From Patescibacteria group bacterium (GTDB lineage Bacteria; Patescibacteriota; Minisyncoccia; UBA6257; UBA9933): a stretch of DNA of 64,000 bases. This document shows positions 1 through 64,000 of this stretch, piece after piece. The number at the start of each line of letters is the position of its first letter. The first letter of the stretch is position 1. Location of the stretch: positions 51,798 through 115,797 of the forward strand of contig JBBTRV010000004.1 of the NCBI GenBank assembly GCA_038065035.1, written 5' to 3'. The notes under the pieces are model-generated. The model was not told where the DNA came from. It saw nothing but the letters and a program-made list of their open reading frames with translations, and did no database searches. Both the position numbers and the translations under genes were made by a program.

Positions 1-224
1 TTTGGCGTGAAACAAAAAAGTTACACGAATTCAATATCGTATCAGAGTTATTAAAACCGACTACTGCCGCTCTGATAATGGGATTTTTCGCATATTTTTT
101 AAAAGTTTTGGGAGTCCATGTTTTGGCAAATATTATAATTTCCGGAGTATTTTATTTTTTATGTATTTATTTTTTAAAAGAAAAGATTTTGGAAGAAATT
201 TTTGTAGTGTTTAGAAATAAATAA
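1..224 (+). CDS. 3' end of a hydrophobic membrane protein (partial CDS running off the window start)
   Basis: The frame is open from base 3 to the TAA at 222-224. The translation ...GFFAYFLKVLGVHVLANIIISGVFYFLCIYFLKEK... is strongly hydrophobic. Confidence 0.4.
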   Translation, partial: WRETKKLHEFNIVSELLKPTTAALIMGFFAYFLKVLGVHVLANIIISGVFYFLCIYFLKEKILEEIFVVFRNK

Positions 225-264
225 AAGCACTTCATTATTTGAGAATATGAAATAGAATAAATAT

Positions 265-1224
265 ATGGAAAAAAATAGTATTAGAGAAATTATCGTATGT
301 AATAATTGTCGAGGGGATCTTCTCTGGGATAATGGGTTTGTTTTATGTATTGAATGTGGTAGTAAATTTTTTATTAAAGATGGAGTTATCCAGTTTTTAA
401 AAAAGAAGAATGAATTTTATGAAGGTGTATACATTCGTCAAATAAAATATATTCCTCAGAAAAATTTTTTAAAAAATTGGTTTTTTTTTAATCTTGTTCA
501 ATCCGGCGTATTGGGTGAAATAAGAAAAGTACTTTGCCCAGGCGGTAAAGCTTTGGATATCGGCTGTGGCGGGGGAATAAAATGGCTTGGAATTTATGCG
601 GAAACCATAGGTATGGATTTTTCTCAGAAGTCACTAGTGGAAGCAAAAAAGTGTTATTCAGAAGTAGTGAGGGGAAATATCCAAAAAATGCCATTTCATA
701 GCGCTTCGCTTAATTTGGTTTATGGCAGTTATATTTTTGAACACTTATCGGCGGAACAAAAAGATATTTTTTTGTCGGAAGTTTTGAGAGTCCTTAAGCC
801 AGGTGGCGCATGCGTATTGCAGTTTGATACGTTATCTGACAATTGGATCACTCGATTTGCATTGCGAGATCAAGAGGCTTATAAAAAAGGATTTATAGAT
901 ATAGATGGGCATATAGGACTTGAGCCACTTTCTGTTGGGATAAAAAGAATAGAACAATCAGGCATGGATATAACCAGAGTTGTTAAATTTGGGACAACTT
1001 TTTTGCAATATCAAGCGACATATAATTGGCTAAATATTTCTTATGGAGATGAGTATGTGTGGATTAAATATCTTTCTATGTTTGTAAATTGGATTTTAAA
1101 TAAGCGTATCGGGATAGCGTTTGAATTTTTCGTTACAGCGGTAGATATGCTAATAAACCCATTTTCAAAAATAGATTTAGCAACTCGTGCCATCGTTGTT
1201 GCCGTAAAGCCGAAACGGGTTTAA
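265..1224 (+). CDS. Class I SAM-dependent methyltransferase with an N-terminal Trm112-like Zn-ribbon
   Basis: N-terminal CNNCRGDL...CIECGSKF zinc ribbon. Glycine-rich motif LDIGCGGG and an acidic loop motif, fitting the Methyltransf_11 type. Confidence 0.7.
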   Translation: MEKNSIREIIVCNNCRGDLLWDNGFVLCIECGSKFFIKDGVIQFLKKKNEFYEGVYIRQIKYIPQKNFLKNWFFFNLVQSGVLGEIRKVLCPGGKALDIGCGGGIKWLGIYAETIGMDFSQKSLVEAKKCYSEVVRGNIQKMPFHSASLNLVYGSYIFEHLSAEQKDIFLSEVLRVLKPGGACVLQFDTLSDNWITRFALRDQEAYKKGFIDIDGHIGLEPLSVGIKRIEQSGMDITRVVKFGTTFLQYQATYNWLNISYGDEYVWIKYLSMFVNWILNKRIGIAFEFFVTAVDMLINPFSKIDLATRAIVVAVKPKRV

Positions 1225-1267
1225 TCTTAATAAGCTATAGATTGTATATTATTTATAGAATATTCCA

Positions 1268-2293
1268 ATGTATAAACTGCTTATTTCAATATGTATCCCT
1301 AGTTATGACAGGCCACAGACTTTACATCGATTGTTAAAATCGGTGGATGTTGACGATGTTGATAATTTAGAAATTGTAATTTGTGAAGATTTTAGCCCCA
1401 AAAGAGAAGAGATAAGAAAAATAGTGGAAAAATTTAAAAAAGATTCAAAATACGCGGTGAATTATATTGAAAATAAAGAAAATTTAGGATATGACAGAAA
1501 TCTTAAAGAATTAATAAAAAATGCAAAAGGCGAATGGATTATTTTCATGGGCGATGATGATATTTTTATTCCATGCGCGTTAAATAAATTCATTTTATTT
1601 TTAAAAGAGCATAATAATTTAGGATATGTATTGCGGGCGCATGATACGGTTCATGAGAATGGCCAGATTGAAAAATTCCGGTATTACGCTAGCAATAAAT
1701 TTTTCGAGCCGGGCGCGGAAACGTTTGCTGAAATTTTGCGTAAAAGCGTTTTTATATCAGGTTTTACGATTAAAAGAGATTTAGTATTGCCCTATTTGGC
1801 GGTTGACGATTTTGACGCTACAGCGCTTTTTCAGATTTATCTTTTAGGAGAGGTGATTATGAAAAACAAATCCGCTTATTTTGACGAACCATTGACGCAA
1901 GAAATGGAAAAAAGAGATTATCGCAAGGATGAAAAACATTTTGACCGTAAAATCAAGAAATTTATTCCCAGGCAAATCACTTTGGACGTTTCTATTTCTT
2001 TTTTAAGCGGGTATGCTAAAATTACGGAATTTATTGATAAAAAATACGGAGTAAATAGCACTGACCTATTTAAAAAAGACATGTCCAAATATTTTTACCC
2101 GAGTTTGTCCGTGCATCGGGACAAAGGATTGAAAACGTTTATGCGATACGTGAAAATGGTAAATAAGCTGGGCTATAACATAACGATTTATTATTATTTG
2201 TATATTATTTTTCTTGTTGTTTTCGGCAGAAAAATTTGCGATTACGCTATTACGATGATTAAAAAAATATTAGGCAGAACTCCAAGATTATGA
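1268..2293 (+). CDS. Family 2 glycosyltransferase
   Basis: N-terminus ISICIPSYDRPQTLHRLLKSV with DxD-like GDDD, a typical GT2 GT-A fold signature. It sits inside the glycan cluster. Confidence 0.7.
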   Translation: MYKLLISICIPSYDRPQTLHRLLKSVDVDDVDNLEIVICEDFSPKREEIRKIVEKFKKDSKYAVNYIENKENLGYDRNLKELIKNAKGEWIIFMGDDDIFIPCALNKFILFLKEHNNLGYVLRAHDTVHENGQIEKFRYYASNKFFEPGAETFAEILRKSVFISGFTIKRDLVLPYLAVDDFDATALFQIYLLGEVIMKNKSAYFDEPLTQEMEKRDYRKDEKHFDRKIKKFIPRQITLDVSISFLSGYAKITEFIDKKYGVNSTDLFKKDMSKYFYPSLSVHRDKGLKTFMRYVKMVNKLGYNITIYYYLYIIFLVVFGRKICDYAITMIKKILGRTPRL

Positions 2294-3195
2294 AAACGGA
2301 AAGTTTTTTAATGCGCTTTTTTAAAAGAAATGGTCTTGATTCAATTGCTTGGTCATTAAGAAGAATTTATTGTCCAGTTAAGAAAACTGATTTAGTTCTT
2401 GAAGTTGGCAGCGGCGGCAATCCTTATTTTAGGGCCAATATCCTTTGCGACGCTTATTTTGAAACTCAAGAGAGATTTTTTGTTCCTTTAATTTATGACA
2501 GGCCGACAATAATCGCGTCCGCTGAAAATTTGCCTTTTAAGAATGACGCGTTTGATTTCGTGATTGCCTCGCATGTTTTAGAACATTCAACAAACCCTAA
2601 AAAATTTTTAGAGGAGATACAAAGAGTGGGGAAGGCCGGCTATATAGAAGTACCTGATGCTTTTATGGAAAGATTAACGCATTATACTTTTCATAGGACT
2701 GAGATAACCGAAAGAAATGGAGAACTATTAATTAGAAAAAAGAAAAATTTTATTCAAGATAAAGAATTAGTCGAACTTTTTGATTATAAGGCCAGTAGGG
2801 TTTTCCCCGAGCTAATTTCTAGGCACCCTTTTCATTTTCATGTTAGATATTATTGGAGAAAGGATGAAGGAGGAATAAGATTTGGGATGATTAATCCCGA
2901 ATATAAATTTGATTGGGATTTTCCGGTCACTAATAAAAATGTGGTTAAAAACAAATTCAATTTAAATAATTTTTTAAAGAAACAAATTCTTTTGCTTTTA
3001 CGAATATTATTTTCTCAAAATAAGAGAAATAAAGACATAAATATAATTAAATTAATGATGTGTAATAAATGTAAAGAGAATAATAGTATTGAATTAAATA
3101 AAGAGAAAGCGAGTGTTAATTGTAGGATTTGCGGAGAAAAATATGTTGTTTATGGAATAAAAAATAATTCATGGAACATAATGCTTCAATTTTAG
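2290..3195 (+). CDS. SAM-dependent methyltransferase with a C-terminal Zn-ribbon
   Basis: LEVGSGGNPY motif I and a FDFVIASHVLEH motif. C-terminal CNKCK...CRICGEKY ribbon. Its ATGA start overlaps the previous gene's stop. Confidence 0.6.
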   Translation: MKTESFLMRFFKRNGLDSIAWSLRRIYCPVKKTDLVLEVGSGGNPYFRANILCDAYFETQERFFVPLIYDRPTIIASAENLPFKNDAFDFVIASHVLEHSTNPKKFLEEIQRVGKAGYIEVPDAFMERLTHYTFHRTEITERNGELLIRKKKNFIQDKELVELFDYKASRVFPELISRHPFHFHVRYYWRKDEGGIRFGMINPEYKFDWDFPVTNKNVVKNKFNLNNFLKKQILLLLRILFSQNKRNKDINIIKLMMCNKCKENNSIELNKEKASVNCRICGEKYVVYGIKNNSWNIMLQF

Positions 3196-3914
3196 ATATA
3201 GGGTATTTTCTTGGGGAATATGGGAAAAATAAAAGCTTAAAATTGCTGGATATAGGATGCTTGGATGGGAAAAAAGTGTTAAAATTTCTTGCTAAAGAAG
3301 AATTTAAGGAAATTGCTTATGTGGGGTTGGATTCTGTTTATTGGGACGAAAATGTTAGCAAAAAACCCGTTTCTTCGGAATGGAAAATTTTTACATATGG
3401 AGATGCTTGTAATTTGCCTTTTCCAGACAAAAAATTTGACCTCATAGTTCTTTCACATGTTTTTGAGCATATTCAAGATAGCGAAAGACTTTGTTTTGAA
3501 ATTAATCGTGTTATAAAAAGGAAGGGAAAAATTCTTGTAATTGTGCCGCTTGAAAAAGGAGGCATTATCGGCTTTATAAATCGCAACCGGAATTTGTGGA
3601 AATATATAAGAATTATTTTAAATAATTTAAGAATTTTCCCTTATCATGTAATTTCTCCTCATGTTAATTTTAAATCACACGAAGAATATAAAAAATTTTT
3701 TGCGAAGAAATTTAATGTTATTGAAAGTTATACAAGAGGAAGTTTTTGGATGTTATTTATTTTGGTTTTACATGAAAATCTCATGGGGTTCGGACGGCAA
3801 AAAATAAATTTATTAGAATTAATCAAAAATTGTTTTCCACGATTTTTCCGTAATACTTATAAAAAAAATATATATTTTAAAATAAACGCTGTTTTTGTTT
3901 TAGAGCCAAAATAA
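3171..3914 (+). CDS. SAM-dependent methyltransferase (Methyltransf_11-like)
   Basis: LLDIGCLDGKKVL motif I and a FDLIVLSHVFEHI motif. Confidence 0.6.
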   Translation: MEHNASILDIGYFLGEYGKNKSLKLLDIGCLDGKKVLKFLAKEEFKEIAYVGLDSVYWDENVSKKPVSSEWKIFTYGDACNLPFPDKKFDLIVLSHVFEHIQDSERLCFEINRVIKRKGKILVIVPLEKGGIIGFINRNRNLWKYIRIILNNLRIFPYHVISPHVNFKSHEEYKKFFAKKFNVIESYTRGSFWMLFILVLHENLMGFGRQKINLLELIKNCFPRFFRNTYKKNIYFKINAVFVLEPK

Positions 3915-3918
3915 ATCA

Positions 3919-5247
3919 ATGAAAACATTTTCTAAATTTTTAAATAAAATAAATTTTTCCGGTTTTGACTTTTTCTCTCTCGGGAACTCCGCTATTCTTT
4001 ATTATTTCTTAATTTTTTATTTAAAGCCGATTTCGGAGTTTTTGGGCATTTCCGAAGATTTAATTGATAATAAATTTGTTCATTATAAAATTATTTTTTA
4101 TATAACTATTGGTTTTATTTTTTTAATTATCGGCTATTTTAGTCAAATTCATTCCATTATTTTAAGAAAATCTTCAAATTTTTTGAAGCAGAAATGGGAT
4201 TTTAACAAGGCGCTTTGGATATTTGCCGGCGTTTTTATTTTAAGTTTAATTGTAAAGGCAATAAGAATTTTTGGCGGCGGATATTCTCACTTGTATCAAA
4301 ACCCGCTTTTTATTAAAAATCATTTTTATAATTTAGTTGGCTTGCTGGATTGGCTGGCTTATATTGCTTTAATTATTGCTTTCGCTAGTTATTTTTCTCT
4401 TAGAAAAGATAATGATGAGCGATATAAAATTTGGCGCTTTATCGCTTGGGGAACTCTTATTATTGAAATAATTTATGCGTTGCCTTCTTGCAGTAGGATG
4501 CCGGTTATTATACCGATATTGCTTTATTTGATTATTCGATGGCATATTTTTGAAAAAAAATATCTGAAAACTGTAACAATTTTATTCTTTTCTATTCTTT
4601 TCTTATTTCCTTTTGGGAGTATTTGCCGTCTTCCCGCTTATACTGATTTAACTCATAAGCAAGTTATTCAACTTACTATTGGCAATAATATTATCTCTGG
4701 CGAAAATAAACAAACTATCACCTCCACTATTTATTATGCCGGCAATTTTGTGATTAAGAGTTTTTTCTTAAGGATAGATCAGTCAGCTATTTTTTCTGGA
4801 GTTATTAAATATTATCAATCTTTTTCGCATGGAGCGACATTTCGCGAGCTTTTATTTGTTTTTGGACCGCCTAGATTTTTATGGAATAATAAGCCTCCTA
4901 GTATGAACGTCGACGGAAACTCATTTGGCCATAAAATACATATTTTATCTGATAACGATTTTAAAACTAGTGTAGGTCCTACGGTATTAGGCGATTGGTA
5001 TATTAATTTTGGATTAGTCGGGATTATTTTTGGGATGTTTTTTATGGGCGCGCTTTTTCGTTTAATTTATGAATATTTAATTAAAATGACCGAAGTTTCG
5101 CTTTCGGGAGTTATGATTTATAGCGTTTTATGGATTCAGATTATTAAAGGCATGGAAGACTGGATTGCGCCAGTTTACGTAGGTATTATTAGAATAACAG
5201 TTATTTTGATAATTATTCACTTTTTATTAATAAAAAAAACTAAATGA
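3919..5247 (+). CDS. Polytopic membrane protein, O-antigen polymerase/ligase-like (Wzy-type)
   Basis: About 10 predicted TM helices. It lies between glycosyltransferases in a polysaccharide cluster. No direct motif evidence. Confidence 0.45.
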   Translation: MKTFSKFLNKINFSGFDFFSLGNSAILYYFLIFYLKPISEFLGISEDLIDNKFVHYKIIFYITIGFIFLIIGYFSQIHSIILRKSSNFLKQKWDFNKALWIFAGVFILSLIVKAIRIFGGGYSHLYQNPLFIKNHFYNLVGLLDWLAYIALIIAFASYFSLRKDNDERYKIWRFIAWGTLIIEIIYALPSCSRMPVIIPILLYLIIRWHIFEKKYLKTVTILFFSILFLFPFGSICRLPAYTDLTHKQVIQLTIGNNIISGENKQTITSTIYYAGNFVIKSFFLRIDQSAIFSGVIKYYQSFSHGATFRELLFVFGPPRFLWNNKPPSMNVDGNSFGHKIHILSDNDFKTSVGPTVLGDWYINFGLVGIIFGMFFMGALFRLIYEYLIKMTEVSLSGVMIYSVLWIQIIKGMEDWIAPVYVGIIRITVILIIIHFLLIKKTK

Positions 5248-6428
5248 AAATTCTTCACATAGTCCCGACTTATTTTCCGGCTCATCGCCAAGGCGGGCCG
5301 ATTAAAAGCGTTCACGAATTAAATAAGGGATTGGTTAAATTGGGAACTGATATAACCGTTTATACAACAAATATGGACGCGTCCGGATTTTTAAATGTTC
5401 CGCTTAATCAGGAAGTTAATGTCGATGGTGTAAAAGTTTTTTATTTTCCAATTACATTTAGATTATGGCAATATTCTTTTGCTATGAAAAAAGCACTGGC
5501 GAAAAATGTTGAAAATTTTGATTTAATACATATTACATCTGTTTTCCTTGCGGTTTCAACATTGGGAACTTATTATGCTAAAAGATTTAATAAGCCTTAT
5601 GTTATTTCTCCGCGAGGCAGTTTTATGTTAGAGCCGCTTAAATTTAGCTTTCTAAGGAAGAAAATTTATATAAATTTAATTGAAAAAATAAATTTAGCCG
5701 GCGCTGATGCGATTCATTTTACCGTTGAAAAAGAAAAAGAAGATTATTTGAAATTAAGATTACCTTTAAAGAAAGCTATGATTATTCCTAATAGCATAGA
5801 TGTTGGCGATAAAAAGAAAATTGTTTCGGGGAGTTTTAGAAAAAAGTTTAAAATTTCTGACAGCGCAAAAATTGTGCTTTTTATGGGGCGACTGCATAAA
5901 ATAAAGGGTTTAGATATTTTGATTTCGGCTTTTAGCGAGATAGTTAAAAAAGAGCCGAACTTGGTTTTGGTTTTAGCCGGACCGGACGACGAAGGGTACG
6001 GAAAAAATCTCAAATCTCAAATCTTAAATCTTAAAATTGACGATAAAGTTTTATTTACTGGAATGTTGATAGGAGACGATAAAATCGCGGCTTATCGCGA
6101 AAGTGATGTTTTTGTTTTGCCGTCTTATTCGGAAAATTTCGGAATGTCGGTAGTGGAGGCAATGGCAATAGGTTTGCCCGTTGTGATTACAAAAGGCGTC
6201 GGAATTTCTCCTAATGTTGAGCGCGTCGGCGCCGGAATTGTGATCAAAAAAGACGAGAAGCAATTAACAGCAGCGATTTTGAAGATTTTAAATAATTCGG
6301 AATTAGCAAAAAAAATGGGCGGAAACGGCAGAAAATTAGTTGAAACCGAATTTTCCAGCGATAAAGTGGCTAAAAAATTTATTAAAGAATATAATGAGAT
6401 GATCGCCAATTATGAAAGCCCCAATTAG
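5244..6428 (+). CDS. GT4-family glycosyltransferase
   Basis: N-terminus MKILHIVPTYFP...GGP and a C-terminal ENFGMSVVEAMAIGLPVVITK EX7E-like motif. Confidence 0.75.
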   Translation: MKILHIVPTYFPAHRQGGPIKSVHELNKGLVKLGTDITVYTTNMDASGFLNVPLNQEVNVDGVKVFYFPITFRLWQYSFAMKKALAKNVENFDLIHITSVFLAVSTLGTYYAKRFNKPYVISPRGSFMLEPLKFSFLRKKIYINLIEKINLAGADAIHFTVEKEKEDYLKLRLPLKKAMIIPNSIDVGDKKKIVSGSFRKKFKISDSAKIVLFMGRLHKIKGLDILISAFSEIVKKEPNLVLVLAGPDDEGYGKNLKSQILNLKIDDKVLFTGMLIGDDKIAAYRESDVFVLPSYSENFGMSVVEAMAIGLPVVITKGVGISPNVERVGAGIVIKKDEKQLTAAILKILNNSELAKKMGGNGRKLVETEFSSDKVAKKFIKEYNEMIANYESPN

Positions 6429-7200
6429 CGTCATTATTTTAACTTATAACGAAGAAATTCATATTGAGCGGTTGTTAAAAAATATCGCTGATTTTGCGGA
6501 TGAAATTTTTATTGTTGATTCTTATTCAACAGATAAAACTTTAGAAATAGCTAAAAAATATGGTGTAAAAATTATTCAACATGAATTTGAAAATCAAGCT
6601 CAGCAATTTAACTGGGCTTTGGATAATTTAGAAATCAAAAACGAGTGGATTTTGCGACTTGATGCCGACGAGTATTTGACTCCCGAACTGAAAAAAGAGA
6701 TTAAAGAAAATTTTTCTGCTACGGTTAATGGTTATTATATGAAGCGTCGAGTTTATTTTATGGGGCGGTGGATAAAACATGGCGGTTATTATCCGACTTG
6801 GATTTTGAGATTATTCAGAAAAGGCAAGGCGCGTTCCGAACAAAGAAAAATTGATGAACATATAGTTTTATTGGAGGGTAAGACTGGGAGATTTAAAAAT
6901 GATTTTGCTGACGAAAATAAAAAAGATCTAACTTTTTGGATTGAAAAACATAATAATTATTCTTCCAAGGAAGCAACTGATGTTTTGATTGGGAATTATG
7001 GAAGGGGTTGTAAAAAATATTATTATCGCTTGCCGATCTTTTTCCGCGTATGTGTTTATTTTTGTTATCGCTATTTTATAAGATTAGGATTTTTAGACGG
7101 CAAAGAAGGTTTAATTTTTCATTTTTTGCAGGGATTTTGGTATCGTTTTCTAGTTGATGCGAAAATTTATGAAAAGCGAAAGATTAATAAAAACACTTAA
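6412..7200 (+). CDS. GT2-family glycosyltransferase
   Basis: ISVIILTYNEE...IVDSYSTDKT and a LDADEY DxD motif. Confidence 0.7.
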   Translation: MKAPISVIILTYNEEIHIERLLKNIADFADEIFIVDSYSTDKTLEIAKKYGVKIIQHEFENQAQQFNWALDNLEIKNEWILRLDADEYLTPELKKEIKENFSATVNGYYMKRRVYFMGRWIKHGGYYPTWILRLFRKGKARSEQRKIDEHIVLLEGKTGRFKNDFADENKKDLTFWIEKHNNYSSKEATDVLIGNYGRGCKKYYYRLPIFFRVCVYFCYRYFIRLGFLDGKEGLIFHFLQGFWYRFLVDAKIYEKRKINKNT

Positions 7201-7226
7201 AATTTCCACAAAAAATTGACTATTTA

Positions 7227-8300
7227 TTGATTATTTTGTTTAATTATAAAGATATGGAACAAAATTATAAACAGCAATTGAAAGGTAAAACCATCTTAAT
7301 AACCGGCGGCACTGGTTCTTTTGGCAACGCCATGGTGGATAAGCTTTTGGCGTTAAATGTTAAAAAAGTCATTGTTTTCAGCCGCGACGAAAAAAAGCAG
7401 TTTGATATGGGTAATAAATATAATAGTGATAAGCTTAAATTCATTACTGGCGATGTCAGGGACCGCGATGAAGTTTCTCATGCCATGAACGGCGTTGACT
7501 ATGTCTTTCACGCCGCCGCTTTAAAGCAAGTGCCAAACTGCGAATTTTTCCCTTGGGAAGCGATTAAAACTAATACGCTCGGCGCGCATAATGTCATCGA
7601 TATGGCAATTAAAAGCGAAGTGAAGCGGGTGGTTATTTTAAGCACTGATAAAGCGGTTTATCCTATTAACGTGATGGGAATGACCAAAGCTTTAATGGAA
7701 AGGATTATGATTGCTATTTCGCGGGAAAAAAGAGGAAAAACTATTTTATGCGGCACTCGCTATGGCAATGTAATGCATACCCGCGGTTCGGTTATTCCGT
7801 TTTTTATTGATTTAATGAAGATTAATGAGCCTTTAAAAATTACCGATAAAAATATGACGCGTTTTATGATGCCCTTGAACCAATCAGTTGATTTAGTGCT
7901 TTATGCATTGACGAATGGCCGACCGGGCGAAATTTATGTTCGCAAATCGCCGGCTGCTGCTATCGGTGATTTAGCTAAAGCGATGGCAGAGCTTTTTAAT
8001 TATAAAAAAGGAATTAAAGAAGTGGGTGTCCGGCCGGGTGAGAAATTGCACGAAACTTTGATTTCCAGCGAAGAATCAGTCAGGACGATTGATTGCGGTG
8101 ATTATTATAAAATAATGCCGGAGGTTCCCGGTATGGATTATCGGGAGTATTATTTGGGTGAAGAATATCCTTCTAGTGGTTTGTCGAATGAAGGTTATAC
8201 TTCTGCCAATACAAAAAGACTTTCAGTTGAAGAAATAAAAAAACTTTTGCTTTCATTAGATGAAATTAAGCAAGAACTTAAAAATTGGAATAACCGGTAG
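7227..8300 (+). CDS. UDP-N-acetylglucosamine 4,6-dehydratase/5-epimerase (CapE/FnlA/WbjB-like, CapD family)
   Basis: ILITGGTGSFGNAMVDKLL...VIVFSRDEKKQ is the characteristic N-terminus of this family. An SDR-like YxxxK region is present. Confidence 0.75.
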   Translation: MIILFNYKDMEQNYKQQLKGKTILITGGTGSFGNAMVDKLLALNVKKVIVFSRDEKKQFDMGNKYNSDKLKFITGDVRDRDEVSHAMNGVDYVFHAAALKQVPNCEFFPWEAIKTNTLGAHNVIDMAIKSEVKRVVILSTDKAVYPINVMGMTKALMERIMIAISREKRGKTILCGTRYGNVMHTRGSVIPFFIDLMKINEPLKITDKNMTRFMMPLNQSVDLVLYALTNGRPGEIYVRKSPAAAIGDLAKAMAELFNYKKGIKEVGVRPGEKLHETLISSEESVRTIDCGDYYKIMPEVPGMDYREYYLGEEYPSSGLSNEGYTSANTKRLSVEEIKKLLLSLDEIKQELKNWNNR

Positions 8301-9033
8301 TCAAGGATTTATCGGCGGTCATATTGCAGTGGTTTTGAAAAATCAAGGCGTAAAATTGTCTTTTTTTGATTTGCCAAAGAATGATTTGTTGAAGCCGGGA
8401 AAGAATCTTGAAAATTTTATTAAGGATAAAGATGCGATATTTCATACTGCGGCTGTAAATCGCGGAACTGACACCGAAATAATTGTCGGTAGCGTTGTTT
8501 CAACTTATAATTTAATTTCAGCGATTGAAAAATTAAAAAAGAGGCCGAAATTGATATTTTTATCTTCGATTCAGGCCGAAACAGAAACTTTGTATGGCAA
8601 AAGCAAGCGATTAGCTGAAATAATGCTTGAAGATTTTTCTAAAAAAAATAAAATTCCAGTTGTCATTTTTAGATTAACAAATGTTTTTGGAGAAGGCTGT
8701 AAACCATTTTATAATTCCGTTGTCGCTACATTTTGTTATCAAGCGGCAAACGGCAAAGAATTAACCGTTAATCCGGAAAGCAGAAACAAAAAAATAAACC
8801 TTATTTACGTGAAAAACGTGGCTAGTGAAATAGTAAAAGAAATAAGTTGCCGGCGAAATAATAATTTTTACCTAAAAAATATTAATTCAAAAAACGAAAT
8901 TTCAATTGGCGATTTGGCAAAATTGATTCAATCATTTAAAAATCAGCAAAAATTAAAATCCCTACTTGCTGGTAAGCAAGGAAAATTTTATAAAGATTTA
9001 TATAAAACATATTTATCATATGTTGAAAAATAA
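8260..9033 (+). CDS. NAD(P)-dependent SDR reductase, equivalent to the N-terminal domain of CapF/FnlB/WbjC
   Basis: IGITGSQGFIGGHI Rossmann motif. Position after the CapE-like gene and before a cupin ORF. Confidence 0.6.
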   Translation: MKLSKNLKIGITGSQGFIGGHIAVVLKNQGVKLSFFDLPKNDLLKPGKNLENFIKDKDAIFHTAAVNRGTDTEIIVGSVVSTYNLISAIEKLKKRPKLIFLSSIQAETETLYGKSKRLAEIMLEDFSKKNKIPVVIFRLTNVFGEGCKPFYNSVVATFCYQAANGKELTVNPESRNKKINLIYVKNVASEIVKEISCRRNNNFYLKNINSKNEISIGDLAKLIQSFKNQQKLKSLLAGKQGKFYKDLYKTYLSYVEK

Positions 9034-9394
9034 AAAATTAGAAATCAAAAGCGATGAAAGGGGAAGTTTCATTGAGGTCTTTAAAATTCCTGAGTTTGGG
9101 CAAGTTTCTTATTCCACAACAAAGCCGGGCGTTATAAGAGGAAATCATTATCACACAAGAAAAAAAGAAATTTTTTGCGTAATAGAAGGCGAGGCGAAAA
9201 TCCGCCAAAGAAACCGCGAAATCAATGAAATTGAAGAAAAAATCGTTTCTGGCGCGCTTCCGGAACTGGTTGAAATGAAATTAAATTGGACACATAATAT
9301 ACAAAATATAGGAAACAATGAAATGAAGCTTTTAATTTGGATAAGTGAAGTTTTTGATCAAAATAATCCAGATACTTTTTATGAAGAAGTCTAA
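8966..9394 (+). CDS. Cupin-domain protein, equivalent to the C-terminal epimerase domain of CapF/WbjC (likely real start near 9020)
   Basis: SDERGSFIEVFK...GVIRGNHYHTRKKEIFCVIEGEAKI cupin motif. It overlaps the upstream SDR ORF in a different frame. Confidence 0.6.
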   Translation: MLVSKENFIKIYIKHIYHMLKNKKLEIKSDERGSFIEVFKIPEFGQVSYSTTKPGVIRGNHYHTRKKEIFCVIEGEAKIRQRNREINEIEEKIVSGALPELVEMKLNWTHNIQNIGNNEMKLLIWISEVFDQNNPDTFYEEV

Positions 9395-10523
9395 TGCTAA
9401 TAAGCTTAAAATAATGACGATTTTTGGCACTCGGCCGGAAATTATTCGGCTTAGCCGAGTTTTTGCCAAACTTGACCAATATGTCAATCACATTATGGTT
9501 CACACGGGCCAAAGCTATGATTATGAAATGAATCAGGTTTTTTTTGAGAATTTAAAAGTCCGTAAACCCGATTATTTCTTGGAAGTAAAATCAGAAACTT
9601 TGGGCGGCCAGATTGCTAAAATTATAGAGAAAAGCGAAGAAGTTTTAAAAAAGGAAATGCCGGACGCGGTTTTGATTTTAGGGGATACCAACAGCGCGCT
9701 TGCCGCGATAATCGCTAAAAGAATGAAAATCCCGATATTTCATATGGAGGCGGGTAATCGTTCTTTTGACGAGAACCTTCCCGAGGAAATTAATCGTAGG
9801 ATTGTTGACCATATCAGCGATATAAATTTATCATACAGCGAGAATGCCCGGCTTTATTTAATGAGAGAAGGAGTTCATCCGGGAACGATTTTTGTGACTG
9901 GTTCGCCGATGGCGGAAGTATGGGAAACTTATCGCGATGATATTAAAAAATCCCAAATTTTAAAAGAAATGAACCTTGAAAAAGGAAAATATTTTGTTGC
10001 GAGCATTCACCGCGAAGAAAATGTAGACAGCAAAGAAGCTTTAATGAAACTAATTGATTCATTAAACGCCGTTGCTGAAACATATAAGATGCCGATTATT
10101 ATGAGCACTCATCCGCGCACAAAAAACAGATTGGAAGAATATAATTTAAAAGCCAATAAATTAATTAATTTCCATAAACCTTTGGGTTATTTTGATTATA
10201 ATAATCTCCAGTTAAACGCTTTTTGTGTTTTGTCTGATAGTGGAACGATTTTAGAAGAATCATCAATTATGGGATTTCCCGCTATACAAACGAGAGTTAG
10301 TTCAGAACGTCCCGAGGGTTTTGATGAGGGAGTTTTAATTTTATCGGGACTTGATAAGGATATAATTTTACAGGCAGTTGATATCACGACTAAGCAAGCC
10401 GCGGACGGAGAGAAATTCAATATTCCGCGAAATTACCGCGACACTAATGTTTCTAGCAAAGTTTTGCGGTTAATTGTTGGCTTAACTAAAATCATTCAAG
10501 GCAAAAGAGGATATAAAAAATGA
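9345..10523 (+). CDS. UDP-N-acetylglucosamine 2-epimerase (non-hydrolysing; WecB/CapG/FnlC-like)
   Basis: MTIFGTRPEIIRL...HTGQSYDYEMNQVFFE and ...SIHREEN... motifs. Probable start at 9414. Confidence 0.8.
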   Translation: MKFLIKIIQILFMKKSNANKLKIMTIFGTRPEIIRLSRVFAKLDQYVNHIMVHTGQSYDYEMNQVFFENLKVRKPDYFLEVKSETLGGQIAKIIEKSEEVLKKEMPDAVLILGDTNSALAAIIAKRMKIPIFHMEAGNRSFDENLPEEINRRIVDHISDINLSYSENARLYLMREGVHPGTIFVTGSPMAEVWETYRDDIKKSQILKEMNLEKGKYFVASIHREENVDSKEALMKLIDSLNAVAETYKMPIIMSTHPRTKNRLEEYNLKANKLINFHKPLGYFDYNNLQLNAFCVLSDSGTILEESSIMGFPAIQTRVSSERPEGFDEGVLILSGLDKDIILQAVDITTKQAADGEKFNIPRNYRDTNVSSKVLRLIVGLTKIIQGKRGYKK

Positions 10524-11743
10524 AAAATATCTTAATTGTGGCTGATGTTTATCCGCCGGAAGTTTCTTCAGCCGCTCATTTGATGCAAGAGCTTGCCGAA
10601 GGCTTGAAAAAACACGGGCATAATATTTGGGTCGCCACTTCTTATCCAAAGCATTATTTGCCCAGAGAGTTTCAAGGAAAAGTTTTTGATGAATTTCGCG
10701 AAGAAAACGGCGTAAAAATTATCAGAATTAAAACTTTGCCGCTTCACAAGGTTAATTTTATAATTCGCGGGATTTCTCAATTAATTCTGCCACATTTGTT
10801 TTTCTGGAAAATTAAACAATATACAGATAGTTTAGATGGAGTGATAATTTATAGTCCTCCATTGCCCCTGTCTTTAATCGGCGGAATGATAAAAAAGAAA
10901 TACGGCGCCAAATTTATTTTAAATCTTCAGGATATTTTTCCGCAAAATGCAATTGATTTGGGCGTTTTGAAAGGTTGGAAATATAAACCGGCGATTTGGC
11001 TTTTTGAATGGATTGAAAAGAAAGTTTATAAAACAGCTGATAAAATAACTTTTCATTCTGAAGGCGGCAGGCAATTTTTAATTGAAAAAAAAGGTGTTCC
11101 GGCTGAAAAAATAATTACATTGCCGAATTGGATTGATTTTGCTTTTTATCAAAACCTAACTAAAGATATTTCTTTTAGGAGAGAATGGAGGTTGGAGAGA
11201 AAATTTATAATTCTTTTTGCTGGCATTATGGGGCCGGCACAGGGAATGGAATTTATAATAGAAGTTGCCAAAGAGATATCTGATATAAAAGACATTGTTT
11301 TTTTACTTGTTGGCGACGGTATGGAAAAAGGGAAAATTGAAAAATTAATCAAAGAATATAATTTAAAAAACATAATTATAAAACCCTTTGTCTCAAAAGA
11401 AGAATATCCGTATTTAGCTAAAGACGCCGATGTTGGAGTAGTTTGTTTAAGTAGAAATAACAAAACGCCTTTTGTACCGGGAAAATTTTTGGGATATATG
11501 GCGGCTGCTAAGCCAGTATTGGCTTTTTTAAATAAAGAAAGCGACGGTTTTGCCTTGATTGAAAAAGCTAAATGCGGTTATGCCGCAACGTCTGAAGACG
11601 TCAGTTTGGCAGCTGAATTAGTCAAACAAGTTTATAGTCAAAAGAATAAATTAAAGGAAATTGGCGATAATGGTTTTCAATATGTTAATGAAAATTTGAC
11701 CTTGGATGTTATTCTAAAAAAAATCGAAGAATTGATTTTTTAA
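10520..11743 (+). CDS. GT4 glycosyltransferase (WbuB-like, a candidate L-FucNAc transferase)
   Basis: MKNILIVADVYPPEVSSAAH... N-terminus. Position directly after the CapE/F/G-type genes. Confidence 0.65.
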   Translation: MKNILIVADVYPPEVSSAAHLMQELAEGLKKHGHNIWVATSYPKHYLPREFQGKVFDEFREENGVKIIRIKTLPLHKVNFIIRGISQLILPHLFFWKIKQYTDSLDGVIIYSPPLPLSLIGGMIKKKYGAKFILNLQDIFPQNAIDLGVLKGWKYKPAIWLFEWIEKKVYKTADKITFHSEGGRQFLIEKKGVPAEKIITLPNWIDFAFYQNLTKDISFRREWRLERKFIILFAGIMGPAQGMEFIIEVAKEISDIKDIVFLLVGDGMEKGKIEKLIKEYNLKNIIIKPFVSKEEYPYLAKDADVGVVCLSRNNKTPFVPGKFLGYMAAAKPVLAFLNKESDGFALIEKAKCGYAATSEDVSLAAELVKQVYSQKNKLKEIGDNGFQYVNENLTLDVILKKIEELIF

Positions 11744-11754
11744 TGATTATTATT

Positions 11755-13221
11755 TTACAGCTTCATTTTCGCGAATAAATCTTTAATTTCATTTATTGTA
11801 TCTTCTTTTAAGGTATAAAGTATTCCAAAATAAATTCCCGAGGAGATAATTATATTAATAATTACATTTAATCCGAAATAATTAAGGATATAACTGAAAA
11901 AGCCCATAATAATCGCGCTGGCGATTATTTTTTTTAGATAACGCAAAGTATGAAAATTACTAAGTTTTTTTATTTTGAACCAGACTGGCGTGAAATATAT
12001 GAATTGAGAAATTAATGTAGCGATTGCCGCGCCGCTGATGCCGTATTTAGGAATAAGTAAGACATTGAAAATTACATTACTTAAAGAACCAACTATTACA
12101 TAGCTGACTAGTTTTTTTTGTTGGTTATGCGCCATTATTAAATTGCCCAAAACAGCGCCCGGAAATTGAATAAGCAATGACGCGATTAATATTTTGAAGG
12201 ATGCGGCTGCCGGCAAATAAGTCCCCTCAAAAACAAATTTTATAAGAGGGCTGCTTAAAATAATCCCGCCGATTGCCAAGGGAATAGCGATAAGATACAG
12301 AATAACTATTAATTTTTCATTAAGATTGCGCGCTCGATCTAATTCGCCTTGTTTTATGAACTGCGTCATTGCCGGAAAAGCCGCGCTGGCGATAATCGCC
12401 GGCATAGTATAAAATATTTGAACAATTCGCTGGCTGGCTGAATAATAGCCGATTTCCTCAGCGTTACGCCACCAGCCGAGCATCACGATGTCAATATTAA
12501 GCATAAAAATGCCGAATAATCCGGTAAAAGCAAATGGCCAGCAATCATGGAAAAACTGGAGGGCTATTTTTTTATCAAAATTTTTAAATATTCCCTTAAC
12601 AATATTTTTAACAAAATAAAAAGCGACAGTGCTTAAGATGGCAACGCTGGTAATATATGCAAACAGCAAGGCGCCGGCAGTTTGATAAAATCTTAAAATA
12701 ATAAAGCCGGTTAAAGCGATTGCCACATTTATTATGACGGTTAAAAACGCTTCTCGTTCCATTTTTTCAATTCCTCGGAAGTAATGGAATACAAAATCTC
12801 TAAAATTATCAAAAATAACGAGTAAGGCTATAAAAGGTATTAAAGCAGCAGCTTCTTTAATATTTGAAAATTTCGGAGCGACGAAAATAATCAAAACGGC
12901 GGTAGTCGCCAATAATAAGTTTTTTATCCAAAAAGCGTTGATGAAATATATTGCTTTTTTTTCAGGATGACCGGCTATCTCGCGCGTCATCAAAGGGCTT
13001 ACGCCCAAATCGGCAAAAATCGTGAAAAACCCGGCGAGTCCTAAAGCGTAAGAAAAAATTCCGTATTCCGCGGCGCCCAAAACGCGAGCGGCGTAAATTA
13101 TAATTGTCGCTCTGATTAAACGACTTCCAACCTGGCTTACGCTTAGCCAAAAAGTGTTTTTAATAATTGTTTGGCGGGTGCTTTTATTTTGAAAAAGCAA
13201 TTCTTTTAGTCTGTTTATCAT
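11755..13221 (-). CDS. Polysaccharide biosynthesis protein / Wzx-type flippase (MOP superfamily)
   Basis: About 12-14 TM helices with a Wzx-like N-terminus TIIKNTFWLSVSQVGSRLIR. Confidence 0.7.
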   Translation of the reverse strand: MINRLKELLFQNKSTRQTIIKNTFWLSVSQVGSRLIRATIIIYAARVLGAAEYGIFSYALGLAGFFTIFADLGVSPLMTREIAGHPEKKAIYFINAFWIKNLLLATTAVLIIFVAPKFSNIKEAAALIPFIALLVIFDNFRDFVFHYFRGIEKMEREAFLTVIINVAIALTGFIILRFYQTAGALLFAYITSVAILSTVAFYFVKNIVKGIFKNFDKKIALQFFHDCWPFAFTGLFGIFMLNIDIVMLGWWRNAEEIGYYSASQRIVQIFYTMPAIIASAAFPAMTQFIKQGELDRARNLNEKLIVILYLIAIPLAIGGIILSSPLIKFVFEGTYLPAAASFKILIASLLIQFPGAVLGNLIMAHNQQKKLVSYVIVGSLSNVIFNVLLIPKYGISGAAIATLISQFIYFTPVWFKIKKLSNFHTLRYLKKIIASAIIMGFFSYILNYFGLNVIINIIISSGIYFGILYTLKEDTINEIKDLFAKMKL

Positions 13222-13229
13222 TATTTTAA

Positions 13230-14558
13230 TTATTGGTGAGAAATGAAAAAATATCTGATTGTTTTAAGCACAATCAGAAAATCCAAAAGCAGAGAGCGGT
13301 TTTTAATGTAATAAACATCATATTGGAGTTTTTTATAAGCTTCTTCAAGCGAGGCGCTGGGTTTGTAATTTAATTGCGCCCAGCCGGTTAAGCCAGGTTT
13401 TATAATATGGCGGATTTCGTAATAAGGCAGTTTTTTATACATTTGAACGAGCTCTGAGCGTTCCGGCCGCGGCCCGATAAAGGAAATATTGCCTTTTAAA
13501 ATATTAACAAGTTGAGGCAGTTCGTCTAAATGGGTATAGCGGATGATTTTTCCGATAAAAGTAAGGCGGCTATCATTTTTTTCAGTCCAAAGAGAACCAT
13601 TATGATTTATTATCATTGTCCTGAATTTATAAAGAACAAAAGGCATTTCTCCTTTCCCAATTCTTTCCTGCTTAAAAATAATAGGCCCTTCGGAAGTTAA
13701 TTTTATGATTATGGAAATTAATATCATTAAAGGTGAAAATAAAATCAACAATAGCAAAGACATTAAAAAATCTATTGATTTTTTCGCGGCATCATAAATT
13801 TTCCTGCCAGCCACGATGCTTTCGATGAACCAGCTTTCTTCAAGTTCATCAAGTGGTACTTTGTTAAAAAGCGTTTCAAAGAAAAGCGAAGAATCAATAA
13901 TTTGAATATCTAAAGGCAAAAGCCGATAAATTAATTTTGAACCAAGTGGATTGCTTTTTATTTTGTCATCTATCACCAAGGAATAGATTTTTTTGCTGGT
14001 AATGGAAGAAACAATATCGGAAAAATTTTTATCACTTAATCCTTCCTGAATGAGCGATTTGATGGCATAACCGATTTGAGGATTGTTTTTTAAGTATTCG
14101 GCGATTGAATTAATGCTTGTTGAATTGCCAATAAGCATTATCTGTTTTTTTAATCCGCCAGAAATAAATAAACTGGTTAAAATCAATCGCCAAAAGTAAT
14201 CAACTGCTCCATAAACAGCGCCGAATATTAACAAATTGGTTTTTGGCGTAAGTTTGAAAAAATCGCTAAAAATATAAAGAAGAATTATAGAAATAGCGAT
14301 ATTAATGGCAATCGCTAAAATAAAAGCTTGGATAGTTGCTATATTATGTTTATAAAACTTATCGTCATACAAATTAGACAAATAAAAAATTAAAAACCAG
14401 ACGATAAAAAGAAAGGAAAATGGTTTAATGTGAACTAATAAAGAAGGATAGAAATTAGATTGGCCATAGCGGATTAGAAGCGTTAAAACAAGGGCGCCGT
14501 ATAGAATGGCTATATCGCCGATTAAGAAAACCGCGGTTTTTGCCTTTTGAGCAATCAT
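13230..14558 (-). CDS. Polyprenyl-phosphate glycosyl-1-phosphate transferase (bacterial sugar transferase; priming enzyme)
   Basis: C-terminal domain IIFKQERIGKGEMPFVLYKFRTM...DELPQLVNILKGNISFIGPRPE is the WbaP/PglC hallmark. Confidence 0.8.
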   Translation of the reverse strand: MIAQKAKTAVFLIGDIAILYGALVLTLLIRYGQSNFYPSLLVHIKPFSFLFIVWFLIFYLSNLYDDKFYKHNIATIQAFILAIAINIAISIILLYIFSDFFKLTPKTNLLIFGAVYGAVDYFWRLILTSLFISGGLKKQIMLIGNSTSINSIAEYLKNNPQIGYAIKSLIQEGLSDKNFSDIVSSITSKKIYSLVIDDKIKSNPLGSKLIYRLLPLDIQIIDSSLFFETLFNKVPLDELEESWFIESIVAGRKIYDAAKKSIDFLMSLLLLILFSPLMILISIIIKLTSEGPIIFKQERIGKGEMPFVLYKFRTMIINHNGSLWTEKNDSRLTFIGKIIRYTHLDELPQLVNILKGNISFIGPRPERSELVQMYKKLPYYEIRHIIKPGLTGWAQLNYKPSASLEEAYKKLQYDVYYIKNRSLLLDFLIVLKTIRYFFISHQ

Positions 14559-14834
14559 AAATATTTAATTGATATAATATCACATAATTTGCTATTGACA
14601 AAGTCTTTTTTACTTGGTAAGCTTTAAAAAGTTTAGTGTGGTCTAAATGAATCATTTCGAATAAGCCTTAATAAAAATTTAGGTCGAAGCGAATAACCAT
14701 TTTGCCAATCGCTAAATAATTAAAAAGGGACGATAAAATTAACAGATGACTAATAACTGATGACTAACAGCTAACAGCAGTAAAAAAGTTGTAAGTTGTA
14801 GGTTGTTTGTTGTAAGTTAAATAGTGTAGGCAAA

Positions 14835-15026
14835 ATGGCTTATTCAGATCAAGGACAAGGCAATTTTAACCGCAAGATGTATTCTGGCAATTGGCAGTGT
14901 TCTAAGTGTCAAGCGCCGATAAATGAACTTCCGTTCGAACCAGATCCATCAAGGCTTGACCAATTGCTTTGCCGTGATTGCCACCGCGAAAGAAGGAAAA
15001 CTTTCGATAGGTTTCCGAGACGGTAG
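14835..15026 (+). CDS. Small zinc-ribbon protein (CxxC...CxxC)
   Basis: CSKCQ...CRDCH pattern. A strong intrinsic terminator follows directly. Confidence 0.4.
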   Translation: MAYSDQGQGNFNRKMYSGNWQCSKCQAPINELPFEPDPSRLDQLLCRDCHRERRKTFDRFPRR

Positions 15027-15035
15027 GCATAAAAA

Positions 15036-15067
15036 ATTCCCCCGATAAAATCGGGGGAATTTTTGTT
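15036..15067 (+). terminator. Rho-independent terminator
   Basis: attcccccga-taaaa-tcgggggaat stem followed by ttttgtt. Confidence 0.7.
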
Positions 15068-15151
15068 GAGATTTTTTGATATTTATTTATAATTATAATA
15101 TAAAGGTCGTCTTTATTAATAGTTAATTATAATTACGAAATAATAAAATAT

Positions 15152-15340
15152 ATGAAGTGGTTAAACTGGGTTGTTCTTTTTTTGGGATTATGGATATTGG
15201 TTTCTCCATGGACATTGAATTTTTCAGCTTATGGCAATATAGTTATCTGGAATAGCGTGATAAGCGGAGCATTAGTTATTATTTTCGCTTTGTGGCAGCT
15301 GTTTGGCGGCGATTCTTCAAGGCCGACAACGCCGCAGTAA
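15152..15340 (+). CDS. SPW-repeat small membrane protein
   Basis: Two TM helices and a VSPW motif. Confidence 0.45.
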   Translation: MKWLNWVVLFLGLWILVSPWTLNFSAYGNIVIWNSVISGALVIIFALWQLFGGDSSRPTTPQ

Positions 15341-15346
15341 AAAATT

Positions 15347-15574
15347 ATGGTCAAAATTTACACAACAACAACTTGCCCTTACTGCGTAATGGCAAAAGAT
15401 TATTTTAAGGAAAAAGGCGTAGGTTATGAAGAATATAATGTTGCCGAAGACAGGAACGCTTACGAAGAAATGCTTAAAAAATCCAATCAGATGGGTGTGC
15501 CAGTAATTGATATTAACGATGTGATTATAGTTGGTTTCAATAGGACGGAAATAGACAAGGCATTGCAAAAATAA
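15347..15574 (+). CDS. Glutaredoxin/NrdH-like redoxin
   Basis: CPYC active site near the N-terminus and a thioredoxin-fold length of 75 aa. Confidence 0.75.
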   Translation: MVKIYTTTTCPYCVMAKDYFKEKGVGYEEYNVAEDRNAYEEMLKKSNQMGVPVIDINDVIIVGFNRTEIDKALQK

Positions 15575-15575
15575 T

Positions 15576-16493
15576 ATGTATGATTTAATTATTATCGGCG
15601 CGGGACCGGCGGGCATTGCCGCCGGCATTTACGCGGCGCGTAAGAAATTAAAAACTTTAATAATTAGCGCCGATATTGGCGGCCAGCCGGTAATTGCTTC
15701 AAAAATAAATAATTTTATCGGTTTTAAATCTTTAAGCGGCGTTGAATTGAAAAAAGCGCTTGAAGAACATTTGCGTTCTTATGAAGGAATTGAATTAAAA
15801 GAAGGGCAAAAAGTTTCTAAAATAGAAAAAAATGGCGAGCGGTTTTCAATTACGGCTGAAAACGAAGAAATTTTTGAGACAAAAACCGTTTTGCTAGCCA
15901 TGGGCAGCAGACCAAGAAAATTAAACGTTCCCGGCGAGTCAAAATTTGAAGGCAGGGGTGTTTTTTATTGTTCAATTTGCGACGCGCCGCTGATGAAAAA
16001 TAAAATTGCGGCTGTTGTCGGAGGTGGAAACTCCGGATTTTACGCTGTGCTTGATTTAATTTCTTACGCGTCAAAAATTTATGTTTTGGAATATTCTGAT
16101 TCATTTAAAGCCGATCCTATTTATATAGATAAAGCCAAAGAATCCGGTAGGGTGGAATTCATCACAATGGCCGCGGCGCAGGAAATTACTGGCGATGGTT
16201 TTGTTAAAAACCTTAAATACCAGAAACGCGATACCGGAGAAAATAAAGAAATTGATTTAGACGGCGTTTTCGTGGCCGTTGGTTATCAGCCGAATAATCC
16301 CTTGGTAAAAGATTTGGTTAAAATAAACAACAATGGCAGAGTGATTATTAACCATCAAACTCAGGAAACTTCTATTCCGGGAATTTGGGCTGCCGGCGAT
16401 GTAACCGATGTTTTATATAATCAGATTAATATTGCCATTGGCGATGCCATCACTGCCGTTTTAAATATCTACGATTATTTAAATGAGAGATGA
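15576..16493 (+). CDS. trxB: Thioredoxin-disulfide reductase
   Basis: IIIGAGPAGIAAGIYAAR FAD motif, a CSICD redox-active CxxC, and GGGNSG NADPH motif. Confidence 0.85.
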   Translation: MYDLIIIGAGPAGIAAGIYAARKKLKTLIISADIGGQPVIASKINNFIGFKSLSGVELKKALEEHLRSYEGIELKEGQKVSKIEKNGERFSITAENEEIFETKTVLLAMGSRPRKLNVPGESKFEGRGVFYCSICDAPLMKNKIAAVVGGGNSGFYAVLDLISYASKIYVLEYSDSFKADPIYIDKAKESGRVEFITMAAAQEITGDGFVKNLKYQKRDTGENKEIDLDGVFVAVGYQPNNPLVKDLVKINNNGRVIINHQTQETSIPGIWAAGDVTDVLYNQINIAIGDAITAVLNIYDYLNER

Positions 16494-17509
16494 ATACAAG
16501 TTATATTATTTTAGTAGCGGTATTTTTAGGAATAATAAGTCTTTTAAGTTTTAGTATTCATAGTGGAATTATTGAAATAAAAAAGCCGCAGAATTTTTTA
16601 GGATTGGTAGGCGTTGATAATTCTGATGACTTTAAATTTGTCGGCAGCGTTGATCTGGAAGTTAATCTGCGAAACAGTTCTTCAACTCAAGACAACAACT
16701 ATCTTGAGAATAATAATAAGAAAGCAATAAGCGCGCCTGTAAAAACAAAAAAAGAAAAAGAGCCGAGCCAAACTATTGTGAAAGTGATAAGCGGAGCGGC
16801 TTTAAATCAGAAAAACGATGCTTCGTTGTTTTCGTCAATTGTTTCCGCAACAACATCAGTTGCATCCTCAACTGCGTCCTCAACGATTGCCGCGATTTTG
16901 CCGATTGAGGCGCCGGCTCAAATTCAGAATAAAATTTCTGAGCAAATTTCTGAAAAAATTTTAGAGCAAATTCCGGCAAAAATATTCGAAGAAATTCCAA
17001 AAGAAATTCCGGCGCAATCTACTGAGCAAGCTCCAGCGCTAATATTAGAACAGGTTCAAGAGTATATTATCGGCAATATTTTAATCAGCGAAATTATGGC
17101 TGGCGCTGACGGTAATTCCAGCTATGAATTTATTGAACTTTTTAATTCAACGGCAAGCTCTGTTGATTTAACCGGCTGGTCTATAAAAAAGAAAAGTTCC
17201 AGCGGCAGCGAATCAACGCTTGTGTCAAGCAGCCGTTTTGAAAATAAAATAATTCCGCCGAATAAATATTTTTTATTGGCTAATGAGGGCGGCTATGATG
17301 GTCAAATTTCAGCTGATGTTTTTTGGCCGAAATCTTATACGCTGGCGTATGCCAGCAATGCTATCATTATTTATAATTCCAATAATGAGCTTGTTGAAGA
17401 AGTTAGCTGGACTGAAATTTCCAAAGGCCAAAGCATTGAAAGGGAATATTTTAACAATAATCAATTTAAAACTCAATCAAATCCTAATCCTCAAAATTCC
17501 AGCTTGTAG
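16490..17509 (+). CDS. Secreted or membrane-anchored protein with a C-terminal Lamin-Tail Domain (LTD)
   Basis: N-terminal TM segment, a Ser/Thr/Ala-rich linker with EQI/EEIP repeats, and the LTD signature ISEIMAG...YEFIELFNST...DLTGWSI (about 17075-17430). Confidence 0.6.
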   Translation: MNTSYIILVAVFLGIISLLSFSIHSGIIEIKKPQNFLGLVGVDNSDDFKFVGSVDLEVNLRNSSSTQDNNYLENNNKKAISAPVKTKKEKEPSQTIVKVISGAALNQKNDASLFSSIVSATTSVASSTASSTIAAILPIEAPAQIQNKISEQISEKILEQIPAKIFEEIPKEIPAQSTEQAPALILEQVQEYIIGNILISEIMAGADGNSSYEFIELFNSTASSVDLTGWSIKKKSSSGSESTLVSSSRFENKIIPPNKYFLLANEGGYDGQISADVFWPKSYTLAYASNAIIIYNSNNELVEEVSWTEISKGQSIEREYFNNNQFKTQSNPNPQNSSL

Positions 17510-17540
17510 GTATTAGATTTTTTTAATATACTTAATTAAT

Positions 17541-20381
17541 ATGGTTGACCAAAAACTCATTGATTATATAAAAAATCAATTACAATTTGGCAGAAACGAG
17601 GATGTTATTAAAGTTCTTTTGAAAAATGTTGGTTGGCAAAATAATGATATTGAAGAAGGTTTTAATGCTATAAAAACGGAAATAAAAATTAAGGGCGCGA
17701 CAGCGCCGATTTTTAATAATAATGAGCGGCAAATTCAAGGATTCCAACAGCCGACAGTTCATGACAATTTTAAGTCTTCTTTACAAATATCAAAGTCTTC
17801 AAAAAAAAGATTTTTAACTAATATTTCAATCATTGTTTTCATTTTGAGTGCTTGCGGCGCGGCGCTGTATTTTTTTTATTGGAATTCGCCAAATATCATT
17901 TTTGGTCGGATGATTTTTCAGCTGGCAAAAATTAAATCTTTAGAATATTCAGTCGAATTCAATATCGAAATGAATAACGAATCTTTTATTAATGGAATAT
18001 TGTCTCAGTCTTCATCTTCTATTGATATGCTTGGCGGCATAGATCTTTCAACAATGCTTGCGCAAAGGTATAGCAAAGAGGACAAGGTTATTTTTTCTCT
18101 TGGCGTAAAAGGAGCGTCTGACTTTAATGATTTTAAAAAACAGAAACATGGCGCAATTATAAGCGCTGTTTGCGAGACTTGCGCCCGCGAGAAGAAAATT
18201 AGCGGAGAAATAAAAATGATTGATAATGTTCTCTATGCCAAATTGAATGAGTTGCCGAGATGGGGAGCAATTAACTTTAATTTTTTAACGGCTGATTGGA
18301 TAAGGGTTGATATGGCGAGCGGAACAAAGCCGCTATTTGAAGGAATATTCGGCAATAATCAAAATGAAATAGAAGATAAAAATTCAATCAAGGAAAGTTC
18401 GTCAACACAAAAATCTGAACTATCGGAAAGACAAATGAAAGAATTAAGGAAGATTTATAAAGAGCATCCGTTTTTTAGAACCGTGAAAATGCCGACAGCG
18501 GAAATTGACGGCATTAAGAGTTATTATTTGAAAGTTGAGCTGATTAAAGAAAATTTTAAAGAATTTTTATTGAGCGCTAAACCGGCAATAGAAGGTAAGC
18601 CATTCACTAATGAAGAAATAAGCAATTTAGATAAAAGTTTAGAAAATCTTACGTCTTTGACCGGTGAAATTTGGATTGGCAAAAAAGACCTTTTGCCGCA
18701 TAAGGCGCTATTTTTGATGTCAATAAAAGAAAATGGCAGTCAAAATTCTACTCATATTTTTTCAATCAATATGTTTTTTAAAAATTTTAACAACGCCGTG
18801 GCTATAAATCATCCATCCGACTCAAGAGATATATGGGAATTTATAACAAATGATTTATTTATGGGGCTTGCTAAAATACCAAACATTTCGTTTTTATTTG
18901 AAAATTACGATATTGATAATGACGGGATAGCAAATATTGATGAAACAAATATTTACCAAACAGATCCATCGAGCAATGATAGCGATAAAGACGGCATTAA
19001 TGACGGCGAAGATATTTATGAAGAATTAAAAAATAATATTTTAAATAGTGCGGGGAAAATCAAGATTTACAAAAATAATATAGCAAAATACAGTATTAAT
19101 TCATTAAAGGCCTTTTATGAGGCTAAAGCGCGGGTTCTTTACAATCCGGAATTATATCTTCCAAAAGAAGCAGTGGCAAGTTTAGCAACGGCCTTTCAGC
19201 ATAGACAAGCGGGCAATTTTGAAAAATCCCTAGAAGAGCTTAATAAAATTTCAATGCAAGCAGTGAGCGCTGGAGCGGTTTATCATGGACTGGGGCTTAC
19301 TTATTTTAGAATGAATGATTTAAATAAAGCTCTAGAATTTTTTGAAAAAGCGTTCAATGATATCACTTATAAAACCAATAGTCCGTTTTTGTATCAGGAT
19401 CTTTTCTCAACAAACTATAGATTGGGTTTTAAAGAAAAATCATCGCAATATCTCAATGAAGGCATTATTAATTTTCTAGACTATTATCCTCTTTATTATT
19501 CATTAGCGGAATATTATATCGAAAATAATAATTTAAGCGCAGCGGAAGAAATTACAAAGCAGGGATTAATCGCGGAACCACTATATTCGGAATTTTGGAA
19601 TTATCTCGGAATTTTATCTGATAGGAAAAAAGAAAATAATAAAGCGTTTGAATATTATAAGAAAGCCATTTCTCTTGATTGGGAAAATGCGACACCGCAT
19701 ATGAACCTATCTTTGTCATTTTATGATTTGAAAAAATCAAAAGAGGCGTTAGCGGAAGCTTTAATAGCGGATATGTTTAATTCTTCAGACGCGCATATTA
19801 AGAATGTTTTGGGGCTTGCCTACGAAATCAATAATAGTCAAGAAGCCGCTATCAGAGAATATAAAAAGGCGATCCAATTAGATCCTTTTTATGAAAGGCC
19901 ATATAACAATTTGGGGATTGTTTATGAAAATCTTAAACAATATGCGTTGGCAGAACAGTATTTTAAGAAAGCAGTCGAGGTTAATCCTAATTATGCCAAA
20001 GCATATAGCAATCTTGGTTCTTTTTATTTTAATCAAGGAATAAGAAGTTTATTTATTAACAATGAGCATTTAAAAGCCAAACCATATTTAGAAAAATCAA
20101 TAGAAATAGATTCTAATCAGTATTTGTCTTATCAGACATTAGGGAGAGTTTATCAAGTTATGTCTGAGCATGACAATGTTTATCATAATCTGGCAGAAGT
20201 TAATTTTAAAAAATCTATCGAACTTAAATATGATGAATTTTTATCTCATAGACAGTTGGGATTTGTTTATTTTGTCCAAGGAGGCAGGGAAAAAGAAGCT
20301 ATTAAAGAATTTGAAATAGCGATTTCCTTAGGAATGAAAGACAAGGAAGTTGAACAGATAATCAAAAATTATAAACAATAA
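17541..20381 (+). CDS. Large single-pass membrane protein with calcium-binding-like DxDxDG repeats and C-terminal TPR repeats
   Basis: TM helix ISIIVFILSACGAALYFFYW. D-rich DIDNDGIANIDE...DSDKDGINDGED repeats. Multiple TPR units (AYSNLG, PYNNLGIVYENL...). Confidence 0.55.
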   Translation: MVDQKLIDYIKNQLQFGRNEDVIKVLLKNVGWQNNDIEEGFNAIKTEIKIKGATAPIFNNNERQIQGFQQPTVHDNFKSSLQISKSSKKRFLTNISIIVFILSACGAALYFFYWNSPNIIFGRMIFQLAKIKSLEYSVEFNIEMNNESFINGILSQSSSSIDMLGGIDLSTMLAQRYSKEDKVIFSLGVKGASDFNDFKKQKHGAIISAVCETCAREKKISGEIKMIDNVLYAKLNELPRWGAINFNFLTADWIRVDMASGTKPLFEGIFGNNQNEIEDKNSIKESSSTQKSELSERQMKELRKIYKEHPFFRTVKMPTAEIDGIKSYYLKVELIKENFKEFLLSAKPAIEGKPFTNEEISNLDKSLENLTSLTGEIWIGKKDLLPHKALFLMSIKENGSQNSTHIFSINMFFKNFNNAVAINHPSDSRDIWEFITNDLFMGLAKIPNISFLFENYDIDNDGIANIDETNIYQTDPSSNDSDKDGINDGEDIYEELKNNILNSAGKIKIYKNNIAKYSINSLKAFYEAKARVLYNPELYLPKEAVASLATAFQHRQAGNFEKSLEELNKISMQAVSAGAVYHGLGLTYFRMNDLNKALEFFEKAFNDITYKTNSPFLYQDLFSTNYRLGFKEKSSQYLNEGIINFLDYYPLYYSLAEYYIENNNLSAAEEITKQGLIAEPLYSEFWNYLGILSDRKKENNKAFEYYKKAISLDWENATPHMNLSLSFYDLKKSKEALAEALIADMFNSSDAHIKNVLGLAYEINNSQEAAIREYKKAIQLDPFYERPYNNLGIVYENLKQYALAEQYFKKAVEVNPNYAKAYSNLGSFYFNQGIRSLFINNEHLKAKPYLEKSIEIDSNQYLSYQTLGRVYQVMSEHDNVYHNLAEVNFKKSIELKYDEFLSHRQLGFVYFVQGGREKEAIKEFEIAISLGMKDKEVEQIIKNYKQ

Positions 20382-20400
20382 ATATGGAATTTATTGCGCG

Positions 20401-20429
20401 TTGAATAATTCTTTTAATTTTTGTATAAT
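20401..20429 (+). promoter_or_regulatory. Sigma70-like promoter (TTGAAT, 17 nt, TATAAT) sitting almost on the ATG at 20436
   Basis: Consensus hexamers with a 17-nt spacer. The -10 ends 6 nt before the ATG of MSITG..., which suggests a leaderless transcript. Confidence 0.4.
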
Positions 20430-21422
20430 TTAAAAATGAGTATTACTGGAATTTTATTAGGCATTTTATTATGGATTATTATCCGTTTCGTGATAAGGGG
20501 ATTTTATGTTATTGAACAAAATGAACGAGCGGTAAAAACCATATTTGGCAAAGCTCAGAGATTGGGCGATATTATTACGCTTGATGATCCGATTTTTTTT
20601 AATTCTTTAAAAGAAGATGAGCGTGAAAGATACATCTATCCGCAATTGCGCGTTATTATGTCGGGTGGGCCATATTTTAAATTTCCCTGGGAAAAAATTT
20701 ATAAAGTCTCGATAGCTACTAACTTATTAAGCATTGCTTATGATCCAGAAAATTCTTTAGTTAATGATAATAACACTATTTTGGAAGCGGTCACCAAGGA
20801 TCAGCTTAATATTAGATTAAAAGGACAATTTCGCTATGCTGTGTCTGACCGCAATCTTTATGCTTATCTTTTTGCTGTTAAAAATCCTATTGCTCATGTA
20901 ATGGGTTATTTTATATCAATACTAAGAGAAAGAATTGCTAATTTTGAAGCTCCTTCAAAACCAAATCAACAAACTGCTTCAGATATTGTTTCTCTTGTTA
21001 GCGCTGGCACTTCTATTAATGATTTGCGTAAAAATTTAGGAGAATTAAATTTGCATATGGAGCAAGAATGCATATCTTCAGTTGCTAGATACGGCATATT
21101 GCTTGACGCCGCTTTAATTACCGCTATTGAACCGCCCCAAGATGTGGAATCTGCTTTGGCGGCGATTAACACAACTCATAATCATGTTTCTTCAGAAATA
21201 AGTTTGGCTCAGGCCGCCGCTGACCAAAGAATTGTTCAATCAAAGAAAGCGGTAGAGATAGAAACTTTTAAAGCCCAAGCCGAAATTCAGCTTTTGAATC
21301 AGCTTGCTGTTCAGTTAGATCAAATCAGGGCCGGAGATAAAAAAACACTTCCGGCATATTTACGCAATGTCCGTCTTGCTCTTTGGTCAAGGGCAAAAAA
21401 GATTATTTTAGAAACAAAATAA
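20421..21422 (+). CDS. SPFH/Band-7 (stomatin/HflK-like) membrane protein
   Basis: N-terminal TM followed by VIEQNERAVKTIFGK, an SPFH start motif. Coiled-coil C-terminus. Likely start at 20436. Confidence 0.7.
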   Translation: MYNLKMSITGILLGILLWIIIRFVIRGFYVIEQNERAVKTIFGKAQRLGDIITLDDPIFFNSLKEDERERYIYPQLRVIMSGGPYFKFPWEKIYKVSIATNLLSIAYDPENSLVNDNNTILEAVTKDQLNIRLKGQFRYAVSDRNLYAYLFAVKNPIAHVMGYFISILRERIANFEAPSKPNQQTASDIVSLVSAGTSINDLRKNLGELNLHMEQECISSVARYGILLDAALITAIEPPQDVESALAAINTTHNHVSSEISLAQAAADQRIVQSKKAVEIETFKAQAEIQLLNQLAVQLDQIRAGDKKTLPAYLRNVRLALWSRAKKIILETK

Positions 21423-21423
21423 A

Positions 21424-22338
21424 ATGTTAATTTTTAGTCAGATATTTATTGTTTTTACTTCTTTAATCGCGGTTGAATATCTTTGTCGTTTTTTTGGATA
21501 TTTATTTGGTTTTTACGCAATAATTGAAGAACGGAAGGCAAGAGTGTATGTGTTGTTTGGCGATATTGTAGGGGTTTTAGATAAGCCCGGTTTCCATTTC
21601 CTCTGGCTTGAAATTGGATGGAAAGCTTTTTTTGTCAATTGGCTTGGCAAATCGTATGAGCGCGATCTGAGTCTAGATCAAGAATATATTAGAAGCATTC
21701 CTGTGAATTCTGAAGAAGGAACACCGATGGGCATTGGTGTTTGGTATGAGATGTTTATAACCGATCCCGTAGCCCATATTTTTAAAAACATTGACCCTCA
21801 AGGATCTTTAAGCGCTAATGTTAAAAATGCAACCATTAAATGTTTAAGCAATTTGCCCTTGGCTAATATGTTAATTAATCGCCATGAAATGAGTCGGTCA
21901 GTGCGTGAAGAAGTTTCGCCGAAATCTGATGAGTGGGGATACAGATTGGGTTCAGTTTATATTAGAAAGGTTCATTTTCGGGATAATGATATGGTGAAAC
22001 AAATTGAGGAAAAAGTGGTAAATCGTTTAAGACAAGTAACTTCTGCAATTAAACAAGACGGTTTAAATCAAGTTAATATCATTAAAAGCAGGGCGGAAAA
22101 AGAGGCTTCTGTTGAATTTGCAAAGGCTACTGCTGTTCGTCCGCAAATAGTCGGCGCTACAATGAAGCAAATTTCACAAGATCAAGAAATACTTTTAACA
22201 ATGCTTGATATTCTTGAGTGCCAAAGGATCATGGAGGGAGAAAATGAGCTTGTGCTTATTCCTAGTGAGTCGCGGAACAATTTTCTTACTCAACTCCTAG
22301 CCGTTGAAACTAATAAAAATATTAAGAATCAGCCTTAA
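21424..22338 (+). CDS. Second SPFH/Band-7 family membrane protein (HflC-like partner)
   Basis: N-terminal TM followed by RKARVYVLFGDIVGVL. It is tightly coupled to the upstream SPFH gene with a 1-nt gap. Confidence 0.6.
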   Translation: MLIFSQIFIVFTSLIAVEYLCRFFGYLFGFYAIIEERKARVYVLFGDIVGVLDKPGFHFLWLEIGWKAFFVNWLGKSYERDLSLDQEYIRSIPVNSEEGTPMGIGVWYEMFITDPVAHIFKNIDPQGSLSANVKNATIKCLSNLPLANMLINRHEMSRSVREEVSPKSDEWGYRLGSVYIRKVHFRDNDMVKQIEEKVVNRLRQVTSAIKQDGLNQVNIIKSRAEKEASVEFAKATAVRPQIVGATMKQISQDQEILLTMLDILECQRIMEGENELVLIPSESRNNFLTQLLAVETNKNIKNQP

Positions 22339-22360
22339 TATTCTAATACAATTGGTTATT

Positions 22361-24007
22361 TTATTCTTTGCCAATCGCTTTTTTAATCGCTTCTTTTAAT
22401 TCATCAATAGTCGATTTTGAAGTCGGTTCTTTTTTCGCTGGTTTTTCAAAAGACGGCTGGCTTGGAGTTTTTTGCACAGTTTCTTTTTTCTTAAGTTCTT
22501 CAAGAGAAAGATATTGTTTTTCTTCTTCTGTTTCTCCAGCTAAGCGGCGGCCGATTTTTTCGAATGAAGAAACTTTTTTCGGCGCTTCGAATTCAATGCC
22601 GATTTCTCCCAAATTAGAGGCATATTTGAATCTTGCTTGTTCGGCCGGACGTTTCGTAAACGGCCTTTTATCTCCGAATATTTTTTTCTCCGGCGCTTTT
22701 TCAGTGGTAATGCCGCTCCATCGGGAGAATTCTTCTTCCGCTTCTTCTAATGAATTGGCATAATTTTTTCTTGAAATTTCAATTACTTCTTCGCGATTGC
22801 TTTCATGGCTTGCCATTGATAATGGCGGAAGCGTTATGGCTGAAAAAGGCCGGCTGGTAACGCCGTCAACCATTAATTTCAAATAAATATGGAAGTTCGG
22901 CAAATTCGTCATATCTTGAATGTTAAAATCTGGTTCCAATTCTTTTTCCAAAAATTCCGCGTCAGCGGCGCCGACTCGGAAAATAATCATTGTTCCCACG
23001 TTGCCGAAAATTGCGTCTTTGACTTTTGTTGATGTGCCTCCGGATGTGCCACTGACTAATTGTCCGATGTATTGATGGCTGATAACAAGATTAAGGCGGT
23101 ATTTTCTGGCTTCCGAAAGAATAGTGGCGAAAGAATCTGTAACAAAGCCCTGAAATTCGTCAATGTGAAGATAAAAATCTTTTCTTTCCTCTTCGGGAAC
23201 TCGGGCTCTTTCCATGGCGGCTAGCTGGATTTTGGTAATCATCATGGCGCCGAGGAGCGCTGAATTGTCTTCGCCGAGCTTGCCTTTGGAAAGATTGACC
23301 AAAAGGATTTTGCCGGTGTTCATTATTTCCTGAATATTGATGGTGCTTTTTGATTGGCCGACAATGTTTCTAATAAGTGAAGTGGAAAGAAATTGGCCGA
23401 CTTTGTTTTGGATAGGAACAATCGCTTCGTTTCTGAATTGGTCGCGCCATGATTCGTATTCGTAAATCCAGAAAGATTTTACAATCGGATCTTTAATGTT
23501 GGCGATGATTTTTTGGCGGTAGTCTTTGTCTGTTAATATTCTTGGAATTCCAAGCAAGGTGCTGCCCGAGGTATCCAAAAGCGCCAGAACGCAGTTGTTT
23601 AAAATATATTCCATTCTGGCAGACCAGACATTAGCCCAAATTTTAGTGAAAATCGCCATTAAGTCTGAAGCGACTAAGTGCTTATATTTTTGGTCAGGCA
23701 CTTCTAAGACGTTGAAGCCGATAGGATATTCCGCGTCAATCGGATTGAAATAAACAACGTCTTTTATTCTTTCCCTTGGGATTTTAGTGATTATTGTTTC
23801 AACAAAGTCGCCGTGCTGGTCCACAATGCAAATACCTTCGCCTTTAATGATGTCCTGAATAGCCAAGTTAAAAAGCAGAGTTGTTTTTCCAGTGCCGGTC
23901 TTTCCGACAATGTAAGTGTGCTGGCGCCGGTCTTTCCTTTTAATGCCGAAAATTCGCTCCTTGTTGCGAAAATTAGTTTTGGCGAATAGTGTGATGTCTT
24001 TTTCCAT
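22361..24007 (-). CDS. P-loop NTPase of the FtsK/HerA/TraD (DUF87-like) superfamily with a charged disordered C-terminal tail
   Basis: Walker A YIVGKTGTGKTTLL and Walker B FYLHIDEFQGF. No N-terminal TM. The tail is K/E-rich. Confidence 0.55.
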   Translation of the reverse strand: MEKDITLFAKTNFRNKERIFGIKRKDRRQHTYIVGKTGTGKTTLLFNLAIQDIIKGEGICIVDQHGDFVETIITKIPRERIKDVVYFNPIDAEYPIGFNVLEVPDQKYKHLVASDLMAIFTKIWANVWSARMEYILNNCVLALLDTSGSTLLGIPRILTDKDYRQKIIANIKDPIVKSFWIYEYESWRDQFRNEAIVPIQNKVGQFLSTSLIRNIVGQSKSTINIQEIMNTGKILLVNLSKGKLGEDNSALLGAMMITKIQLAAMERARVPEEERKDFYLHIDEFQGFVTDSFATILSEARKYRLNLVISHQYIGQLVSGTSGGTSTKVKDAIFGNVGTMIIFRVGAADAEFLEKELEPDFNIQDMTNLPNFHIYLKLMVDGVTSRPFSAITLPPLSMASHESNREEVIEISRKNYANSLEEAEEEFSRWSGITTEKAPEKKIFGDKRPFTKRPAEQARFKYASNLGEIGIEFEAPKKVSSFEKIGRRLAGETEEEKQYLSLEELKKKETVQKTPSQPSFEKPAKKEPTSKSTIDELKEAIKKAIGKE

Positions 24008-24066
24008 TTTGCTTTTTATTTAGCAATATTATATAATAATTATTTCAATTATTAAAGACCATTTGT

Positions 24067-25203
24067 ATGTATATTGAGATTAAGTCTCAGGAGGAAGAGA
24101 AGTTAAGAAAAGTATTGGAGAAAAGAAATGATTCAGAAGCTAAAAGAATGCTTCGTTTTGTCGGTTTTCCTGATTTGTCTCGCCTTCAAAACAGCCCCAT
24201 ATTCGAGCTTGTTCAGCGCATTAAAAACATCAAACATTTTTCTGATTTTGACGAAGTTAAAGCGCCGGAAATTGTGCGGGCTGACGTGAGTTTTGATTTA
24301 TTTAATTTTCCTAAAGACCATCCGGCCCGAAGCTGCTCTGATACTTATTACGCGGATGACAATCATATTTTAAGGACCCACACTACAATAATGTGGTATT
24401 ACCATTTAAATAATGAAATCATCAAAGAGAAGATTAAAAACAAATTGCCGGTAGCTGCGCTTTCTTACGGAAAGGTCTATCGCAAAGACGAAATAGATAG
24501 GAATCACATGAATGTCTTTCATCAGATGGATGGTTGGTATCTTGCTCCGAAATCAAAAAAAATTATTACTATTGATGATTTAAAAGTGATTTTAACCGAA
24601 ATCGCCCAAGCCATTTACGGCAAAAACATAAAATTCCGGTTTAATATTGATAAATTTCCTTATACGGACCCGAGCGTGGAAATGGAAATTGAAGTGGAAG
24701 GCAGATGGGTGGAGGTCTTGGGTTCAGGAATAGTTCATCCCGTTGTTCTTAAAAATCTTGGAGTTGAGTCGAATGAATACAACGGCTGGGCATTCGGCTT
24801 TGGTTTGGAACGATTGGCAATAATAAGCATGACTCTCCCTGATATCCGCTTGCTTTGGTCAACTGACCCTAGAATCAAAAAGCAGCTTGTTTTAGGCAAT
24901 AAATATATTGAGGTCAGTAAATATCCGCCTATTACCAGAGATATTTCTTTTATTGTTAAAAGCGATTTTATTCCGAATAATTATTTTGATTTGATAAGGG
25001 ATATTGGCGGGGATTTGGTGGAAGAAGTAAGGCTGATTGATAAATACGAAAATCTTGAAAAATTCGGAGGCAATAAAATCAGTTATACTTACCGTATAAT
25101 TTACAGAAGCAACGATAGGACTTTGCTTTCAAGCGAGATTGACAAAATTCAAAAAGAAATATATGAAGAAACAGCGAAGCAATTTAACGCGGAGCTAAGA
25201 TGA
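24067..25203 (+). CDS. pheS: Phenylalanine--tRNA ligase alpha subunit
   Basis: Class II motifs FRFNIDKFPYTDPSVEMEIEV (motif 2) and GWAFGFGLERLAI (motif 3). Confidence 0.8.
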   Translation: MYIEIKSQEEEKLRKVLEKRNDSEAKRMLRFVGFPDLSRLQNSPIFELVQRIKNIKHFSDFDEVKAPEIVRADVSFDLFNFPKDHPARSCSDTYYADDNHILRTHTTIMWYYHLNNEIIKEKIKNKLPVAALSYGKVYRKDEIDRNHMNVFHQMDGWYLAPKSKKIITIDDLKVILTEIAQAIYGKNIKFRFNIDKFPYTDPSVEMEIEVEGRWVEVLGSGIVHPVVLKNLGVESNEYNGWAFGFGLERLAIISMTLPDIRLLWSTDPRIKKQLVLGNKYIEVSKYPPITRDISFIVKSDFIPNNYFDLIRDIGGDLVEEVRLIDKYENLEKFGGNKISYTYRIIYRSNDRTLLSSEIDKIQKEIYEETAKQFNAELR

Positions 25204-25214
25204 TTAAATTTAAC

Positions 25215-25286
25215 GGTCCCATCGTCTAACGGCTAGGACATGCCCCTTTCACGGGCAAAATCGGGGTTCGATTCCCCGTGGGACTA
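25215..25286 (+). tRNA. tRNA-Glu (anticodon TTC), no encoded CCA
   Basis: Cloverleaf: acceptor GGTCCCA/TGGGACT, anticodon stem TGCCC/GGGCA with loop CTTTCAC, and T-arm CGGGG-TTCGATT-CCCCG. Confidence 0.85.
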
Positions 25287-25353
25287 CTGATATTTATATT
25301 TAAGCATATGTTTAGGCATATGCATAAACATATGCTTCTAATATAATAAAATA

Positions 25354-25530
25354 ATGGCAGTAAGGAATTTGGAAAAACGCAATATCAGGAACGTGCAAAA
25401 AGTGAGGAATACTTATTACATTTCCATTCCGGTTGAAATTATGCGCGAGTTTAAGTGGTAAGAGCGGCAGAAAGTGGTGGTTAAGAAATTCGGCAAGGGC
25501 AAAATTCTCATAACGGATTGGAATAAATAG
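25354..25530 (+). pseudogene. AbrB/SpoVT/MazE-like small DNA-binding protein ORF interrupted by an in-frame TAA at 25459-25461
   Basis: MAVRNLEKRNIRNVQKVRNTYYISIPVEIMREFKW*ERQKVVVKKFGKGKILITDWNK. Both halves read like one swapped-hairpin domain. Confidence 0.35.
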
Positions 25531-25576
25531 CGGTTTTTGGGTATTATAAAAATAATCTGAAATTATTTTTAGCGTC

Positions 25577-26116
25577 ATGGAAATTCAAAGCGGAGCTACA
25601 AACAAAAAAAGATATTTTAAATTCATCGCCGGATTTTTTGGAATAATCGCCGGCATTTTTATTTTGTATGGAGTAGGAATGTGGGGTTGGCATAAATATG
25701 ATTTGCGAAATCAGAAAGAAAAATTGCAGAAAGCGATGGAAGATAATGGAATCCAGGGAGAAATTCAAACAAAAAAATTTACGCGAAGAGATTACGAACA
25801 AGCAATGGCTGACACTTATGGCGGGAAAACTCCGCAGGAAACATTGCAATTGTTTGTCGATGCGGTAGAAAAAGAAGATTTTGAATTGGCAATTAAGTAT
25901 TTTGTGATAGATGATGAAGAAAGAGCATATTTGAAAGAAAGATTAGTGAGTTTACAACAAAAAGGATTACTATATATATATTTACGCGATCTTCGCGAAG
26001 CGTTAAAAAATCCGATAGAATATTCCAATAATCAAACAATGGCTTCAATTCATAAGCCGATAGTCATTGTTTTTTTCAAATATCCCAACAATTTTTGGAA
26101 AATATCTGGGTTTTAA
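25577..26116 (+). CDS. Hypothetical membrane-anchored protein
   Basis: N-terminal TM FIAGFFGIIAGIFILYG. No recognisable domain. Confidence 0.4.
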   Translation: MEIQSGATNKKRYFKFIAGFFGIIAGIFILYGVGMWGWHKYDLRNQKEKLQKAMEDNGIQGEIQTKKFTRRDYEQAMADTYGGKTPQETLQLFVDAVEKEDFELAIKYFVIDDEERAYLKERLVSLQQKGLLYIYLRDLREALKNPIEYSNNQTMASIHKPIVIVFFKYPNNFWKISGF

Positions 26117-26139
26117 CCTTAATAATTAATAAAAATAGT

Positions 26140-29100
26140 ATGTTTAAAAAAATATTGGTTTATTTTTTTATATTTGGCCTTTTTGGTTTTTTGCCTTCAT
26201 TTAAAAACGTTTCCGCGTATGACGATAAAACAACTCATCCGGCCCTAACCGACGAAATAGTAGATTTTTACAATCTTTCTTTTCCAGAAAAACAAATTAT
26301 TCTTCAGCAAAAAGAATGGATTATTGAAGGCAGTATTTTGGAAGACACGCCGCCGAGATGGATAAACCATTTTTACGACCCAATTTATAAGATTGGCTGG
26401 TCTGGAGAATATGCCGGCAAATACGACGCTGAAACAGTGCAAATAGTTTCGCAAAATCTTATTGCGCCATATGGCATTACTCCGGTTTCTTCACTAGAGT
26501 GGCTTCATAATAATCAATTGCAAGCGCGTTACTGGCTTTATGAGGGCGTCAAGACGTGGGAACGGGGAATTTTAGAAATGATTAAGGGCAATGAGGAAAA
26601 ATCTTATAAAATTTTGGGTTATATTTTGCATCTCATAGAAGATGCTTCTGTGCCAGACCATACAAGAAATGATACTCACGCTCATGAGCTTGAAGGCGTT
26701 ACGGGCGATTACGGCTCTCCTTACGAAGAATATTTAAAACAATACACTCGCCAGAATTTAAATATTGCTGCCGGTTTTTATCAGCAGGGATTGAGGCCGA
26801 TTGTAAGAAATACAATTGATGAATATTTGATTTCTTTGGCTGAATATTCCAATAAATATTTTTTCTCAAAAGACACGATTAACGACCCTAAATATGAGAA
26901 TCCGAAAATTACCAGAAAAGATGATAATTTCGGATATGGGAAAGACGAAAGCGGAAAAGAGTTCCCGCTGGCGCTTATAGATACTATAAAAAATGAAAAT
27001 AAAGAAGATATTAAAATATATTCCCTCTTAAATGAAAAAAAATATTATCCCATCTTAAGCGCTTATTTTTCCCGACTTTCCCGCCAAGCGGTTTCAAACG
27101 GCGCAGGCGTTATAGAATTTTTTCGCAATGAAATCGCATCTAAAAAAGAATATCCATCTCATCTTATAACCTATGACTTTTCTATACTTAATTATTTTGA
27201 AATTCCCGTAATTTCCGTAGCCGGAGAATCAATTAAGATAGTAAACGCCGCCAGCTCCTTGTTGGGGCAAATTAGTTCAGTGATTAGCGGCGTTAGTTCT
27301 TCTATTGGCGGTTTTTTCTCAAATATTTTAAGCTTGGACGATTTCAATAATTCAAATAATTCCAATAATGCTAATTTCAACATTGATTCAAACGTTGCCA
27401 ACAATTCAAACTCTTTTAATTCTAATTCTGATATTTTAGAAATAATTATTAATGATACCGCTATGCAATTGCATAGCGGCGCCGATAGCAATGAAAGTGT
27501 TGTGTTTGACGTGTTAGCGTTAAATATAACTGATTCATTTATTTCTCAAAATAATAAATTAGCACAGTTGGCGCAAATACGAGCCCAGTTAAACGAAATT
27601 CAAGACAGGGCAGAATATCTTAATCAGCAAATTCAATCTTTGGCCGCGCAATCCTCTAATGCCAATCCGTCGCCAGTTATTTTTGCCTTTGGTGGAGGCG
27701 GAGGCGGTGGTACCCCTGTTATTTTATCAACATCAGAGAACAATACTTCGTCAGAAAACAATGCTTCAACTGAAGATCGGCAATCAGACGATCAACAGCA
27801 AATACCTCAAGACATTCAAGATTTTCAGCAAAATTCAACTTCCACTGATCAAAACGCTTCTTCAACAGCAACTTCAACCATAATTGTTCCCTTATTAAAT
27901 CATTTAGTTATTAGCGAGATTCAGATTTTCGGCGATAAAGCAGATGATGAATTTATTGAAATTTATAATTCCACCTCTGAAATTATTTCTTTAGATAATT
28001 ACTCTATCCAGTATTTAAGCGGTTTGGCGACTTCTACGGAGAAAATCGGCAATACTAAAAAGAATTTTAAAAATAACGCTCAAATCGCTCCTTATGGTTT
28101 TTATCTTCTGGCGCAAAACGACGGCGTTTTTGCTTCTCAAGCTGATATGACTTACAGTTTTTCGCTTTCAGGAAACGAAAGCGGCGCCAGCGTGTTTCTA
28201 ATAAAATCCAACAGTCCTATTAGTAGCTTAGATGATTCAGATATTGTTGATTATATTTCTTATGGAGAAGTTAGTTTAGTCGGCGTTTCTACTTCAACAA
28301 TGCCTTTGGCTAGCCAGAGTCTTGAAAGAAAATCTTGGCAAGATAACCAATGCGTTACCGCAAGCAGTAACAACAAATTTGCGGGCAATGGCTGCGATAC
28401 AGATGATAATAATTTTGATTTTGAAATTCGCCAAATACCGCATCCGCAAAATTCTTCAAGTTTGCCCGAGCCGAGAAACGACCCGACAGCGCCGCAAAAC
28501 TTTAATATTCAATATTCGTCAAGTGCTAATGAATTGATTTTTAATTGGTCGGAGTCGCAGGACTATAGCGGTTCAACTTCAATATTAACTTATAAACTTC
28601 AAGAAATTAATAATTTTTTTTCCAGCTTGCTGTTCATTGAAACAACTTCCACAAATGCCGCTATCGTAATATCTGAATTCGGCAGAAATTATGAATTTGA
28701 TATTCTGGTTTTTGATAAGGACGGTTTGGAATCAGCGACTTCATCGGCAAATATTTATGTTGATGAGTTGCAGACGCTAAACGCAACTTCCAGCGATTAT
28801 TCAGCTACTTCCACTCAAATTTTATTGCCTCAATTAGATGAATCATCAAGTTCTATTGGCGGCGCTTGGATATATCAGGAGTTTGGCAATGGGATTTCAG
28901 GAAAATTGCAAAGTCTTGAATTCAAGATGTATACAGGGAGCGCTTGTTTATGGTTTTCTTTTCAGGAATTTAATGATTCGGGATATACTCAGTTGGCGCG
29001 CGAATTTACGGGGCAGGAATCTAATGCTACACCCTATTTTGTTTTAAGAAAAGAAGATGGTTCTTTGTTTAATTACGGCGAGTGCGTTAATTACGGCGGA

Positions 29101-29370
29101 AAAATAACGCTTGAATTTATTGGTGATATAGAAATCAATCCGGATAAATATTACAGATTGCATCTTAATACCGGAGATGCGTCACGATATGCCTCATTTA
29201 TAGGAAGCGTTTCTGATGTTGGTTTTGGAAATTTCAGGGAATGTATTTTGAAATCAGATGTTGCTAATGGCATAGTTTTTCGCTGGCAAGATTGTCAAGC
29301 GCCAGATTTTGACATTTATTTTGTTTTAAAAGGAATAGTAATTAACGCGAATTTGCCGATACAGCAATAA
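26140..29370 (+). CDS. Giant secreted protein: N-terminal Zn-dependent phospholipase C / S1-P1-like domain, poly-Asn/Ser linker, Lamin-Tail Domain, FN3-like segment
   Basis: Signal or TM segment; HLIEDASVPDHTRNDTHAHE resembles the PLC Zn-site HxxxD...PxH. LTD signature ISEIQIFG...DEFIEIYNST (27900-28270). PTAPQNF...W fibronectin-like region. Confidence 0.55.
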   Translation: MFKKILVYFFIFGLFGFLPSFKNVSAYDDKTTHPALTDEIVDFYNLSFPEKQIILQQKEWIIEGSILEDTPPRWINHFYDPIYKIGWSGEYAGKYDAETVQIVSQNLIAPYGITPVSSLEWLHNNQLQARYWLYEGVKTWERGILEMIKGNEEKSYKILGYILHLIEDASVPDHTRNDTHAHELEGVTGDYGSPYEEYLKQYTRQNLNIAAGFYQQGLRPIVRNTIDEYLISLAEYSNKYFFSKDTINDPKYENPKITRKDDNFGYGKDESGKEFPLALIDTIKNENKEDIKIYSLLNEKKYYPILSAYFSRLSRQAVSNGAGVIEFFRNEIASKKEYPSHLITYDFSILNYFEIPVISVAGESIKIVNAASSLLGQISSVISGVSSSIGGFFSNILSLDDFNNSNNSNNANFNIDSNVANNSNSFNSNSDILEIIINDTAMQLHSGADSNESVVFDVLALNITDSFISQNNKLAQLAQIRAQLNEIQDRAEYLNQQIQSLAAQSSNANPSPVIFAFGGGGGGGTPVILSTSENNTSSENNASTEDRQSDDQQQIPQDIQDFQQNSTSTDQNASSTATSTIIVPLLNHLVISEIQIFGDKADDEFIEIYNSTSEIISLDNYSIQYLSGLATSTEKIGNTKKNFKNNAQIAPYGFYLLAQNDGVFASQADMTYSFSLSGNESGASVFLIKSNSPISSLDDSDIVDYISYGEVSLVGVSTSTMPLASQSLERKSWQDNQCVTASSNNKFAGNGCDTDDNNFDFEIRQIPHPQNSSSLPEPRNDPTAPQNFNIQYSSSANELIFNWSESQDYSGSTSILTYKLQEINNFFSSLLFIETTSTNAAIVISEFGRNYEFDILVFDKDGLESATSSANIYVDELQTLNATSSDYSATSTQILLPQLDESSSSIGGAWIYQEFGNGISGKLQSLEFKMYTGSACLWFSFQEFNDSGYTQLAREFTGQESNATPYFVLRKEDGSLFNYGECVNYGGKITLEFIGDIEINPDKYYRLHLNTGDASRYASFIGSVSDVGFGNFRECILKSDVANGIVFRWQDCQAPDFDIYFVLKGIVINANLPIQQ

Positions 29371-29879
29371 TGATTGTCATTCTTCATAATATCCGTAGTT
29401 TATATAACGTCGGCTCTATTTTCCGCACCGCTGATACCGTCGAAGTTTCTAAAATTTATTTATGCGGCATTACGCCGAAGCCGGTTGATGAATTCGGCTG
29501 GCCGAGAGAGCAATTAACAAAAGTTTCTTTAGGTGCTGAAAAATATGTTGAGTGGGAGCATTGTAAATCAACCGCGCGTTTGATTGATAAACTAAAAAAA
29601 GAAAAATATAAAATTTTCGCCATTGAACAATCAAAAAAATCAATTCCGTATTATAAAACAAAGTGTAAAGAGCAAATTAGCAAAATTGCATTGGTTTTAG
29701 GGAATGAAGTTAATGGTTTGTCGCAATCAATCCTGAGCCGCGCCGATAAGATTCTAGAAATTCCAATGAAGGGGGCAATGGTTCGACAAGCTCACCATCC
29801 GCGACGCATTGGTCGCGGAAAAGAATCGCTTAATGTGTCGGTGGTGTTTGGCATTATTGCTTTTAATTTGATAAACTAA
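29370..29879 (+). CDS. SpoU/TrmH-family RNA 2'-O-methyltransferase
   Basis: IVILHNIRSLYNVGSIFRTAD and LVLGNEVNGLSQSIL...ILEIPMKG SPOUT motifs. Confidence 0.75.
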   Translation: MIVILHNIRSLYNVGSIFRTADTVEVSKIYLCGITPKPVDEFGWPREQLTKVSLGAEKYVEWEHCKSTARLIDKLKKEKYKIFAIEQSKKSIPYYKTKCKEQISKIALVLGNEVNGLSQSILSRADKILEIPMKGAMVRQAHHPRRIGRGKESLNVSVVFGIIAFNLIN

Positions 29880-29886
29880 GAATGAC

Positions 29887-30933
29887 ATGCGTTTTTTTTA
29901 TTTTTTTATCTTTTTACTGATTTTGCTGGGAGCCGCCGGTTATCTTTATTTTAGCCGGCAATACGTCAGTTTTTTATCAAGCGCGCAATCGGCGAGCTTG
30001 CAGGCGAATATTTTGGCTTTAAAAGATTACGCGATTAAAAAACGGATACTGGAAGAAGTGCCGGCAGAAGAAAAACCGCTCACCATGGTTTTTGTCGGCG
30101 ATATAATGTTAGACAGAGGTGTGGAAGCGATTATCGGCAATTATGAAAATTACCGCTATCCGTTTTTAAAAACTTTTGAAATATTAAAATCCGCAGATTT
30201 AGCTTTCGGCAACTTAGAAGGACCAATTTCCAAAAATGGCGAAAAGCAAGGCAGTATTTATTCTTTTCGTTTTGAACCGCAAGCGATTGATGGCCTGAAA
30301 TTTGCCGGTTTTGATGTTTTGTCTTTGGCGAATAATCACATTTTGGACTATGGTCGGAAAGCTCTTGAAGATACTGTTTTAATTTTGAAAGAAAATAGTA
30401 TTATTCCCATTGGCGCTGGTGAAAATTATTTAGAGGCGAATAGTCCCATAATAAAAGAGATTAGTGGCGTGAAAATCGCTTTTTTGAGCTACGCTTTGAT
30501 GAATCCGAAAAGTTATGAGGCGAGCAAAGATTATTCCGGTATCAGTTCGTTTGAATTAGAACGAGTGGAAAATGAAGTTAAAATGATTAAAACATTGAGC
30601 ATTGCTGATATTGTCGTTGTTTCTTTTCATTGGGGAGAAGAATACCAGACTCGTTCTAATAAAAAACAGCAGGAAATCGGCCGCGCATTGGCTGAAGCCG
30701 GAGCGGATTTAATTATCGGCCATCATCCGCATGTGGTTCAGGAACTGGAGCGTTATAAAAACAGCTGGATTGCTTATAGTTTGGGTAATTTTATTTTCGA
30801 CCAGAATTTTTCCGATGAAACAATGAACGGGTTGATGCTTAAAGCGGAAATTCAGGATAAAAAAATAAAAATCGTTGAGCCGATTGATCTAAAAATCGGC
30901 GGCGATTTCCAGCCGCAGATTATTCAGCGGTGA
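29887..30933 (+). CDS. CapA/PgsA-family metallophosphatase-like protein
   Basis: VFVGDIMLDRGV, LANNH and GHHPHV motifs. N-terminal signal/TM. Confidence 0.75.
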   Translation: MRFFYFFIFLLILLGAAGYLYFSRQYVSFLSSAQSASLQANILALKDYAIKKRILEEVPAEEKPLTMVFVGDIMLDRGVEAIIGNYENYRYPFLKTFEILKSADLAFGNLEGPISKNGEKQGSIYSFRFEPQAIDGLKFAGFDVLSLANNHILDYGRKALEDTVLILKENSIIPIGAGENYLEANSPIIKEISGVKIAFLSYALMNPKSYEASKDYSGISSFELERVENEVKMIKTLSIADIVVVSFHWGEEYQTRSNKKQQEIGRALAEAGADLIIGHHPHVVQELERYKNSWIAYSLGNFIFDQNFSDETMNGLMLKAEIQDKKIKIVEPIDLKIGGDFQPQIIQR

Positions 30934-30952
30934 TTGTTTTGGAACGCGCGAT

Positions 30953-31417
30953 GTGGTATCATTAAAAATAATGATTAATTTTGATATTGAAGATTTGAAG
31001 AAGCAAATTACGCCAATTGCTGAATCGCACAATCTTTTATTAGTGGTGATTCATGGCTCTTTTGTTACCGGTAAAAATAAAATTGGCAGCGATTTGGATA
31101 TCGCTATTTTAGGAAAGAAGTTAATTCAATTTGATGAATTGCTGGAAATACACGGCGATTTCGCGAAAATTTTCGGCGATAATCGCGAACGCGAGCTGGA
31201 TTTAAAATCTTTGCATGATGTCAATCCCTTATTTCGTTTTGAAGTAATGAGAGACAGCGTTTTGCTTTATGGTAAAACAGCGGATTATTATGCTTTTAAG
31301 GCTTACGCTTTCCGGGATTTTCAGGAGAGCAAAAGCCTTTTTGGTTTATTGGATAAATTAATTCATAAAAGACAAAAGTATTTTATGGAAAATTATACTA
31401 CTAGGCATGTTAGATAA
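30953..31417 (+). CDS. MNT-type nucleotidyltransferase (MntA-like antitoxin)
   Basis: HGSFVTGKNKIGSDLDIAIL is a Pol-beta NTase GS...DxD motif. Confidence 0.65.
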   Translation: MVSLKIMINFDIEDLKKQITPIAESHNLLLVVIHGSFVTGKNKIGSDLDIAILGKKLIQFDELLEIHGDFAKIFGDNRERELDLKSLHDVNPLFRFEVMRDSVLLYGKTADYYAFKAYAFRDFQESKSLFGLLDKLIHKRQKYFMENYTTRHVR

Positions 31418-31841
31418 AGAATTTATTAAGATTAAAATTGAATATATCCAAAGAGATTTAAACAGATTAGAAGTGATGCGCGACTTGACGATAGATGAAA
31501 TTGCTAAGGATTTCATCAAATATGGAGCCCTTAAAAATTTTTTAGTGGAAATAATAGGCCGCGCTATTGATATTAATGAACATATTATAGCTGAAGCGGG
31601 CAATGTAAAATTAGAAGCGCCGTTGAAATATCGGGAAACTTTTTTGCGGCTGATTGACCTTGATATTTTGCCGCCTGATTTTGCCGATGAAATAGCCGGA
31701 AGCGCGAGATTGAGAAATGCCATTGTTCACGATTACAATACTTTGGATAAATATTTTCTTGATAAGAAAATGAGCATAATAATTCAGCAATACGCGCAAT
31801 ACTGCGATTATATTTTAAAATTTTTAGAAAAAGCTAAGTGA
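31407..31841 (+). CDS. HepT-like HEPN RNase toxin (DUF86)
   Basis: RNAIVHDY matches the Rx4HxY HEPN motif. It overlaps the MNT gene by 11 nt. Confidence 0.65.
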   Translation: MLDKEFIKIKIEYIQRDLNRLEVMRDLTIDEIAKDFIKYGALKNFLVEIIGRAIDINEHIIAEAGNVKLEAPLKYRETFLRLIDLDILPPDFADEIAGSARLRNAIVHDYNTLDKYFLDKKMSIIIQQYAQYCDYILKFLEKAK

Positions 31842-31863
31842 GGATTATCCACAGCTAGGCCTA

Positions 31864-33735
31864 TTGCGAGGGGGCGTTAATGGTAAAATTAAATATATGA
31901 AAAAATACTTATTTATCGTTTCGTTAGTGGTCGCAGTTATATTAATATTGCCAAATATTTCTTTGGCGCAAACAGGCGGAATGTCTTCGATTTCAACTGC
32001 TGATTTGCAAGCGCAAATTGCCGCTTTATTGGCGCAGATTCAGGCTTTGCAAACGCAGATATCTCAGCAAGAGCCGGAAAAATGGTGCTATGATTTTAAA
32101 TATAACTTAAACGCCCAAAGCCGCGGCAAGGAGGTTGGTCAGCTTCAGACTGCTTTGGAAAAAGAAGGTTTTGAAATTAATTCGTATGAAAAAACCAACC
32201 AAATTTTTGACGAATCGACTGCTGACGCGGTAATCGGCTTCCAGCAAAAATATAAAGATGAAATCTTAAATCCTTATAATCTTAAATACGGCACCGGCTT
32301 TGTCGGCAAATCAACCAGAGCAAAATTAAATTCTCTTTACGGTTGCGGAGTAATTCAACCACCGCCAGTGTCAACAACTCCCTCTATTACGGTCCTTTCG
32401 CCCAATGGCGGAGAGGTGTGGGAAATTGGAAAGTCTTATTATATCAGATGGAAATCTTTAAATTTAAACAGTAGCGACAGAATCTATATTGATATAGTAC
32501 CTTATGATGAAGTTATTACAGGTAATCGGAGTAATGTTGTTTATCAAATTACGTCAGATATAACAAATTCAAATGATTATTATTGGATCATTCCTTCTGA
32601 TGCTAAAGCTCTTATAGGAAGTGTTTATAAAATACGAGTTATGACAATAAATGGGAATGTTGGAGATCTAAGCGATACGTCGTTCAGCATTGTGGCGGCT
32701 AATACCGCAACTCAGCCGATTTTATCAATTTCTCCGACAGATATTAAAATCACCATTGGAAATAATTTTTTAAACACTTATCAATTCACCGGCGCAGTTT
32801 CTAATGCCGCTCCCAATAGCGACGTCAAATTATATCTTCAAAGACCCAATGGCACGGTGAAATATGAAAATTATTATGTCGGCAGAACGGATTCAAACGG
32901 AGTTCTTAAAGTCAATACTACACAAACCATTCCTAATGCGTATTGTTGCACTTATTCAGCTTGGGTAGTGGTTGGAGGGCAAAAATCAAACGTAGTAAAT
33001 ATCAATGTAACTTTTGCAACAGCTCAACCCTCCATCACCATTCTTTCGCCGAATAGCGGGGAAATATGGAGTAAGGGAACTACTCAAACAATTAAATGGA
33101 ATTCTTTAAATAATAATTATGTAATTGTTGATTTGGTGCAGGGCATAAATAATACATTTATTAGAAGTATTTCTACTAGTATTTCAGCTGCGGCTTTACA
33201 ACTTAGCTGGCAAATTCCATTTGATATCCCTGATGGCAATGATTATAAAATTCGTATAACAAATGGTACGGATAGTGCATCAAATCTATATACATATGAT
33301 TACAGCGACGTTTCGTTTAGCATTATGGCTCCCGCTTCTTCCAACCCATATATTACAGTTGTTACACCAAATGGTGGGGAGGATTTGAGAATAGGAAATA
33401 TACATAGGATAAAATGGAATTCTGATTTAAAAATTGATAAGGTTTCTATAATGCTTACAAGCGATACTAATATCGGCAATTGGATAGTTACAAATATTGC
33501 AAATACGGGCTATTATGACTGGAATGTGTCAAAGTGGAATACTAACAGCACTCAATTTAAAATCAGGATTATCGTTTATCAAACAGGCGTTGGATCATGG
33601 GAAGATACTAGCGATAATTTGTTTAATATAATATTAGGGGATATAGGTGCGACATCCGCGAAAACTCAAGTGGCCTCTATTCTGCAATCTGCTGAAAAAA
33701 TATTGGCTGATATGTTTAATTATCTGGCGAGATAA
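31864..33735 (+). CDS. Secreted protein with a peptidoglycan-binding (PG_binding_1-like) domain and three tandem ~100-aa Ser/Thr-rich beta repeats
   Basis: Signal peptide (likely start 31897). GKEVGQLQTALEKEGF...VIGFQQKY motif. Repeats ITVLSPNGGEVW.../ITILSPNSGEIW.../ITVVTPNGGEDL.... Confidence 0.55.
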   Translation: MRGGVNGKIKYMKKYLFIVSLVVAVILILPNISLAQTGGMSSISTADLQAQIAALLAQIQALQTQISQQEPEKWCYDFKYNLNAQSRGKEVGQLQTALEKEGFEINSYEKTNQIFDESTADAVIGFQQKYKDEILNPYNLKYGTGFVGKSTRAKLNSLYGCGVIQPPPVSTTPSITVLSPNGGEVWEIGKSYYIRWKSLNLNSSDRIYIDIVPYDEVITGNRSNVVYQITSDITNSNDYYWIIPSDAKALIGSVYKIRVMTINGNVGDLSDTSFSIVAANTATQPILSISPTDIKITIGNNFLNTYQFTGAVSNAAPNSDVKLYLQRPNGTVKYENYYVGRTDSNGVLKVNTTQTIPNAYCCTYSAWVVVGGQKSNVVNINVTFATAQPSITILSPNSGEIWSKGTTQTIKWNSLNNNYVIVDLVQGINNTFIRSISTSISAAALQLSWQIPFDIPDGNDYKIRITNGTDSASNLYTYDYSDVSFSIMAPASSNPYITVVTPNGGEDLRIGNIHRIKWNSDLKIDKVSIMLTSDTNIGNWIVTNIANTGYYDWNVSKWNTNSTQFKIRIIVYQTGVGSWEDTSDNLFNIILGDIGATSAKTQVASILQSAEKILADMFNYLAR

Positions 33736-33873
33736 AATTTTACAATTAGTAAGGAAATGGCAGAAAAATAAAATTCCCGATAGCGGGATTTTATTTTTTA
33801 AAAAAATCAGTATAATTTTAAATATGCTTATTTACATAGGCGTGGACCATTATGAAAATTATCAATAAATTAT

Positions 33874-34449
33874 ATGCAAAGCGATTTGGGAAAAAATGTT
33901 TATAGATGGGTTAGCGCGAGAATAGAAGACGTTGATGTTCAAAGTGAGTATTCTTGCGGTACGCGGGATATTTTTCAAGCGCGATTAGAAAAAATGGCGC
34001 AAGAATTGATAAAAGGCGGTGGTATTACGGAAAATGATATTTATATTGTTTCCGCGATAACGGGAGAAATAGGCAATAATTCTTTTGACCATAATTTGGG
34101 AAGTTGGCCGGATATGGCAGGCGTGTTCTTCGGATATTTTTTAGAAAATAGAAAATTAAAGATTGTTTTAGCTGATAGAGGGCAGGGAGTTTTAGCAACA
34201 TTAAAAAGAGTGAGGCCTGAATTAAAAAACGACTCCGAAGCGTTAAAAACTGCTTTTACGGAAAAAGTTTCCGGTCGAGCGCCGGAAAACAGAGGAAATG
34301 GATTAAAATTCGTTAAAGAAAACGTAGAAGAAAGAAAAATGCATTTAATATTTATCTCCGGAAATGCTAAAATAGAATTGAATGAAAAAATGGAAATAAA
34401 AACAACCGATGAAAGCATTCGCGGCTGTTTGGCGATTTTGTCGGTATGA
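33874..34449 (+). CDS. Stand-alone GHKL/HATPase_c ATPase (anti-sigma-factor-type Ser kinase-like)
   Basis: N-box EIGNNSFDH, G1 ADRGQGV and G2 NRGNGLKFV motifs. No histidine-kinase HisKA domain. Confidence 0.6.
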   Translation: MQSDLGKNVYRWVSARIEDVDVQSEYSCGTRDIFQARLEKMAQELIKGGGITENDIYIVSAITGEIGNNSFDHNLGSWPDMAGVFFGYFLENRKLKIVLADRGQGVLATLKRVRPELKNDSEALKTAFTEKVSGRAPENRGNGLKFVKENVEERKMHLIFISGNAKIELNEKMEIKTTDESIRGCLAILSV

Positions 34450-34452
34450 CGC

Positions 34453-34583
34453 GCCCCCACACCAAACGAGTTTTAAATAATGTGGGGGAAACTAAAATAA
34501 AAATATGAGTGAAAATTTAGTTTTACGCTTAAATATAATTAAAGTGTAAAAATAAATATAAACTCGTTGTGGTGTGAGGGTGA
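34453..34583 (+). promoter_or_regulatory. Imperfect long-range inverted repeat plus a local hairpin between the HATPase and STAS-like genes. The downstream arm covers the GTG start at 34574
   Basis: cccccacaccaaacgagtt (34455-34473). tgtggggg (34481-34488). aactcgttgtggtgtgaggg (34561-34580) is the reverse complement of the first with 18/20 matches. Confidence 0.35.
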
Positions 34584-34861
34584 AAATAGAGCTAAAAAAA
34601 TTCGGTGAGATGCTGATTTCTCGGCCAGCCGGCAGGGAGGCCTATTTGGCTATGTTGGCGTATAATTTGAAAAATATTGACGAAAACGAAGTCATTGAAA
34701 TTGATTTTTCCGGAGTTAAAGTTTTAACGCCATCATGGGCTGATGAAGTAATCACAAAAATTGTTAATGAATTTAAAAATGTGAAATTAATTAATATTGA
34801 AAATCCCACGGCGCAAGCGACTTTAAAAACGCTGCGGGAATACTCTGGCTTAAAAATTTGA
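34574..34861 (+). CDS. STAS-like small protein (DUF4325-type), GTG start
   Basis: 95 aa ending four bp before rpiB. Resemblance to STAS/anti-sigma-antagonist-like folds, with pairing to the HATPase gene. This is a low-certainty call. Confidence 0.4.
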   Translation: MRVKIELKKFGEMLISRPAGREAYLAMLAYNLKNIDENEVIEIDFSGVKVLTPSWADEVITKIVNEFKNVKLINIENPTAQATLKTLREYSGLKI

Positions 34862-34865
34862 AATT

Positions 34866-35318
34866 ATGCTTATTTACATCGGAGCGGACCATCGGGGATT
34901 TAATTTGAAAGAATCCCTTAAAAAATTTTTAAAAGACAGCGGATATGAGGTGATTGATGTCGGCAATGACCATTATGATAAAGATGATGATTATCCTGAT
35001 TTTGCGGCTTTGGCGGCGCGGGCGGTTTCTCAGGATTCAATAAATCGTCGGGGAGTTTTAATTTGCGGTTCTGGTTCGGGAATGAATATTATAGCGAATA
35101 AATTTAATGGCGTGCGTTCTGTTTTAGCAAGCAGTCTGGAACAGGCAAAATTAAGCCGCAATGACGGCGATAGCAATGTTTTGTCTTTATCCGCTAGTTT
35201 TTTAAACGAAGAACAGGCAAAAGAAATTTTGGATATTTGGCTGAAAACGCCATTTTCCGAAGAAGATAGGCATAAAAGACGCCTTGCAAAAATAAGCGAA
35301 ATAGAAAATAATTTATAA
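34866..35318 (+). CDS. rpiB: Ribose-5-phosphate isomerase B
   Basis: [12 protein letters not shown]...[15 protein letters not shown] is the RpiB/LacAB signature. Confidence 0.85.
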
Positions 35319-35319
35319 G

Positions 35320-35871
35320 ATGAATTTTGTTCCAAAAAAAGTTTTTTTTACCAAAGGAGTTGGCGTCCATAGAGAATATCTTACATCTTTTGAATTAGCG
35401 CTTCGCGATGCCGGTATTGCGCCTTATAATCTTGTAACTGTTTCTTCTATCTTCCCTCCTAATTGCCAAAAAATTTCCCGAGAAGAAGGATTGAAATTAT
35501 TAAACCCCGGGAGTATTGTTTTTTGTGTAATGGCGAGAAACGCCACTAATGAACCGAATCGCTTGATAGCCGCTTCTGTTGGCACAGCCTTGCCGCATGA
35601 TAATCATCAATATGGATATCTTTCAGAACATCATCCTTTCGGCGAGAAAGCCGATAAAGCCGGCGAGTATGCCGAAGATTTGGCGGCAACAATGCTTGCC
35701 ACCACTTTAGGCATTGAATTTGATTCTAATACCGCCTGGGATGAAAGAGAACAGCAATATAAAGCCTCGGGAAAGATTTTTAAGACTTTTAATACAACGC
35801 AGTCAGCCGAAGGGAATAAAGACGGCTTTTGGACATCAGTTGTGGCAACGGCGGTTTTTATAATGGAGTAA
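35320..35871 (+). CDS. Pyruvoyl-dependent arginine decarboxylase (PdaD-like)
   Basis: TKGVG...[25 protein letters not shown] parallels archaeal PdaD ...[25 protein letters not shown], including the Ser-Ser self-cleavage site. Confidence 0.6.
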
Positions 35872-35881
35872 TCTTTTATTT

Positions 35882-36925
35882 ATGAAAAAAACAAAAATCG
35901 CGATAAATGGTTTTGGACGGATTGGAAGATTATTTTTCCGGCAGGCTTGCGATGAGTCATCCGCCAGCCGGCGGATTGAAATTGTTGCTATCAATGATTT
36001 GGGCGATATTGAAAACTTGGCATATTTATTAAAATATGATTCGGTTTATCGCCAATTTCAAGGTGAAATAAAAGTTGATAAAGCGGAAAATAAGCTAATA
36101 ATTGACGGCAAAGAAATTAAATTTATTTCTGAAAAAGACCCGACAAAATTGCCGTGGAAGGAATTGGAGATTAATATTGTGGTGGAAGCAACAGGCGTTT
36201 ATGAATCTTTTGAAAAATCTAAGGCGCATTTAACAGCCGGCGCCAAAAGAGTGGTGATGACTGCGCCGGCAAAAGATGTTGACGGCGAATTGGGGCAAAC
36301 CATTCTTGTTGGTATTAATGAAAATGAATTAGAAACTTGTAAAATTTCTTCAAATGCGTCTTGTACAACAAATGCCGCTTCGCCGGTGATTGCGATTTTA
36401 TCAGAAAATCCCGGCATTGCCAAAGCGGTTTTAACTACCGTTCATGCGATGACTAATACTCAAACTGCGGTTGATGCTCCTGTTAAGGGAAGTGATTTTA
36501 GGCGCGGCCGGGCTGCTAGCCAAAATATAATTCCTTCAAGTACAGGCGCGGCAATAGCCGTTACCCGCGTAATTAAAGAATTAGAAGGCAAATTTGACGG
36601 CATTGCTTTAAGGGTACCGGTAATTACTGGTTCAATCGCCGATATTACTTTTGTAAGCAAGAAAAAAACTTCAGTTGAAGAAATTAATGATATTTTGAAA
36701 AAAGCGGCGAAGTCGCTAAAATGGCAGGGAATTTTAAAGGTTATTGATGAGCAGATTGTTTCTTCAGACATTATCGGGGAGCCATATGGCGCGATAGTGG
36801 ATTTGAAATTCACTAAAGTAATTGACGGCAATTTAGTAAAAGTTTTGAGCTGGTACGATAATGAATGGGGCTACGCGGCGATGTTGGTAAAACATGTAAA
36901 GGTTGTATCAAGGTTATTTTCGTAA
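35882..36925 (+). CDS. gap: Glyceraldehyde-3-phosphate dehydrogenase (type I)
   Basis: KIAINGFGRIGR and the SNASCTTNA active-site motif. Confidence 0.9.
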   Translation: MKKTKIAINGFGRIGRLFFRQACDESSASRRIEIVAINDLGDIENLAYLLKYDSVYRQFQGEIKVDKAENKLIIDGKEIKFISEKDPTKLPWKELEINIVVEATGVYESFEKSKAHLTAGAKRVVMTAPAKDVDGELGQTILVGINENELETCKISSNASCTTNAASPVIAILSENPGIAKAVLTTVHAMTNTQTAVDAPVKGSDFRRGRAASQNIIPSSTGAAIAVTRVIKELEGKFDGIALRVPVITGSIADITFVSKKKTSVEEINDILKKAAKSLKWQGILKVIDEQIVSSDIIGEPYGAIVDLKFTKVIDGNLVKVLSWYDNEWGYAAMLVKHVKVVSRLFS

Positions 36926-36958
36926 TAGTCTGTATTAGAATAAGGGCAAATTCATCTT

Positions 36959-37201
36959 ATGTCGAGTAAACAAGTTCTCGTGTATATAGTAGGATTAGCT
37001 ATTTTACTTATCGGAAGTAATATTTTGACATTTAGATCTTATAGTATTTCCGAGATTTTTTCAGATTTTTACTATGGAAACTATGCGTTTTATTATCATT
37101 TGTTTTTGTTATCGATACTTCCAGCCGCAATAGCGAGCGTGATATCGTTAGTATTTGTGATGCGTCGGATCAAAAAGTTAATAACAGCAGAAAAAAAGTA
37201 A
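36959..37201 (+). CDS. Small membrane protein, possibly the N-terminal part of a frameshifted longer membrane-protein gene (see finding)
   Basis: Two TM helices. An open frame without a start codon continues in a different reading frame to 37487, across an A7 run. Confidence 0.35.
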   Translation: MSSKQVLVYIVGLAILLIGSNILTFRSYSISEIFSDFYYGNYAFYYHLFLLSILPAAIASVISLVFVMRRIKKLITAEKK

Positions 37202-37506
37202 GTCACGCATCTATACAGAATTTATTATAGAGTTAGCAGTAGTAGCGTATATTGGAACTTTTATATTAGGAATCGTCTCGCAATTAATAATTCCAGATAA
37301 TCTTGAGAGTGCATTTATAATTGGTGCATTCCCGGCGGTAATAATTACATTAGTTCCGTATAATTTTCTTGGTTTAGTTGTGAATGAACCAGCTTTACTT
37401 AATAATTATATAATAGCTCTCACAATAGGGTATATTTTTGGTTTTTATTTCATATATTTACTGCAGAAAATGCAGAAAAATCGATAATTTTTTAACATCT
37501 AGCAAA

Positions 37507-37538
37507 ATCCCCGCGCTGAGCGCGGGGATTGTATTTTT
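37507..37538 (+). terminator. Rho-independent terminator
   Basis: atccccgcgc-tga-gcgcggggat stem followed by tgtattttt. Confidence 0.65.
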
Positions 37539-37563
37539 AAATTAAAACTTTATAATATAAATT

Positions 37564-37779
37564 ATGACTACAGTTACTATTTCAAAAAAAATTACAAAAG
37601 GACATGATTTAGTGGTGATAGAAAAAGAAAATTTTGATAGATTAACAAAGGAAAACATGGAGCTAAAATCAGCAATAAAAGCGATTTTGGATGGCGAATT
37701 AGCATTGCGCCGAGGGACAACTCGTTCTTTTAAAGATTTTTTAAAGCTTAAATTCCCGAAATATGCCAAAAATCAGTAA
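37564..37779 (+). CDS. Putative antitoxin of a RelE/ParE-type toxin-antitoxin pair
   Basis: 71-aa ORF overlapping the toxin gene by 17 nt. No confident fold assignment. Confidence 0.4.
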   Translation: MTTVTISKKITKGHDLVVIEKENFDRLTKENMELKSAIKAILDGELALRRGTTRSFKDFLKLKFPKYAKNQ

Positions 37780-38032
37780 ATCGCATTCCACCCCGCATTT
37801 TGAAAAGCAGTTTGAAAAATTAACTAAAAACATCCAAAAGACAGCAGTTAGAAAGATATTGTTATTTGAAAATAATCCGTTCCATCCGAGTCTTAATACT
37901 CATAAGTTAAAAGGCGAACTCTCGGATTTTTGGTCATTTTATATTAATAATAATTTTCGAGTATTGTTTCGTTTCTTAGAAAATAACGAAGTGATTTACT
38001 ATAATATTGATACCCACGATATTTATAAATAA
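37763..38032 (+). CDS. RelE/ParE (YafQ-like) family toxin
   Basis: C-terminal HKLKGELSDFWSFYINNNFRVLFRF...VIYYNIDTHDIY fits the RelE/YafQ pattern. Confidence 0.55.
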   Translation: MPKISKSHSTPHFEKQFEKLTKNIQKTAVRKILLFENNPFHPSLNTHKLKGELSDFWSFYINNNFRVLFRFLENNEVIYYNIDTHDIYK

Positions 38033-38036
38033 ATTT

Positions 38037-39080
38037 ATGAAAAAATATTTAATAATTTCTTTTTTAACTGCGATTGTTTTAACGGGCATTGCCTCCGCCC
38101 AAGCTTCCCTGCCGGATGCCGGTCTTTTGCCGGACAGTCCTTTTTATTTTCTCAAATCATGGAAGGAATCAATCCAACTATTTTTCACTTTTAACGCCGA
38201 AAACAAAGTCAAGTAATATATTCATTTGGCGGAAGTAAGAATGGCGGAATACCAGAAAATGATTGAAAAGGGTAAAGCTGACATTGCCGAGAAAACTCTC
38301 GCAAAATACCAAAATCAGCTTAATCGCGCTCTTGCAAAAACTGAAGAAATCAAGCAAAAAGGCAAAGATATTAAAGATTTAAGCCAACAAATAGAAACTG
38401 CCGCTTCTAAACACTTGGAAGTTCTTCGGGAAAATCTTGAAAAAGTTCCGGAAACCGCCAAAAAAGGCATAGAAAATGCGATTGAAAATTCAAAAAAGGG
38501 AATTGAAAGAGTTTTGGAAGTAAAAATGGATAAGGAGGAAAAAGATGAAGATAATGAAGAGCAATCAGAAAAAGAAGAAGTTAAATCAGATAATGAAACT
38601 TCTGATTGGAAAACTTATCGGAATGAAAAATATGGGTTTGAAGTGAGGTATCCAGGAAATCAATTTTCTATTAGAAAGTCGAAAGATTCTGTGCCTCCAT
38701 CAATAGAGAAAAATATTGATGGCGTAGAGTTGTATCAATGTATAGATAATCTTTGCAAAGAATATGACCATATTATCGGATTTTATCCAATGTATAAAGG
38801 ATATGCAGATATTAGTACCAAGATATATAATAATTTTTCTAATAATACTGTTAAGATTAATAATTTTTTAATCAATAATATTAATGGGATTTATATAAAT
38901 TTTGGCGAAGGAGGAACAGCGTGGTATAATTATTTTATTCCAATCAGTAAAAATCAAACTCTGATGATAATAAGAATCACTAATGATTATCTAGGACTAG
39001 AAGGTAGGGGTTTTTCTAATCAAGAAAAAGATAAAATTTTTAACCAAATTCTCTCCACTTTCAAATTTATCAATCAATAA
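38037..39080 (+). pseudogene. DUF5667-like secreted protein interrupted by an in-frame TAA (38214-38216), otherwise 347 codons
   Basis: Signal peptide, then LPDSPFYFLK, characteristic of the DUF5667 N-terminus. The downstream ORF 38226-39080 (TTG start in the ORF track) is in the same frame, 219 nt = 73 codons from 38007. Confidence 0.45.
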
Positions 39081-39112
39081 AAATTACCTTATATTTTTTA
39101 TACTTTAAAAAT

Positions 39113-39799
39113 ATGCAAATAATTCCGGCGATAAATTGCCAAAATTTTGATTGTGTTAAAGAAAAACTGCAAAAAGCGGAGGATTTTCTACCGGCTGATG
39201 GATGGGTGCAGATTGATATTGCTGACGGTAAATTTACCACGCATAAAACTTGGAATAATCCAAAAGAACTTTTAATGGTTAATGATCAATTGTCAGGAGT
39301 TAATATTGAAGTTCATTTAATGGTGGAAAATCCTTTGGAAGTAATTGATGATTGGGTTAAGAGCGGAGTAAAAAGAATAATCATTCATCATGAAGCGGTT
39401 TGCGACGAAGCGGCACATAGTAACAATAATGACGAAACAGACATTATTAATTTTCTACTGGAAAAATGCGTTGGATACGGAGTAGAATTAGGATTAGCCA
39501 TCAATCCTAACAAGCCGGTTGAAAATATTATCCGCCATTTAGACAGAGTAAGATTTATTCAGCTTTTGGCTGTTAATCCGGGATTGGCGGGCCAGCAATT
39601 TCAAGCGACAACATTGCAGAAAATAAAATTTTTAAAGGAAAATCCTTACGCGGAAATAATTATAGAAGTGGATGGCGGCATAAACTTAGAAACTGCTAAA
39701 TTATGCAAAGAAGCCGGTGCGGATATTTTGGCTTCAGCATCGCATATTTGGAATAGCGAAAATCAGCAAGCGGCTTTTGAGGAGTTAAAAAATGTATGA
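39113..39799 (+). CDS. rpe: Ribulose-phosphate 3-epimerase-like (TIM barrel)
   Basis: IIPAINCQNFD and IEVDGGINLETAKLCKEAGADILASAS motifs. Pentose-phosphate gene context. Confidence 0.65.
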   Translation: MQIIPAINCQNFDCVKEKLQKAEDFLPADGWVQIDIADGKFTTHKTWNNPKELLMVNDQLSGVNIEVHLMVENPLEVIDDWVKSGVKRIIIHHEAVCDEAAHSNNNDETDIINFLLEKCVGYGVELGLAINPNKPVENIIRHLDRVRFIQLLAVNPGLAGQQFQATTLQKIKFLKENPYAEIIIEVDGGINLETAKLCKEAGADILASASHIWNSENQQAAFEELKNV

Positions 39800-39802
39800 T
39801 TT

Positions 39803-39848
39803 ATCCCGCATCTTTCCGCGCAAGAATGTGCGGGATTTATTTTTTATT
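39803..39848 (+). terminator. Rho-independent terminator after rpe
   Basis: atcccgca...tgcgggat stem followed by ttatttttt. Confidence 0.6.
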
Positions 39849-39872
39849 AGGATTTGGTATAATTTTTCATAA

Positions 39873-40733
39873 ATGGAAATTTTAAGCGAAAAAAAGACGA
39901 AGTTTTTGGAAATGATGGCAAACCAATTGCGCCAAGATGTTGTTGAAGTGCTTCTAGGAGCCGGCTCCGGCCACTCTGCTTCGCCTTTGGGCACAGCTGA
40001 TATTTTCTCGGCTTTTTATTTCCATATTTTAAATCATAATCCGAAAAAGCCGAATTGGCCGGACAGAGACAGATTTATTTTATCCTGCGGCCATTATTGT
40101 CCTGTTCAATACGTAGCAATGTCAGCCGCCGGCTATTTCCCATCAGAAGAATTGAAAACTTTAAGGAAGATAAATACTCGCTTACAAGGGCATCCGCATC
40201 GTATTGCTTTGCCGGGTATTGAAGCGACCAGCGGACCATTAGGTGACGGCTTGCCGCAGGCGGTTGGCATGGCTTTGGCCGCCAGAATGGACAAGAAGAA
40301 ACACAGGATTTATTGCTTAATGTCTGACGGCGAACATAACGCCGGCATTGTCTGGGAAGCGCTCATGTTCGCGGGAAAAAACAAATTAAGCAATTTAACG
40401 GTAATCTTGGACCGCAATAATATCCAGATAGACGGCTTTACCGAAGAAGTGATGCCCTTGGAATCATTAAGGGAAAAATACGAATCTTTTAACTGGCATG
40501 TTTTAGACATTGACGGCCATAATATTGAGGCGATTGTTGACGCGGCTAATGAAGCTAAGGCGATATATGAAAAGCCGACCGCGATTATCTGCCATACGAT
40601 TCCGGGTAAGGGCGTAAGCTTTATGGAAAGGGATTTTGTCTGGCACGGCATTCCGCCTAATAAAGAACAGGCAAAAAAAGCCTTGCACGAGCTACGAACG
40701 CTTGGAGGAAAAATCAAATCTGAACATGAATAA
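39873..40733 (+). CDS. Transketolase, N-terminal (TPP-binding) subunit
   Basis: GSGHSASPLGTADIF...SCGHY and DGE..G motifs. Split-type transketolase. Confidence 0.85.
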   Translation: MEILSEKKTKFLEMMANQLRQDVVEVLLGAGSGHSASPLGTADIFSAFYFHILNHNPKKPNWPDRDRFILSCGHYCPVQYVAMSAAGYFPSEELKTLRKINTRLQGHPHRIALPGIEATSGPLGDGLPQAVGMALAARMDKKKHRIYCLMSDGEHNAGIVWEALMFAGKNKLSNLTVILDRNNIQIDGFTEEVMPLESLREKYESFNWHVLDIDGHNIEAIVDAANEAKAIYEKPTAIICHTIPGKGVSFMERDFVWHGIPPNKEQAKKALHELRTLGGKIKSEHE

Positions 40734-41094
40734 ATATCCATTAATAAGAAAAATTTATCTTTATCTTTTTGCCTTAATCGGTTTAGTTTTAATTACGATT
40801 GGTTGCGTAAGATTGGTTGGTTTAGCTTTAAAAACATATGTTTTTACCAAAGCTGATGTTTATTATGAATATCCAATGGCAAGGCCTGTAAAAATCGCGC
40901 CAGTTGAAGGAAGTAAAACAGAAGAATTTCAACAGCCCGCCAAAGAAGAAATTGAAGAATATCAGCAAAAACAAAAAACCGCCAATCGCCAAAGAGAAGC
41001 CGCTGAATCCTTGGCGTTTATTATTGTCGGCTTGCCATTGTATTTATATCATTGGCAGTTGATTAAAAAGGACAAAAAAGAAGAACATGAATAA
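40726..41094 (+). CDS. Small membrane protein (two TM helices) inserted between the transketolase halves
   Basis: GGAGGA RBS at 40704. TM helices at both ends. No domain match. Confidence 0.4.
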   Translation: MNKYPLIRKIYLYLFALIGLVLITIGCVRLVGLALKTYVFTKADVYYEYPMARPVKIAPVEGSKTEEFQQPAKEEIEEYQQKQKTANRQREAAESLAFIIVGLPLYLYHWQLIKKDKKEEHE

Positions 41095-41305
41095 ATCATT
41101 TAAAGCTAAAAATTTAAAAATAAAATCAGCGCAAGATTTACAGGATAAAGGTTTTAGTAAAATGTCGGCAGACAAGAAAATACGACTAACATTTTCATTA
41201 AATAGATTAGTGAGACGAATTGCGGAGGATAGTATTAAAGAGCAATATCCACAAGCCGATGACAAGTTTATTAAAGAAAAATTACGTGAAAGAGCGCGCC
41301 AATAA
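41087..41305 (+). CDS. Hypothetical small basic protein
   Basis: 72-aa ORF overlapping its neighbours by 8 nt and 0 nt. No domain match. Confidence 0.3.
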   Translation: MNKSFKAKNLKIKSAQDLQDKGFSKMSADKKIRLTFSLNRLVRRIAEDSIKEQYPQADDKFIKEKLRERARQ

Positions 41306-41307
41306 AA

Positions 41308-41865
41308 ATGTTTGAAGAAGAGGTATTCAAAAAAGTTATCAATTTATTGAGTAAATATAATATTCCCTATATGCTTACAGGCGGCTTAGCTGTGACGGTT
41401 TGGGGAAGAGCGCGCTCCACATTAGATATTGATATTGTTCTTGATATAAAAAAAGACGATATTAAAAGATTAGCAAATGCGTTTCAGAAAGATTTTCATA
41501 TTGATGAAGAAACAATAGAAATGGCGTTAGATAAAAAGATCTCTTTTAACGCTATAGATCGCGAAACCAATACAACAATTGATTGTTATTTGGTTGGAAA
41601 CAATAAATATGAGGCAGGGCGATTTCAAAGAAAGATTATCAGAAACATGCTCGGGATAAAAGTTAATGTTATTAGTCCCGAGGATTTAATTTTAATAAAA
41701 CTGCAATGGTATAAAAACAGCGGTTCGACGCGACATTTGGAAGACGCGGAATCAATTTTGAAAATCACCGAAGTTGATTTAGAATATATAAAGGATTGGG
41801 CGGAGCAACAAACAACAAAAGAAATTTTAGAAAATTTATTGAAAAAAATTAAAAATGTTAAATAA
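41308..41865 (+). CDS. Pol-beta-superfamily nucleotidyltransferase (AbiEii/DUF1814-like or related)
   Basis: YMLTGGLAVTVWGRARSTLDIDIVLD NTase motif (GG...R.T.DiD). Confidence 0.5.
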   Translation: MFEEEVFKKVINLLSKYNIPYMLTGGLAVTVWGRARSTLDIDIVLDIKKDDIKRLANAFQKDFHIDEETIEMALDKKISFNAIDRETNTTIDCYLVGNNKYEAGRFQRKIIRNMLGIKVNVISPEDLILIKLQWYKNSGSTRHLEDAESILKITEVDLEYIKDWAEQQTTKEILENLLKKIKNVK

Positions 41866-42868
41866 TAATCTAAAACTTTCCGAAAAAATTTTCACCGAGG
41901 AAATTGAGCAAAAGCCCACGCGGGACGGCTATGGTTTAGGGTTAGTTGAATTAGGCGAAAAAAATAAAAACGTGGTTGTTTTGTGTGCGGATTTGAGCGA
42001 ATCAACACGTTCCCAATGGTTTAAAGATAAATTCCCAGAAAGATTTATTGAAATGGGAGTGGCAGAGCAGAATATGGCGGCAATGGCTGCTGGTCTCGCT
42101 GTTTCCGGAAAAATTCCTTTTATATCTTCTTACGCTGTTTTTTCTCCGGGCCGAAATTGGGAGCAAATCAGAACTACGGCTTGTTATAATAATGCCAATG
42201 TGAAAATTGCCGGAGCGCATGCCGGTGTTTCAGTTGGTCCGGACGGCGCCACTCATCAGGCGATTGAAGATATTGCCACAATGAGGGTAATTCCCAATAT
42301 GAAAGTGATTGTTCCGATAGATGCTTTTGAGGCGAAAAAAGCGACAATTGCCGCGGGGCATATTCACGGGCCGGTTTATTTGAGATTTGCCCGGGAAAAA
42401 ACACCGGTAATTACAACCGAAAGCACGTCATTTGTTCCGGGGAAAGCTTACGAAATATGGGACCCTTCGATGAATTCAGGGCGAGGAGGGAAAAAGCTGG
42501 ATTGCGCGATTATCGGCGTTGGGCCGTTGCTTTATAACGCTTTATTAGCTGCTAAAGAATTGGAAGAAAAAGGGATTTCAACAATAGTTTTAAATAGCCA
42601 CACAGTTAAGCCGATTGATGAGAAAAAAATAATTGAAGTTGCCAAAAAATGCGGCGCAGTGGTGACAGTCGAGGAGCACAATGTTATCGGCGGATTAGGG
42701 GGGGCGGTGGCGGAAGTTTTGGCGAAAAATTATCCTGTGCCGATTGAGTTTGTCGGTATGCAGGATGTTTTCGGCGAAAGCGGCCAGCCGAATGAATTGC
42801 TGGAAAAATACGGCATGGGGGTGAAAGATATCATTAAAACAGTTAAGAGAGTTATTAAAAGAAAGTAG
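41855..42868 (+). CDS. Transketolase, C-terminal (pyrimidine-binding) subunit
   Basis: GVAEQNMAAMAAGLA and SVGPDGATHQAIEDIA motifs. Confidence 0.85.
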   Translation: MLNNNLKLSEKIFTEEIEQKPTRDGYGLGLVELGEKNKNVVVLCADLSESTRSQWFKDKFPERFIEMGVAEQNMAAMAAGLAVSGKIPFISSYAVFSPGRNWEQIRTTACYNNANVKIAGAHAGVSVGPDGATHQAIEDIATMRVIPNMKVIVPIDAFEAKKATIAAGHIHGPVYLRFAREKTPVITTESTSFVPGKAYEIWDPSMNSGRGGKKLDCAIIGVGPLLYNALLAAKELEEKGISTIVLNSHTVKPIDEKKIIEVAKKCGAVVTVEEHNVIGGLGGAVAEVLAKNYPVPIEFVGMQDVFGESGQPNELLEKYGMGVKDIIKTVKRVIKRK

Positions 42869-42982
42869 CGGGCAATTTTAAATTTTGAAATATGAATTTT
42901 GAATCAGTTTTGAATGATTAAATTTTTTAAAATTAAATAATTATAAATTTAATTAAAATTGAAAATTAGAAATTAAAAATTT

Positions 42983-44044
42983 ATGTACGATGTTATTACA
43001 ATCGGGACAGCGACCCGCGATATTTTTTTAACCAGTCCGTTTTTTAAAGTAGTAAGCGATGAAGCGCATCTGAAAAAAATCGGTTTTCCGACCGGCGAAG
43101 CGCAATGTTTCGCCTTGGGCGGTAAAATTGAAATTGATAAGCCGATTTTCATCACCGGCGGCGGCGCCACTAATGCGGCTGTTACTTTTGCAAGGCAAGG
43201 CTTGAAAGCCGCCGCGTTAATTAAAGTCGGTAAAGATTCTGCGGGAGAGGAGATTATTAACGAACTTAAAAAAGAAAAAATTTCTGTTTTGACCCTATAC
43301 CCTATACCCTATACCCTAAATCCTAATAACAACGGCACAGCTTATTCAACTATTCTTTTAGCTCCTAATGGCGAAAGAACAATTTTAGTTTATCGCGGCG
43401 CTTCGGAAAGTTTGTCAATCAATGAAATTTCTTTTGATAAATTCAATTCCAAATGGGCATATATTGTGCCGGGCAAAATTTCTTATGACGTTATCAAAGA
43501 AATTATTGATTATTTGCATCAGCAAAAAATTTTAATCGCTTTTAATCCTTCAAAGTATTTTATTGAATTAGGCCTTGAAAAATTGAAGCCGATTTTGGAA
43601 AAAACCAAAGCGGTTATTTTGAATCGCGAAGAAGCGGCTTATTTAACTGATATTGATTATGATAAAGAAAAAGCGATTTTTAAGAAATTAGACGCGATAG
43701 TGGCCGGCATTGCGGTGATGACTGACGGCCCGAACGGCGTTTCAGTGTCAGACGGTTTTAATATTTACAGAGCCGGCACTTTTGGCGAAAAGAAATTAGT
43801 TGACCGCACCGGCTCGGGCGACGCTTTCGGTTCGGGATTTGTCGCTGGCTTAATACACGAGCAAGAAACTTGCGAAAAAGGACTGTGCAAGGTTAATAAT
43901 ATTGAATATGCCGTCCGCTTAGGTTCTGCTAATGCCACTTCTGTGATAGAATATATTGGCGCTAAAAAAGGAATCTTGACCAAAGAAGAATTTGAAATAT
44001 CGGAAAGATGGAGAAATTTAAAAATAGATATAATAAGAAATTAA
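42983..44044 (+). CDS. PfkB-family carbohydrate/ribokinase-like kinase
   Basis: N-terminal GG motif GGGATNAAV and C-terminal DRTGSGDAFGSGFVAGL anion-hole motif. Confidence 0.8.
   Translation: MYDVITIGTATRDIFLTSPFFKVVSDEAHLKKIGFPTGEAQCFALGGKIEIDKPIFITGGGATNAAVTFARQGLKAAALIKVGKDSAGEEIINELKKEKISVLTLYPIPYTLNPNNNGTAYSTILLAPNGERTILVYRGASESLSINEISFDKFNSKWAYIVPGKISYDVIKEIIDYLHQQKILIAFNPSKYFIELGLEKLKPILEKTKAVILNREEAAYLTDIDYDKEKAIFKKLDAIVAGIAVMTDGPNGVSVSDGFNIYRAGTFGEKKLVDRTGSGDAFGSGFVAGLIHEQETCEKGLCKVNNIEYAVRLGSANATSVIEYIGAKKGILTKEEFEISERWRNLKIDIIRN
43293..43327 (+). repeat. Tandem heptamer repeat (CCCTATA x3 plus two degenerate units) inside the PfkB kinase CDS
   Basis: ccctata ccctata ccctata ccctaaa tcctaat, encoding the LYPIPYTLNPN insert. 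Confidence 0.8.
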
Positions 44045-44045
44045 C

Positions 44046-45308
44046 ATGCAATCCTACGAAAAAATAGCGAGAATATTGCGCACCGATAAGGATAATATAA
44101 GAAATATTGAAGAAAGACTAGGCGTTTTGACAGGTAAAAAAGGCGTAATGGATAAAATAGCTGAAGATAATGAGCAAATGATAGATAATCGACTTGATGC
44201 AATGGGATTAAACAGACAATCTGCCGCTAAGGAAGTGTATGACACCTTGATTAAGCGCATTGAAGCTGATAATTATTTGCTTTTTGAGGCATTAAGCCGG
44301 CCGATTATAACGGAAATGGCCAGTTCTAATCATGTTCTTGGGGTGGCTAAAGAAATTGCCAAATGCCCGAAAGGATTTTTCATCAAAAAAGAAAAAGCGG
44401 TTGAACTTTTAGAAAGTCAGCCGCCTAAAACCATTATTGAAGCGTTGGGATACAAGGATGTGAAAGAATTAATCAATAAGGAAGATATTTTCGGCATTTA
44501 TAGCGCGCTTCGTTTTTTGGAAGACAAAGATTGGCTCAACAATATTTTTTTCAAGCAATATGAAAATTTAACGCCGGATGATTTTGAAGAAAGGGAAATA
44601 ATCGTTAAAACCTTAGATTATAAATGGGCCTCGGCGGCGCAATCATTTGTTAAAAAGAAACATCATAATATTTCTCATCTTAAAGAAATGGGGGTAGTTT
44701 TCGTTATTCCGGTTACTCTGGGAATTTCAGGGGAATTATTAAGAACGTTTGCTTTAGTTCTTCATTATCTTAATGAAGTTCCTTTTTATTCCAGTCTTTT
44801 CAAAATGTTTGCTGAATCAGACAGGGATAATTTTTCCAATAATTTAATTTCTCTTCTTCGCGGCGATGTTTTTGATGGGCAACTGTCTCCGTCGACAACC
44901 GATAAATCGCAATGGCTGGTAATCCAAAGATATTTGGCAAAAGACGATGAAAACGATTGGCGTTTATTCTTCCCTCATATTAATCCAGAGGCGCTTCACT
45001 GGGAAAGAATGGAAAGAATGCTCGCTCAAACGACCGACATATTAGACGGATTCGCGGTGAATCTCGCTTTTTGGCAGAATTTAAACTGGGTGGGAGACTA
45101 CTTTAAAAGCGATACTGGGATTGATATTTTAGTGAGTTTTAATTTGGTAGATACCGTAATGTCACTGGTAAAAGAAAAAGAAATGGTAAAATATCTTTAT
45201 CATCATGAAGAATCGCTTTGGAATAAGATTTTCATTGAATATTTCGGGGTAGAAAAATTAGAAGAATACGCGAAGAAAAATATCATCAAAGGGTGGTTTG
45301 AACTTTAA
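44046..45308 (+). CDS. Hypothetical protein (420 aa), no recognisable domain
   Basis: Long clean ORF between the PfkB kinase and fba genes with tight spacing. Confidence 0.4.
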   Translation: MQSYEKIARILRTDKDNIRNIEERLGVLTGKKGVMDKIAEDNEQMIDNRLDAMGLNRQSAAKEVYDTLIKRIEADNYLLFEALSRPIITEMASSNHVLGVAKEIAKCPKGFFIKKEKAVELLESQPPKTIIEALGYKDVKELINKEDIFGIYSALRFLEDKDWLNNIFFKQYENLTPDDFEEREIIVKTLDYKWASAAQSFVKKKHHNISHLKEMGVVFVIPVTLGISGELLRTFALVLHYLNEVPFYSSLFKMFAESDRDNFSNNLISLLRGDVFDGQLSPSTTDKSQWLVIQRYLAKDDENDWRLFFPHINPEALHWERMERMLAQTTDILDGFAVNLAFWQNLNWVGDYFKSDTGIDILVSFNLVDTVMSLVKEKEMVKYLYHHEESLWNKIFIEYFGVEKLEEYAKKNIIKGWFEL

Positions 45309-45313
45309 TTAAC

Positions 45314-46186
45314 ATGAAAACATTAAGAGAAATAATTCAAAACGCCGAAGAAAATAAAATCGCCATTGGGCATTTTAATATTTCAGATTGCATCGGTTTA
45401 AAAGCTATTTTTAAAGCGGCTCAAGAATTGAATTTGCCTATAATAATCGGCGTTTCCGAAGGCGAGCGGGAATTTATCGGAACCAAAAGAGCCGCGGATA
45501 TGATTAGAAGCATCCGTGAAGAGTTTGGCTATCAGATTTTTTTAAACGCCGACCATACTCATTCTTTTGAAAAAATAAAAGAAGCGGTTGATGCCGGTTT
45601 TGACGCGGTGCTTTTTGACGGCGGGAAATTGCCGTTGGAAGAAAATATAAAACAGGCGAAACAAGTGGTGGAATACGCCAAAAGTGTTAATCCGGATATT
45701 TTAGTTGAAGGCGAGCTTGGTTATATCGGCGGCAGTTCAACGATTTTAAAAGAAGTGCCGAAAGACGCCGATATTGCTCCGGAAAATCTGACAAAGACGG
45801 AAGACGCCGAGCGGTTTATTAAAGAAACAAGAATTGATTTGCTTGCGCCGGCAGTCGGCAATATCCACGGCATGTTTAAAAACGCGCCTAATCCGCACAT
45901 TGATATTCAAAGAATTACGGCGCTTAGGCAGGCGGCAGGCGTGCCGATTGTGCTTCACGGCGGTTCAGGTATTCGCGATGAGGAATTTACGCAAGCAATT
46001 AATGCCGGCATTTCTATTATTCATATAAATACTGAAATTCGCGTGGCTTGGCGAAAAGGCATGGAACAAGGCTTAAGCGAGAAGCCGGAAGAAGTTGTCC
46101 CTTATAAAATAGCTCCGGCAGCAATTGAAGAAATAAAAAAAGTTGTGTTAAACAGGTTGAAATTATTCAGCAAGATGAATGTATAA
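45314..46186 (+). CDS. fba: Class II fructose-bisphosphate aldolase
   Basis: IAIGHFN, NADHTHSFE and VLHGGSG motifs. Confidence 0.85.
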   Translation: MKTLREIIQNAEENKIAIGHFNISDCIGLKAIFKAAQELNLPIIIGVSEGEREFIGTKRAADMIRSIREEFGYQIFLNADHTHSFEKIKEAVDAGFDAVLFDGGKLPLEENIKQAKQVVEYAKSVNPDILVEGELGYIGGSSTILKEVPKDADIAPENLTKTEDAERFIKETRIDLLAPAVGNIHGMFKNAPNPHIDIQRITALRQAAGVPIVLHGGSGIRDEEFTQAINAGISIIHINTEIRVAWRKGMEQGLSEKPEEVVPYKIAPAAIEEIKKVVLNRLKLFSKMNV

Positions 46187-46799
46187 ATATATAATCGGCA
46201 TTGACGAAGTTGGGCGGGGAGCACTAGCGGGTCCGGTTGTTGTCGCGGCGGTAGCTGCGACAACAAAATTCAGAATTCAATCCGCCAGACGACAGACAAA
46301 ATTAAAAATTCCCTTAAGAGATTCAAAAAAACTTTCTGCGAATCAACGTGAAGTCTGGTTTGCCTTTATAAAAAAACAAAAAATTCCTTACGCGATTGCT
46401 AGAGTTTCTCCGAAGATTATAGATAAAATTAATATTTCTAATACCGCCAATCTGGCGGCTACTAGCGCCTTATGGGCGCTAATTAAGAATTACAAATTAA
46501 GAATTAAGAATTGTCGAGTTTATTTGGACGGTGGATTGTATATAAATTCAAAATTCAAAAATAAAAATTTAAAAAATATAAAAACCCAAACTATTATTCG
46601 CGGAGACGAAAAAATACCGGCGATATCTTTGGCGTCAATTATCGCCAAAGTAAGCCGCGACAGATATATGAAAAATCTTCATAAAAAATACCCGCGCTAC
46701 GATTTTATTCATAATGTCGGCTATGGCACGAAAAAACACGTAAGGGCTATTAAGAAGCGCGGCTTATCTCCTATTCACCGCAGAACTTTTAAAATTTAA
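46179..46799 (+). CDS. rnhB: Ribonuclease HII
   Basis: IIGIDEVGRGALAGPVVVAAV catalytic motif. Confidence 0.85.
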   Translation: MYKYIIGIDEVGRGALAGPVVVAAVAATTKFRIQSARRQTKLKIPLRDSKKLSANQREVWFAFIKKQKIPYAIARVSPKIIDKINISNTANLAATSALWALIKNYKLRIKNCRVYLDGGLYINSKFKNKNLKNIKTQTIIRGDEKIPAISLASIIAKVSRDRYMKNLHKKYPRYDFIHNVGYGTKKHVRAIKKRGLSPIHRRTFKI

Positions 46800-46914
46800 C
46801 TCACATTCACCAAACCATTGCTTTTTTTATAAAACTTTTATATTCTTCGGGTAAGAACATTGAGAAGTTAATAAGGAAGATAAACTAAACAATAAACAGT
46901 AAAGGAGGATAGAA

Positions 46915-47811
46915 ATGATTTATAGGCCTTATTCAGAAAGGATACCAGATGCGCAATATCAGAATGTTTTAAGAGAGATTCTTGAAAATGGGATTGAGGG
47001 AGAGAGCCAGCAGGAAGTTGATTGTATAACAAAAATGGTACCAACTCCGATGCATTTCAGGTTTGAAAATGGTTTTCCAATAATCACCGAACGTGATATT
47101 GGTGGATTTTGGAGACAATCTGTCGGAGAGATATTTGCTTTTATTAATGGGGCGAGAACTTTAAAACAGCTTGAGGAATATGGCTGTTATTGGTGGAAAT
47201 CATGGGGTACACCGGAAAAATGCGCAAAACGTGGACTTGAGCCGGGAGATCTTGGCCCGGGTTCGTACGGCGCGGCATTTCATGATTTTCCAACAGCAGA
47301 AGGAAAACCATTTAATCAGGTTCAGCATGTAATTGAGCAAATTAAAGAATTACCGCATTTGAGGACTCACTTTATATCGCCATGGATTCCGCAATATATT
47401 GGTCGTGGCAAAGGCAAACAGCAAAAAGTAGTTGTCGCTCCTTGTCATGGCTGGATGCAGATTCGCATTTTAGGCAATAAACTTACTTTGGTTATGATTC
47501 AGCGTTCGGCTGATGTTCCCGTTGGTGTTCCGGCGAATATGGTTCAGTACGCGGCTTTAACTCTCGCATTTGCTCTTATAACTGGTTATGAACCGTACGA
47601 ATATATACACGTACTCATTGACGCCCATATTTACGAAAACCAGATTTCTTATGTGAAAGAGATATTAAAGAGAGAGCCGCGAAAATTTCCAACACTTGAA
47701 ATTCGTCCAGATATCAATTTTAAAGATATATTTGAATTTCATAGCGGAAACTTTGTTCTATCTGACTATGATCCTTATCCTGCAATTAAAGGTATTCCGG
47801 TAGCAATATGA
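46915..47811 (+). CDS. thyA: Thymidylate synthase (ThyA family)
   Basis: APCHGWMQI catalytic Cys, QRSADVPVGVPANMVQY with the dUMP-type Asn, and C-terminal GIPVAI. AAAGGAGG RBS. Confidence 0.85.
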   Translation: MIYRPYSERIPDAQYQNVLREILENGIEGESQQEVDCITKMVPTPMHFRFENGFPIITERDIGGFWRQSVGEIFAFINGARTLKQLEEYGCYWWKSWGTPEKCAKRGLEPGDLGPGSYGAAFHDFPTAEGKPFNQVQHVIEQIKELPHLRTHFISPWIPQYIGRGKGKQQKVVVAPCHGWMQIRILGNKLTLVMIQRSADVPVGVPANMVQYAALTLAFALITGYEPYEYIHVLIDAHIYENQISYVKEILKREPRKFPTLEIRPDINFKDIFEFHSGNFVLSDYDPYPAIKGIPVAI

Positions 47812-47821
47812 AATAAAGGAG

Positions 47822-48796
47822 GTGAAATATATGAAAGAACTTTCCATAGTCGTTGCTATAAATCAGAATGGTGTGATTGGTTGCAAAGGTGAAATTCCCT
47901 GGTATCTTCCGTCTGACTTAAAACGTTTTGCTGATTTAACTAGCGGTCATCCGGTAATTATGGGTAGAAAAACTTACGAATCTGTCATTGAAAGGTTAGG
48001 ACATCCCTTAAAAAACAGAACAAATATAATTCTCACAAATAATGGGGATTTCAAGATCGCAGAAAGTTGCAAAATAGTTTCTTCTTTTGAAGAAGCCATA
48101 GAAGTTGCTGAAAAAGAAGTTGGTTCCGAGGAAATTTTTATTATAGGCGGAGCTGAAATTTATAAATTAGCGTTGCCGCGATCCACCAAAATGTATATTA
48201 CTAAGGTGAACTCTGAATGTGATGGGGATGTTTTCTTTCCTGATTATAACAGGAAGGAATGGAAATTAGTATTTGCTAAAAATCTTGTCTATGATAAAGA
48301 TACTTTTAAATCAACTTTCCTTATCTATAAGAGAAAAAAAGAAACATTTCTTAATTTTGCTCATGCAAGAGATACTCAACAGGAATCTCTTATGGAAAAA
48401 ATAAAAAAAGACGGAGTTTGTCCTTTTTGCAGGGAGAATCTTGAGAAGTATCATCCTCGGCCGATTATCAAAGAAGGCGAATGGTGGGTTGTCACTGCGA
48501 ACATGTTTCCTTATGAAGGAACAAGTATTCACCTCCTTTTCATCTACAAAAACCATGCTGTGACGATTCGTGAGGTTGAATCTAATGAAGCTAAGATTGA
48601 GCTTTGGGATTTGATTTCATGGGCAACGACACAATACAAGATTGATGGTGGAGCCTTTTTTGTTCGGTTTGGAGATACTGAACGAACAGGCGGAAGCGTT
48701 AATCATCTTCACGCTCAGTTAATTGTCGGTGAGGCAGAAAGGTCTGGAAATGCAGAGTCTCTAAAAGTAAAATTGGGATATAAAAGGAAAAAATAA
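47822..48796 (+). CDS. Dihydrofolate reductase fused to a C-terminal HIT-superfamily (GalT-branch, HxHxQ) domain
   Basis: N-terminus LSIVVAINQNGVIGCKGEIPWYLPSDLKRF (DHFR). C-terminus CPFC...NHLHAQLIVG (Cys knuckle plus HxHxQ). Confidence 0.7.
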   Translation: MKYMKELSIVVAINQNGVIGCKGEIPWYLPSDLKRFADLTSGHPVIMGRKTYESVIERLGHPLKNRTNIILTNNGDFKIAESCKIVSSFEEAIEVAEKEVGSEEIFIIGGAEIYKLALPRSTKMYITKVNSECDGDVFFPDYNRKEWKLVFAKNLVYDKDTFKSTFLIYKRKKETFLNFAHARDTQQESLMEKIKKDGVCPFCRENLEKYHPRPIIKEGEWWVVTANMFPYEGTSIHLLFIYKNHAVTIREVESNEAKIELWDLISWATTQYKIDGGAFFVRFGDTERTGGSVNHLHAQLIVGEAERSGNAESLKVKLGYKRKK

Positions 48797-48811
48797 ATAT
48801 ATCCAAAAAAT

Positions 48812-48850
48812 AAAGCCCTTCACGACTAAAAAATCGTGAAGGGCTTCTTT
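48812..48850. terminator. Bidirectional rho-independent terminator between convergent genes
   Basis: aaagcccttcacga-ctaaaaaa-tcgtgaagggcttt, with A/T runs on both sides. Confidence 0.7.
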
Positions 48851-48860
48851 AATTTTGAGC

Positions 48861-49715
48861 TTATTCTACTAAAACAAGCTCAACTCCTTTATATTTTAGT
48901 ATTTCTTGTCCATCAAGGACCGCATATCCTTGATGAAAATAACACTTTTTTATGCCAGTTCTGGCAATCAATTTAGCGCAGGGAGGACACGGGAAATCAG
49001 TTATGAAAATATCTGTCCCCAGTAGGGCAATTCCTCTTTTTGCCGCTTCTGCAATAACCGTTGCTTCTGCATGCTCTGCTGTTGAAAGTTCAATATGAAT
49101 ACCTCGTTTGAAAATGCTGCGAGGGTCGCCGAAGACAGATGGCATTTGCGGGTCGGGAAGATGTTGGTTATGCGCCATTATGATTATTTCTCCATTTTTG
49201 ATAACGGCGGCTGATGTTTGTCGCCACCAGTCAAAGCTTTTTTGAGATTCTTGTATAATCTTCTCCATTATTTCTTTCTCAAAGTCGCTTAGAGAAATAA
49301 TCCTGTGGACTTCCACCTTCTTTTTTTCTTCTACATTATCACGATGCCATCTGAGAAAGATTGGCATAAAGATAGCTTCCTTTTCCTTAAAATATCTATC
49401 TATAATCGCCCGAGATATGTCTTCGCTTGGCGCTATTATTTTAAGTGGTGGATCTATTAGCGCGCGGATAATTTTCTGATTTAATACTTCAACAGAGGCA
49501 AAAGGAAACCATTCTTCAATTGCTTTGATTGTCATTTTTGGCGGAAGGGCCCTGATGGAATCTTTTCGTTTCAGGTAATCAAACTCTGGAAGAAAATTTT
49601 CAAGAATTTCATCTCCTATTAGATATATTGTATTGCTATATATTAAATTATCAAATAAGAAATTGAAATATCCTTTATGGAGAACTGGAATATAGGCAAT
49701 AATAATTGTTTTCAT
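48861..49715 (-). CDS. dCMP/cytidine deaminase-family protein with a ~130-aa N-terminal extension
   Basis: C-terminal HAEATVIAEAAKRG...PCPPCAKLI Zn-binding HAE/PCxxC motifs. Confidence 0.7.
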   Translation of the reverse strand: MKTIIIAYIPVLHKGYFNFLFDNLIYSNTIYLIGDEILENFLPEFDYLKRKDSIRALPPKMTIKAIEEWFPFASVEVLNQKIIRALIDPPLKIIAPSEDISRAIIDRYFKEKEAIFMPIFLRWHRDNVEEKKKVEVHRIISLSDFEKEIMEKIIQESQKSFDWWRQTSAAVIKNGEIIIMAHNQHLPDPQMPSVFGDPRSIFKRGIHIELSTAEHAEATVIAEAAKRGIALLGTDIFITDFPCPPCAKLIARTGIKKCYFHQGYAVLDGQEILKYKGVELVLVE

Positions 49716-50314
49716 TGCTTGCCCTCCTGTATCTCTTTTAGCTTTTCTTCAATCAGCTTTATAAAATCATTTGTCAGATTTTTTGCGAAATTGTGAATAC
49801 CTTGCGTATGTAGTATCCGAATTTTCGCAGTAGTGCTAGTAATAGCTTGGGGTTCAAGAAGCGCCACTTTACCGCATAGTTTCTCTCTCTCTCTTATACC
49901 TTCCTCGCTATGTCTTGAAGTTTTTGATAAAACTAAAACATCAGGTTTTACAGTATTGATGAGATGATATTGCGGAGCGTTGTGTGGCTTTAATACAATT
50001 ACATCGACATGTCTTAGATGGGCGAGCACTGATATGCGTTCTATCTCCGGCACAACTGGACGATTTGGGCCTTTCCGCGCTCTAATTTTTTCATCACTAT
50101 CAACGCCGACTATCAAAATATCGCCCATTTTCTTGGCTTTCTCCAGATATTCGGCATGGCCGATATGGAAAATATCAAAAGCTCCGGAAGTAAGCACTAT
50201 TTTTAGTCCCATTTCCTTCCAATATTCTACAAGCATGGATAGTCTTCCGTAATCGGTAATAAATCTTTCTTTAAAACTAGTTTCATCTCCAAAAATTCCA
50301 GTATTAATTGCCAT
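49712..50314 (-). CDS. Cytidylyltransferase-like (HIGH-motif) nucleotidyltransferase
   Basis: SGAFDIFHIGHAEYLEKAKKMGDILIVGVDSDEKI resembles the TagD/RfaE-II/RibL family signature. Confidence 0.6.
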   Translation of the reverse strand: MAINTGIFGDETSFKERFITDYGRLSMLVEYWKEMGLKIVLTSGAFDIFHIGHAEYLEKAKKMGDILIVGVDSDEKIRARKGPNRPVVPEIERISVLAHLRHVDVIVLKPHNAPQYHLINTVKPDVLVLSKTSRHSEEGIREREKLCGKVALLEPQAITSTTAKIRILHTQGIHNFAKNLTNDFIKLIEEKLKEIQEGKQ

Positions 50315-50471
50315 AGCTATTCCTCCCTTTCTTTAAAAAAGTGTTAGTTTTTCTATCTTATTCTATTTATTATAATGTCCTAATTATATTCTTATATAAA
50401 AATCATCACAAAGTCAATAATATTTAGTTTATTAATTGATATAACCCCTTTTTTATTTTATAATCCAAACT

Positions 50472-51065
50472 ATGAATATTAAGCGCGATTTGGAATTTTT
50501 ATATGAAGTCGGTTCTTTCAGGTTTTTGCAAAGAACCTGGAAACAATTTTTAAATCCTGATTTTCAAAATATATCAGAGCACACCTTAAGAGTGCTCTGG
50601 ATTTCTTTAATTTTGGCAAAATATGAAGGCGTTAAAAATTGCGAAAAATTATTAAAAATGGCATTAGTTCATGATTTATCGGAAAGCAGAAGCGGAGATG
50701 TAAATTATCTGTCAAGGCAATATTGCGAAAGAATGGAAGATATGGCAATTAATGATATTTTTAAAAATACTATTTTAGAAAATGAATTTATTAAGCTTTG
50801 GCAGGAATATGAAAAAAAGAAATCTTTGGAGGCAAAAATCATCAAAGACGCCGATAATCTGGATGTTGATTTAGAATTATGCGAACAAGAAGCAAGGGGG
50901 CATAAGTTAAAGAAAATATGGTTAAAAAATCGCCAAAGGGCGGTTTATGAAAAATTATACACAACATCTGCCAAGAAATTCTGGAAAGAAATTATTAAAT
51001 CCAGTCCTCATGATTGGCATTTAAACGCCAGAAATCGCTTTAACAACGGTGACTGGAAAAAGTGA
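50472..51065 (+). CDS. HD-domain phosphohydrolase (YfbR-like 5'-deoxynucleotidase)
   Basis: HTLRV...LVHDLSESRSGD is an H...HD...D motif. Confidence 0.65.
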   Translation: MNIKRDLEFLYEVGSFRFLQRTWKQFLNPDFQNISEHTLRVLWISLILAKYEGVKNCEKLLKMALVHDLSESRSGDVNYLSRQYCERMEDMAINDIFKNTILENEFIKLWQEYEKKKSLEAKIIKDADNLDVDLELCEQEARGHKLKKIWLKNRQRAVYEKLYTTSAKKFWKEIIKSSPHDWHLNARNRFNNGDWKK

Positions 51066-51180
51066 AATTTCATTGACTTTTTTGCCTAAATCATAAATAC
51101 TAAATTAGTAAAATTGTTAATTAGTGGATTAGTTAATTAGAAATACGAACCAATTAACCAGTTGACCAGTTGACTAAACT

Positions 51181-51375
51181 ATGGGTGGCGTACCGACAAA
51201 ACATCATACCAGTTCCAAAACTCGGCGGAGGCGGTCTCATTTGGCGTTAAAATCCGCCAATCTTTTTGCTTGTTTAAATTGCCAATCGCCGATTTTGCCG
51301 CATAGATATTGCGCGAATTGCGGAAATTATAAAGGGAAGATTATTAAAGAACCAAAATTGAAAATTAAAAAATAG
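51181..51375 (+). CDS. rpmF: Ribosomal protein bL32
   Basis: Basic N-terminus KTRRRRSH and a Cys-rich CLNC...CANCG ribbon. Size 64 aa. Confidence 0.75.
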   Translation: MGGVPTKHHTSSKTRRRRSHLALKSANLFACLNCQSPILPHRYCANCGNYKGKIIKEPKLKIKK

Positions 51376-51391
51376 AATAGAATAAAAAATA

Positions 51392-51817
51392 ATGGCCACA
51401 AGGCATATCGCTAGAAGCATCGCTCTTCAATCATTATACGAATGGGATTTTCACAATAGGAAGGCGGATTTAACTCAGATAGTTGAGCGCGACATTGAAG
51501 AATTCGGCGCCGGAATTGACGAGCCGGATTTTGTCTGGCGCATTATTAAAGGCGTAACTGAGCATATTGAAGCCATTGATAAGATAATTGAAAAAGCCGC
51601 TCCCCAATGGCCGCTCAGCCAGATTTCTTTAATTGACCGGAATATTTTAAGAATCGGGCTTTATGAATTATTGTATGCTGATAAAGCTGAAATACCGGAA
51701 AAAGTGGCGATTAACGAGGCAATTGAATTGTCAAAAAATTACAGCGGCAATAATTCAAGCAAATTTGTTAATGGCGTTTTAGGGACGGTGTATAAGGAAA
51801 TAGGAATAAAAGCATGA
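51392..51817 (+). CDS. nusB: Transcription antitermination factor NusB
   Basis: [18 protein letters not shown]-terminal signature. 141 aa. Confidence 0.85.
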
Positions 51818-51882
51818 CTTATGACTTATGACCAATAACTTTTTGTTATTTGTTATAAGTTATTAGTTATTAGCTGAAAATC

Positions 51883-52578
51883 GTGGATTTATCGAGTTTA
51901 GAAAGAAAAATAGAATATCAGTTTAAAAATAAAAACCTTCTTAAAGAAGCTCTTACTCATCGTTCTTATCTTAATGAAAATCCTTCGTGGGGCAAAGATT
52001 TTTTGAGTCCTCATAACGAGCGCTTGGAATTTTTAGGCGACGCTGTGCTTGAGTTAGTAGTTACGGAAAACCTTTTTAAAAATTATTCCCGTTCTTCCGA
52101 AGGCGAATTGACAAGCATCAGGTCAGCTTTGGTTAATTATCAGATGCTGGCAGATATTTCAAGAGACATTGTTTTAAGCGACCATATATTATTATCTCGC
52201 GGAGAGGCCAAAGACACAGGCAAGGCTAGGGATGTTATTTTAGCTAATGCTTTTGAATCTCTTATCGGCGCTATTTATCTTGACGCCGGCTATGAAGGAG
52301 CGGAAAAATTCATAAATTCTTTTGTGATGAAGAGGGTGGCGGAAGTAATGGAGAAAGAGCTTTATAGAGATCCCAAAAGTTTCCTTCAGGAAATAATTCA
52401 AGAAAAAATGAAAATTACTCCGACATACGATGTTATTTCGGAGAAAGGGCCGGACCACGCGAAAATTTTCAGAGTCGGCGTTTATTTCGGCGCTCAGCTG
52501 ATTGGTGAAGGCGAGGGTTATTCAAAACAGGAAGCGGAGGTAGAAGCCGCAAAAGTGGCGTTAAAAAATGTTTCTTAA
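51883..52578 (+). CDS. rnc: Ribonuclease III
   Basis: ERLEFLGDAVLELVV catalytic signature and a C-terminal dsRBD. Confidence 0.9.
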   Translation: MDLSSLERKIEYQFKNKNLLKEALTHRSYLNENPSWGKDFLSPHNERLEFLGDAVLELVVTENLFKNYSRSSEGELTSIRSALVNYQMLADISRDIVLSDHILLSRGEAKDTGKARDVILANAFESLIGAIYLDAGYEGAEKFINSFVMKRVAEVMEKELYRDPKSFLQEIIQEKMKITPTYDVISEKGPDHAKIFRVGVYFGAQLIGEGEGYSKQEAEVEAAKVALKNVS

Positions 52579-54805
52579 ATCTTTAGAATTGAACGGTTTT
52601 AAGTCTTTCGCGCAGAAGACTGTTTTGGAATTTCCCAAGGGAATCACGGCGATTGTCGGGCCGAACGGTTCTGGCAAAAGCAATGTGATAGACGGAATCC
52701 GCTGGCTATTGGGCGAGCGCGACGCAAAAAATTTAAGAGGCAATAAAATTGAAAATCTGATTTTTGCCGGCAGTCCGCAGAAATCAAGGGCGGGATTGGC
52801 TTCAGTCGGGCTTTTTTTTGACAATAAATCCGGCTTTTTTGACAAAGATTTCAGTGAAATATTAATTACGCGTCGGGTAAGCCGCGACGGCAATTCGCAA
52901 TATTTTCTCAATAAATCCGAATGCCGGTTGAAAGATATTGTTGATTTTTTCGCCAAAGCGCGGCTTGGCACTAAGGGATTAACCATTATTAATCAAGGCA
53001 GCAGTGATTTGTTTGTTAGGGCAAATTCCGAAGAAAGGCGGCTGATGATTGAAGAAGTTTTGGGTCTTAGGGAATTTCAGATTAAAAAATTAGAAGCTAA
53101 AAGGAAATTGGAAAATACGAATATAAATCTTGAAAAAGTAAAAGCGGTAATTGAAGAAGTTGTGCCGCGCTTAAAAATGCTTCGCCGCCAGACAGCTAAA
53201 TGGGCAAAAAGAGAACAAGTGGAGCAGGAATTAAAAGAAATAGAAAACAATTATTTTTCTTTTAAGATTGGCGTAATTGACGGGGAAAACGAAAAATTTC
53301 GCGCTGAATTGAAAAATTTAGCGAGCCAAACGGCAGTTGTTAATAATGAATTAAAGATTTTAGAAAGCGAAGTTAAAAAAATTGAAGGAAAGTCGAAACG
53401 CCATGGATTAGACGATGTTAGGAGCCAGAAAAATAATTTAGCGGATAAAAGGTTTGAATTGCAGAAAGAAATCAGCCGTTTAGAAGCAAAAATGGAAATT
53501 TTCGGAAACGTAAAAGAAATTACAATTCAGGATTTTGATAGTAATGAGCTTTTGAGTTTTTTAAGCGAAGTAAGAGCCAATCTTGAAAATAGCGTAAAAA
53601 CGGAAGAATTTAAAGAACTTGCCGCGGCGGTTAAAAATCTGATTATCAGGATTGATGAGTTTTTAAACCCAAAATCAAATAAAAATATTAATCCAAATTT
53701 TAATAAATTAGAGCATCCGTTAGCTGGCAGAAAAGAGTTTGAAAATTTGAGAAATAATTTAGCGAAAGAAATCGGCGAGGTTGAGGAAAAATTGAAAATT
53801 TTTGAAAAAGAAGAAGTGGAAATAACCGCCGGCCTTGAAGATTTCAATAAAAATTTCCAAAAAGCTTTTGAGGCGTTTGAAAAGAAAAAAGACGATTTCC
53901 AATTATTGGAAAATAAAAAGCAGAAAATAAATTTTGAGCTTGAAAAATTAGATTTAAAATTAAGAGATTTAGATATTCAGGCCGGCCAAAATGGCAGGAA
54001 AATTGAAGAATTTAGATTAATCGTGAAAAATAATCAATCGGCGGAGAGTTTTATCGCAAATGAGCGAGCAGATTTGTCAGAAGCGGAAAGAAAAATGTTT
54101 CGGTTAAGGGCGGAATTGGCGAATATCGGCGAAATAGACGAATCTTTGCTTAAAGAAACGGAAAGCACGGAAAATCATTTTAATTTCCTATCGTCGCAAG
54201 TTACTGATTTGGAGCGCGCCGTGGCTGATCTGGCAATTCTTATAAAAGATTTGGAAGAAAAAATCCATTCGGACTTCAGTAATGCGTTTCAATCCATTAA
54301 TGATAATTTTGACAAGTTTTTTAAGCTGATGTTTAAGGGCGGACACGCCAAGATGAAAATTAAAAAATCAAAATTCAAAAATCAAAATGACAATTTAAAA
54401 ATTCAAAATAACAATGAAATTAATGAAATAGAAGATAAACAGGAAGAAGAAAAAGAGGAGAAAGTCGGGGTGGATATTGAATTAAGTTTGCCGAAAAAGA
54501 AAATTGGCAGCTTGGAAATGCTTTCTGGCGGGGAAAAAAGCTTGGTTTCCATTGCCGCTTTATTTGCCTTGATTTCCGTCAGTCCGCCGCCGTTTCTGGT
54601 TTTAGACGAAATTGACGCGGCATTGGATGAGAAAAACTCCGCAATGTTTGCTAATTTAATCAAAGAATTTTCCTATCAGACGCAGTTCATTATTGTCACC
54701 CATAATCGGTCAGTAATGGAATCAGCCGATATGCTTTATGGCATCACAATGGAAGAAGAGGGAGTTTCTAAAGTATTGTCGTTGAAACTTGACACCGTAA
54801 ATTAA
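52568..54805 (+). CDS. smc: Short SMC-family chromosome-condensation ATPase (745 aa, no recognisable hinge)
   Basis: N-terminus FKSF...GPNGSGKSNVIDGIRWLLGE. C-terminus LSGGEKSLVSIAALFA...LVLDEIDAALD. Coiled-coil middle. The rnc-smc gene order is conserved. Confidence 0.7.
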   Translation: MFLKSLELNGFKSFAQKTVLEFPKGITAIVGPNGSGKSNVIDGIRWLLGERDAKNLRGNKIENLIFAGSPQKSRAGLASVGLFFDNKSGFFDKDFSEILITRRVSRDGNSQYFLNKSECRLKDIVDFFAKARLGTKGLTIINQGSSDLFVRANSEERRLMIEEVLGLREFQIKKLEAKRKLENTNINLEKVKAVIEEVVPRLKMLRRQTAKWAKREQVEQELKEIENNYFSFKIGVIDGENEKFRAELKNLASQTAVVNNELKILESEVKKIEGKSKRHGLDDVRSQKNNLADKRFELQKEISRLEAKMEIFGNVKEITIQDFDSNELLSFLSEVRANLENSVKTEEFKELAAAVKNLIIRIDEFLNPKSNKNINPNFNKLEHPLAGRKEFENLRNNLAKEIGEVEEKLKIFEKEEVEITAGLEDFNKNFQKAFEAFEKKKDDFQLLENKKQKINFELEKLDLKLRDLDIQAGQNGRKIEEFRLIVKNNQSAESFIANERADLSEAERKMFRLRAELANIGEIDESLLKETESTENHFNFLSSQVTDLERAVADLAILIKDLEEKIHSDFSNAFQSINDNFDKFFKLMFKGGHAKMKIKKSKFKNQNDNLKIQNNNEINEIEDKQEEEKEEKVGVDIELSLPKKKIGSLEMLSGGEKSLVSIAALFALISVSPPPFLVLDEIDAALDEKNSAMFANLIKEFSYQTQFIIVTHNRSVMESADMLYGITMEEEGVSKVLSLKLDTVN

Positions 54806-54827
54806 AAACTATAAGCTAAAATCTATT

Positions 54828-55142
54828 ATGTTAGCCATTAAATTCAGAAGAATAGGGAAAAAAGACCAGCCGAGTTATAGAATAGTTGTTTCTGAAAAAA
54901 AGTCCAAAGTTTTTGGTAAGTTTATTGAAGACCTTGGGTGGTATGACCCGAAAAGCAAAAAATTCAATATCAACAAAGAAAGAGCGCAATATCGGCTGAA
55001 AACCGGCTGCCAGCCGACTGACACAGTTCACAATTTTCTTGTAAAAACAGGCGTAATTAAAGGGCCCAAAAGGCCAGTTCATTCAATTTCAAAAAAGCAG
55101 GAAGAAGTAAAATCACAGGAAACAGCTCAACCGACAGCTTAA
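54828..55142 (+). CDS. rpsP: Ribosomal protein bS16
   Basis: MLAIKFRRIGKKDQPSYRIVV signature. Confidence 0.9.
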   Translation: MLAIKFRRIGKKDQPSYRIVVSEKKSKVFGKFIEDLGWYDPKSKKFNINKERAQYRLKTGCQPTDTVHNFLVKTGVIKGPKRPVHSISKKQEEVKSQETAQPTA

Positions 55143-55216
55143 ATTTTTGATATTCAAAGATAGATTTATTATATAAAAGGTCGAATGAAAATCAGAATTA
55201 AAAGATTAAAATAGCT

Positions 55217-55534
55217 ATGGAAGCAAAAGACCAGAATTTTCTTGAGTTCTTGATTAAATCCATTGTTGACCATCCTGACGAGGTTAAAGTTGAAAGGAAA
55301 GTTGACGAAATGGGAGTTCTTTTGACTCTTCACGTGCATCCGACCGATATGGCTCAGATTATCGGCAGGCGCGGCGCAACGGCTCAGTCTATCCGATCGC
55401 TTTTAAAAATCGTCGGAATCAAAAATAACGCCAGAGTTAATTTGAAAATCGCCGAGCCGGAAGGTTCAATGAGAGAACAAAGAGAGCCAAGGTCATCCGT
55501 TGACCAGGCAGTAGAAGGAATCAATAATTACTAA
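55217..55534 (+). CDS. KH-domain RNA-binding protein (YlqC/UPF0109-like)
   Basis: GRRGATAQSIRSL KH GXXG loop. Canonical position after rpsP. Confidence 0.8.
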   Translation: MEAKDQNFLEFLIKSIVDHPDEVKVERKVDEMGVLLTLHVHPTDMAQIIGRRGATAQSIRSLLKIVGIKNNARVNLKIAEPEGSMREQREPRSSVDQAVEGINNY

Positions 55535-55572
55535 ACCAAAAATTACGAAGTGGGACTTCGTAAATTCGTAAA

Positions 55573-55600
55573 ATCCCCCGCATTGCGGGGGATTTTTAAT
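55573..55600 (+). terminator. Rho-independent terminator after the KH gene, preceded by a second hairpin at 55543-55563
   Basis: atcccccgc-att-gcgggggat followed by ttttaatt. Confidence 0.7.
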
Positions 55601-55732
55601 TGAAAAACAAGCGTAAATATGGTAAAAAATGAGTAATGATGAAACAAGAATCATTGCGGCAAATTGAAAAATTAGTGGAGAAATACGAGAATTTTCAGAG
55701 ATTTTATTACGTTATAATGTTATAATATAAAT

Positions 55733-57193
55733 ATGAATCCAGTCATAAAAAAAGAAAATGGAGTTGTTTTTACTCCTGAATGGGTAGTGGATTTTATGGT
55801 TAGTGAGATATTAAACAGTAAAAAAATCACAGGAAAAGAAAAAATACTTGATGCGGGTTGCGGCGAAGGAATTTTTGCGACCATCGCGGCGCAAAAATTC
55901 GCAAAATTATCAGGAAAAAAGATAGAAAAAGTCATAGAAGAAAACATTTATTTTATTGATATAACAGAAGAATATACAAGAAAAACTAAACAAAATTTAC
56001 AAAAATTATCAAAAAATAAAATTATAAAATATAATGCGATAATTGATGATTTTTGTTTTCATGATTTTGATGAAAAATTTGATTTTATAATCGGTAATCC
56101 GCCTTATGTTCGCATACAAAATTTAAATGAAAGGAAGGAACAGTTGCAAAAAAAATATATAACTGCTTCCAGCGGGTCAATTGATTTATATTTTTGTTTT
56201 TTTGAGCAAGCATTAAAATTATTAAATAAAGATGGCAAAATTGCTTTTATTACTCCAAATTCTCATTTTTATTCGGCAGCGGGAAAAAATCTGCGCAATT
56301 TATTAATGTTTCATTTGGCAAAAATAATAAATTTCGATTATTTTCAGATTTTCAAAGATGCCACTACATATACGGCGATTACATTTTTACAAAAAGAAGA
56401 TGGTGTTAGTTTTTCATACGCGGAAAATTTTAAGAATAATTTTAAAAATCTTAAATATAAAAAAATATCTATTAAAAATATGAAATCTGAAAGGTGGGAA
56501 TTTTTCGATGAAAAATATCTAGATAAAATTGTTAAACTTAATAAGGAATATTCTACGCTTCTGGAAATAGCGGACATTCATTATGGAATAGCTACGCTTA
56601 AAGACGATATTTATATTTTTTCGCCTGAAAAAGATTGTAATAATTATTTTTATTTTAGCGATTTTAAGATTGAAAAAAACATTTGTGTTCCGATTATTAA
56701 AGCATCAACATATAAAGGCGAAAATCAAAACTTTTTTTTGATTTTTCCTTATGAAAATGAAAAAATAATACCAAAAAATATTTTTCAAAAAAATTATCCT
56801 GAAACATATAGATATTTATTATATTATCGCGATATTTTGGAAATGAGAGATAAGGGCGGGGGTAAAAATTATGAGGAATTTTACGCTTTTGGCAGGAATC
56901 AAGGGTTAAAAACCAGTTTTGGTAAAAAAATCATAACTAGTACTATGAATATAGCACCGCGCTTTTACGTGGTTGAAAATAAAGAAACAAGTTTTTATGC
57001 CGGCTATTGTATTAAACCTCGAAATAATATAAATATTTATGAATTATGCGAAGCGTTGAATTCTGATTTAATGAAAGAATATATTAATTCTGTTTCAAAA
57101 AGTTATCGTGGAGGATATAAATCATATGCAAAAAGTTTTTTAAAAGATTTTGCGCATCCCCAATTTTATAAAAATCAACCAGTATTATTTTAA
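55733..57193 (+). CDS. N6-adenine (gamma-class, TaqI/Eco57I-like) DNA methyltransferase with a C-terminal target-recognition region
   Basis: GVVFTPEWVVDFMV motif. LDAGCGEGIF (motif I) before IIGNPPY (motif IV), which is the gamma-class order. Very AT-rich. Confidence 0.75.
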   Translation: MNPVIKKENGVVFTPEWVVDFMVSEILNSKKITGKEKILDAGCGEGIFATIAAQKFAKLSGKKIEKVIEENIYFIDITEEYTRKTKQNLQKLSKNKIIKYNAIIDDFCFHDFDEKFDFIIGNPPYVRIQNLNERKEQLQKKYITASSGSIDLYFCFFEQALKLLNKDGKIAFITPNSHFYSAAGKNLRNLLMFHLAKIINFDYFQIFKDATTYTAITFLQKEDGVSFSYAENFKNNFKNLKYKKISIKNMKSERWEFFDEKYLDKIVKLNKEYSTLLEIADIHYGIATLKDDIYIFSPEKDCNNYFYFSDFKIEKNICVPIIKASTYKGENQNFFLIFPYENEKIIPKNIFQKNYPETYRYLLYYRDILEMRDKGGGKNYEEFYAFGRNQGLKTSFGKKIITSTMNIAPRFYVVENKETSFYAGYCIKPRNNINIYELCEALNSDLMKEYINSVSKSYRGGYKSYAKSFLKDFAHPQFYKNQPVLF

Positions 57194-57204
57194 CTAAAAA
57201 TATT

Positions 57205-57891
57205 ATGGATAATCTGCAAAATAAATTTATGAAAGCGATTAACGCCTCTTTTGCGGCTTATAATAAGAAAGGCGGCGCAAGAAGCAATAAAAAGTTAATT
57301 CCAATTCATAAATTTTTATCAGAAATAATTTTAGAAAAGCTTAAAAATAGATATTCAATAAAATCTTTGGGAATCGGCGACGGTAAAGAAGCGACAATAG
57401 ACGGAAAATATTACCCAAAAGACCTTGATGTGGCTATATTTAAAAATAATAAAATTGTAGCGACTATCAGTTTTAAATTTATCACCTCAAATTATAAACA
57501 GAACGCAAACAATTATTTTGAAGGCCTTATGGGAGAAACTGCTAATATAAGGCGACAGAATATCGGATTTGCTCATTTTTTAGTGCTTCGCGGACATACG
57601 CCGTATTATTCAAAAAATAAAGGTAATTTGCGAGGGAAACAAAAAGGAATAGAAATTATATCTGAAAAACATCTTCAAAAATACATAAAGTTATTTAATG
57701 ATATGGATTTCCCTCATAAGCCGGATTTAATAGGAATTTGTATTTTAGATTTTGATAAAAATAAAAAAGCGAAATTTGTTAATCTAAATGATTTTGATTT
57801 TTCTGTTGAAACGAGACAATTGCTTAAAAATGAATTTTCTTTAAATAATTTTTTAGATAAATTTATACATCTTATAAATTTAAAAAGTTAA
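57205..57891 (+). CDS. Hypothetical protein, a candidate cognate restriction endonuclease or specificity component
   Basis: Position immediately 3' of the MTase. Weak PD-DxK-like LDVAIF...ISFKF. No confident fold. Confidence 0.3.
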   Translation: MDNLQNKFMKAINASFAAYNKKGGARSNKKLIPIHKFLSEIILEKLKNRYSIKSLGIGDGKEATIDGKYYPKDLDVAIFKNNKIVATISFKFITSNYKQNANNYFEGLMGETANIRRQNIGFAHFLVLRGHTPYYSKNKGNLRGKQKGIEIISEKHLQKYIKLFNDMDFPHKPDLIGICILDFDKNKKAKFVNLNDFDFSVETRQLLKNEFSLNNFLDKFIHLINLKS

Positions 57892-58030
57892 AAAATTAGA
57901 CCAAATTTTAGACCAAGAAGAATATAAAGAATTAAAATCAGAAATTGATAAAACCAATAAAGAAATAGACGAAAAAGTTTATGAATTATATGGATTGACG
58001 GAGGAGGAGGTTAAAATCATTGAAAAATAA
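57884..58030 (+). pseudogene. Start-less 48-codon fragment encoding the conserved C-terminal tail of type IIG/BREX-PglX/TaqI-like N6-MTases
   Basis: KVKKLDQILDQEEYKELKSEIDKTNKEIDEKVYELYGLTEEEVKIIEK*. It is in the +1 frame relative to the upstream ORF across an A-rich run. Confidence 0.4.
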
Positions 58031-58038
58031 TAATTAAA

Positions 58039-58878
58039 ATGGCTAAGAAAAAAGATAAAATTCAAGAAATTATAGAAAGGAGCGGCAATGACCTGCAATT
58101 TCGAATTGTAAATTATTTAGAGAGTCATAAATGGGAAGTCTCTATAAGTCCATATTATAACGATCCATCTACTGGAAAACCGAGAGAAATTGATATTGTG
58201 GCTATTCTCAAATGGTCGATAAAGGATGATTTCGGGCATTTTAAACTGGGTGAATTGGCAATTCGATTATTTGTTGAATGTAAATATATTAAAGACGATG
58301 TCATTTTTTGGTTTAGGCAGAAAAATATGTTATCAGCTATTAAATTAGCTAAAGACAATAATATTTTGTGCGATAAGCAGGATTGTTATCTTAATCAAAA
58401 TAAGGTAAGTCAACATCATTATATAGATAATGTTCAGGTAGCGAAAATAGCGGCTAAAAGCTACAATCGTGACGATATTTTTGAGGCGATGAATCAGTGC
58501 TTGAACGGACTTATCTTTTTTGGGAATAATAGTAATATTTCAACTTCATACCATATTGATTTTCCACTTATAGTGACTAATTCATTTAAAAATATTCACA
58601 AACGTGATCAAAATAACGGATACGTCCAAATTACAGAACCGTTTCAACTCGAAGTTGATTATTCGTATAAACAGACAAGAAGTGATGGAAGAATAACAGA
58701 TGTAACAAAATATTTTTTAATAGATATTATGAGTTTTGATAAACTTGATTCGTTTTTACAAGATTTAGAGAACAGGGACATTAAATTATTTCGAGACAAT
58801 TTGCAATGGGATTTAGAACGTCAGGAAAGACAAAATCGTGAACAATTGAATAATAATTCACATGATCCCTATTATTAA
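58039..58878 (+). CDS. PD-(D/E)xK-fold nuclease-like protein
   Basis: PREIDIVAIL...IRLFVECKY matches the D...ExK core with hydrophobic beta-strands. Confidence 0.5.
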   Translation: MAKKKDKIQEIIERSGNDLQFRIVNYLESHKWEVSISPYYNDPSTGKPREIDIVAILKWSIKDDFGHFKLGELAIRLFVECKYIKDDVIFWFRQKNMLSAIKLAKDNNILCDKQDCYLNQNKVSQHHYIDNVQVAKIAAKSYNRDDIFEAMNQCLNGLIFFGNNSNISTSYHIDFPLIVTNSFKNIHKRDQNNGYVQITEPFQLEVDYSYKQTRSDGRITDVTKYFLIDIMSFDKLDSFLQDLENRDIKLFRDNLQWDLERQERQNREQLNNNSHDPYY

Positions 58879-58963
58879 TAATAACTCCGCGGCGCTAATT
58901 TAGGGGTTTATACAAAAATTCGCTTCGGCGGATTTTTGATTGGAGATATGGTAAAATAAATTT

Positions 58964-59467
58964 ATGGCTTTAAGGGAAAATAATTTTGCGTATATTGATG
59001 GCGCAAATTTATATAAAGGCGTTGAGTCGTCGGCATGGAAACTTGATTATCAGAATTTCAGATCGTGGATGCGTCAAAAATTTGGCGTTACTGACGCGTA
59101 TATATTTATTGGTCTTATTTCAAAGAACGCAGATTTATACACGTCTTTACAATCCAAGGGGTATGAATTGGTATTTAAGGAAATTGTTTACGACGGGTCG
59201 GGGAAAGCAAAAGGTAATTGTGATGCAGATTTGGTGCTCCAAGCCGCAAGAGATTATTACGAAAACCATTCTATGTCCGCTTTGCTTGTTTCAAGCGATG
59301 GGGATTATGCGCCACTCGTTCGTTTCTGGCAAGAAAAGAAAGTCCCTTGCGCTATTATATCTCCTGCGCCTACTGCTAAGTGTTCAATTTTATTAAAACG
59401 GACAGGGGTGCCGATTATATATCTTGAAGACGTGAAGCATAAGTTATCGTTTAGTAATTCAAAATGA
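58964..59467 (+). CDS. NYN-domain (LabA/DUF88-like, PIN-like) putative RNase
   Basis: AYIDGANLY, CDADLV and SSDGDY conserved acidic positions. Confidence 0.65.
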   Translation: MALRENNFAYIDGANLYKGVESSAWKLDYQNFRSWMRQKFGVTDAYIFIGLISKNADLYTSLQSKGYELVFKEIVYDGSGKAKGNCDADLVLQAARDYYENHSMSALLVSSDGDYAPLVRFWQEKKVPCAIISPAPTAKCSILLKRTGVPIIYLEDVKHKLSFSNSK

Positions 59468-59470
59468 AAA

Positions 59471-59515
59471 AGCCCCCGGCACGGACGTATCCGTACAGGG
59501 GTCTTTTTCGTAGTA
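59471..59515 (+). terminator. Rho-independent terminator after the NYN gene
   Basis: cccc-ggcacggacgtatccgtaca-gggg stem followed by tctttttcg. Confidence 0.55.
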
Positions 59516-59578
59516 ATATTATAAATATACCAAGCTATTAGACAAAGTCAATAAGTTTATCCACAAGCAATTTATATT

Positions 59579-60295
59579 ATGCGTTTTAATATTATTACAA
59601 TTTTTCCTCGTATTTTCGATTCGTATTTAAACGAATCAATTTTAAAGCGGGCGCAGAAGAAAAAACTGGTTAATTTTAAAATCCATAATTTGCGTGATTT
59701 TACAAAAGATAAGCATAAAAAAGTTGACGACCGGCCGTTTGGCGGAGGGCCGGGAATGGTGATGCAAATTCAGCCGATTATCAGAGCGGTTGAATTTGCA
59801 AAGTCAAAAGCCAATCCGCCGGCTGGCGGAAAAAAATTAAAAATAGGAGTTATTTTATTTACGCCCGGGGGAAAGCAATTTGATAACAAAATAGCGGCGC
59901 AAATGGCGAAAAATTATAACCAGCTGATTTTAATCTGCGGCCGGTATGAAGGCATTGATGAAAGAGTAAAAAAAGCTATTAAAGATTTAGGATTGAAAGT
60001 GCGGGAAATTTCTATTGGCCCCTATGTTTTGACTGGCGGAGAGCTTCCGGCAATGGTTTTAATTGATTCTGTCTCCCGCCAAATTACCGGCGCGCTTGGC
60101 AATATAAAATCATTAGAAGAAAGACGGTATGGTTTGCCGGTTTACCCCCACACCAAACAAAGTTATGGTGTGGGGGTTTATACCCGGCCGGAAATATTTA
60201 TGCATAAGGGCAAAAAATATAAAACTCCGGAAGTTCTGCTTTCCGGCAATCATAAAAAAATCGATGAATGGCATAAAAATAAAATAAAAAGATAA
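59579..60295 (+). CDS. trmD: tRNA (guanine37-N1)-methyltransferase
   Basis: MRFNIITIFPRIF N-terminus and the FGGGPGMVM motif. Confidence 0.9.
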   Translation: MRFNIITIFPRIFDSYLNESILKRAQKKKLVNFKIHNLRDFTKDKHKKVDDRPFGGGPGMVMQIQPIIRAVEFAKSKANPPAGGKKLKIGVILFTPGGKQFDNKIAAQMAKNYNQLILICGRYEGIDERVKKAIKDLGLKVREISIGPYVLTGGELPAMVLIDSVSRQITGALGNIKSLEERRYGLPVYPHTKQSYGVGVYTRPEIFMHKGKKYKTPEVLLSGNHKKIDEWHKNKIKR

Positions 60296-60372
60296 ATTTG
60301 AAAACTATTGACATTTAAAATTTTTTAATATATCATTATAAACAATTATGAAGTCCCGACCCAATCGGGACT

Positions 60373-61617
60373 TTGTTTCAAAAAATCTCAGATAAAATGG
60401 ATTTAAAATCTTTAAACAGAATAATAGAGCAAATTGCCGATGAAAAAGGGCTGGACAAAGCCGCTATTTTAGAAGTGGTTGAATCCGCCATATCTGCCGC
60501 TTACCGGAAAGAATACGGCAAAAGGGGAGAAAATATCAAAGCCAAGCTTGATTTAAAAACCGGCAATATTAACTTTTGGAAAACGCGCCTTGTTGTTGAT
60601 GAAACGATGGTAATTTTAGTTTCCGAAGATAATAAGGAGCAGAGAGAAAAAATAAGAGAAAGAAATATTGAAGGCGAAGAAATACTTCCTTTTTATAGCG
60701 CTGATCGCCATATTTTAATAAATGAAGCGAAGGAGATTAAGACTGATGTTCAGTTAGGAGAAGAGCTTGAATTTCCCTTGGAAGAACATGAAGATTTCGG
60801 ACGCATTGCCGCCCAAGCCGCCAAGCAGGTGATATTGCAGAAAATAAAAGAAGCGGAAAGAGATTCAATTAGAAAAGAATATCAGACAAGAGAAGGCGAA
60901 ATTGTCAGCGGCGTTATCCAACGGATGGAACGCGGGAATGTTTATATTGATTTAGGCCGGGCTATCGGCGTGATGTTTTTTAATGAAACAATTCCCGGCG
61001 AGTTTTATAAAATCGGCGAAAGATTGAGATTTTATCTTTTAGCGGTTCAGGAAGAATCGGGAAGATTGCCGGGCTTGGTGCTTTCCCGATCGCATCCGAA
61101 GTTTGTAAGCAAATTATTTGAAATTGAAGTTCCTGAAATCCACGAAGGAACAGTAGAAATAAAAGCCATCGCCCGGGAGGCCGGCAGCCGCACAAAAATT
61201 GCCGTTGCTTCAACTGTGTCCGGAGTTGATCCTATCGGCGCCTGCGTAGGGCCGCGCGGCACGCGGGTAATGGCCGTGACTAATGAATTAGGCAATGAAA
61301 AAATTGACATTATTGAATGGTCGGAAGATCCGGATAAATTTGTTGCGGCGTCGCTTTCTCCTGCTAAAGCGAAAGGCGTGGAAATTTCGACGAAGCGCGA
61401 GGCGAAAGTTTTTATTCCCGAAGATCAGCTAAGTTTGGCGATAGGCAAGGGCGGGCAGAATGTCAGGCTGGCGGCTAAGCTTACCGGATGGAAAATAGAC
61501 GTCCGTTCGCTTTCCCGGCCGGACGAAGTTTTAAGCGAAGGGGTGGCGGCAATTGAAGAAGAAACTGCTGTTGCGGAAGAAACATCAGATGTTGAAAAAT
61601 CAAAAAAAGAAGAGTAG
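60373..61617 (+). CDS. nusA: Transcription termination/antitermination factor NusA (likely start 60397)
   Basis: N-terminal domain, S1 region GEIVSGVIQR...VYIDLG, and KH IGKGGQNVRLAAKLTGWKIDV. Confidence 0.9.
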   Translation: MFQKISDKMDLKSLNRIIEQIADEKGLDKAAILEVVESAISAAYRKEYGKRGENIKAKLDLKTGNINFWKTRLVVDETMVILVSEDNKEQREKIRERNIEGEEILPFYSADRHILINEAKEIKTDVQLGEELEFPLEEHEDFGRIAAQAAKQVILQKIKEAERDSIRKEYQTREGEIVSGVIQRMERGNVYIDLGRAIGVMFFNETIPGEFYKIGERLRFYLLAVQEESGRLPGLVLSRSHPKFVSKLFEIEVPEIHEGTVEIKAIAREAGSRTKIAVASTVSGVDPIGACVGPRGTRVMAVTNELGNEKIDIIEWSEDPDKFVAASLSPAKAKGVEISTKREAKVFIPEDQLSLAIGKGGQNVRLAAKLTGWKIDVRSLSRPDEVLSEGVAAIEEETAVAEETSDVEKSKKEE

Positions 61618-61732
61618 AATATACGGCAAACATAAAGTTATTTCTTCAACCCGCTCACGCCCCGCTTTGTGGGGCTGCGCTTCCGTTTAGGTTTCAGAAA
61701 CAACTTTATATTTGCCTTAAATAATTAATACT

Positions 61733-63709
61733 ATGCAAATTTTAATTCTTATCCCGGCATTTTTAGCGATTATCTATAGTTTTTATATTATTTATTGGCT
61801 CCGCAAACAACCGGAAGGCGACGAGTCAATGAAGGAAATTTCCAACGCCATTCGCGCCGGCGCTAATGCTTATCTTAATCGCCAGTCAAGGGCTATTGCA
61901 GTAGTCGCTGTTATTTTATCAATCATTCTTTATTTCACTTTTGGTTGGATTTCGGTTGTTGGATTTTTAATTGGCGCCATTGCTTCGGCAGTTGCCGGCT
62001 ATATCGGCATGAATATCGCGGTGCGTTCCAATTCTAAAACAACTGAAGCCGCTAAAAAAGGGTTGGCATCGGCATTGCGGCTGGCTTTTAATGCCGGCTC
62101 GGTTACCGGTTTTTTAGTGGCGGCACTGGGCTTATTAAGCGTAAGCATTTTTTATTATTTAGTTGATGATGTCCGGCCGCTGATATCATTAAGCTTCGGC
62201 GCGAGTTTGATTTCGGTTTTTGCCCGTTTGGGAGGCGGTATTTATACTAAAGCCGCTGATGTTGGGGCGGATTTGGTCGGCAAGGTAGAAGCCGGTATTC
62301 CTGAAGACGATCCTCGTAATCCGGCGGTTATCGCCGATAATGTCGGGGATAATGTCGGCGATTGCGCCGGAATGGCTGCTGACTTATTTGAAACTTATGT
62401 TGTCACTTTAACCGCGGCTTTGCTTTTAGGGTCTTTAGTAATCGGCCAAAATGGCATTGCTTTTGTTATTTCTTTGGCTTCGGTGGCTATCTTGGCTTCT
62501 ATAATCGGCAGTTTTTTCGTAAGACTTGGCAAATCAAACGGATCGGGAAAAATTATGCGCGCTCTTTATAAAGGTTTCTTGTCGTCAATTATAGTTTCCG
62601 CGATTCTTTTTTATCCTTTGACAAAATATTATTTTGCCGGAGATTATTTGAATATATTTTTCAGCGCTTTAGTTGGTTTAGTAGTAACGGTATTTATGGT
62701 TTTTATTACCGATTATTATACTGCCAAGCATTATCGGCCGGTTCAATCTATTGCCGAAGCGTCTGTTTCCGGACATGGCACTAATATTATTATGGGTTTG
62801 GCGGTTGGAATGGAAGCGACATTTTTGCCGATAATCGTGATTATTGCCGGTATTTTAATCAGTTTCTGGCTGGCCGGACTTTTTGGAATTGCGATTTCCG
62901 CGATGGCGATGCTTTCAGCCGCCGGCATGGTTGTGGCAATTGATTCTTTCGGGCCGATTACCGACAACGCCGGAGGCATTGCGGAAATGACTAATCAGCC
63001 TCAAGAAGTGCGCGAGATAACAGACAGCCTTGACGCGGTTGGCAATACTACAAAGGCGATAACTAAGGGATATGCCATTGCTTCGGCTGGCTTGGCCGCT
63101 TTGGTTTTGTTTGCCAGCTATGTTGAAGAAGTTAAATTATTTATAAGCGATATTGCTTTTGATTTGCAGGACCCCGATGTAATCGCCGGCTTGCTTTTAG
63201 GAGCGGCTATTCCATATTTATTTTCTTCAATGGCGATGCGGGCAGTCGGAAAAACTGCCGGCGCTGTGGTTGATGAAGTAAGAAGGCAGTTTCGGGAAAT
63301 CAGCGGCATTATGGAAGGTACTGCCAAGCCGGAATACGGCAAAGCAGTTGATATTGTAACTAAAGCCGCTTTGCGGCAGATGATTATTCCTTCGCTTATT
63401 CCGATAGTTTCTGTTTTAGTTGTCGGCTTTGCGCTTGGCGCGAAGTCGTTAGGAGGATTTTTAATCGGTTCTATTATTTCAGGGTTATTTATCGCCATTA
63501 AAATGACTTCCGGCGGAGCGGCTTGGGATAACGCTAAAAAGCATATTGAATCAGGAAATCATGGCGGCAAAGGTTCGGAAGCGCATAAGGCGGCAGTAAC
63601 CGGCGATACGGTCGGCGACCCATATAAAGATACTGCCGGTCCGGCGATTAATCCATTGATAAAAGTAATTAATATTGTAGCATTATTAATAGTTAGATTT
63701 TTAAAATAA
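61733..63709 (+). CDS. hppA: Membrane-bound proton-translocating pyrophosphatase
   Basis: About 15 TM helices. GDNVGDCAG and [13 protein letters not shown] signature motifs. Confidence 0.9.
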
Positions 63710-63715
63710 ATTTTA

Positions 63716-64000
63716 TGCTAATACCAACAGTAATAGAAAAATCACAATATGGCGAAAGAGCTTATGATATTTATTCAAGATTATTAAAAGATCGCATTAT
63801 TTTCCTTGGCGGGCCGATTATGGACCAGGTGGCAAATAGCATTATCGCCCAGCTTTTATTTTTAGAGCACGAAGATCCGAAAAAAGACATTATTCTTTAT
63901 ATTAATAGTCCGGGCGGAGTGGTGACTGCCGGCATGGCAATTTACGATACTATGCAGCATGTTAAGCCAGATGTTTCAACTATTTGCGTTGGCATGGCGG
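63716..64000 (+). CDS. clpP: ATP-dependent Clp protease proteolytic subunit (5' part, runs off the window)
   Basis: [25 protein letters not shown]...[18 protein letters not shown] includes the active-site Ser region. Confidence 0.85.

Follow-up and report, generated by a model that had tools for sequence, protein, structure and literature searches.

Downstream of the thymidylate synthase gene in the genome of this ultra-small, uncultivated bacterium of the Patescibacteria (CPR), one reading frame encodes a dihydrofolate reductase (DHFR) followed by a domain with a HIT motif. DHFR is among the best-studied enzymes and, to our knowledge, very few natural DHFR fusions are known. The locus raises the question of what the second domain is, what it might do beside DHFR and ThyA, and whether the joint between the two halves is natural. 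Within the window, by which we mean the whole 64,000-nucleotide stretch of DNA that was analysed, the following features bear on this question.

46915-47811, + strand: thyA, thymidylate synthase, the operon's first gene (PF00303, E 1e-62; TIGR03284, 165 bits against a cut-off of 108)
47831-48334, + strand: DHFR domain of the FolA type, aa 1-168 (PF00186, E 3e-52, full model)
48334-48340, + strand: domain junction with an A7 run (AGA AAA AAA GAA, …YKRKKETF…), read from the sequence
48335-48793, + strand: HIT domain, aa 169-321, a single HIT repeat, by sequence and fold comparison
48419-48430, + strand: CPFC, with Cys197 and Cys200, a probable zinc knuckle with His242 and His292
48704-48718, + strand: HIT motif HLHAQ, aa 292-296 (His292, the presumed nucleophile His294, and Gln296), after GGSV (Ser289)
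48812-48847, no strand assigned: bidirectional intrinsic terminator, with stems of 13 to 16 bp and T-runs on both strands
48861-49715, - strand: DeamX (PF00383 at aa 147-261, E 3e-12; PDB dCMP deaminase 4p9c, E 6e-13)
49712-50314, - strand: cytidylyltransferase-family nucleotidyltransferase (NTase), RfaE-domain-II/ECT-like (PF01467, E 6e-18)
50472-51065, + strand: HD-domain protein, YfbR-like 5′-deoxynucleotidase (PF13023, E 7e-26; PF12917, E 8e-10)

As the earlier note had described it, the frame is a single ORF of 324 codons (47822-48796, + strand) that opens with GTG and is free of stops and frameshifts. This GTG overlaps the Shine-Dalgarno sequence AAAGGAGG at 47815-47822 (+ strand), and ATG 47831 lies 8 nt 3′ of AAAGGAGG; because GTG 47822 falls within that overlap, the DHFR-HIT gene almost certainly starts at ATG 47831, and we favor a predicted protein of 321 aa (MKELS…). 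An identical deposited protein, P0121, has the same length; its public label in an NCBI Patescibacteria MAG, 'dihydrofolate reductase', overlooks half of the DHFR-HIT protein. The CPFC and HxHxQ motifs that the note had reported are present at the positions given above, and the gene does adjoin thyA, whose TGA stop (47809-47811) leaves 19 nt before the fusion gene and its own Shine-Dalgarno sequence. In our reading of its sequence, ThyA retains the Asn that specifies dUMP (…GVPAN…) and the catalytic Cys (APCH). The terminator at 48812-48847 ends the thyA-folA::HIT operon and also serves the operon of deaminase and NTase that converges on it. An Rfam scan of the 64-kb window returned only one tRNA, with no match near the DHFR-HIT locus.

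The DHFR half looks like an ordinary FolA-type enzyme and looks active. DHFR_1 (PF00186), whose cut-off is 25 bits, scored 176.9 bits at aa 4-168, and the match spanned positions 2-159 of the 159 in the profile, bearing out the note's description of a complete DHFR; this half also aligned over its full length with bacterial DHFRs of known structure (E 2.5e-37) and was modeled by AF2 with a pLDDT of ~96. It keeps the motifs IPWYLPSDL (catalytic Asp29; PW-x-LP-x-(D/E)-L), VIMGRKT, and IIGGAEIY, together with Arg63; across 70 fusions, Asp29, GRKT, Arg63, and the GG motif show little or no variation, and the invariant DHFR columns are I16, G17, P23, W24, D29, F33, T37, T48, L60, and R63. Such an enzyme would be fit to recycle the dihydrofolate made by ThyA.

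Searched on its own, the C-terminal half of the window's protein matched no HIT-clan model at the Pfam threshold (DcpS_C came closest, E 0.03, with 15.2 bits where 24 are needed) and reached HIT chains in PDB at a sub-threshold E of 0.2; its family placement therefore rests on profiles and predicted fold. The domain comprises ~150 aa: one HIT repeat, to which a helix is added at the N-terminus and a basic tail (LKVKLGYKRKK) at the C-terminus. Over 150 stand-alone homologues were found, 131-179 aa long and nearly all from Patescibacteria. Among 120 homologues, Pfam matched HIT (PF01230, E<0.01) in 73, DcpS_C in 51, DUF4931_N in 17 (weakly), and CwfJ_C_1 in 11. A profile of the family reached Hint/Fhit-type chains in PDB at E values of 5e-5 to 1e-3 (1ems was among the matches) and Rv2613c at 0.037. 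An AlphaFold model of the domain built on the family alignment (pLDDT 93.7) had the HIT alpha+beta fold, and Foldseek with this model ranked Hint proteins at the top (E 4e-6). The C-terminal domain is a divergent, unnamed subfamily of the HIT superfamily, and Hint proteins stand nearest to it in both sequence and structure, at an identity of only ~20-25%. That a HIT domain is present, as the note had claimed, was upheld by the PDB profile matches (E 5e-5) and by the 73 of 120 homologues that match PF01230; its assignment to the GalT branch was not, given the single repeat, the Hint-like matches, and the variable fifth motif residue considered below.

Residue conservation points to an enzyme. 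In full-length numbering, C197, F199, C200, Y207, W219, N224, P227, Y228, H242, R279, G281, H292, and H294 are invariant in the HIT family, and Ser/Thr289 and V290 are nearly so; all of the 120 stand-alone and 70 fused sequences compared have H292 and H294 (HLHAQLI, aa 292-298). The CxxC/His/His site formed by Cys197, Cys200, His242, and His292 is a probable zinc knuckle, and from this residue pattern we infer an active HIT enzyme with a metal site that would ligate zinc. Because the His-x-His, the Ser/Thr three residues earlier, and the Cys-x-x-Cys/His metal site are all kept, the HIT half is most likely active. In a manual alignment to rabbit and human Hint, Ser289 presumably matches Hint Ser107, Asn224 presumably replaces the ribose-binding Hint Asp43, and Gly281 presumably sits at the position of the phosphate-binding Hint Asn99, with Arg279 two residues earlier.

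The neighborhood of the HIT gene was compared in 80 GTDB species-representative loci, which were fetched with a query alignment of 18 sequences and scored by phmmer. In 79 of the 80 loci, thyA lay within 900 nt upstream of the HIT gene on the same strand; it directly adjoined HIT in 70, and folA stood in between in 9, fused to HIT in 2 of those 9. DeamX was the next recognized downstream feature after HIT in 76 loci, and an NTase gene was present in 74. A folA gene occurred somewhere in 63 of the 80 loci, at one of three sites: in the thyA-HIT interval, upstream in divergent orientation, or past the NTase. Other neighbors were dut (38 loci), tmk (13), and a gene for an HD 5′-deoxynucleotidase-like protein (5), the HD-domain gene being an occasional member found in L004 and a few other loci. 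Five further contigs with a fused or stand-alone HIT gene showed the same layout, with thyA(+), optional folA(+), and HIT(+) converging on DeamX(-) and NTase(-). The fixed partners of the HIT family are thus thyA and the deaminase/NTase pair, and DHFR is a frequent yet mobile one.

Proteins of the DeamX family (280-310 aa) combine an N-terminal domain of ~140 aa (YIPVLHxGY … FLRW) with a dCMP-deaminase domain (HAE, PCxxC). The N-terminal domain had no match in Pfam at E<=10, in PDB by phmmer, or in PDB with a profile of 16 homologues, and only 2 in a word-indexed homologue search. A reading of DeamX as part of a defense system was rejected: NF041025 scored 43.8 bits against a cut-off of 400, and the housekeeping synteny also argues against it. 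The NTases of these clusters have ~190-200 aa; the one in the window carries the HxGH motif as FHIGH, and its gene overlaps DeamX by 4 nt; it matched TIGR02199 at E 6e-34, below that model's cut-off, and PDB 3elb at E 1e-23. Many clusters also contain a second, sometimes degenerate, HIT paralogue. A phage origin of the HIT family was considered and rejected, as no homologue was found among INPHARED phages or in IMG/VR.

Where folA lies between thyA and HIT, folA and HIT range from separate to fused. A spacer of 75-90 nt separates folA from HIT in L007, L021, L061, and L069; the folA stop overlaps the HIT start, out of frame and in A-rich sequence, in L019, L036, L057, and L070; and the two genes are fused in frame in the window and in L004, L005, L006, L010, and L015. 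From this series of spaced, overlapping, and fused arrangements we infer that fusion would have come about by loss of the folA stop inside a short overlap. A one-nucleotide change in the folA/HIT overlap suffices, and the step is evolutionarily easy. On a neighbor-joining tree of HIT domains, a quick build whose event counts are approximate, there were ~9 changes between the fused and stand-alone states, which points to repeated gain or loss of the fusion. Stand-alone HIT proteins begin, in the alignment, exactly where DHFR ends (…IYKRKK/ETFLNFAHAR compared with MAKIKKTQYLDFTHAR), and the full-length model of the fusion has no disordered linker (pLDDT 95.8, pTM 0.75); DHFR and HIT are joined directly, with no linker between them.

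What might the HIT half do in such a cluster? Its residues are those expected of a nucleotidyl hydrolase, phosphorylase, or transferase that would work through a covalent NMP-His294 intermediate, and we predict that it operates as a Hint/Fhit-type HIT enzyme, unlike GalT. The neighbors (a dCMP-deaminase domain, a cytidylyltransferase-family enzyme, dUTPase, dTMP kinase, and a deoxynucleotidase) all handle pyrimidine (deoxy)nucleotides, and the substrates of the pathway are NMPs, so the simplest role would be to cleave a nucleotide conjugate and thereby free a nucleoside monophosphate, namely (d)CMP, dUMP, or dTMP, or else the diphosphate. The product may feed or police the dCMP/dUMP/dTMP pool for the deaminase and ThyA, and candidate substrates are dinucleoside polyphosphates, dNTPs, and a (d)CDP-X compound that the NTase would make. 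This pyrimidine-nucleotide role, with its substrate guessed from the neighbors, is a tentative proposal that falls somewhat short of probable. The dUTPase and dCMP-deaminase routes to dUMP are apparently complete in the clusters, so that there is no obvious 'missing step' needing a HIT enzyme, and synteny in tiny CPR genomes can mean co-expression instead of a common pathway. A bolder version, which we consider unlikely, is that the thyA-linked HIT protein (HIT1), the second HIT paralogue that often lies beside it (HIT2), DeamX, and the NTase make up an undescribed CPR-wide nucleotidyl-transfer route that makes or controls dUMP/dCMP for ThyA, with the fusion marking a physical thymidylate-synthesis complex; for example, the NTase would make a (d)CDP conjugate from (d)CTP, and HIT would cleave it to (d)CMP for subsequent deamination.

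The protein could instead be a generic Hint-like purine nucleoside phosphoramidase or acyl-AMP hydrolase that was fused to DHFR through adjacency and operon compaction, with no coupling of pathways, an explanation that we regard as rather improbable. Although the Hint proteins are the nearest matches in both sequence and fold and have a signature that resembles Ser-x-x-His-x-His here, the HIT family differs from them in its invariant Y207, W219, N224, P227, Y228, and R279, in its extra N-terminal helix, and in its conserved basic C-terminal tail, and its identity to them is low. Fusion is trivially reached from overlapping genes and is reversible, as the ~9 changes indicate, and the 64-kb window contains no second HIT gene, so that this one may be the genome's sole Hint. 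Adjacency of thyA and HIT, however, holds in 79 of 80 species spanning phylum-level CPR diversity while folA shifts position, and this conservation exceeds that of most operon partners.

The earlier note had read the domain as an HxHxQ nucleotidyl transferase or phosphorylase of the GalT/Ap4A-phosphorylase type that would couple folate recycling to nucleotide transfer, and we now consider this very unlikely. The window's protein does have Q as the fifth motif residue, but that residue is not fixed: 64 of the 89 fusion representatives have H there, 16 have Q, 3 have N, and 1 has E, and in sequences from the word-indexed search it is H in 51 and Q in 19 of the fusions, compared with H in 23 and Q in 95 of the stand-alone proteins. 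Even close relatives differ, with HLHAQ in P0123 and HLHAH in P0124, and HLHAH in P0177 and HLHAQ in P0178, and ~24 changes at this position were counted on a neighbor-joining tree of 191 domains, a count that is again approximate. H and Q thus appear to be interchangeable here in the thyA-linked HIT family, and HxHxQ versus HxHxH is an unreliable marker of HIT branch. The domain is also one repeat of ~150 aa, not a pseudo-dimer of two tandem repeats of roughly 300-350 aa in all, and has no significant sequence similarity to the GalT, Ap4A-phosphorylase, or GDP-Gal-phosphorylase families: no GalT, ATP_transf, or Ap4A-phosphorylase model matched any of 120 HIT homologues in Pfam, and the PDB profile search with the HIT family reached GalT only at E 0.6 and did not find Apa2. 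Variable fifth residue and single-repeat architecture together leave no basis for the label, and the HIT domain falls outside the GalT branch. Rv2613c is an HxHxH protein yet a phosphorylase, and whether the HIT domain hydrolyzes or phosphorolyzes its substrate cannot be read from sequence.

A non-catalytic role, in which the HIT domain senses a nucleotide or serves as a scaffold and so regulates ThyA, DHFR, and the deaminase or brings them together as a thymidylate 'metabolon', would fit the linker-free fusion to DHFR, the moderately high pTM (0.75) of the full-length model, and the second HIT paralogue, at times degenerate, of many clusters. HIT proteins are known to act via protein-protein contacts; E. 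coli HinT, for instance, reportedly works in this way with DadA. An interaction of M. hominis HinT with P60/P80 is described in PMC539234. The nucleophile His and its neighbors are nonetheless invariant in ~190 sequences, as is typical of an active enzyme, and we consider the non-catalytic role highly improbable.

The DHFR-HIT ORF is a genuine natural 'Rosetta-stone' fusion. Identical DNA encodes the exact protein in 7 contigs, which come from at least 3 independent samples, and contigs of GCA_964368375.1, ERR3858113, and SRR32696705 match the gene at 100% identity over its full length, A7 run (48334-48340) included. A word-indexed homologue search returned ~70 full-length homologues (295-344 aa, at least 92% query coverage, 33-65% identity), and when 1.84 billion representatives at 50% identity were searched exhaustively with an HMM, 89 of the best 150 had both domains, so the fusion for which the note had proposed a search does occur elsewhere. 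A read or assembly error, which the note had also raised, would have merged adjacent folA and HIT genes through an indel in the A7 homopolymer, which sits precisely at the domain junction, where +1 A would yield a stand-alone DHFR ending in …KRKKRNIS* and where relatives have folA and HIT overlapping out of frame in A-rich sequence, but identical DNA in three independent read sets and assemblies, dozens of in-frame fusions in other lineages (some of them, such as L006, with no homopolymer at the junction), and the gap-free restoration of a conserved HIT N-terminus by the in-frame reading rule this out for practical purposes. Separately, P0259, a candidate triple fusion, turned out to be a synthetic GFP-DHFR construct.

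We hold the anatomy, origin, and family placement of the DHFR-HIT protein, as explained above, with high confidence. The fuller reading, that this is a natural fusion of an intact DHFR with a lineage-specific HIT protein that belongs to a conserved pyrimidine-deoxynucleotide cluster and is likely an active nucleotidyl enzyme, we consider reasonably probable. Recurrent DHFR-HIT fusion and near-universal thyA-HIT adjacency across Patescibacteria make a classic Rosetta-stone signal, which suggests that an uncharacterized HIT subfamily participates in thymidylate/pyrimidine-deoxynucleotide metabolism. Patescibacteria live by nucleotide scavenging. A small soluble enzyme with a defined, predicted catalytic His would offer a concrete, testable way to approach how CPR bacteria manage their nucleotides and what physiological roles, so far poorly understood, HIT proteins play in bacteria. 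Neither a description of a DHFR-HIT fusion, of thyA-linked HIT proteins, or of a thyA-HIT-deaminase-NTase cluster nor an experiment on any family member was found in the searchable literature; automated JGI names for P0170 and P0221 read 'dihydrofolate reductase/Ap4A HIT family hydrolase'. The conserved thyA-HIT-deaminase-NTase cluster is the real lead, above the fusion itself.

Several known systems share parts of this arrangement. Enzymes of the GalT branch (GalT, the ADP-glucose phosphorylase At5g18200, and yeast Apa1/2) have two HIT-like repeats per chain and a fixed Q, and show no significant sequence similarity to the thyA-linked HIT family. Rv2613c, the M. tuberculosis Ap4A phosphorylase (PDB 3ano), has HxHxH, is only 19% identical, and is not linked to thyA or folA. 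The best profile and fold matches are Hint-branch or zinc-containing HIT proteins (PF01230; PDB 3r6f, 3oj7, and 5uvm; human Hint1/2), which like the domain described here have a single repeat, an N-terminal CxxC, Ser-Val-x-His-x-His, and presumably a covalent NMP-His mechanism; unlike Hint, the fifth residue is Q here and H, Q, or N across the family, and the gene is fixed in a thyA cluster. NitFhit of C. elegans and Drosophila (PDB 1ems) is likewise a HIT domain fused to an enzyme that is separate but functionally linked elsewhere, although the partner there is a nitrilase, the HIT branch is Fhit, and the domain order and taxon differ. In the bifunctional DHFR-TS of protists and plants both enzymes lie in one polypeptide, whereas ThyA here is encoded by a separate upstream gene with its own stop, a 19-nt spacer precedes a fusion gene with its own Shine-Dalgarno sequence, and the HIT domain is C-terminal to DHFR. 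As in DHFR-TS, however, DHFR is covalently joined to what would be another enzyme of thymidylate metabolism, and the fusion follows gene adjacency and, if the proposed role is right, pathway coupling.

At the DHFR-HIT junction, the run of seven A residues at window positions 48334–48340 reads in frame as a slippery heptamer of the X XXY YYZ type (A AAA AAA). A −1 shift there would lead to a stop after four codons (…KRKKRNIS*), with stand-alone DHFR as the predicted product. Inspection by eye revealed no convincing downstream stimulatory structure. The sequence here is rich in Lys codons and in AT, and the heptamer probably arose as a by-product of this. The homologue search also returned a different fusion of ~327 aa, consisting of DHFR and a GNAT acetyltransferase domain (P0217 and P0235); one example comes from a Rikenellaceae MAG.

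A second HIT paralogue, much more divergent than HIT1 (the thyA-linked HIT family fused to DHFR in the window), was found near HIT1 in 31 of 89 related loci and is absent from the window.

Loci with the second HIT paralogue: L011, L013, L014, L017, L018, L022–L034, L041–L050, L055, L056, L059, L062, L065, L068, L070, L078
L004, 6070–6570, (+) strand: degenerate-looking HIT paralogue, 166-aa ORF, 3′ of another DHFR-HIT fusion

The second paralogue mostly lies about 150–700 nt 3′ of HIT1, with a few copies farther off or upstream. It carries an HxHx[N/Q/H] motif, as in HLHFNLWVPN, HLHAHIQVPD, and HLHFQLQVPD. L011, L032, and L059 carry a tandem double-HIT form of 280–330 aa. Four of the five second paralogues tested had no Pfam match, and the fifth had only sub-threshold matches to HIT (E 0.022), DUF4931_N (E 0.031), and DcpS_C (E 0.049). 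The 166-aa ORF of L004 contains CGFC; because CTHYFES stands in place of the triad, this HIT-like protein may, judging from its sequence, be catalytically dead.

A few cluster-bearing contigs (L006, L039, and L052; P0140 and P0164) bear the taxon labels Verrucomicrobiae, Bdellovibrionales, Acidimicrobiales, or Dehalococcoidia, which may reflect mis-binning or horizontal transfer. L006 and L039 have the typical CPR gene order; the L052 contig ends just past HIT.

Two further genes of the window were considered.

44046–45308, (+) strand: 420-aa ORF, flanked by a PfkB-family kinase on one side and a class-II fructose-bisphosphate aldolase on the other
49712–50314, (−) strand: NTase, cytidylyltransferase family, similar to TIGR02199 and PDB 3elb

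For the 420-aa ORF, no Pfam match was recorded and NCBIfam gave none. NTase resembles both RfaE domain II (TIGR02199, E 6e-34) and ethanolamine-phosphate cytidylyltransferase (PDB 3elb, E 1e-23). Its TIGR02199 score of 116.8 bits falls below the cut-off of 181.5, and it reached no equivalog cut-off. It shares a 4-nt overlap with the deaminase gene in the window, and this gene pair is kept CPR-wide.

That deaminase, DeamX (48861–49715, (−) strand), the convergent neighbour of the HIT gene, is more than a plain dCMP deaminase. DeamX and its homologues in L004–L089 have a conserved N-terminal domain of ~140 aa, which matched nothing in Pfam or the PDB, even with a 16-sequence profile. P10, H13, Y16, K51, F120, and R122 are invariant in this domain, and its motif, aYiPVlHxGY … iRal … PxED … FLRW, is reminiscent of the HxGH of class-I nucleotidyltransferases.

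Follow-up and report, generated by a model that had tools for sequence, protein, structure and literature searches.

Do the genes that separate khpA from trmD in this Patescibacteria genome form one defence system acting on both DNA and RNA, or did they come together at this junction independently of each other? CRISPR is missing from most Patescibacteria, which are believed to rely on restriction-modification (RM) systems (PMC12455944). The original prediction for the locus had proposed that a PD-(D/E)xK nuclease of 279 aa and a NYN-domain RNase make up a DNA- and RNA-targeting module that rides with a Type II RM pair. We analysed the whole 64-kb stretch of DNA around the locus (the window) and arrived at another reading, to which we assign a probability of roughly 78%, namely that the 4-kb insert is a small defence islet of independently acquired units and not one combined DNA-plus-RNA system. 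Its features are listed in Table 1.

Table 1. Features of the khpA–trmD junction and its flanks (positions within the window).
Feature	Position	Strand	Basis or stability
rpsP	54828–55142		Pfam S16
khpA-type KH gene, left host flank	55217–55534	+	PF13083, 4e-20
Intrinsic terminator-like hairpin with T-run after the KH gene	55570–55597	+	−19.8 kcal/mol, z −4.3, 0 of 200 shuffles as stable
Mobile 2.2-kb Type II RM cassette (short promoter region, M and R)	55691–57891	+	limits from DNA homology to other genomes
Gamma-class N6-adenine DNA methyltransferase (MTase), 486 aa, Eco57I/TaqI_C type	55733–57193	+	Pfam, PADLOC, motif order
Putative Type II restriction endonuclease (REase), 228 aa, cognate of the MTase	57205–57891	+
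3'-terminal relic, ~48 codons, of another Eco57I/TaqI_C-type N6 MTase or Type IIG gene	57884–58028	+
Stand-alone PD-(D/E)xK nuclease, 279 aa, unnamed family, with its own terminator-like hairpin 3'	58039–58878	+
Third terminator-like hairpin, 3' of the 279-aa gene	~58913–58937
NYN (LabA-like, PF01936) predicted Mg-dependent endoribonuclease, 167 aa	58964–59467	+
Stem-loop/bidirectional terminator 3' of the NYN gene	59464–59511	+	hairpin with T-run, −23.9 kcal/mol, z −4.3
trmD, right host flank	59579–60295	+	Pfam tRNA_m1G_MT, PF01746, 4e-45; synteny

Insertion site and base composition

An interruption of the rpsP–KH–trmD neighbourhood between the KH gene and trmD had been noticed before, and its coordinates hold. 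A synteny comparison with about 35 other Patescibacteria loci showed a khpA homologue 10–250 bp upstream of trmD, and none of these loci carries the MTase, 228-aa or 279-aa gene between the two. Since the KH gene abuts trmD without rimM in these loci, the 4-kb stretch is, judged by sequence comparison, an insertion relative to other Patescibacteria, a conclusion drawn from distant genomes because the closest trmD match is only 52% identical and the genomes compared offer no empty site at the species level. The lack of rimM, which had also been pointed out, is the normal state of the clade and not caused by the insertion. No rimM was found beside the operon and no convincing one anywhere within the 64-kb window, it is likewise missing at the KH–trmD position in the other Patescibacteria examined, and among the loci compared RimM occupies the gap only outside the Patescibacteria.

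Of the classical signs of a genomic island, the absence from this site in relatives and a deviant composition of three of the four genes were found. A classical integrative island defined by integrase, tRNA target or flanking repeats was considered and rejected, as none of these marks was present: the four ORFs of the insert gave no integrase or transposase match in Pfam, no tRNA genes lie in 50000–64000, and the search for direct repeats at the insert ends returned only AT-rich chance repeats.

GC contents were scored against the 54 other ORFs of the window (mean 0.366, sd 0.039). The MTase gene has the lowest GC content in the window (0.265, z −2.6) and forms, together with the 228-aa gene (0.274, z −2.4), the two lowest of all 58 ORFs; the 279-aa gene shows 0.304 (z −1.6) and the NYN gene a host-like 0.391 (z +0.6), with GC3 being host-like as well. 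The region from 55.7 to 58.9 kb is compositionally foreign. Thus the AT-richness proposed for the whole insert (55.7–59.5 kb against its flanks) applies to the MTase, 228-aa and 279-aa genes but not to the NYN gene, which need not be a recent arrival because of its host-like GC. The intrinsic terminators noted earlier at both ends of the insert are real structures with hairpin and T-run.

The Type II RM cassette and an MTase-gene relic

HMM searches against Pfam and PADLOC, as had been suggested, matched the MTase and the NYN protein and left the 228-aa and 279-aa proteins without a family match. The MTase matches Eco57I (1e-27), N6_Mtase (3e-14) and weakly TaqI_C (1.6e-3) in Pfam as well as MTase_II in PADLOC (1.4e-107), and its motif I (ILDAGCGEG) precedes the catalytic (N/D)PP(Y/F) motif IV (IIGNPPYV), which is the gamma order. 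Its earlier assignment as a gamma-class N6-adenine MTase is in line with all of this.

The adjacent 228-aa protein, previously regarded as unassignable, has a restriction-endonuclease fold, and no sequence relative of it was detected in Pfam, NCBIfam, PADLOC, PDB sequences or PLSDB plasmids. The invariant residues of its family (E62, D75, S89-F-K91, E106 and E111) fit what we take to be a putative D...SxK...E arrangement like that of Cfr10I/NgoMIV. Its gene directly follows that of the 486-aa MTase at two different genomic sites in five other loci (L092–L096). The DNA of the cassette is 81.6% identical over 2212 bp to the copies at the rny–ruvA site (L094–L096) and 76.7% identical over 2175 bp to those between gyrA and a Gmad2 gene (L092/L093), and this homology reaches precisely to the stop codon that closes the 228-aa gene (blastn). 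From the fold and the strict linkage to the MTase we infer a role as REase of the pair for the 228-aa protein, which is thus the one nuclease that a Type II RM pair had been expected to explain. Together both genes are a self-contained, ordinary Type II RM cassette with predicted enzymatic activities, in which the MTase would modify an adenine within its specific recognition site and the endonuclease would cut copies of the site that lack the methylation. This first unit moves as a block between Patescibacteria.

Downstream of the cassette, what had been described as an orphan MTase tail indeed matches the C-termini of annotated N-6 DNA methylase/Eco57I/TaqI_C proteins (tblastn, best E 6e-5); the translation of its frame ends with VYELYGLTEEEVKIIEK before the stop codon. 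We read it as the remnant of an earlier Eco57I/TaqI_C-type MTase gene at the site, and this earlier MTase or RM gene would have been largely lost, probably on arrival of the present cassette.

The NYN gene and its stem-loop

The product of the NYN gene scores 48.9 bits in Pfam against a cut-off of 24.2 (1.3e-12), and in its PIN-like acidic site D12, N15, D112 and D114 are invariant and D87 and D89 near-invariant (at least 90% conserved), which bears out the RNase-domain protein that had been read from the sequence. The family is very large (over 3100 homologues), with identities of 68–100% for the top 120. In PADLOC only weak matches were obtained, to the C-terminal half of the 310-position model 'NYN' (1.8e-6) and, with NYN residues 87–153, to HEC-09 (7.4e-6). 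At the DNA level the NYN unit is homologous to loci with different surroundings from 58977 to ~59565, and its 3' stem-loop is kept in 7 distinct contexts. This motif was found in 13 of 13 loci with a close NYN relative (at least 71% identical) and in 0 of 169 other loci, with compensatory changes at 3 of 17 pairs and 87% of cells paired.

Could this gene be a resident of the rpsP–khpA–trmD operon, a housekeeping RNase for RNA processing or linked to the ribosome, with foreign DNA limited to the RM cassette and the 279-aa gene? Such a role is conceivable because a distant paralogue occupies the same KH–trmD junction in another locus (L024) and close relatives lie within the S10 operon between rpsJ and rplC (L091) and immediately ahead of obg (L089), and the host-like composition as well as the size and high conservation of the family would suit it. 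We nevertheless consider it unlikely, as the gene is missing from the junction in the ~35 other Patescibacteria loci and its close relatives have no conserved position but are spread over 7 different contexts, of which 4 are neighbourhoods of RM genes of Types I, IIG and IV. Close relatives adjoin an MmeI-like gene (L087), lie near Mrr_cat (L089) or near GmrSD and Dcm (L180), or sit together with a paralogue inside an hsdM...hsdS...hsdR operon (L182), and several paralogues per locus are present in L087 and L182. The protein identity of 68–86%, compared to at most 52% for trmD across the phylum, fits horizontal spread, and the gene has its own terminator 3' and another one ahead of it. We regard the NYN protein as most likely a latent effector RNase or toxin and as a candidate for a role in defence.

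The 279-aa nuclease and its neighbours

The 279-aa protein combines an invariant D...ExK, located on the core beta-sheet, with a restriction-endonuclease-like fold, in agreement with its first description as PD-(D/E)xK nuclease-like. Its family matched no PADLOC model and is absent from Pfam, and the C-terminal part (~165–272) adds a beta-rich domain and a long helix without a match to a known reader fold. In other genomes, members of the family often flank RM operons of Types I and III or are embedded in them. Among 118 genes located up to three positions upstream of a family member we counted ResIII (9), N6_N4_Mtase (6), N6_Mtase (3), HSDR_N (3), Methylase_S (3) and Eco57I (3), and of the 27 loci whose upstream sequence reaches 3 kb or more, 12 have an RM gene within three genes. 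Roughly half of the family loci have no RM neighbour. In L111 the gene is flanked by matches to the Type III genes mod and res, and in L145 a mod-like gene is located directly upstream and an 873-aa gene downstream. The family adjoins many RM types and not one MTase, which fits a Type IV-like lack of a cognate MTase. We regard the 279-aa protein most likely as an RM-associated accessory or back-up nuclease with a putative defence role, which, like Type IV enzymes, might depend on modification of its target.

It is very improbable that the 279-aa protein is instead the second subunit or nuclease of the neighbouring Type II system, with M, the 228-aa and the 279-aa protein forming one heterodimeric or two-nuclease RM system, as the cassette occurs without a 279-aa homologue at two other sites and loses its homology at the end of the 228-aa gene, the MTase-gene relic stands between the 228-aa and 279-aa genes, and the 279-aa family accompanies Type I, Type III and other systems and never this MTase. 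Hardly credible is the proposed two-gene module of the 279-aa nuclease and the NYN RNase. In its favour, the two genes are neighbours on one strand, separated by 85 bp, their products retain the catalytic residues of nucleases, and both families are independently found near RM genes. The module is unsupported because the two never co-occur elsewhere (no NYN gene near 279-aa family members in ~70 non-redundant loci with flanks of up to 6–8 kb on each side, and no 279-aa homologue in 7 other NYN contexts). Against it also speak the terminator-like hairpin between the genes, their GC contents of 0.304 and 0.391 and the fact that the foreign loci to which their DNA is homologous differ between the two, each homology having its own limits.

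A probable mosaic islet and its significance

According to the favoured reading of separately acquired units, the khpA–trmD junction would have collected accessory genes stepwise. Besides the RM cassette and the MTase-gene relic (the first and second units), the 279-aa DNA nuclease (the third unit) would serve as RM-associated accessory or back-up, and the fourth unit would be the single-gene NYN RNase with its own conserved 3' stem-loop, also tending towards RM genes elsewhere. A more far-reaching and rather tentative idea is that NYN and its co-inherited stem-loop are a widespread single-gene mobile unit of Patescibacteria that settles in RM and core ribosomal operons and works as an RM-linked abortive-infection RNase (with a PrrC-like logic and an unrelated fold), the stem-loop being its own regulatory or target element, and that in parallel the 279-aa family is a new RM-embedded back-up DNA nuclease.

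The khpA–trmD locus illustrates how small defence-type genes accumulate in Patescibacteria genomes where a core operon has a permissive junction. It represents no new kind of system; its value lies in the correct annotation and in the candidates that it offers for defence screens. Three families might be followed up: a very abundant Type II REase family without named relatives, a PD-(D/E)xK family attached to Type I/III RM operons and absent from Pfam and PADLOC, and the NYN RNase unit with its conserved 3' stem-loop. The 279-aa and NYN proteins are predicted orphan nucleases and candidates for a role in defence.

Comparison with known systems

The islet differs from defence islands in lying inside a core operon and having no integrase. 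Its cassette resembles Type II RM systems with separate M and R and gamma N6A MTases of the Eco57I/TaqI_C type in the MTase motifs, the adjacent small protein with REase fold, the tight M-R linkage and the movement of the cassette between genomes. The 228-aa REase differs from named Type II REases in that the databases searched hold no sequence relative of it, and its fold is like that of the NgoMIV/Cfr10I/BsaWI/AgeI structural group, which includes NucC. These structural neighbours presumably serve cytosine MTases, whereas the partner in the window is an adenine MTase.

The 279-aa protein has no family-level match among the stand-alone PD-(D/E)xK nucleases Mrr, McrC, Hjc, UPF0102 and XisH (Pfam clan PDDEXK) and differs from them by its additional C-terminal domain and helix; unlike McrBC, it has no partner GTPase. 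As their genes adjoin RM operons of Types I and III or are embedded in them, both the 279-aa family and NYN are similar to the 'guilt-by-embedding' candidates described inside RM, BREX and Hma systems, which include the NYN candidate HEC-09 (Payne et al. 2024, bioRxiv 10.1101/2024.01.29.577857). HEC-09, the only tested NYN defence candidate, failed to protect against the phages used in the published assay (bioRxiv 10.1101/2024.01.29.577857). It has an extra N-terminal domain, whereas the NYN protein of the window is a bare 167-aa domain.

To the PrrC/RloC RNases embedded in Type I RM operons, which back up restriction by abortive infection, the NYN protein has no sequence or domain relationship, as it shows a NYN/PIN-like fold and no ATPase domain. 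For NYN, tRNA cleavage or control by the RM complex would be hypothetical, and its neighbour in the window is a Type II and not a Type I system. The position is similar in L182, where the close NYN relative and its paralogue lie between hsdM and hsdS/hsdR, and prrC holds the same kind of embedded position in EcoprrI.

Results and Discussion

The roughly 4 kb between the khpA-type KH gene and trmD, within the rpsP–khpA–trmD operon, amounts to a small defence islet of the ordinary sort, with a Type II restriction–modification (RM) cassette at its core. Our ORF map of the region from 53 to 62 kb (see table) proved identical to the layout of the original prediction, and the methyltransferase (MTase) gene shows the gamma arrangement with motif I ahead of NPPY. 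Hairpins with a T-run are present at 55570-55597 (-19.8 kcal/mol, z about -4.3) and 59464-59511 (-23.9 kcal/mol, z about -4.3), and a third element of this type is located between the 279-aa gene and the NYN gene. Measured against the 54 other ORFs of the window (GC 0.366 +/- 0.039), the MTase (0.265) and the 228-aa gene (0.274) have the lowest GC in the window, the 279-aa gene reaches 0.304 and the NYN gene is host-like (0.391). An Rfam scan of 54500-60500 gave a sub-threshold rsmX match alone, which we take as chance.

Table: Genes of the insert and its flanks in the window, accessory genes at the KH–trmD junction of other genomes, and contexts of NYN relatives (L-numbers are fetched comparison loci)
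Sequence	Feature	Position	Match or content	Stem-loop copy
Window	rpsP	54828-55142	PF00886	
Window	khpA-type KH gene	55217-55534	PF13083 (4e-20)	
Window	486-aa MTase	55733-57193	Eco57I (1e-27), N6_Mtase (3e-14), weak TaqI_C; PADLOC MTase_II (1.4e-107)	
Window	228-aa ORF	57205-57891	no Pfam match	
Window	279-aa ORF	58039-58878	no Pfam match	
Window	167-aa NYN protein	58964-59467	PF01936 (1.3e-12)	
Window	trmD	59579-60295	PF01746 (4e-45)	
Window	nusA	from 60373	name from the source record's gene table	
L008	KH–trmD accessory gene	5080-5346	HicA toxin	
L013	KH–trmD accessory gene	4414-4920	NUDIX protein	
L024	KH–trmD accessory genes; NYN context	5822-7998	distant NYN paralogue, unknown 458-aa protein	
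L031	KH–trmD 5-kb insert	2972-8000	YgjP-like, MBL-fold, two paralogous SAM-MTases	
L087	NYN context	3332-10620	three NYN paralogues (178, 168, 192 aa) within 8 kb around a MmeI-like Type IIG gene; PDDEXK_3, RhuM	6510-6543
L089	NYN context		after a Mrr_cat protein, before obg	6507-6540
L091	NYN context	4562-8933	Yanofskybacteria MAG; NYN relative (71% identical) between rpsJ and rplC, S10 operon	6504-6537
L178	NYN context		within a Wzy / glycosyltransferase cluster	5503-5536
L180	NYN context		beside GmrSD, C5 MTase, PDDEXK_1	5501-5534
L182	NYN context	1998-10501	Type I operon: hsdM, NYN 209 aa, 152 aa, NYN 166 aa, 179 aa, hsdS, 180 aa, hsdR	5504-5537

The window proteins were mapped onto 80 fetched loci, each the neighbourhood of a trmD relative in a species-representative genome. 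The KH gene precedes trmD by 10-250 bp in about 35 Patescibacteria loci, which supports the proposal of a defence-like island inserted into the operon; none of these loci carries the MTase, 228-aa or 279-aa gene and just one has a NYN match, 2.4 kb downstream of trmD. As the nearest trmD in the species-representative genomes searched is 52% identical, a species-level empty site is absent, and the insert ends show no convincing target-site duplications or terminal inverted repeats. RimM (PF01782 / PF24986) occupies the KH–trmD gap in non-Patescibacteria only (loci L052, L054 and L062). Thus, the lack of rimM that had been noted is real, but it is the normal state of the clade and not an effect of the insertion. 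The KH–trmD junction is permissive in Patescibacteria and looks like a recurrent landing site for accessory genes. In the window nusA follows immediately after trmD (59579-61617); within the downstream flank a nusA match was seen in no Patescibacteria locus and only in L081 (labelled Pigmentiphaga), at a distance of about 7.4 kb, which means that the flank to the right of the insert is rearranged too, compared with other genomes.

Using blastn and positions 55100-59700 as query against all fetched loci, the insert resolves into sharply bounded units, each with its own set of relatives. The RM cassette (55691-57891) matches L094-L096 at 81.6% over 2212 bp, there between rny and ruvA, and L092/L093 at 76.7% over 2175 bp, there between gyrA and a Gmad2 gene, with the homology extending from about 10-40 bp 5' of the MTase start codon to the stop codon of the 228-aa gene. 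In L092 (4529-9064), from another Patescibacteria MAG, the cassette is found 1.4 kb upstream of rpsP–khpA, at a different junction and again near the operon.

Because of its strict linkage to the MTase, together with its restriction endonuclease (REase) fold, the 228-aa protein is predicted to be the cognate REase, and the two together are expected to work as a classical Type II system. Its family comprises more than 830 matches, the best 120 of which (74-100% identity) are all 'hypothetical' and without Pfam domains; the protein itself has no match in Pfam, PADLOC, NCBIfam or the PLSDB plasmids, nothing significant in PDB sequence searches and two distant viral matches. Residues E62, D75, S89-x-K91, E106 and E111 are invariant, a pattern that may be compatible with a Cfr10I/NgoMIV-like active site. 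Over the whole window (1-64000) the palindromes GATC, TCGA and GGCC are strongly depleted (observed/expected 0.35, 0.44 and 0.53; z -8.9, -6.8 and -6.8), as would fit a long RM exposure at those sites, and the island's adenine MTase could recognise GATC or TCGA.

The translation of the spacer behind the cassette (57884-58028) ends in LDQEEYKELKSEIDKTNKEIDEKVYELYGLTEEEVKIIEK followed by a stop codon. In tblastn this relic matches the C-termini of annotated N-6, Eco57I and TaqI_C methylases (best E 6e-5), and therefore the orphan MTase tail of the original prediction is real, with no significant match among PDB sequences. We also considered whether positions 55639-55722, whose peptide MKQESLRQIEKLVEKYENF... 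is in our view reminiscent of Type IIG N-termini, hold a 5' remnant of the lost MTase; the idea was dropped after tblastn (plasmids) and phmmer (PDB) gave nothing meaningful. The idea of the tail as habitual upstream partner of the 279-aa family was rejected as well: in the non-redundant loci the ...LYGLTxEE ending is absent from every upstream neighbour, showing that the relic is a local historical trace and not a habit of the family.

For the 279-aa protein we found 109 close homologues, and when 1.84 billion cluster representatives were searched with a profile, 301 clusters scored E<=1e-30. The 150 of these that were listed are all 198-326 aa long and aligned almost from end to end, which makes this a family of stand-alone proteins. 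With D42, E50, D52, E80 and K82 invariant (..PREIDIVA...FVECKY..) it is a predicted Mg-dependent DNA endonuclease. It corresponds to no Pfam, PADLOC, NCBIfam or PDB-sequence family; the A1 profile found nothing significant among PDB sequences, scanning all 74 members gave weak UPF0102 and XisH matches in a few and nothing else, PLSDB plasmids gave no match, and the family occurs on one distant viral contig.

The neighbourhoods of the family were analyzed in 2 look-up loci and 80 metagenome loci (70 of the latter non-redundant), where its gene is typically terminal in a same-strand run. The 118 genes located at most three positions upstream belong most often to the Pfam families ResIII (9), N6_N4_Mtase (6), DEAD (6) and SWI2_SNF2 (4), followed by N6_Mtase, HSDR_N, Methylase_S, RE_endonuc and Eco57I (3 each); integrases (4) and ResIII (3) lead downstream. 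An RM gene lies within three genes upstream in 12 of the 27 loci having at least 3 kb of upstream sequence, a seed-based lower bound. In L111 the family gene is flanked by genes matching Type III mod and res, and L145 has a mod-like gene immediately upstream, with an 873-aa gene immediately downstream that overlaps the stop of the family gene. Such an embedded position is a criterion used elsewhere to nominate defence genes, and the family's regular association with different RM types points to an accessory or Type IV-like role.

The NYN unit (58977 to about 59565) shows 70-79% DNA identity to L087, L089 and L091, including about 100 bp past the stop codon. Its protein, a predicted metal-dependent endoRNase, belongs to a family with more than 3100 matches (the best 120 at 68-100% identity), has no match on viral contigs, shows much stronger conservation than trmD over the same phylum and keeps its acidic active-site residues even in distant paralogues. 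Besides the window we saw the gene in seven contexts (see table). The arrangement in L087 suggests that variable regions of Patescibacteria genomes are places where NYN genes multiply, and in L182 five genes are embedded in the Type I operon, the 166-aa NYN protein being the close relative of the window's protein and the 152-, 179- and 180-aa proteins having no Pfam match. The S10 ribosomal-protein operon, interrupted in L091, is otherwise universally conserved; a TauE-like gene lies in the rpsJ–rplC interval there too, together with about 2 kb in which no gene was called.

A conserved stem-loop, GAAAAAGCCCCC...GGGTCTTTTTC, forms the 59464-59511 hairpin and begins at the NYN stop codon. It is present in all 13 fetched loci with a close (at least 71% identical) NYN relative and in 0 of 169 other loci, was not found after paralogous NYN genes and shows compensatory changes in 3 of 17 stem pairs. 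As this is more conservation than a generic terminator requires, the stem-loop could serve the RNase as a regulatory element or as a target. A small ORF (MKKPPARTYPYRGLFR...) overlapping the NYN stop was discarded, its ATG being missing in L087 while the stem pairs covary. On the minus strand at 59518-59551 two sigma-70-like promoter matches overlap (TTGACT-16-TATATT with TG; TTGTCT-16-TATAAT) and read from the trmD side towards and into the NYN terminator, and a TTGAC box is kept at the equivalent place in L089 and L091; such promoters might give a short antisense transcript.

The original prediction had suggested that the PD-(D/E)xK and NYN proteins could form one DNA- and RNA-targeting module riding with the RM system, and this part of it is not supported. 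The two do not co-occur in the other loci examined, the window's MTase, 228-aa and NYN genes being absent from all 279-family loci; the NYN gene is unlinked elsewhere, a terminator-like hairpin separates the pair, their composition is unlike and their relatives reside in different foreign loci. The ordinary alternative, which makes both the 228-aa and the 279-aa protein an REase subunit of one common system, applies to the former and not to the latter.

The simplest account of the islet, and most likely the right one, is stepwise accumulation at a permissive junction. Unit boundaries, linkage patterns, folds and conserved residues were established directly, all activities are predictions, and we infer the following order of events. 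An Eco57I/TaqI_C-type MTase (or Type IIG enzyme) with the 279-aa nuclease gene behind it would have been present first, and the 2.2-kb cassette would later have replaced most of the older MTase, with 48 codons remaining. The NYN unit would be an independent arrival, its host-like GC fitting either an earlier acquisition or a donor with similar base composition.

Conclusion

In summary, a defence-like island inserted into the operon is supported and the joint two-nuclease module is not. Going by the libraries searched, the elements without an earlier description are the 228-aa REase family, the RM-associated 279-aa PD-(D/E)xK family (absent from Pfam and PADLOC) and the NYN unit with its conserved 3' stem-loop. 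From its RM-embedded positions one might speculate about a latent effector or toxin role of the NYN protein, PrrC-like in logic. That NYN and stem-loop form a mobile RM-linked abortive-infection RNase and that the 279-aa family is a new RM-embedded back-up nuclease seems rather unlikely to us. HEC-09, a published NYN candidate, gave no protection against the phages tested (bioRxiv 10.1101/2024.01.29.577857). Patescibacteria have been documented to acquire RM systems horizontally (PMC12455944). The 228-aa, 279-aa and NYN families are new members of, or candidates for, known kinds of system rather than a new kind.

Follow-up and report, generated by a model that had tools for sequence, protein, structure and literature searches.

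The 48 start-less codons at 57884-58030 (+ strand) of the 64,000-nucleotide stretch of DNA analysed here, which belongs to a Patescibacteria MAG and is referred to as the window, are very probably the non-functional 3' remnant of an Eco57I + TaqI_C gene, lying directly after an intact cassette of a methylase gene (M) and a predicted restriction endonuclease gene (R). The parent gene was most likely a type IIG restriction-modification enzyme of ~900 amino acids, and the feature is an ordinary leftover of a gene, as known from defence islands. The sequence-only reading of this DNA had set two explanations side by side, a single gene broken by a frameshift and the remnant of a decayed second methyltransferase or specificity gene; the evidence given below speaks against the former and bears out the latter.

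On the + strand, the tail frame has 48 open codons, which begin at 57884 and are closed by a TAA at 58028-58030 (translation KVKKLDQILDQEEYKELKSEIDKTNKEIDEKVYELYGLTEEEVKIIEK, then stop); it is the +1 frame relative to the ORF at 57205-57891. It is preceded by two in-frame stops, a TAA at 57875-57877 and another at 57881-57883. The sole ATG, GTG or TTG in the frame is the TTG encoding the Leu of YGLT; since it sits 11 codons before the stop, the tail has no usable start. An A5 run at 57882-57886 (+ strand) lies at the end of the 228-aa ORF, and when one A is removed from it both frames fuse into a 275-aa reading through ...NLKVKKLDQ.... The geometry described earlier, in which a one-base slip would give a protein of ~275 aa, was thus confirmed from the sequence. 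The open frame is more than chance, being kept in 0.4% of mononucleotide shuffles of the 147 nt of the tail. Scanning of the tail region gave zero Rfam matches and no promoter or terminator signal over background (33 promoter-like matches observed against 25 ± 4.6 expected).

When the 48-aa tail alone was used in a word-indexed search, seven tiny ORFs sharing the ...DKEIDEKVYELYGLTEEE core and no intact gene were retrieved; nothing significant was found in Pfam and NCBIfam, the PDB sequence search yielded coiled-coil noise only, and a literature search on the motif LYGLT returned nothing relevant. A profile was then built from 8 such tails and searched exhaustively, cluster representatives being counted at E <= 1e-3. 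It matched 11,313 cluster representatives, and in all matched proteins of 230 aa or more the alignment finishes no more than 5 residues from the C-terminus. All ten of the long matches scanned are Eco57I + TaqI_C proteins in which the tail comes after TaqI_C, and six of the ten (proteins of ~860-960 aa and the 1187-aa P0236) show faint or weak N-terminal matches to HSDR_N, MmeI_N or MmeI_hel, which is the type IIG layout. The relic matches the helix plus the ...EIDEKVYELYGLTEEE(I/V)KI(I/V)E tail located after the TaqI_C domain. Its best match, P0128 (395 aa, cut at the contig end; locus L159), is 79% identical in amino acids (tblastn E 1.9e-14) and 80% in nucleotides over 156 nt, and P0134 (958 aa; locus L160) is 64% identical in amino acids (tblastn E 1.3e-12) and 79% in nucleotides over 180 nt. 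Judged by these alignments, the tail is a genuine methylase-type C-terminus, homologous to intact Eco57I/TaqI_C proteins, and its earlier description as a hallmark C-terminus of this type holds.

The tail aligns to the extreme C-terminus of type IIG enzymes of the Eco57I/MmeI kind, which combine Eco57I (PF07669) and TaqI_C (PF12950) with an N-terminal PD-(D/E)xK domain (P0134, P0136, P0153 and P0160), and shares with them, at the identities given above, the helix and the ending ...EIDxxVYxLYGLTxEEIxIVE. Unlike these enzymes, the window retains the last ~5% of the gene only, the nuclease, methylase and TaqI_C parts, the start codon and any 5' stub all being absent. The reading frame of the tail holds no methylase domain and is closed by the stops at 57875 and 57881; no TaqI_C domain lies directly 5' of 57884, where the DNA is the 228-aa gene's own 3' end; and neither an N-terminal PD-(D/E)xK nuclease domain nor a start codon was found for the tail. 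When 25 long tail-bearing proteins were compared with the window by tblastn, no 5' fragment of a type IIG-like gene was detected, the alignments comprising the tail, the paralogous methylase domain of the cassette's M at 23-28% identity, and nothing else. Because three of the four defining features tested are absent, the tail is regarded as homologous to the Eco57I/TaqI_C family and not as a functional member of it. Microhomology between the 3' end of the R gene and the type IIG-like DNA that precedes such tails was also considered, as one BLAST alignment reached 57846, and was rejected at chance level in shuffles (p = 0.26-0.79).

The gene at 55733-57193 (+ strand) encodes, according to domain scans and motifs, a complete 486-aa gamma-class N6-adenine DNA methyltransferase. 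It carries motif I as LDAGCGEG and motif IV as NPPY, and is matched in Pfam by Eco57I (1.1e-27), N6_Mtase (2.7e-14) and TaqI_C (1.6e-3), the last being a weak, TaqI_C-like match of 19.1 bits, under the Pfam cut-off of 26.5. PADLOC assigns it to MTase_II (1.4e-107), and its relatives in the PDB are M.BseCI, an adenine-specific DNA methyltransferase (8cxz/7lni) and M.TaqI. The protein equals its homologs in length and shares with them the ending ...QPVLF. The possibility that the tail is the lost C-terminus of this methylase was rejected, as none of ~60 homologs carries the YELYGLT tail and the close ones end in ...QPVLF.

The cassette has a conserved leader containing TATAAT-like boxes at 55700-55732 (+ strand), immediately 5' of the methylase ATG. 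Many contexts that are otherwise unrelated repeat the motif ...gatttt..tacg(c/t)tataatataaa(c/t)ATG before their methylase gene, and the leader may work as a promoter. Among 13 genome loci, the DNA homology of the cassette begins at ~55702-55750 (mostly 55716-55733) and runs to ~57891-57897. The window holds a full-length methylase with SAM-binding and catalytic motifs and an adjacent, co-inherited endonuclease with a restriction-enzyme fold, and the two genes are predicted to form an intact, compact and horizontally mobile type II restriction-modification (R-M) cassette. In architecture, the genes at 55733-57193 and 57205-57891 resemble the classical two-gene type IIP systems, in which a gamma-class m6A methylase is joined by a PD-(D/E)xK endonuclease like Cfr10I, NgoMIV or AgeI; the methylase shares the FxGxG and NPPY motifs as well as the weak TaqI_C-like match. 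They differ from those in that the endonuclease family of the window, whose activity is predicted, gave no match in Pfam, NCBIfam, PADLOC or PDB sequence searches.

The 228-aa protein encoded at 57205-57891 (+ strand) is best described as a complete, predicted type II restriction endonuclease whose family is unannotated, and as the putative cognate partner of the methylase. Its predicted structure is a PD-(D/E)xK restriction-endonuclease fold. The residues D75 and S89-x-K91 are invariant and lie on adjacent strands, and would fit the D...SxK variant of the PD-(D/E)xK motif known from the Cfr10I/NgoMIV group. The gene adjoins a homolog of the 486-aa methylase in nearly all of 69 genome loci, the pair occurring in the orders M>R and R>M as well as convergently, and being found in Patescibacteria, Bacteroidota, several other bacterial phyla and several archaeal lineages. 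Because the protein keeps the company of one methylase family whatever the gene order, and because its model shows an endonuclease fold, it is considered the probable nuclease of an intact type II system and not a specificity subunit. The earlier suggestion that the 228-aa ORF and the tail make up a separate target-recognition subunit, similar to HsdS or TaqI_C, had to be abandoned, since Pfam, NCBIfam and PADLOC gave no Methylase_S or TaqI_C match and the predicted fold is that of a PD-(D/E)xK nuclease. The 228-aa protein would represent a widespread predicted endonuclease family of 830+ sequences from bacteria and archaea, unnamed in the domain libraries.

In the first of the two explanations, the true product is a protein of ~275 aa; its gene would have been split either through a mistake in sequencing or assembly or through one nucleotide newly inserted in the A-run. 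The geometry fits this proposal, as the tail frame begins 8 nt ahead of the stop of the ORF and the loss of one A joins the frames, but the comparison with homologs makes it extremely improbable. The ORF ends in ...HLINLKS (in longer form, FLDKFIHLINLKS, then stop); 830 homologs of the protein were found, with lengths of 217-229 aa among the 120 listed, and homologs from the 158 loci fetched have the same C-terminal helix, F(L/I)xKF(I/V)xLxxLKS, directly before the stop. The ending ...LKS is kept down to 57-60% identity, archaeal contigs included, and none of the homologs examined runs on in frame into the YELYGLT tail. The DNA of the cassette stops exactly at the stop codon of the 228-aa gene in ~45 other genomic contexts, with differing DNA beyond it, and the ending AAAAAGTTA(A/G) of the gene is also present in cassettes without a downstream tail. 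The endonuclease fold is complete in the predicted model, in which the C-terminal helix (residues 213-227) has a pLDDT of 92-94, and the tail belongs to another protein family, where it is preceded by TaqI_C. The A-run is not an assembly error, because three further assemblies (one from NCBI and two from Logan), making four in all, are 100% identical to the window in the A-run and the tail, across 57000/57600-59600. The fused gene is rejected because of the lengths and ends of the homologs, the boundary of the cassette and the identical assemblies; by comparison with its homologs, the 228-aa gene is taken to be complete with its native end at 57891, the +1 geometry, like the A-run, being incidental. 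For the fusion, the outcome that had been named beforehand as counting against it was found: the 228-aa ORF has full-length homologs that end at the same residue. The tail itself does resemble methyltransferase C-termini. The same frames could also be joined by programmed +1 ribosomal frameshifting on the A5 run, yielding a minor isoform of the endonuclease with a helical tail; tRNA-Lys could re-pair from AAA to AAA one base downstream within AAAAA, and the tail frame is open. This, too, is hardly credible, as the A-run is conserved and yet the tail is absent downstream in ~40 contexts, the two other copies of the tail that follow this cassette are separated from it by spacers of 40 nt (L001, where the copy is broken) and 22 nt with stops (L089, where 33 codons are left), and no stimulatory element was seen (no Rfam match, no terminator or hairpin).

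The genes lie in the order rnc, smc, rpsP, khpA, the 486-aa methylase, the 228-aa ORF, the tail, a 279-aa ORF, an NYN-domain ORF and trmD. On the Pfam assignments of the flanking genes, the ~4 kb at 55535-59578 (+ strand) between khpA, which encodes a KH protein and ends at 55534, and trmD, which starts at 59579, constitute a mosaic insertion composed of the M-R cassette, the relic, the 279-aa gene and the NYN gene. It is viewed as inserted because a related Patescibacteria contig (L012) has khpA separated from trmD by 248 nt that hold nothing else. As for the 279-aa protein, its homologs lie at the ends of type III-like R-M and DUF2779 islands. Neither the 279-aa nor the NYN gene could be linked to the lost gene as a partner in the contexts of four homologs of the former and two intact tail-bearing genes.

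A stub of the tail follows the R stop directly in three of ~45 distinct cassette contexts, and in ~40 other contexts nothing of it is left. In the window it comprises 48 codons with an open frame and no spacer; in L001/L082 it follows a 40-nt spacer and consists of ~42 codons, which are disrupted by a 1-nt insertion and by a stop in frame; in L089/L091/L097 a 22-nt spacer containing stops leads to the last 33 codons. The three R-to-relic junctions therefore differ from one another, as do the genes downstream of the stubs (the 279-aa gene in the window, a 304-aa ORF in L001 and a ~265-aa ORF in L089), and no 5' stub was found upstream of M in any of the three contexts. The differences between the stubs of the window and L001, counted by hand from the sequences, are mostly non-synonymous; the cassette itself, at 89% amino-acid and 83% nucleotide identity, is clearly constrained. 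By rough estimate, ~20% of neutral histories at the divergence of the tail would keep the frame open. An open frame over 48 codons could, on its own, hint at recent function.

Since a relic follows the cassette in three genomic contexts that differ, it seems to be transferred together with the cassette, and so it may not mark a system that was once resident at this locus. An ancestor of the cassette lineage may have inserted into an Eco57I/TaqI_C gene, or beside one, replacing all of that gene except the 3' end, and this stub would then have been carried along in some of the horizontal transfers of the cassette, eroding neutrally. Such a single ancestral capture with co-transfer is modestly favoured over two or three independent insertions of the cassette into resident Eco57I/TaqI_C genes, which are the somewhat less probable alternative. 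The stubs are mutually 75-81% identical in nucleotides over 99 nt, no better than they are to tails from unrelated contexts, and these 99 shared nucleotides hold no usable phylogenetic signal on single or multiple origin. In an unbootstrapped NJ tree of the cassettes, those of L001 and L089 are sisters, and that of the window groups with the tail-less cassette of L085.

A related account places the lost gene at this very site: an Eco57I/TaqI_C gene, probably of type IIG, would once have stood between khpA and trmD, perhaps together with the 279-aa and NYN genes, and the cassette would have replaced it there. The 8 nt between the end of the relic and the ATG of the 279-aa gene are a typical operon spacing, the locus is a defence island of mosaic make-up, the junctions of the three cassette-linked relics differ and the relics form no cluster, and the sister of the window cassette in the NJ tree is without a tail, all of which would suit this account. 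Against it, the 279-aa homologs in their type III-like R-M and DUF2779 islands are never beside a type IIG-like gene, the 279-aa module is a separate one whose homology begins at ~58023-58051, and the intact genes with the closest tails have unrelated genes downstream. Moreover, the geometry of a 3' stub alone, right after the R stop, recurs in two other contexts, for which co-transfer is the simpler explanation. Replacement in place is accordingly held to be possible but unlikely. A further suggestion, that selection maintains the tail as a small functional gene or as a cis element (such as a promoter of the 279-aa gene or a recombination anchor), draws on orphan tails found elsewhere. Among 125 short tail matches examined (P0121-P0275), 110 are called as complete small ORFs beginning with M, and four unrelated settings have an orphan tail that was verified to lie within a contig. 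It stands between a PF01555 methylase and DUF3800 in L074-L078, follows an HD-domain gene in L070 and a 209-aa ORF whose N-terminus is hydrophobic in L073, and in L071, joined to an 86-aa fragment of a TRD, precedes an Abi_2 gene. In addition, two intact genes with 34% protein identity elsewhere are 84% identical in their last 50 residues (86% in nucleotides over 144 nt), and the codon identity at conserved residues is 74% in the tail versus 55% elsewhere (Fisher p = 0.04). However, the window copy is without a usable start codon, the L001 copy is frameshifted, the tail is missing after most cassettes, and promoter-like matches do not exceed background. Bits of the upstream TRD or helix can be seen in many of the short orphans, and most orphans are probably what is left at the end of full-length genes that became pseudogenes. 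A function of the tail under selection is therefore very unlikely, and the non-functional 3' remnant remains the preferred reading.

The higher codon identity in the tail hints weakly at recombination, and is largely explained by amino-acid conservation and AT-biased codon use. It is conceivable, though decidedly unlikely, that the conserved ~140-nt tail of type IIG-like genes acts as a portable homology anchor for cassette exchange. A stub-bearing cassette would then integrate by one homologous crossover in the tail and an illegitimate join upstream, which, if true, would explain both the stubs accompanying the M-R cassette and the common orphan tails in candidate-phyla-radiation metagenomes.

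For annotation, these observations suggest that the 228-aa ORF is to be called a complete, predicted type II restriction endonuclease, and neither a pseudogene nor a specificity subunit, and that the 48 codons are to be marked as a gene remnant. The locus would then carry one intact R-M system, as predicted, and not two. Like other gene remnants from cassette turnover in defence islands, the relic is a short 3' stub between two unrelated modules; it differs from them in that it appears to have been carried with the incoming cassette and not to mark a resident gene. The locus illustrates the turnover of defence cassettes in streamlined genomes, in which 3' stubs are left behind or carried along. 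A comparable leftover was seen in L002, where a partial copy, M(1-93)+R'(1-137), lies upstream of the cassette. In L153/L154, a stub of a CPR-type R C-terminus follows an R homolog of 41-43% identity that has a Bacteroidetes-like ending.

The 228-aa endonuclease encoded in the window (57205-57891, + strand) belongs to a family of more than 830 homologs in bacteria and archaea, for which no sequence match was recorded in Pfam, NCBIfam, PADLOC or PDB. Its partner is a single Eco57I/TaqI_C-type methylase family at nearly all of the 69 genome loci. Its members are type II restriction enzymes that have not been given a family name, and modelling predicts a Cfr10I/NgoMIV/NucC-like fold for them. The archaeal homologs from Methanothermococcus (L017 and L133 of the loci fetched for comparison) carry an insertion of ~65 aa with GFSxxxIxEIxKxLK-like repeats, N-terminal to the conserved C-terminal helix.

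Upstream of the methylase-endonuclease cassette, a conserved AT-rich leader contains one or two TATAAT boxes, at 55700-55732 in the window and at the equivalent site in many loci. The 3' end of this leader lies 5-12 nt before the methylase ATG, which suggests that the 5' UTR of the cassette transcript is very short or absent. On the other side of the cassette, a GC-rich imperfect hairpin, e.g. TTTTGGGCTCGGGCATTCACCCC...CCCCTCTGCCCTTCGCCCAAAA, is found 3' of the endonuclease stop codon in several otherwise different contexts (L099, L101, L105, L112, L117 and L118, first ~60 nt), with a degenerate copy at L001 6688-6730. Searching Rfam with this hairpin gave no match; it may be a cassette terminator or a small repeat element.

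Directly 5' of the complete cassette in L002 (3254-3973), and also in L094, L095 and L098, there is a partial second copy, in which methylase codons 1-93 (77% identity) run into a divergent endonuclease gene (42% identity) that is represented by its first ~137 codons, an arrangement that looks like a nested or aborted cassette replacement. In L153 and L154, a short out-of-frame stretch just 3' of the endonuclease stop encodes KKNFLDKFIHLI / KKNYLDKFILL, and the endonuclease homolog preceding it is 41-43% identical and has a Bacteroidetes-like C-terminal ending. In this stretch the C-terminus of the Patescibacteria-type endonuclease gene survives as a stub, another 3' relic that cassette turnover has left behind.

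Among intact Eco57I/TaqI_C genes, the 3' 144 nt of two (L159 1035-1178 and L160 2718-2861) share 86% DNA identity, and their proteins are 34% identical outside the tail. At conserved residues the two genes share codons modestly more often in the tail than outside it (p = 0.04), and the likeness of the two tails may have arisen because the tail module underwent recombination or gene conversion. One protein matched by the tail profile, P0236 (1187 aa), is of Eco57I/MmeI type; its residues 603-705, embedded between two methylase-domain stretches, match the IS200-like Y1 transposase domain PF01797 (E = 9e-10).

The island holds other modules as well. The 279-aa ORF at 58039-58878 displays a PD-(D/E)xK-like signature, EIDIVA...ECK; a domain search with it returned no match, and 109 homologs occur across several phyla. 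Some of the near homologs occupy terminal positions in type III-like restriction-modification operons (PF01555 Mod and ResIII), and others adjoin DUF2779 or a serine recombinase. The ORF probably forms a defence or nuclease module that stands alone. At 58964-59467 lies the gene for a LabA-like NYN-domain protein of 167 aa, whose PADLOC NYN match is weak; since this gene was not seen adjoining homologs of the 279-aa gene in other loci, it represents one more module of the island, independent of the 279-aa gene.
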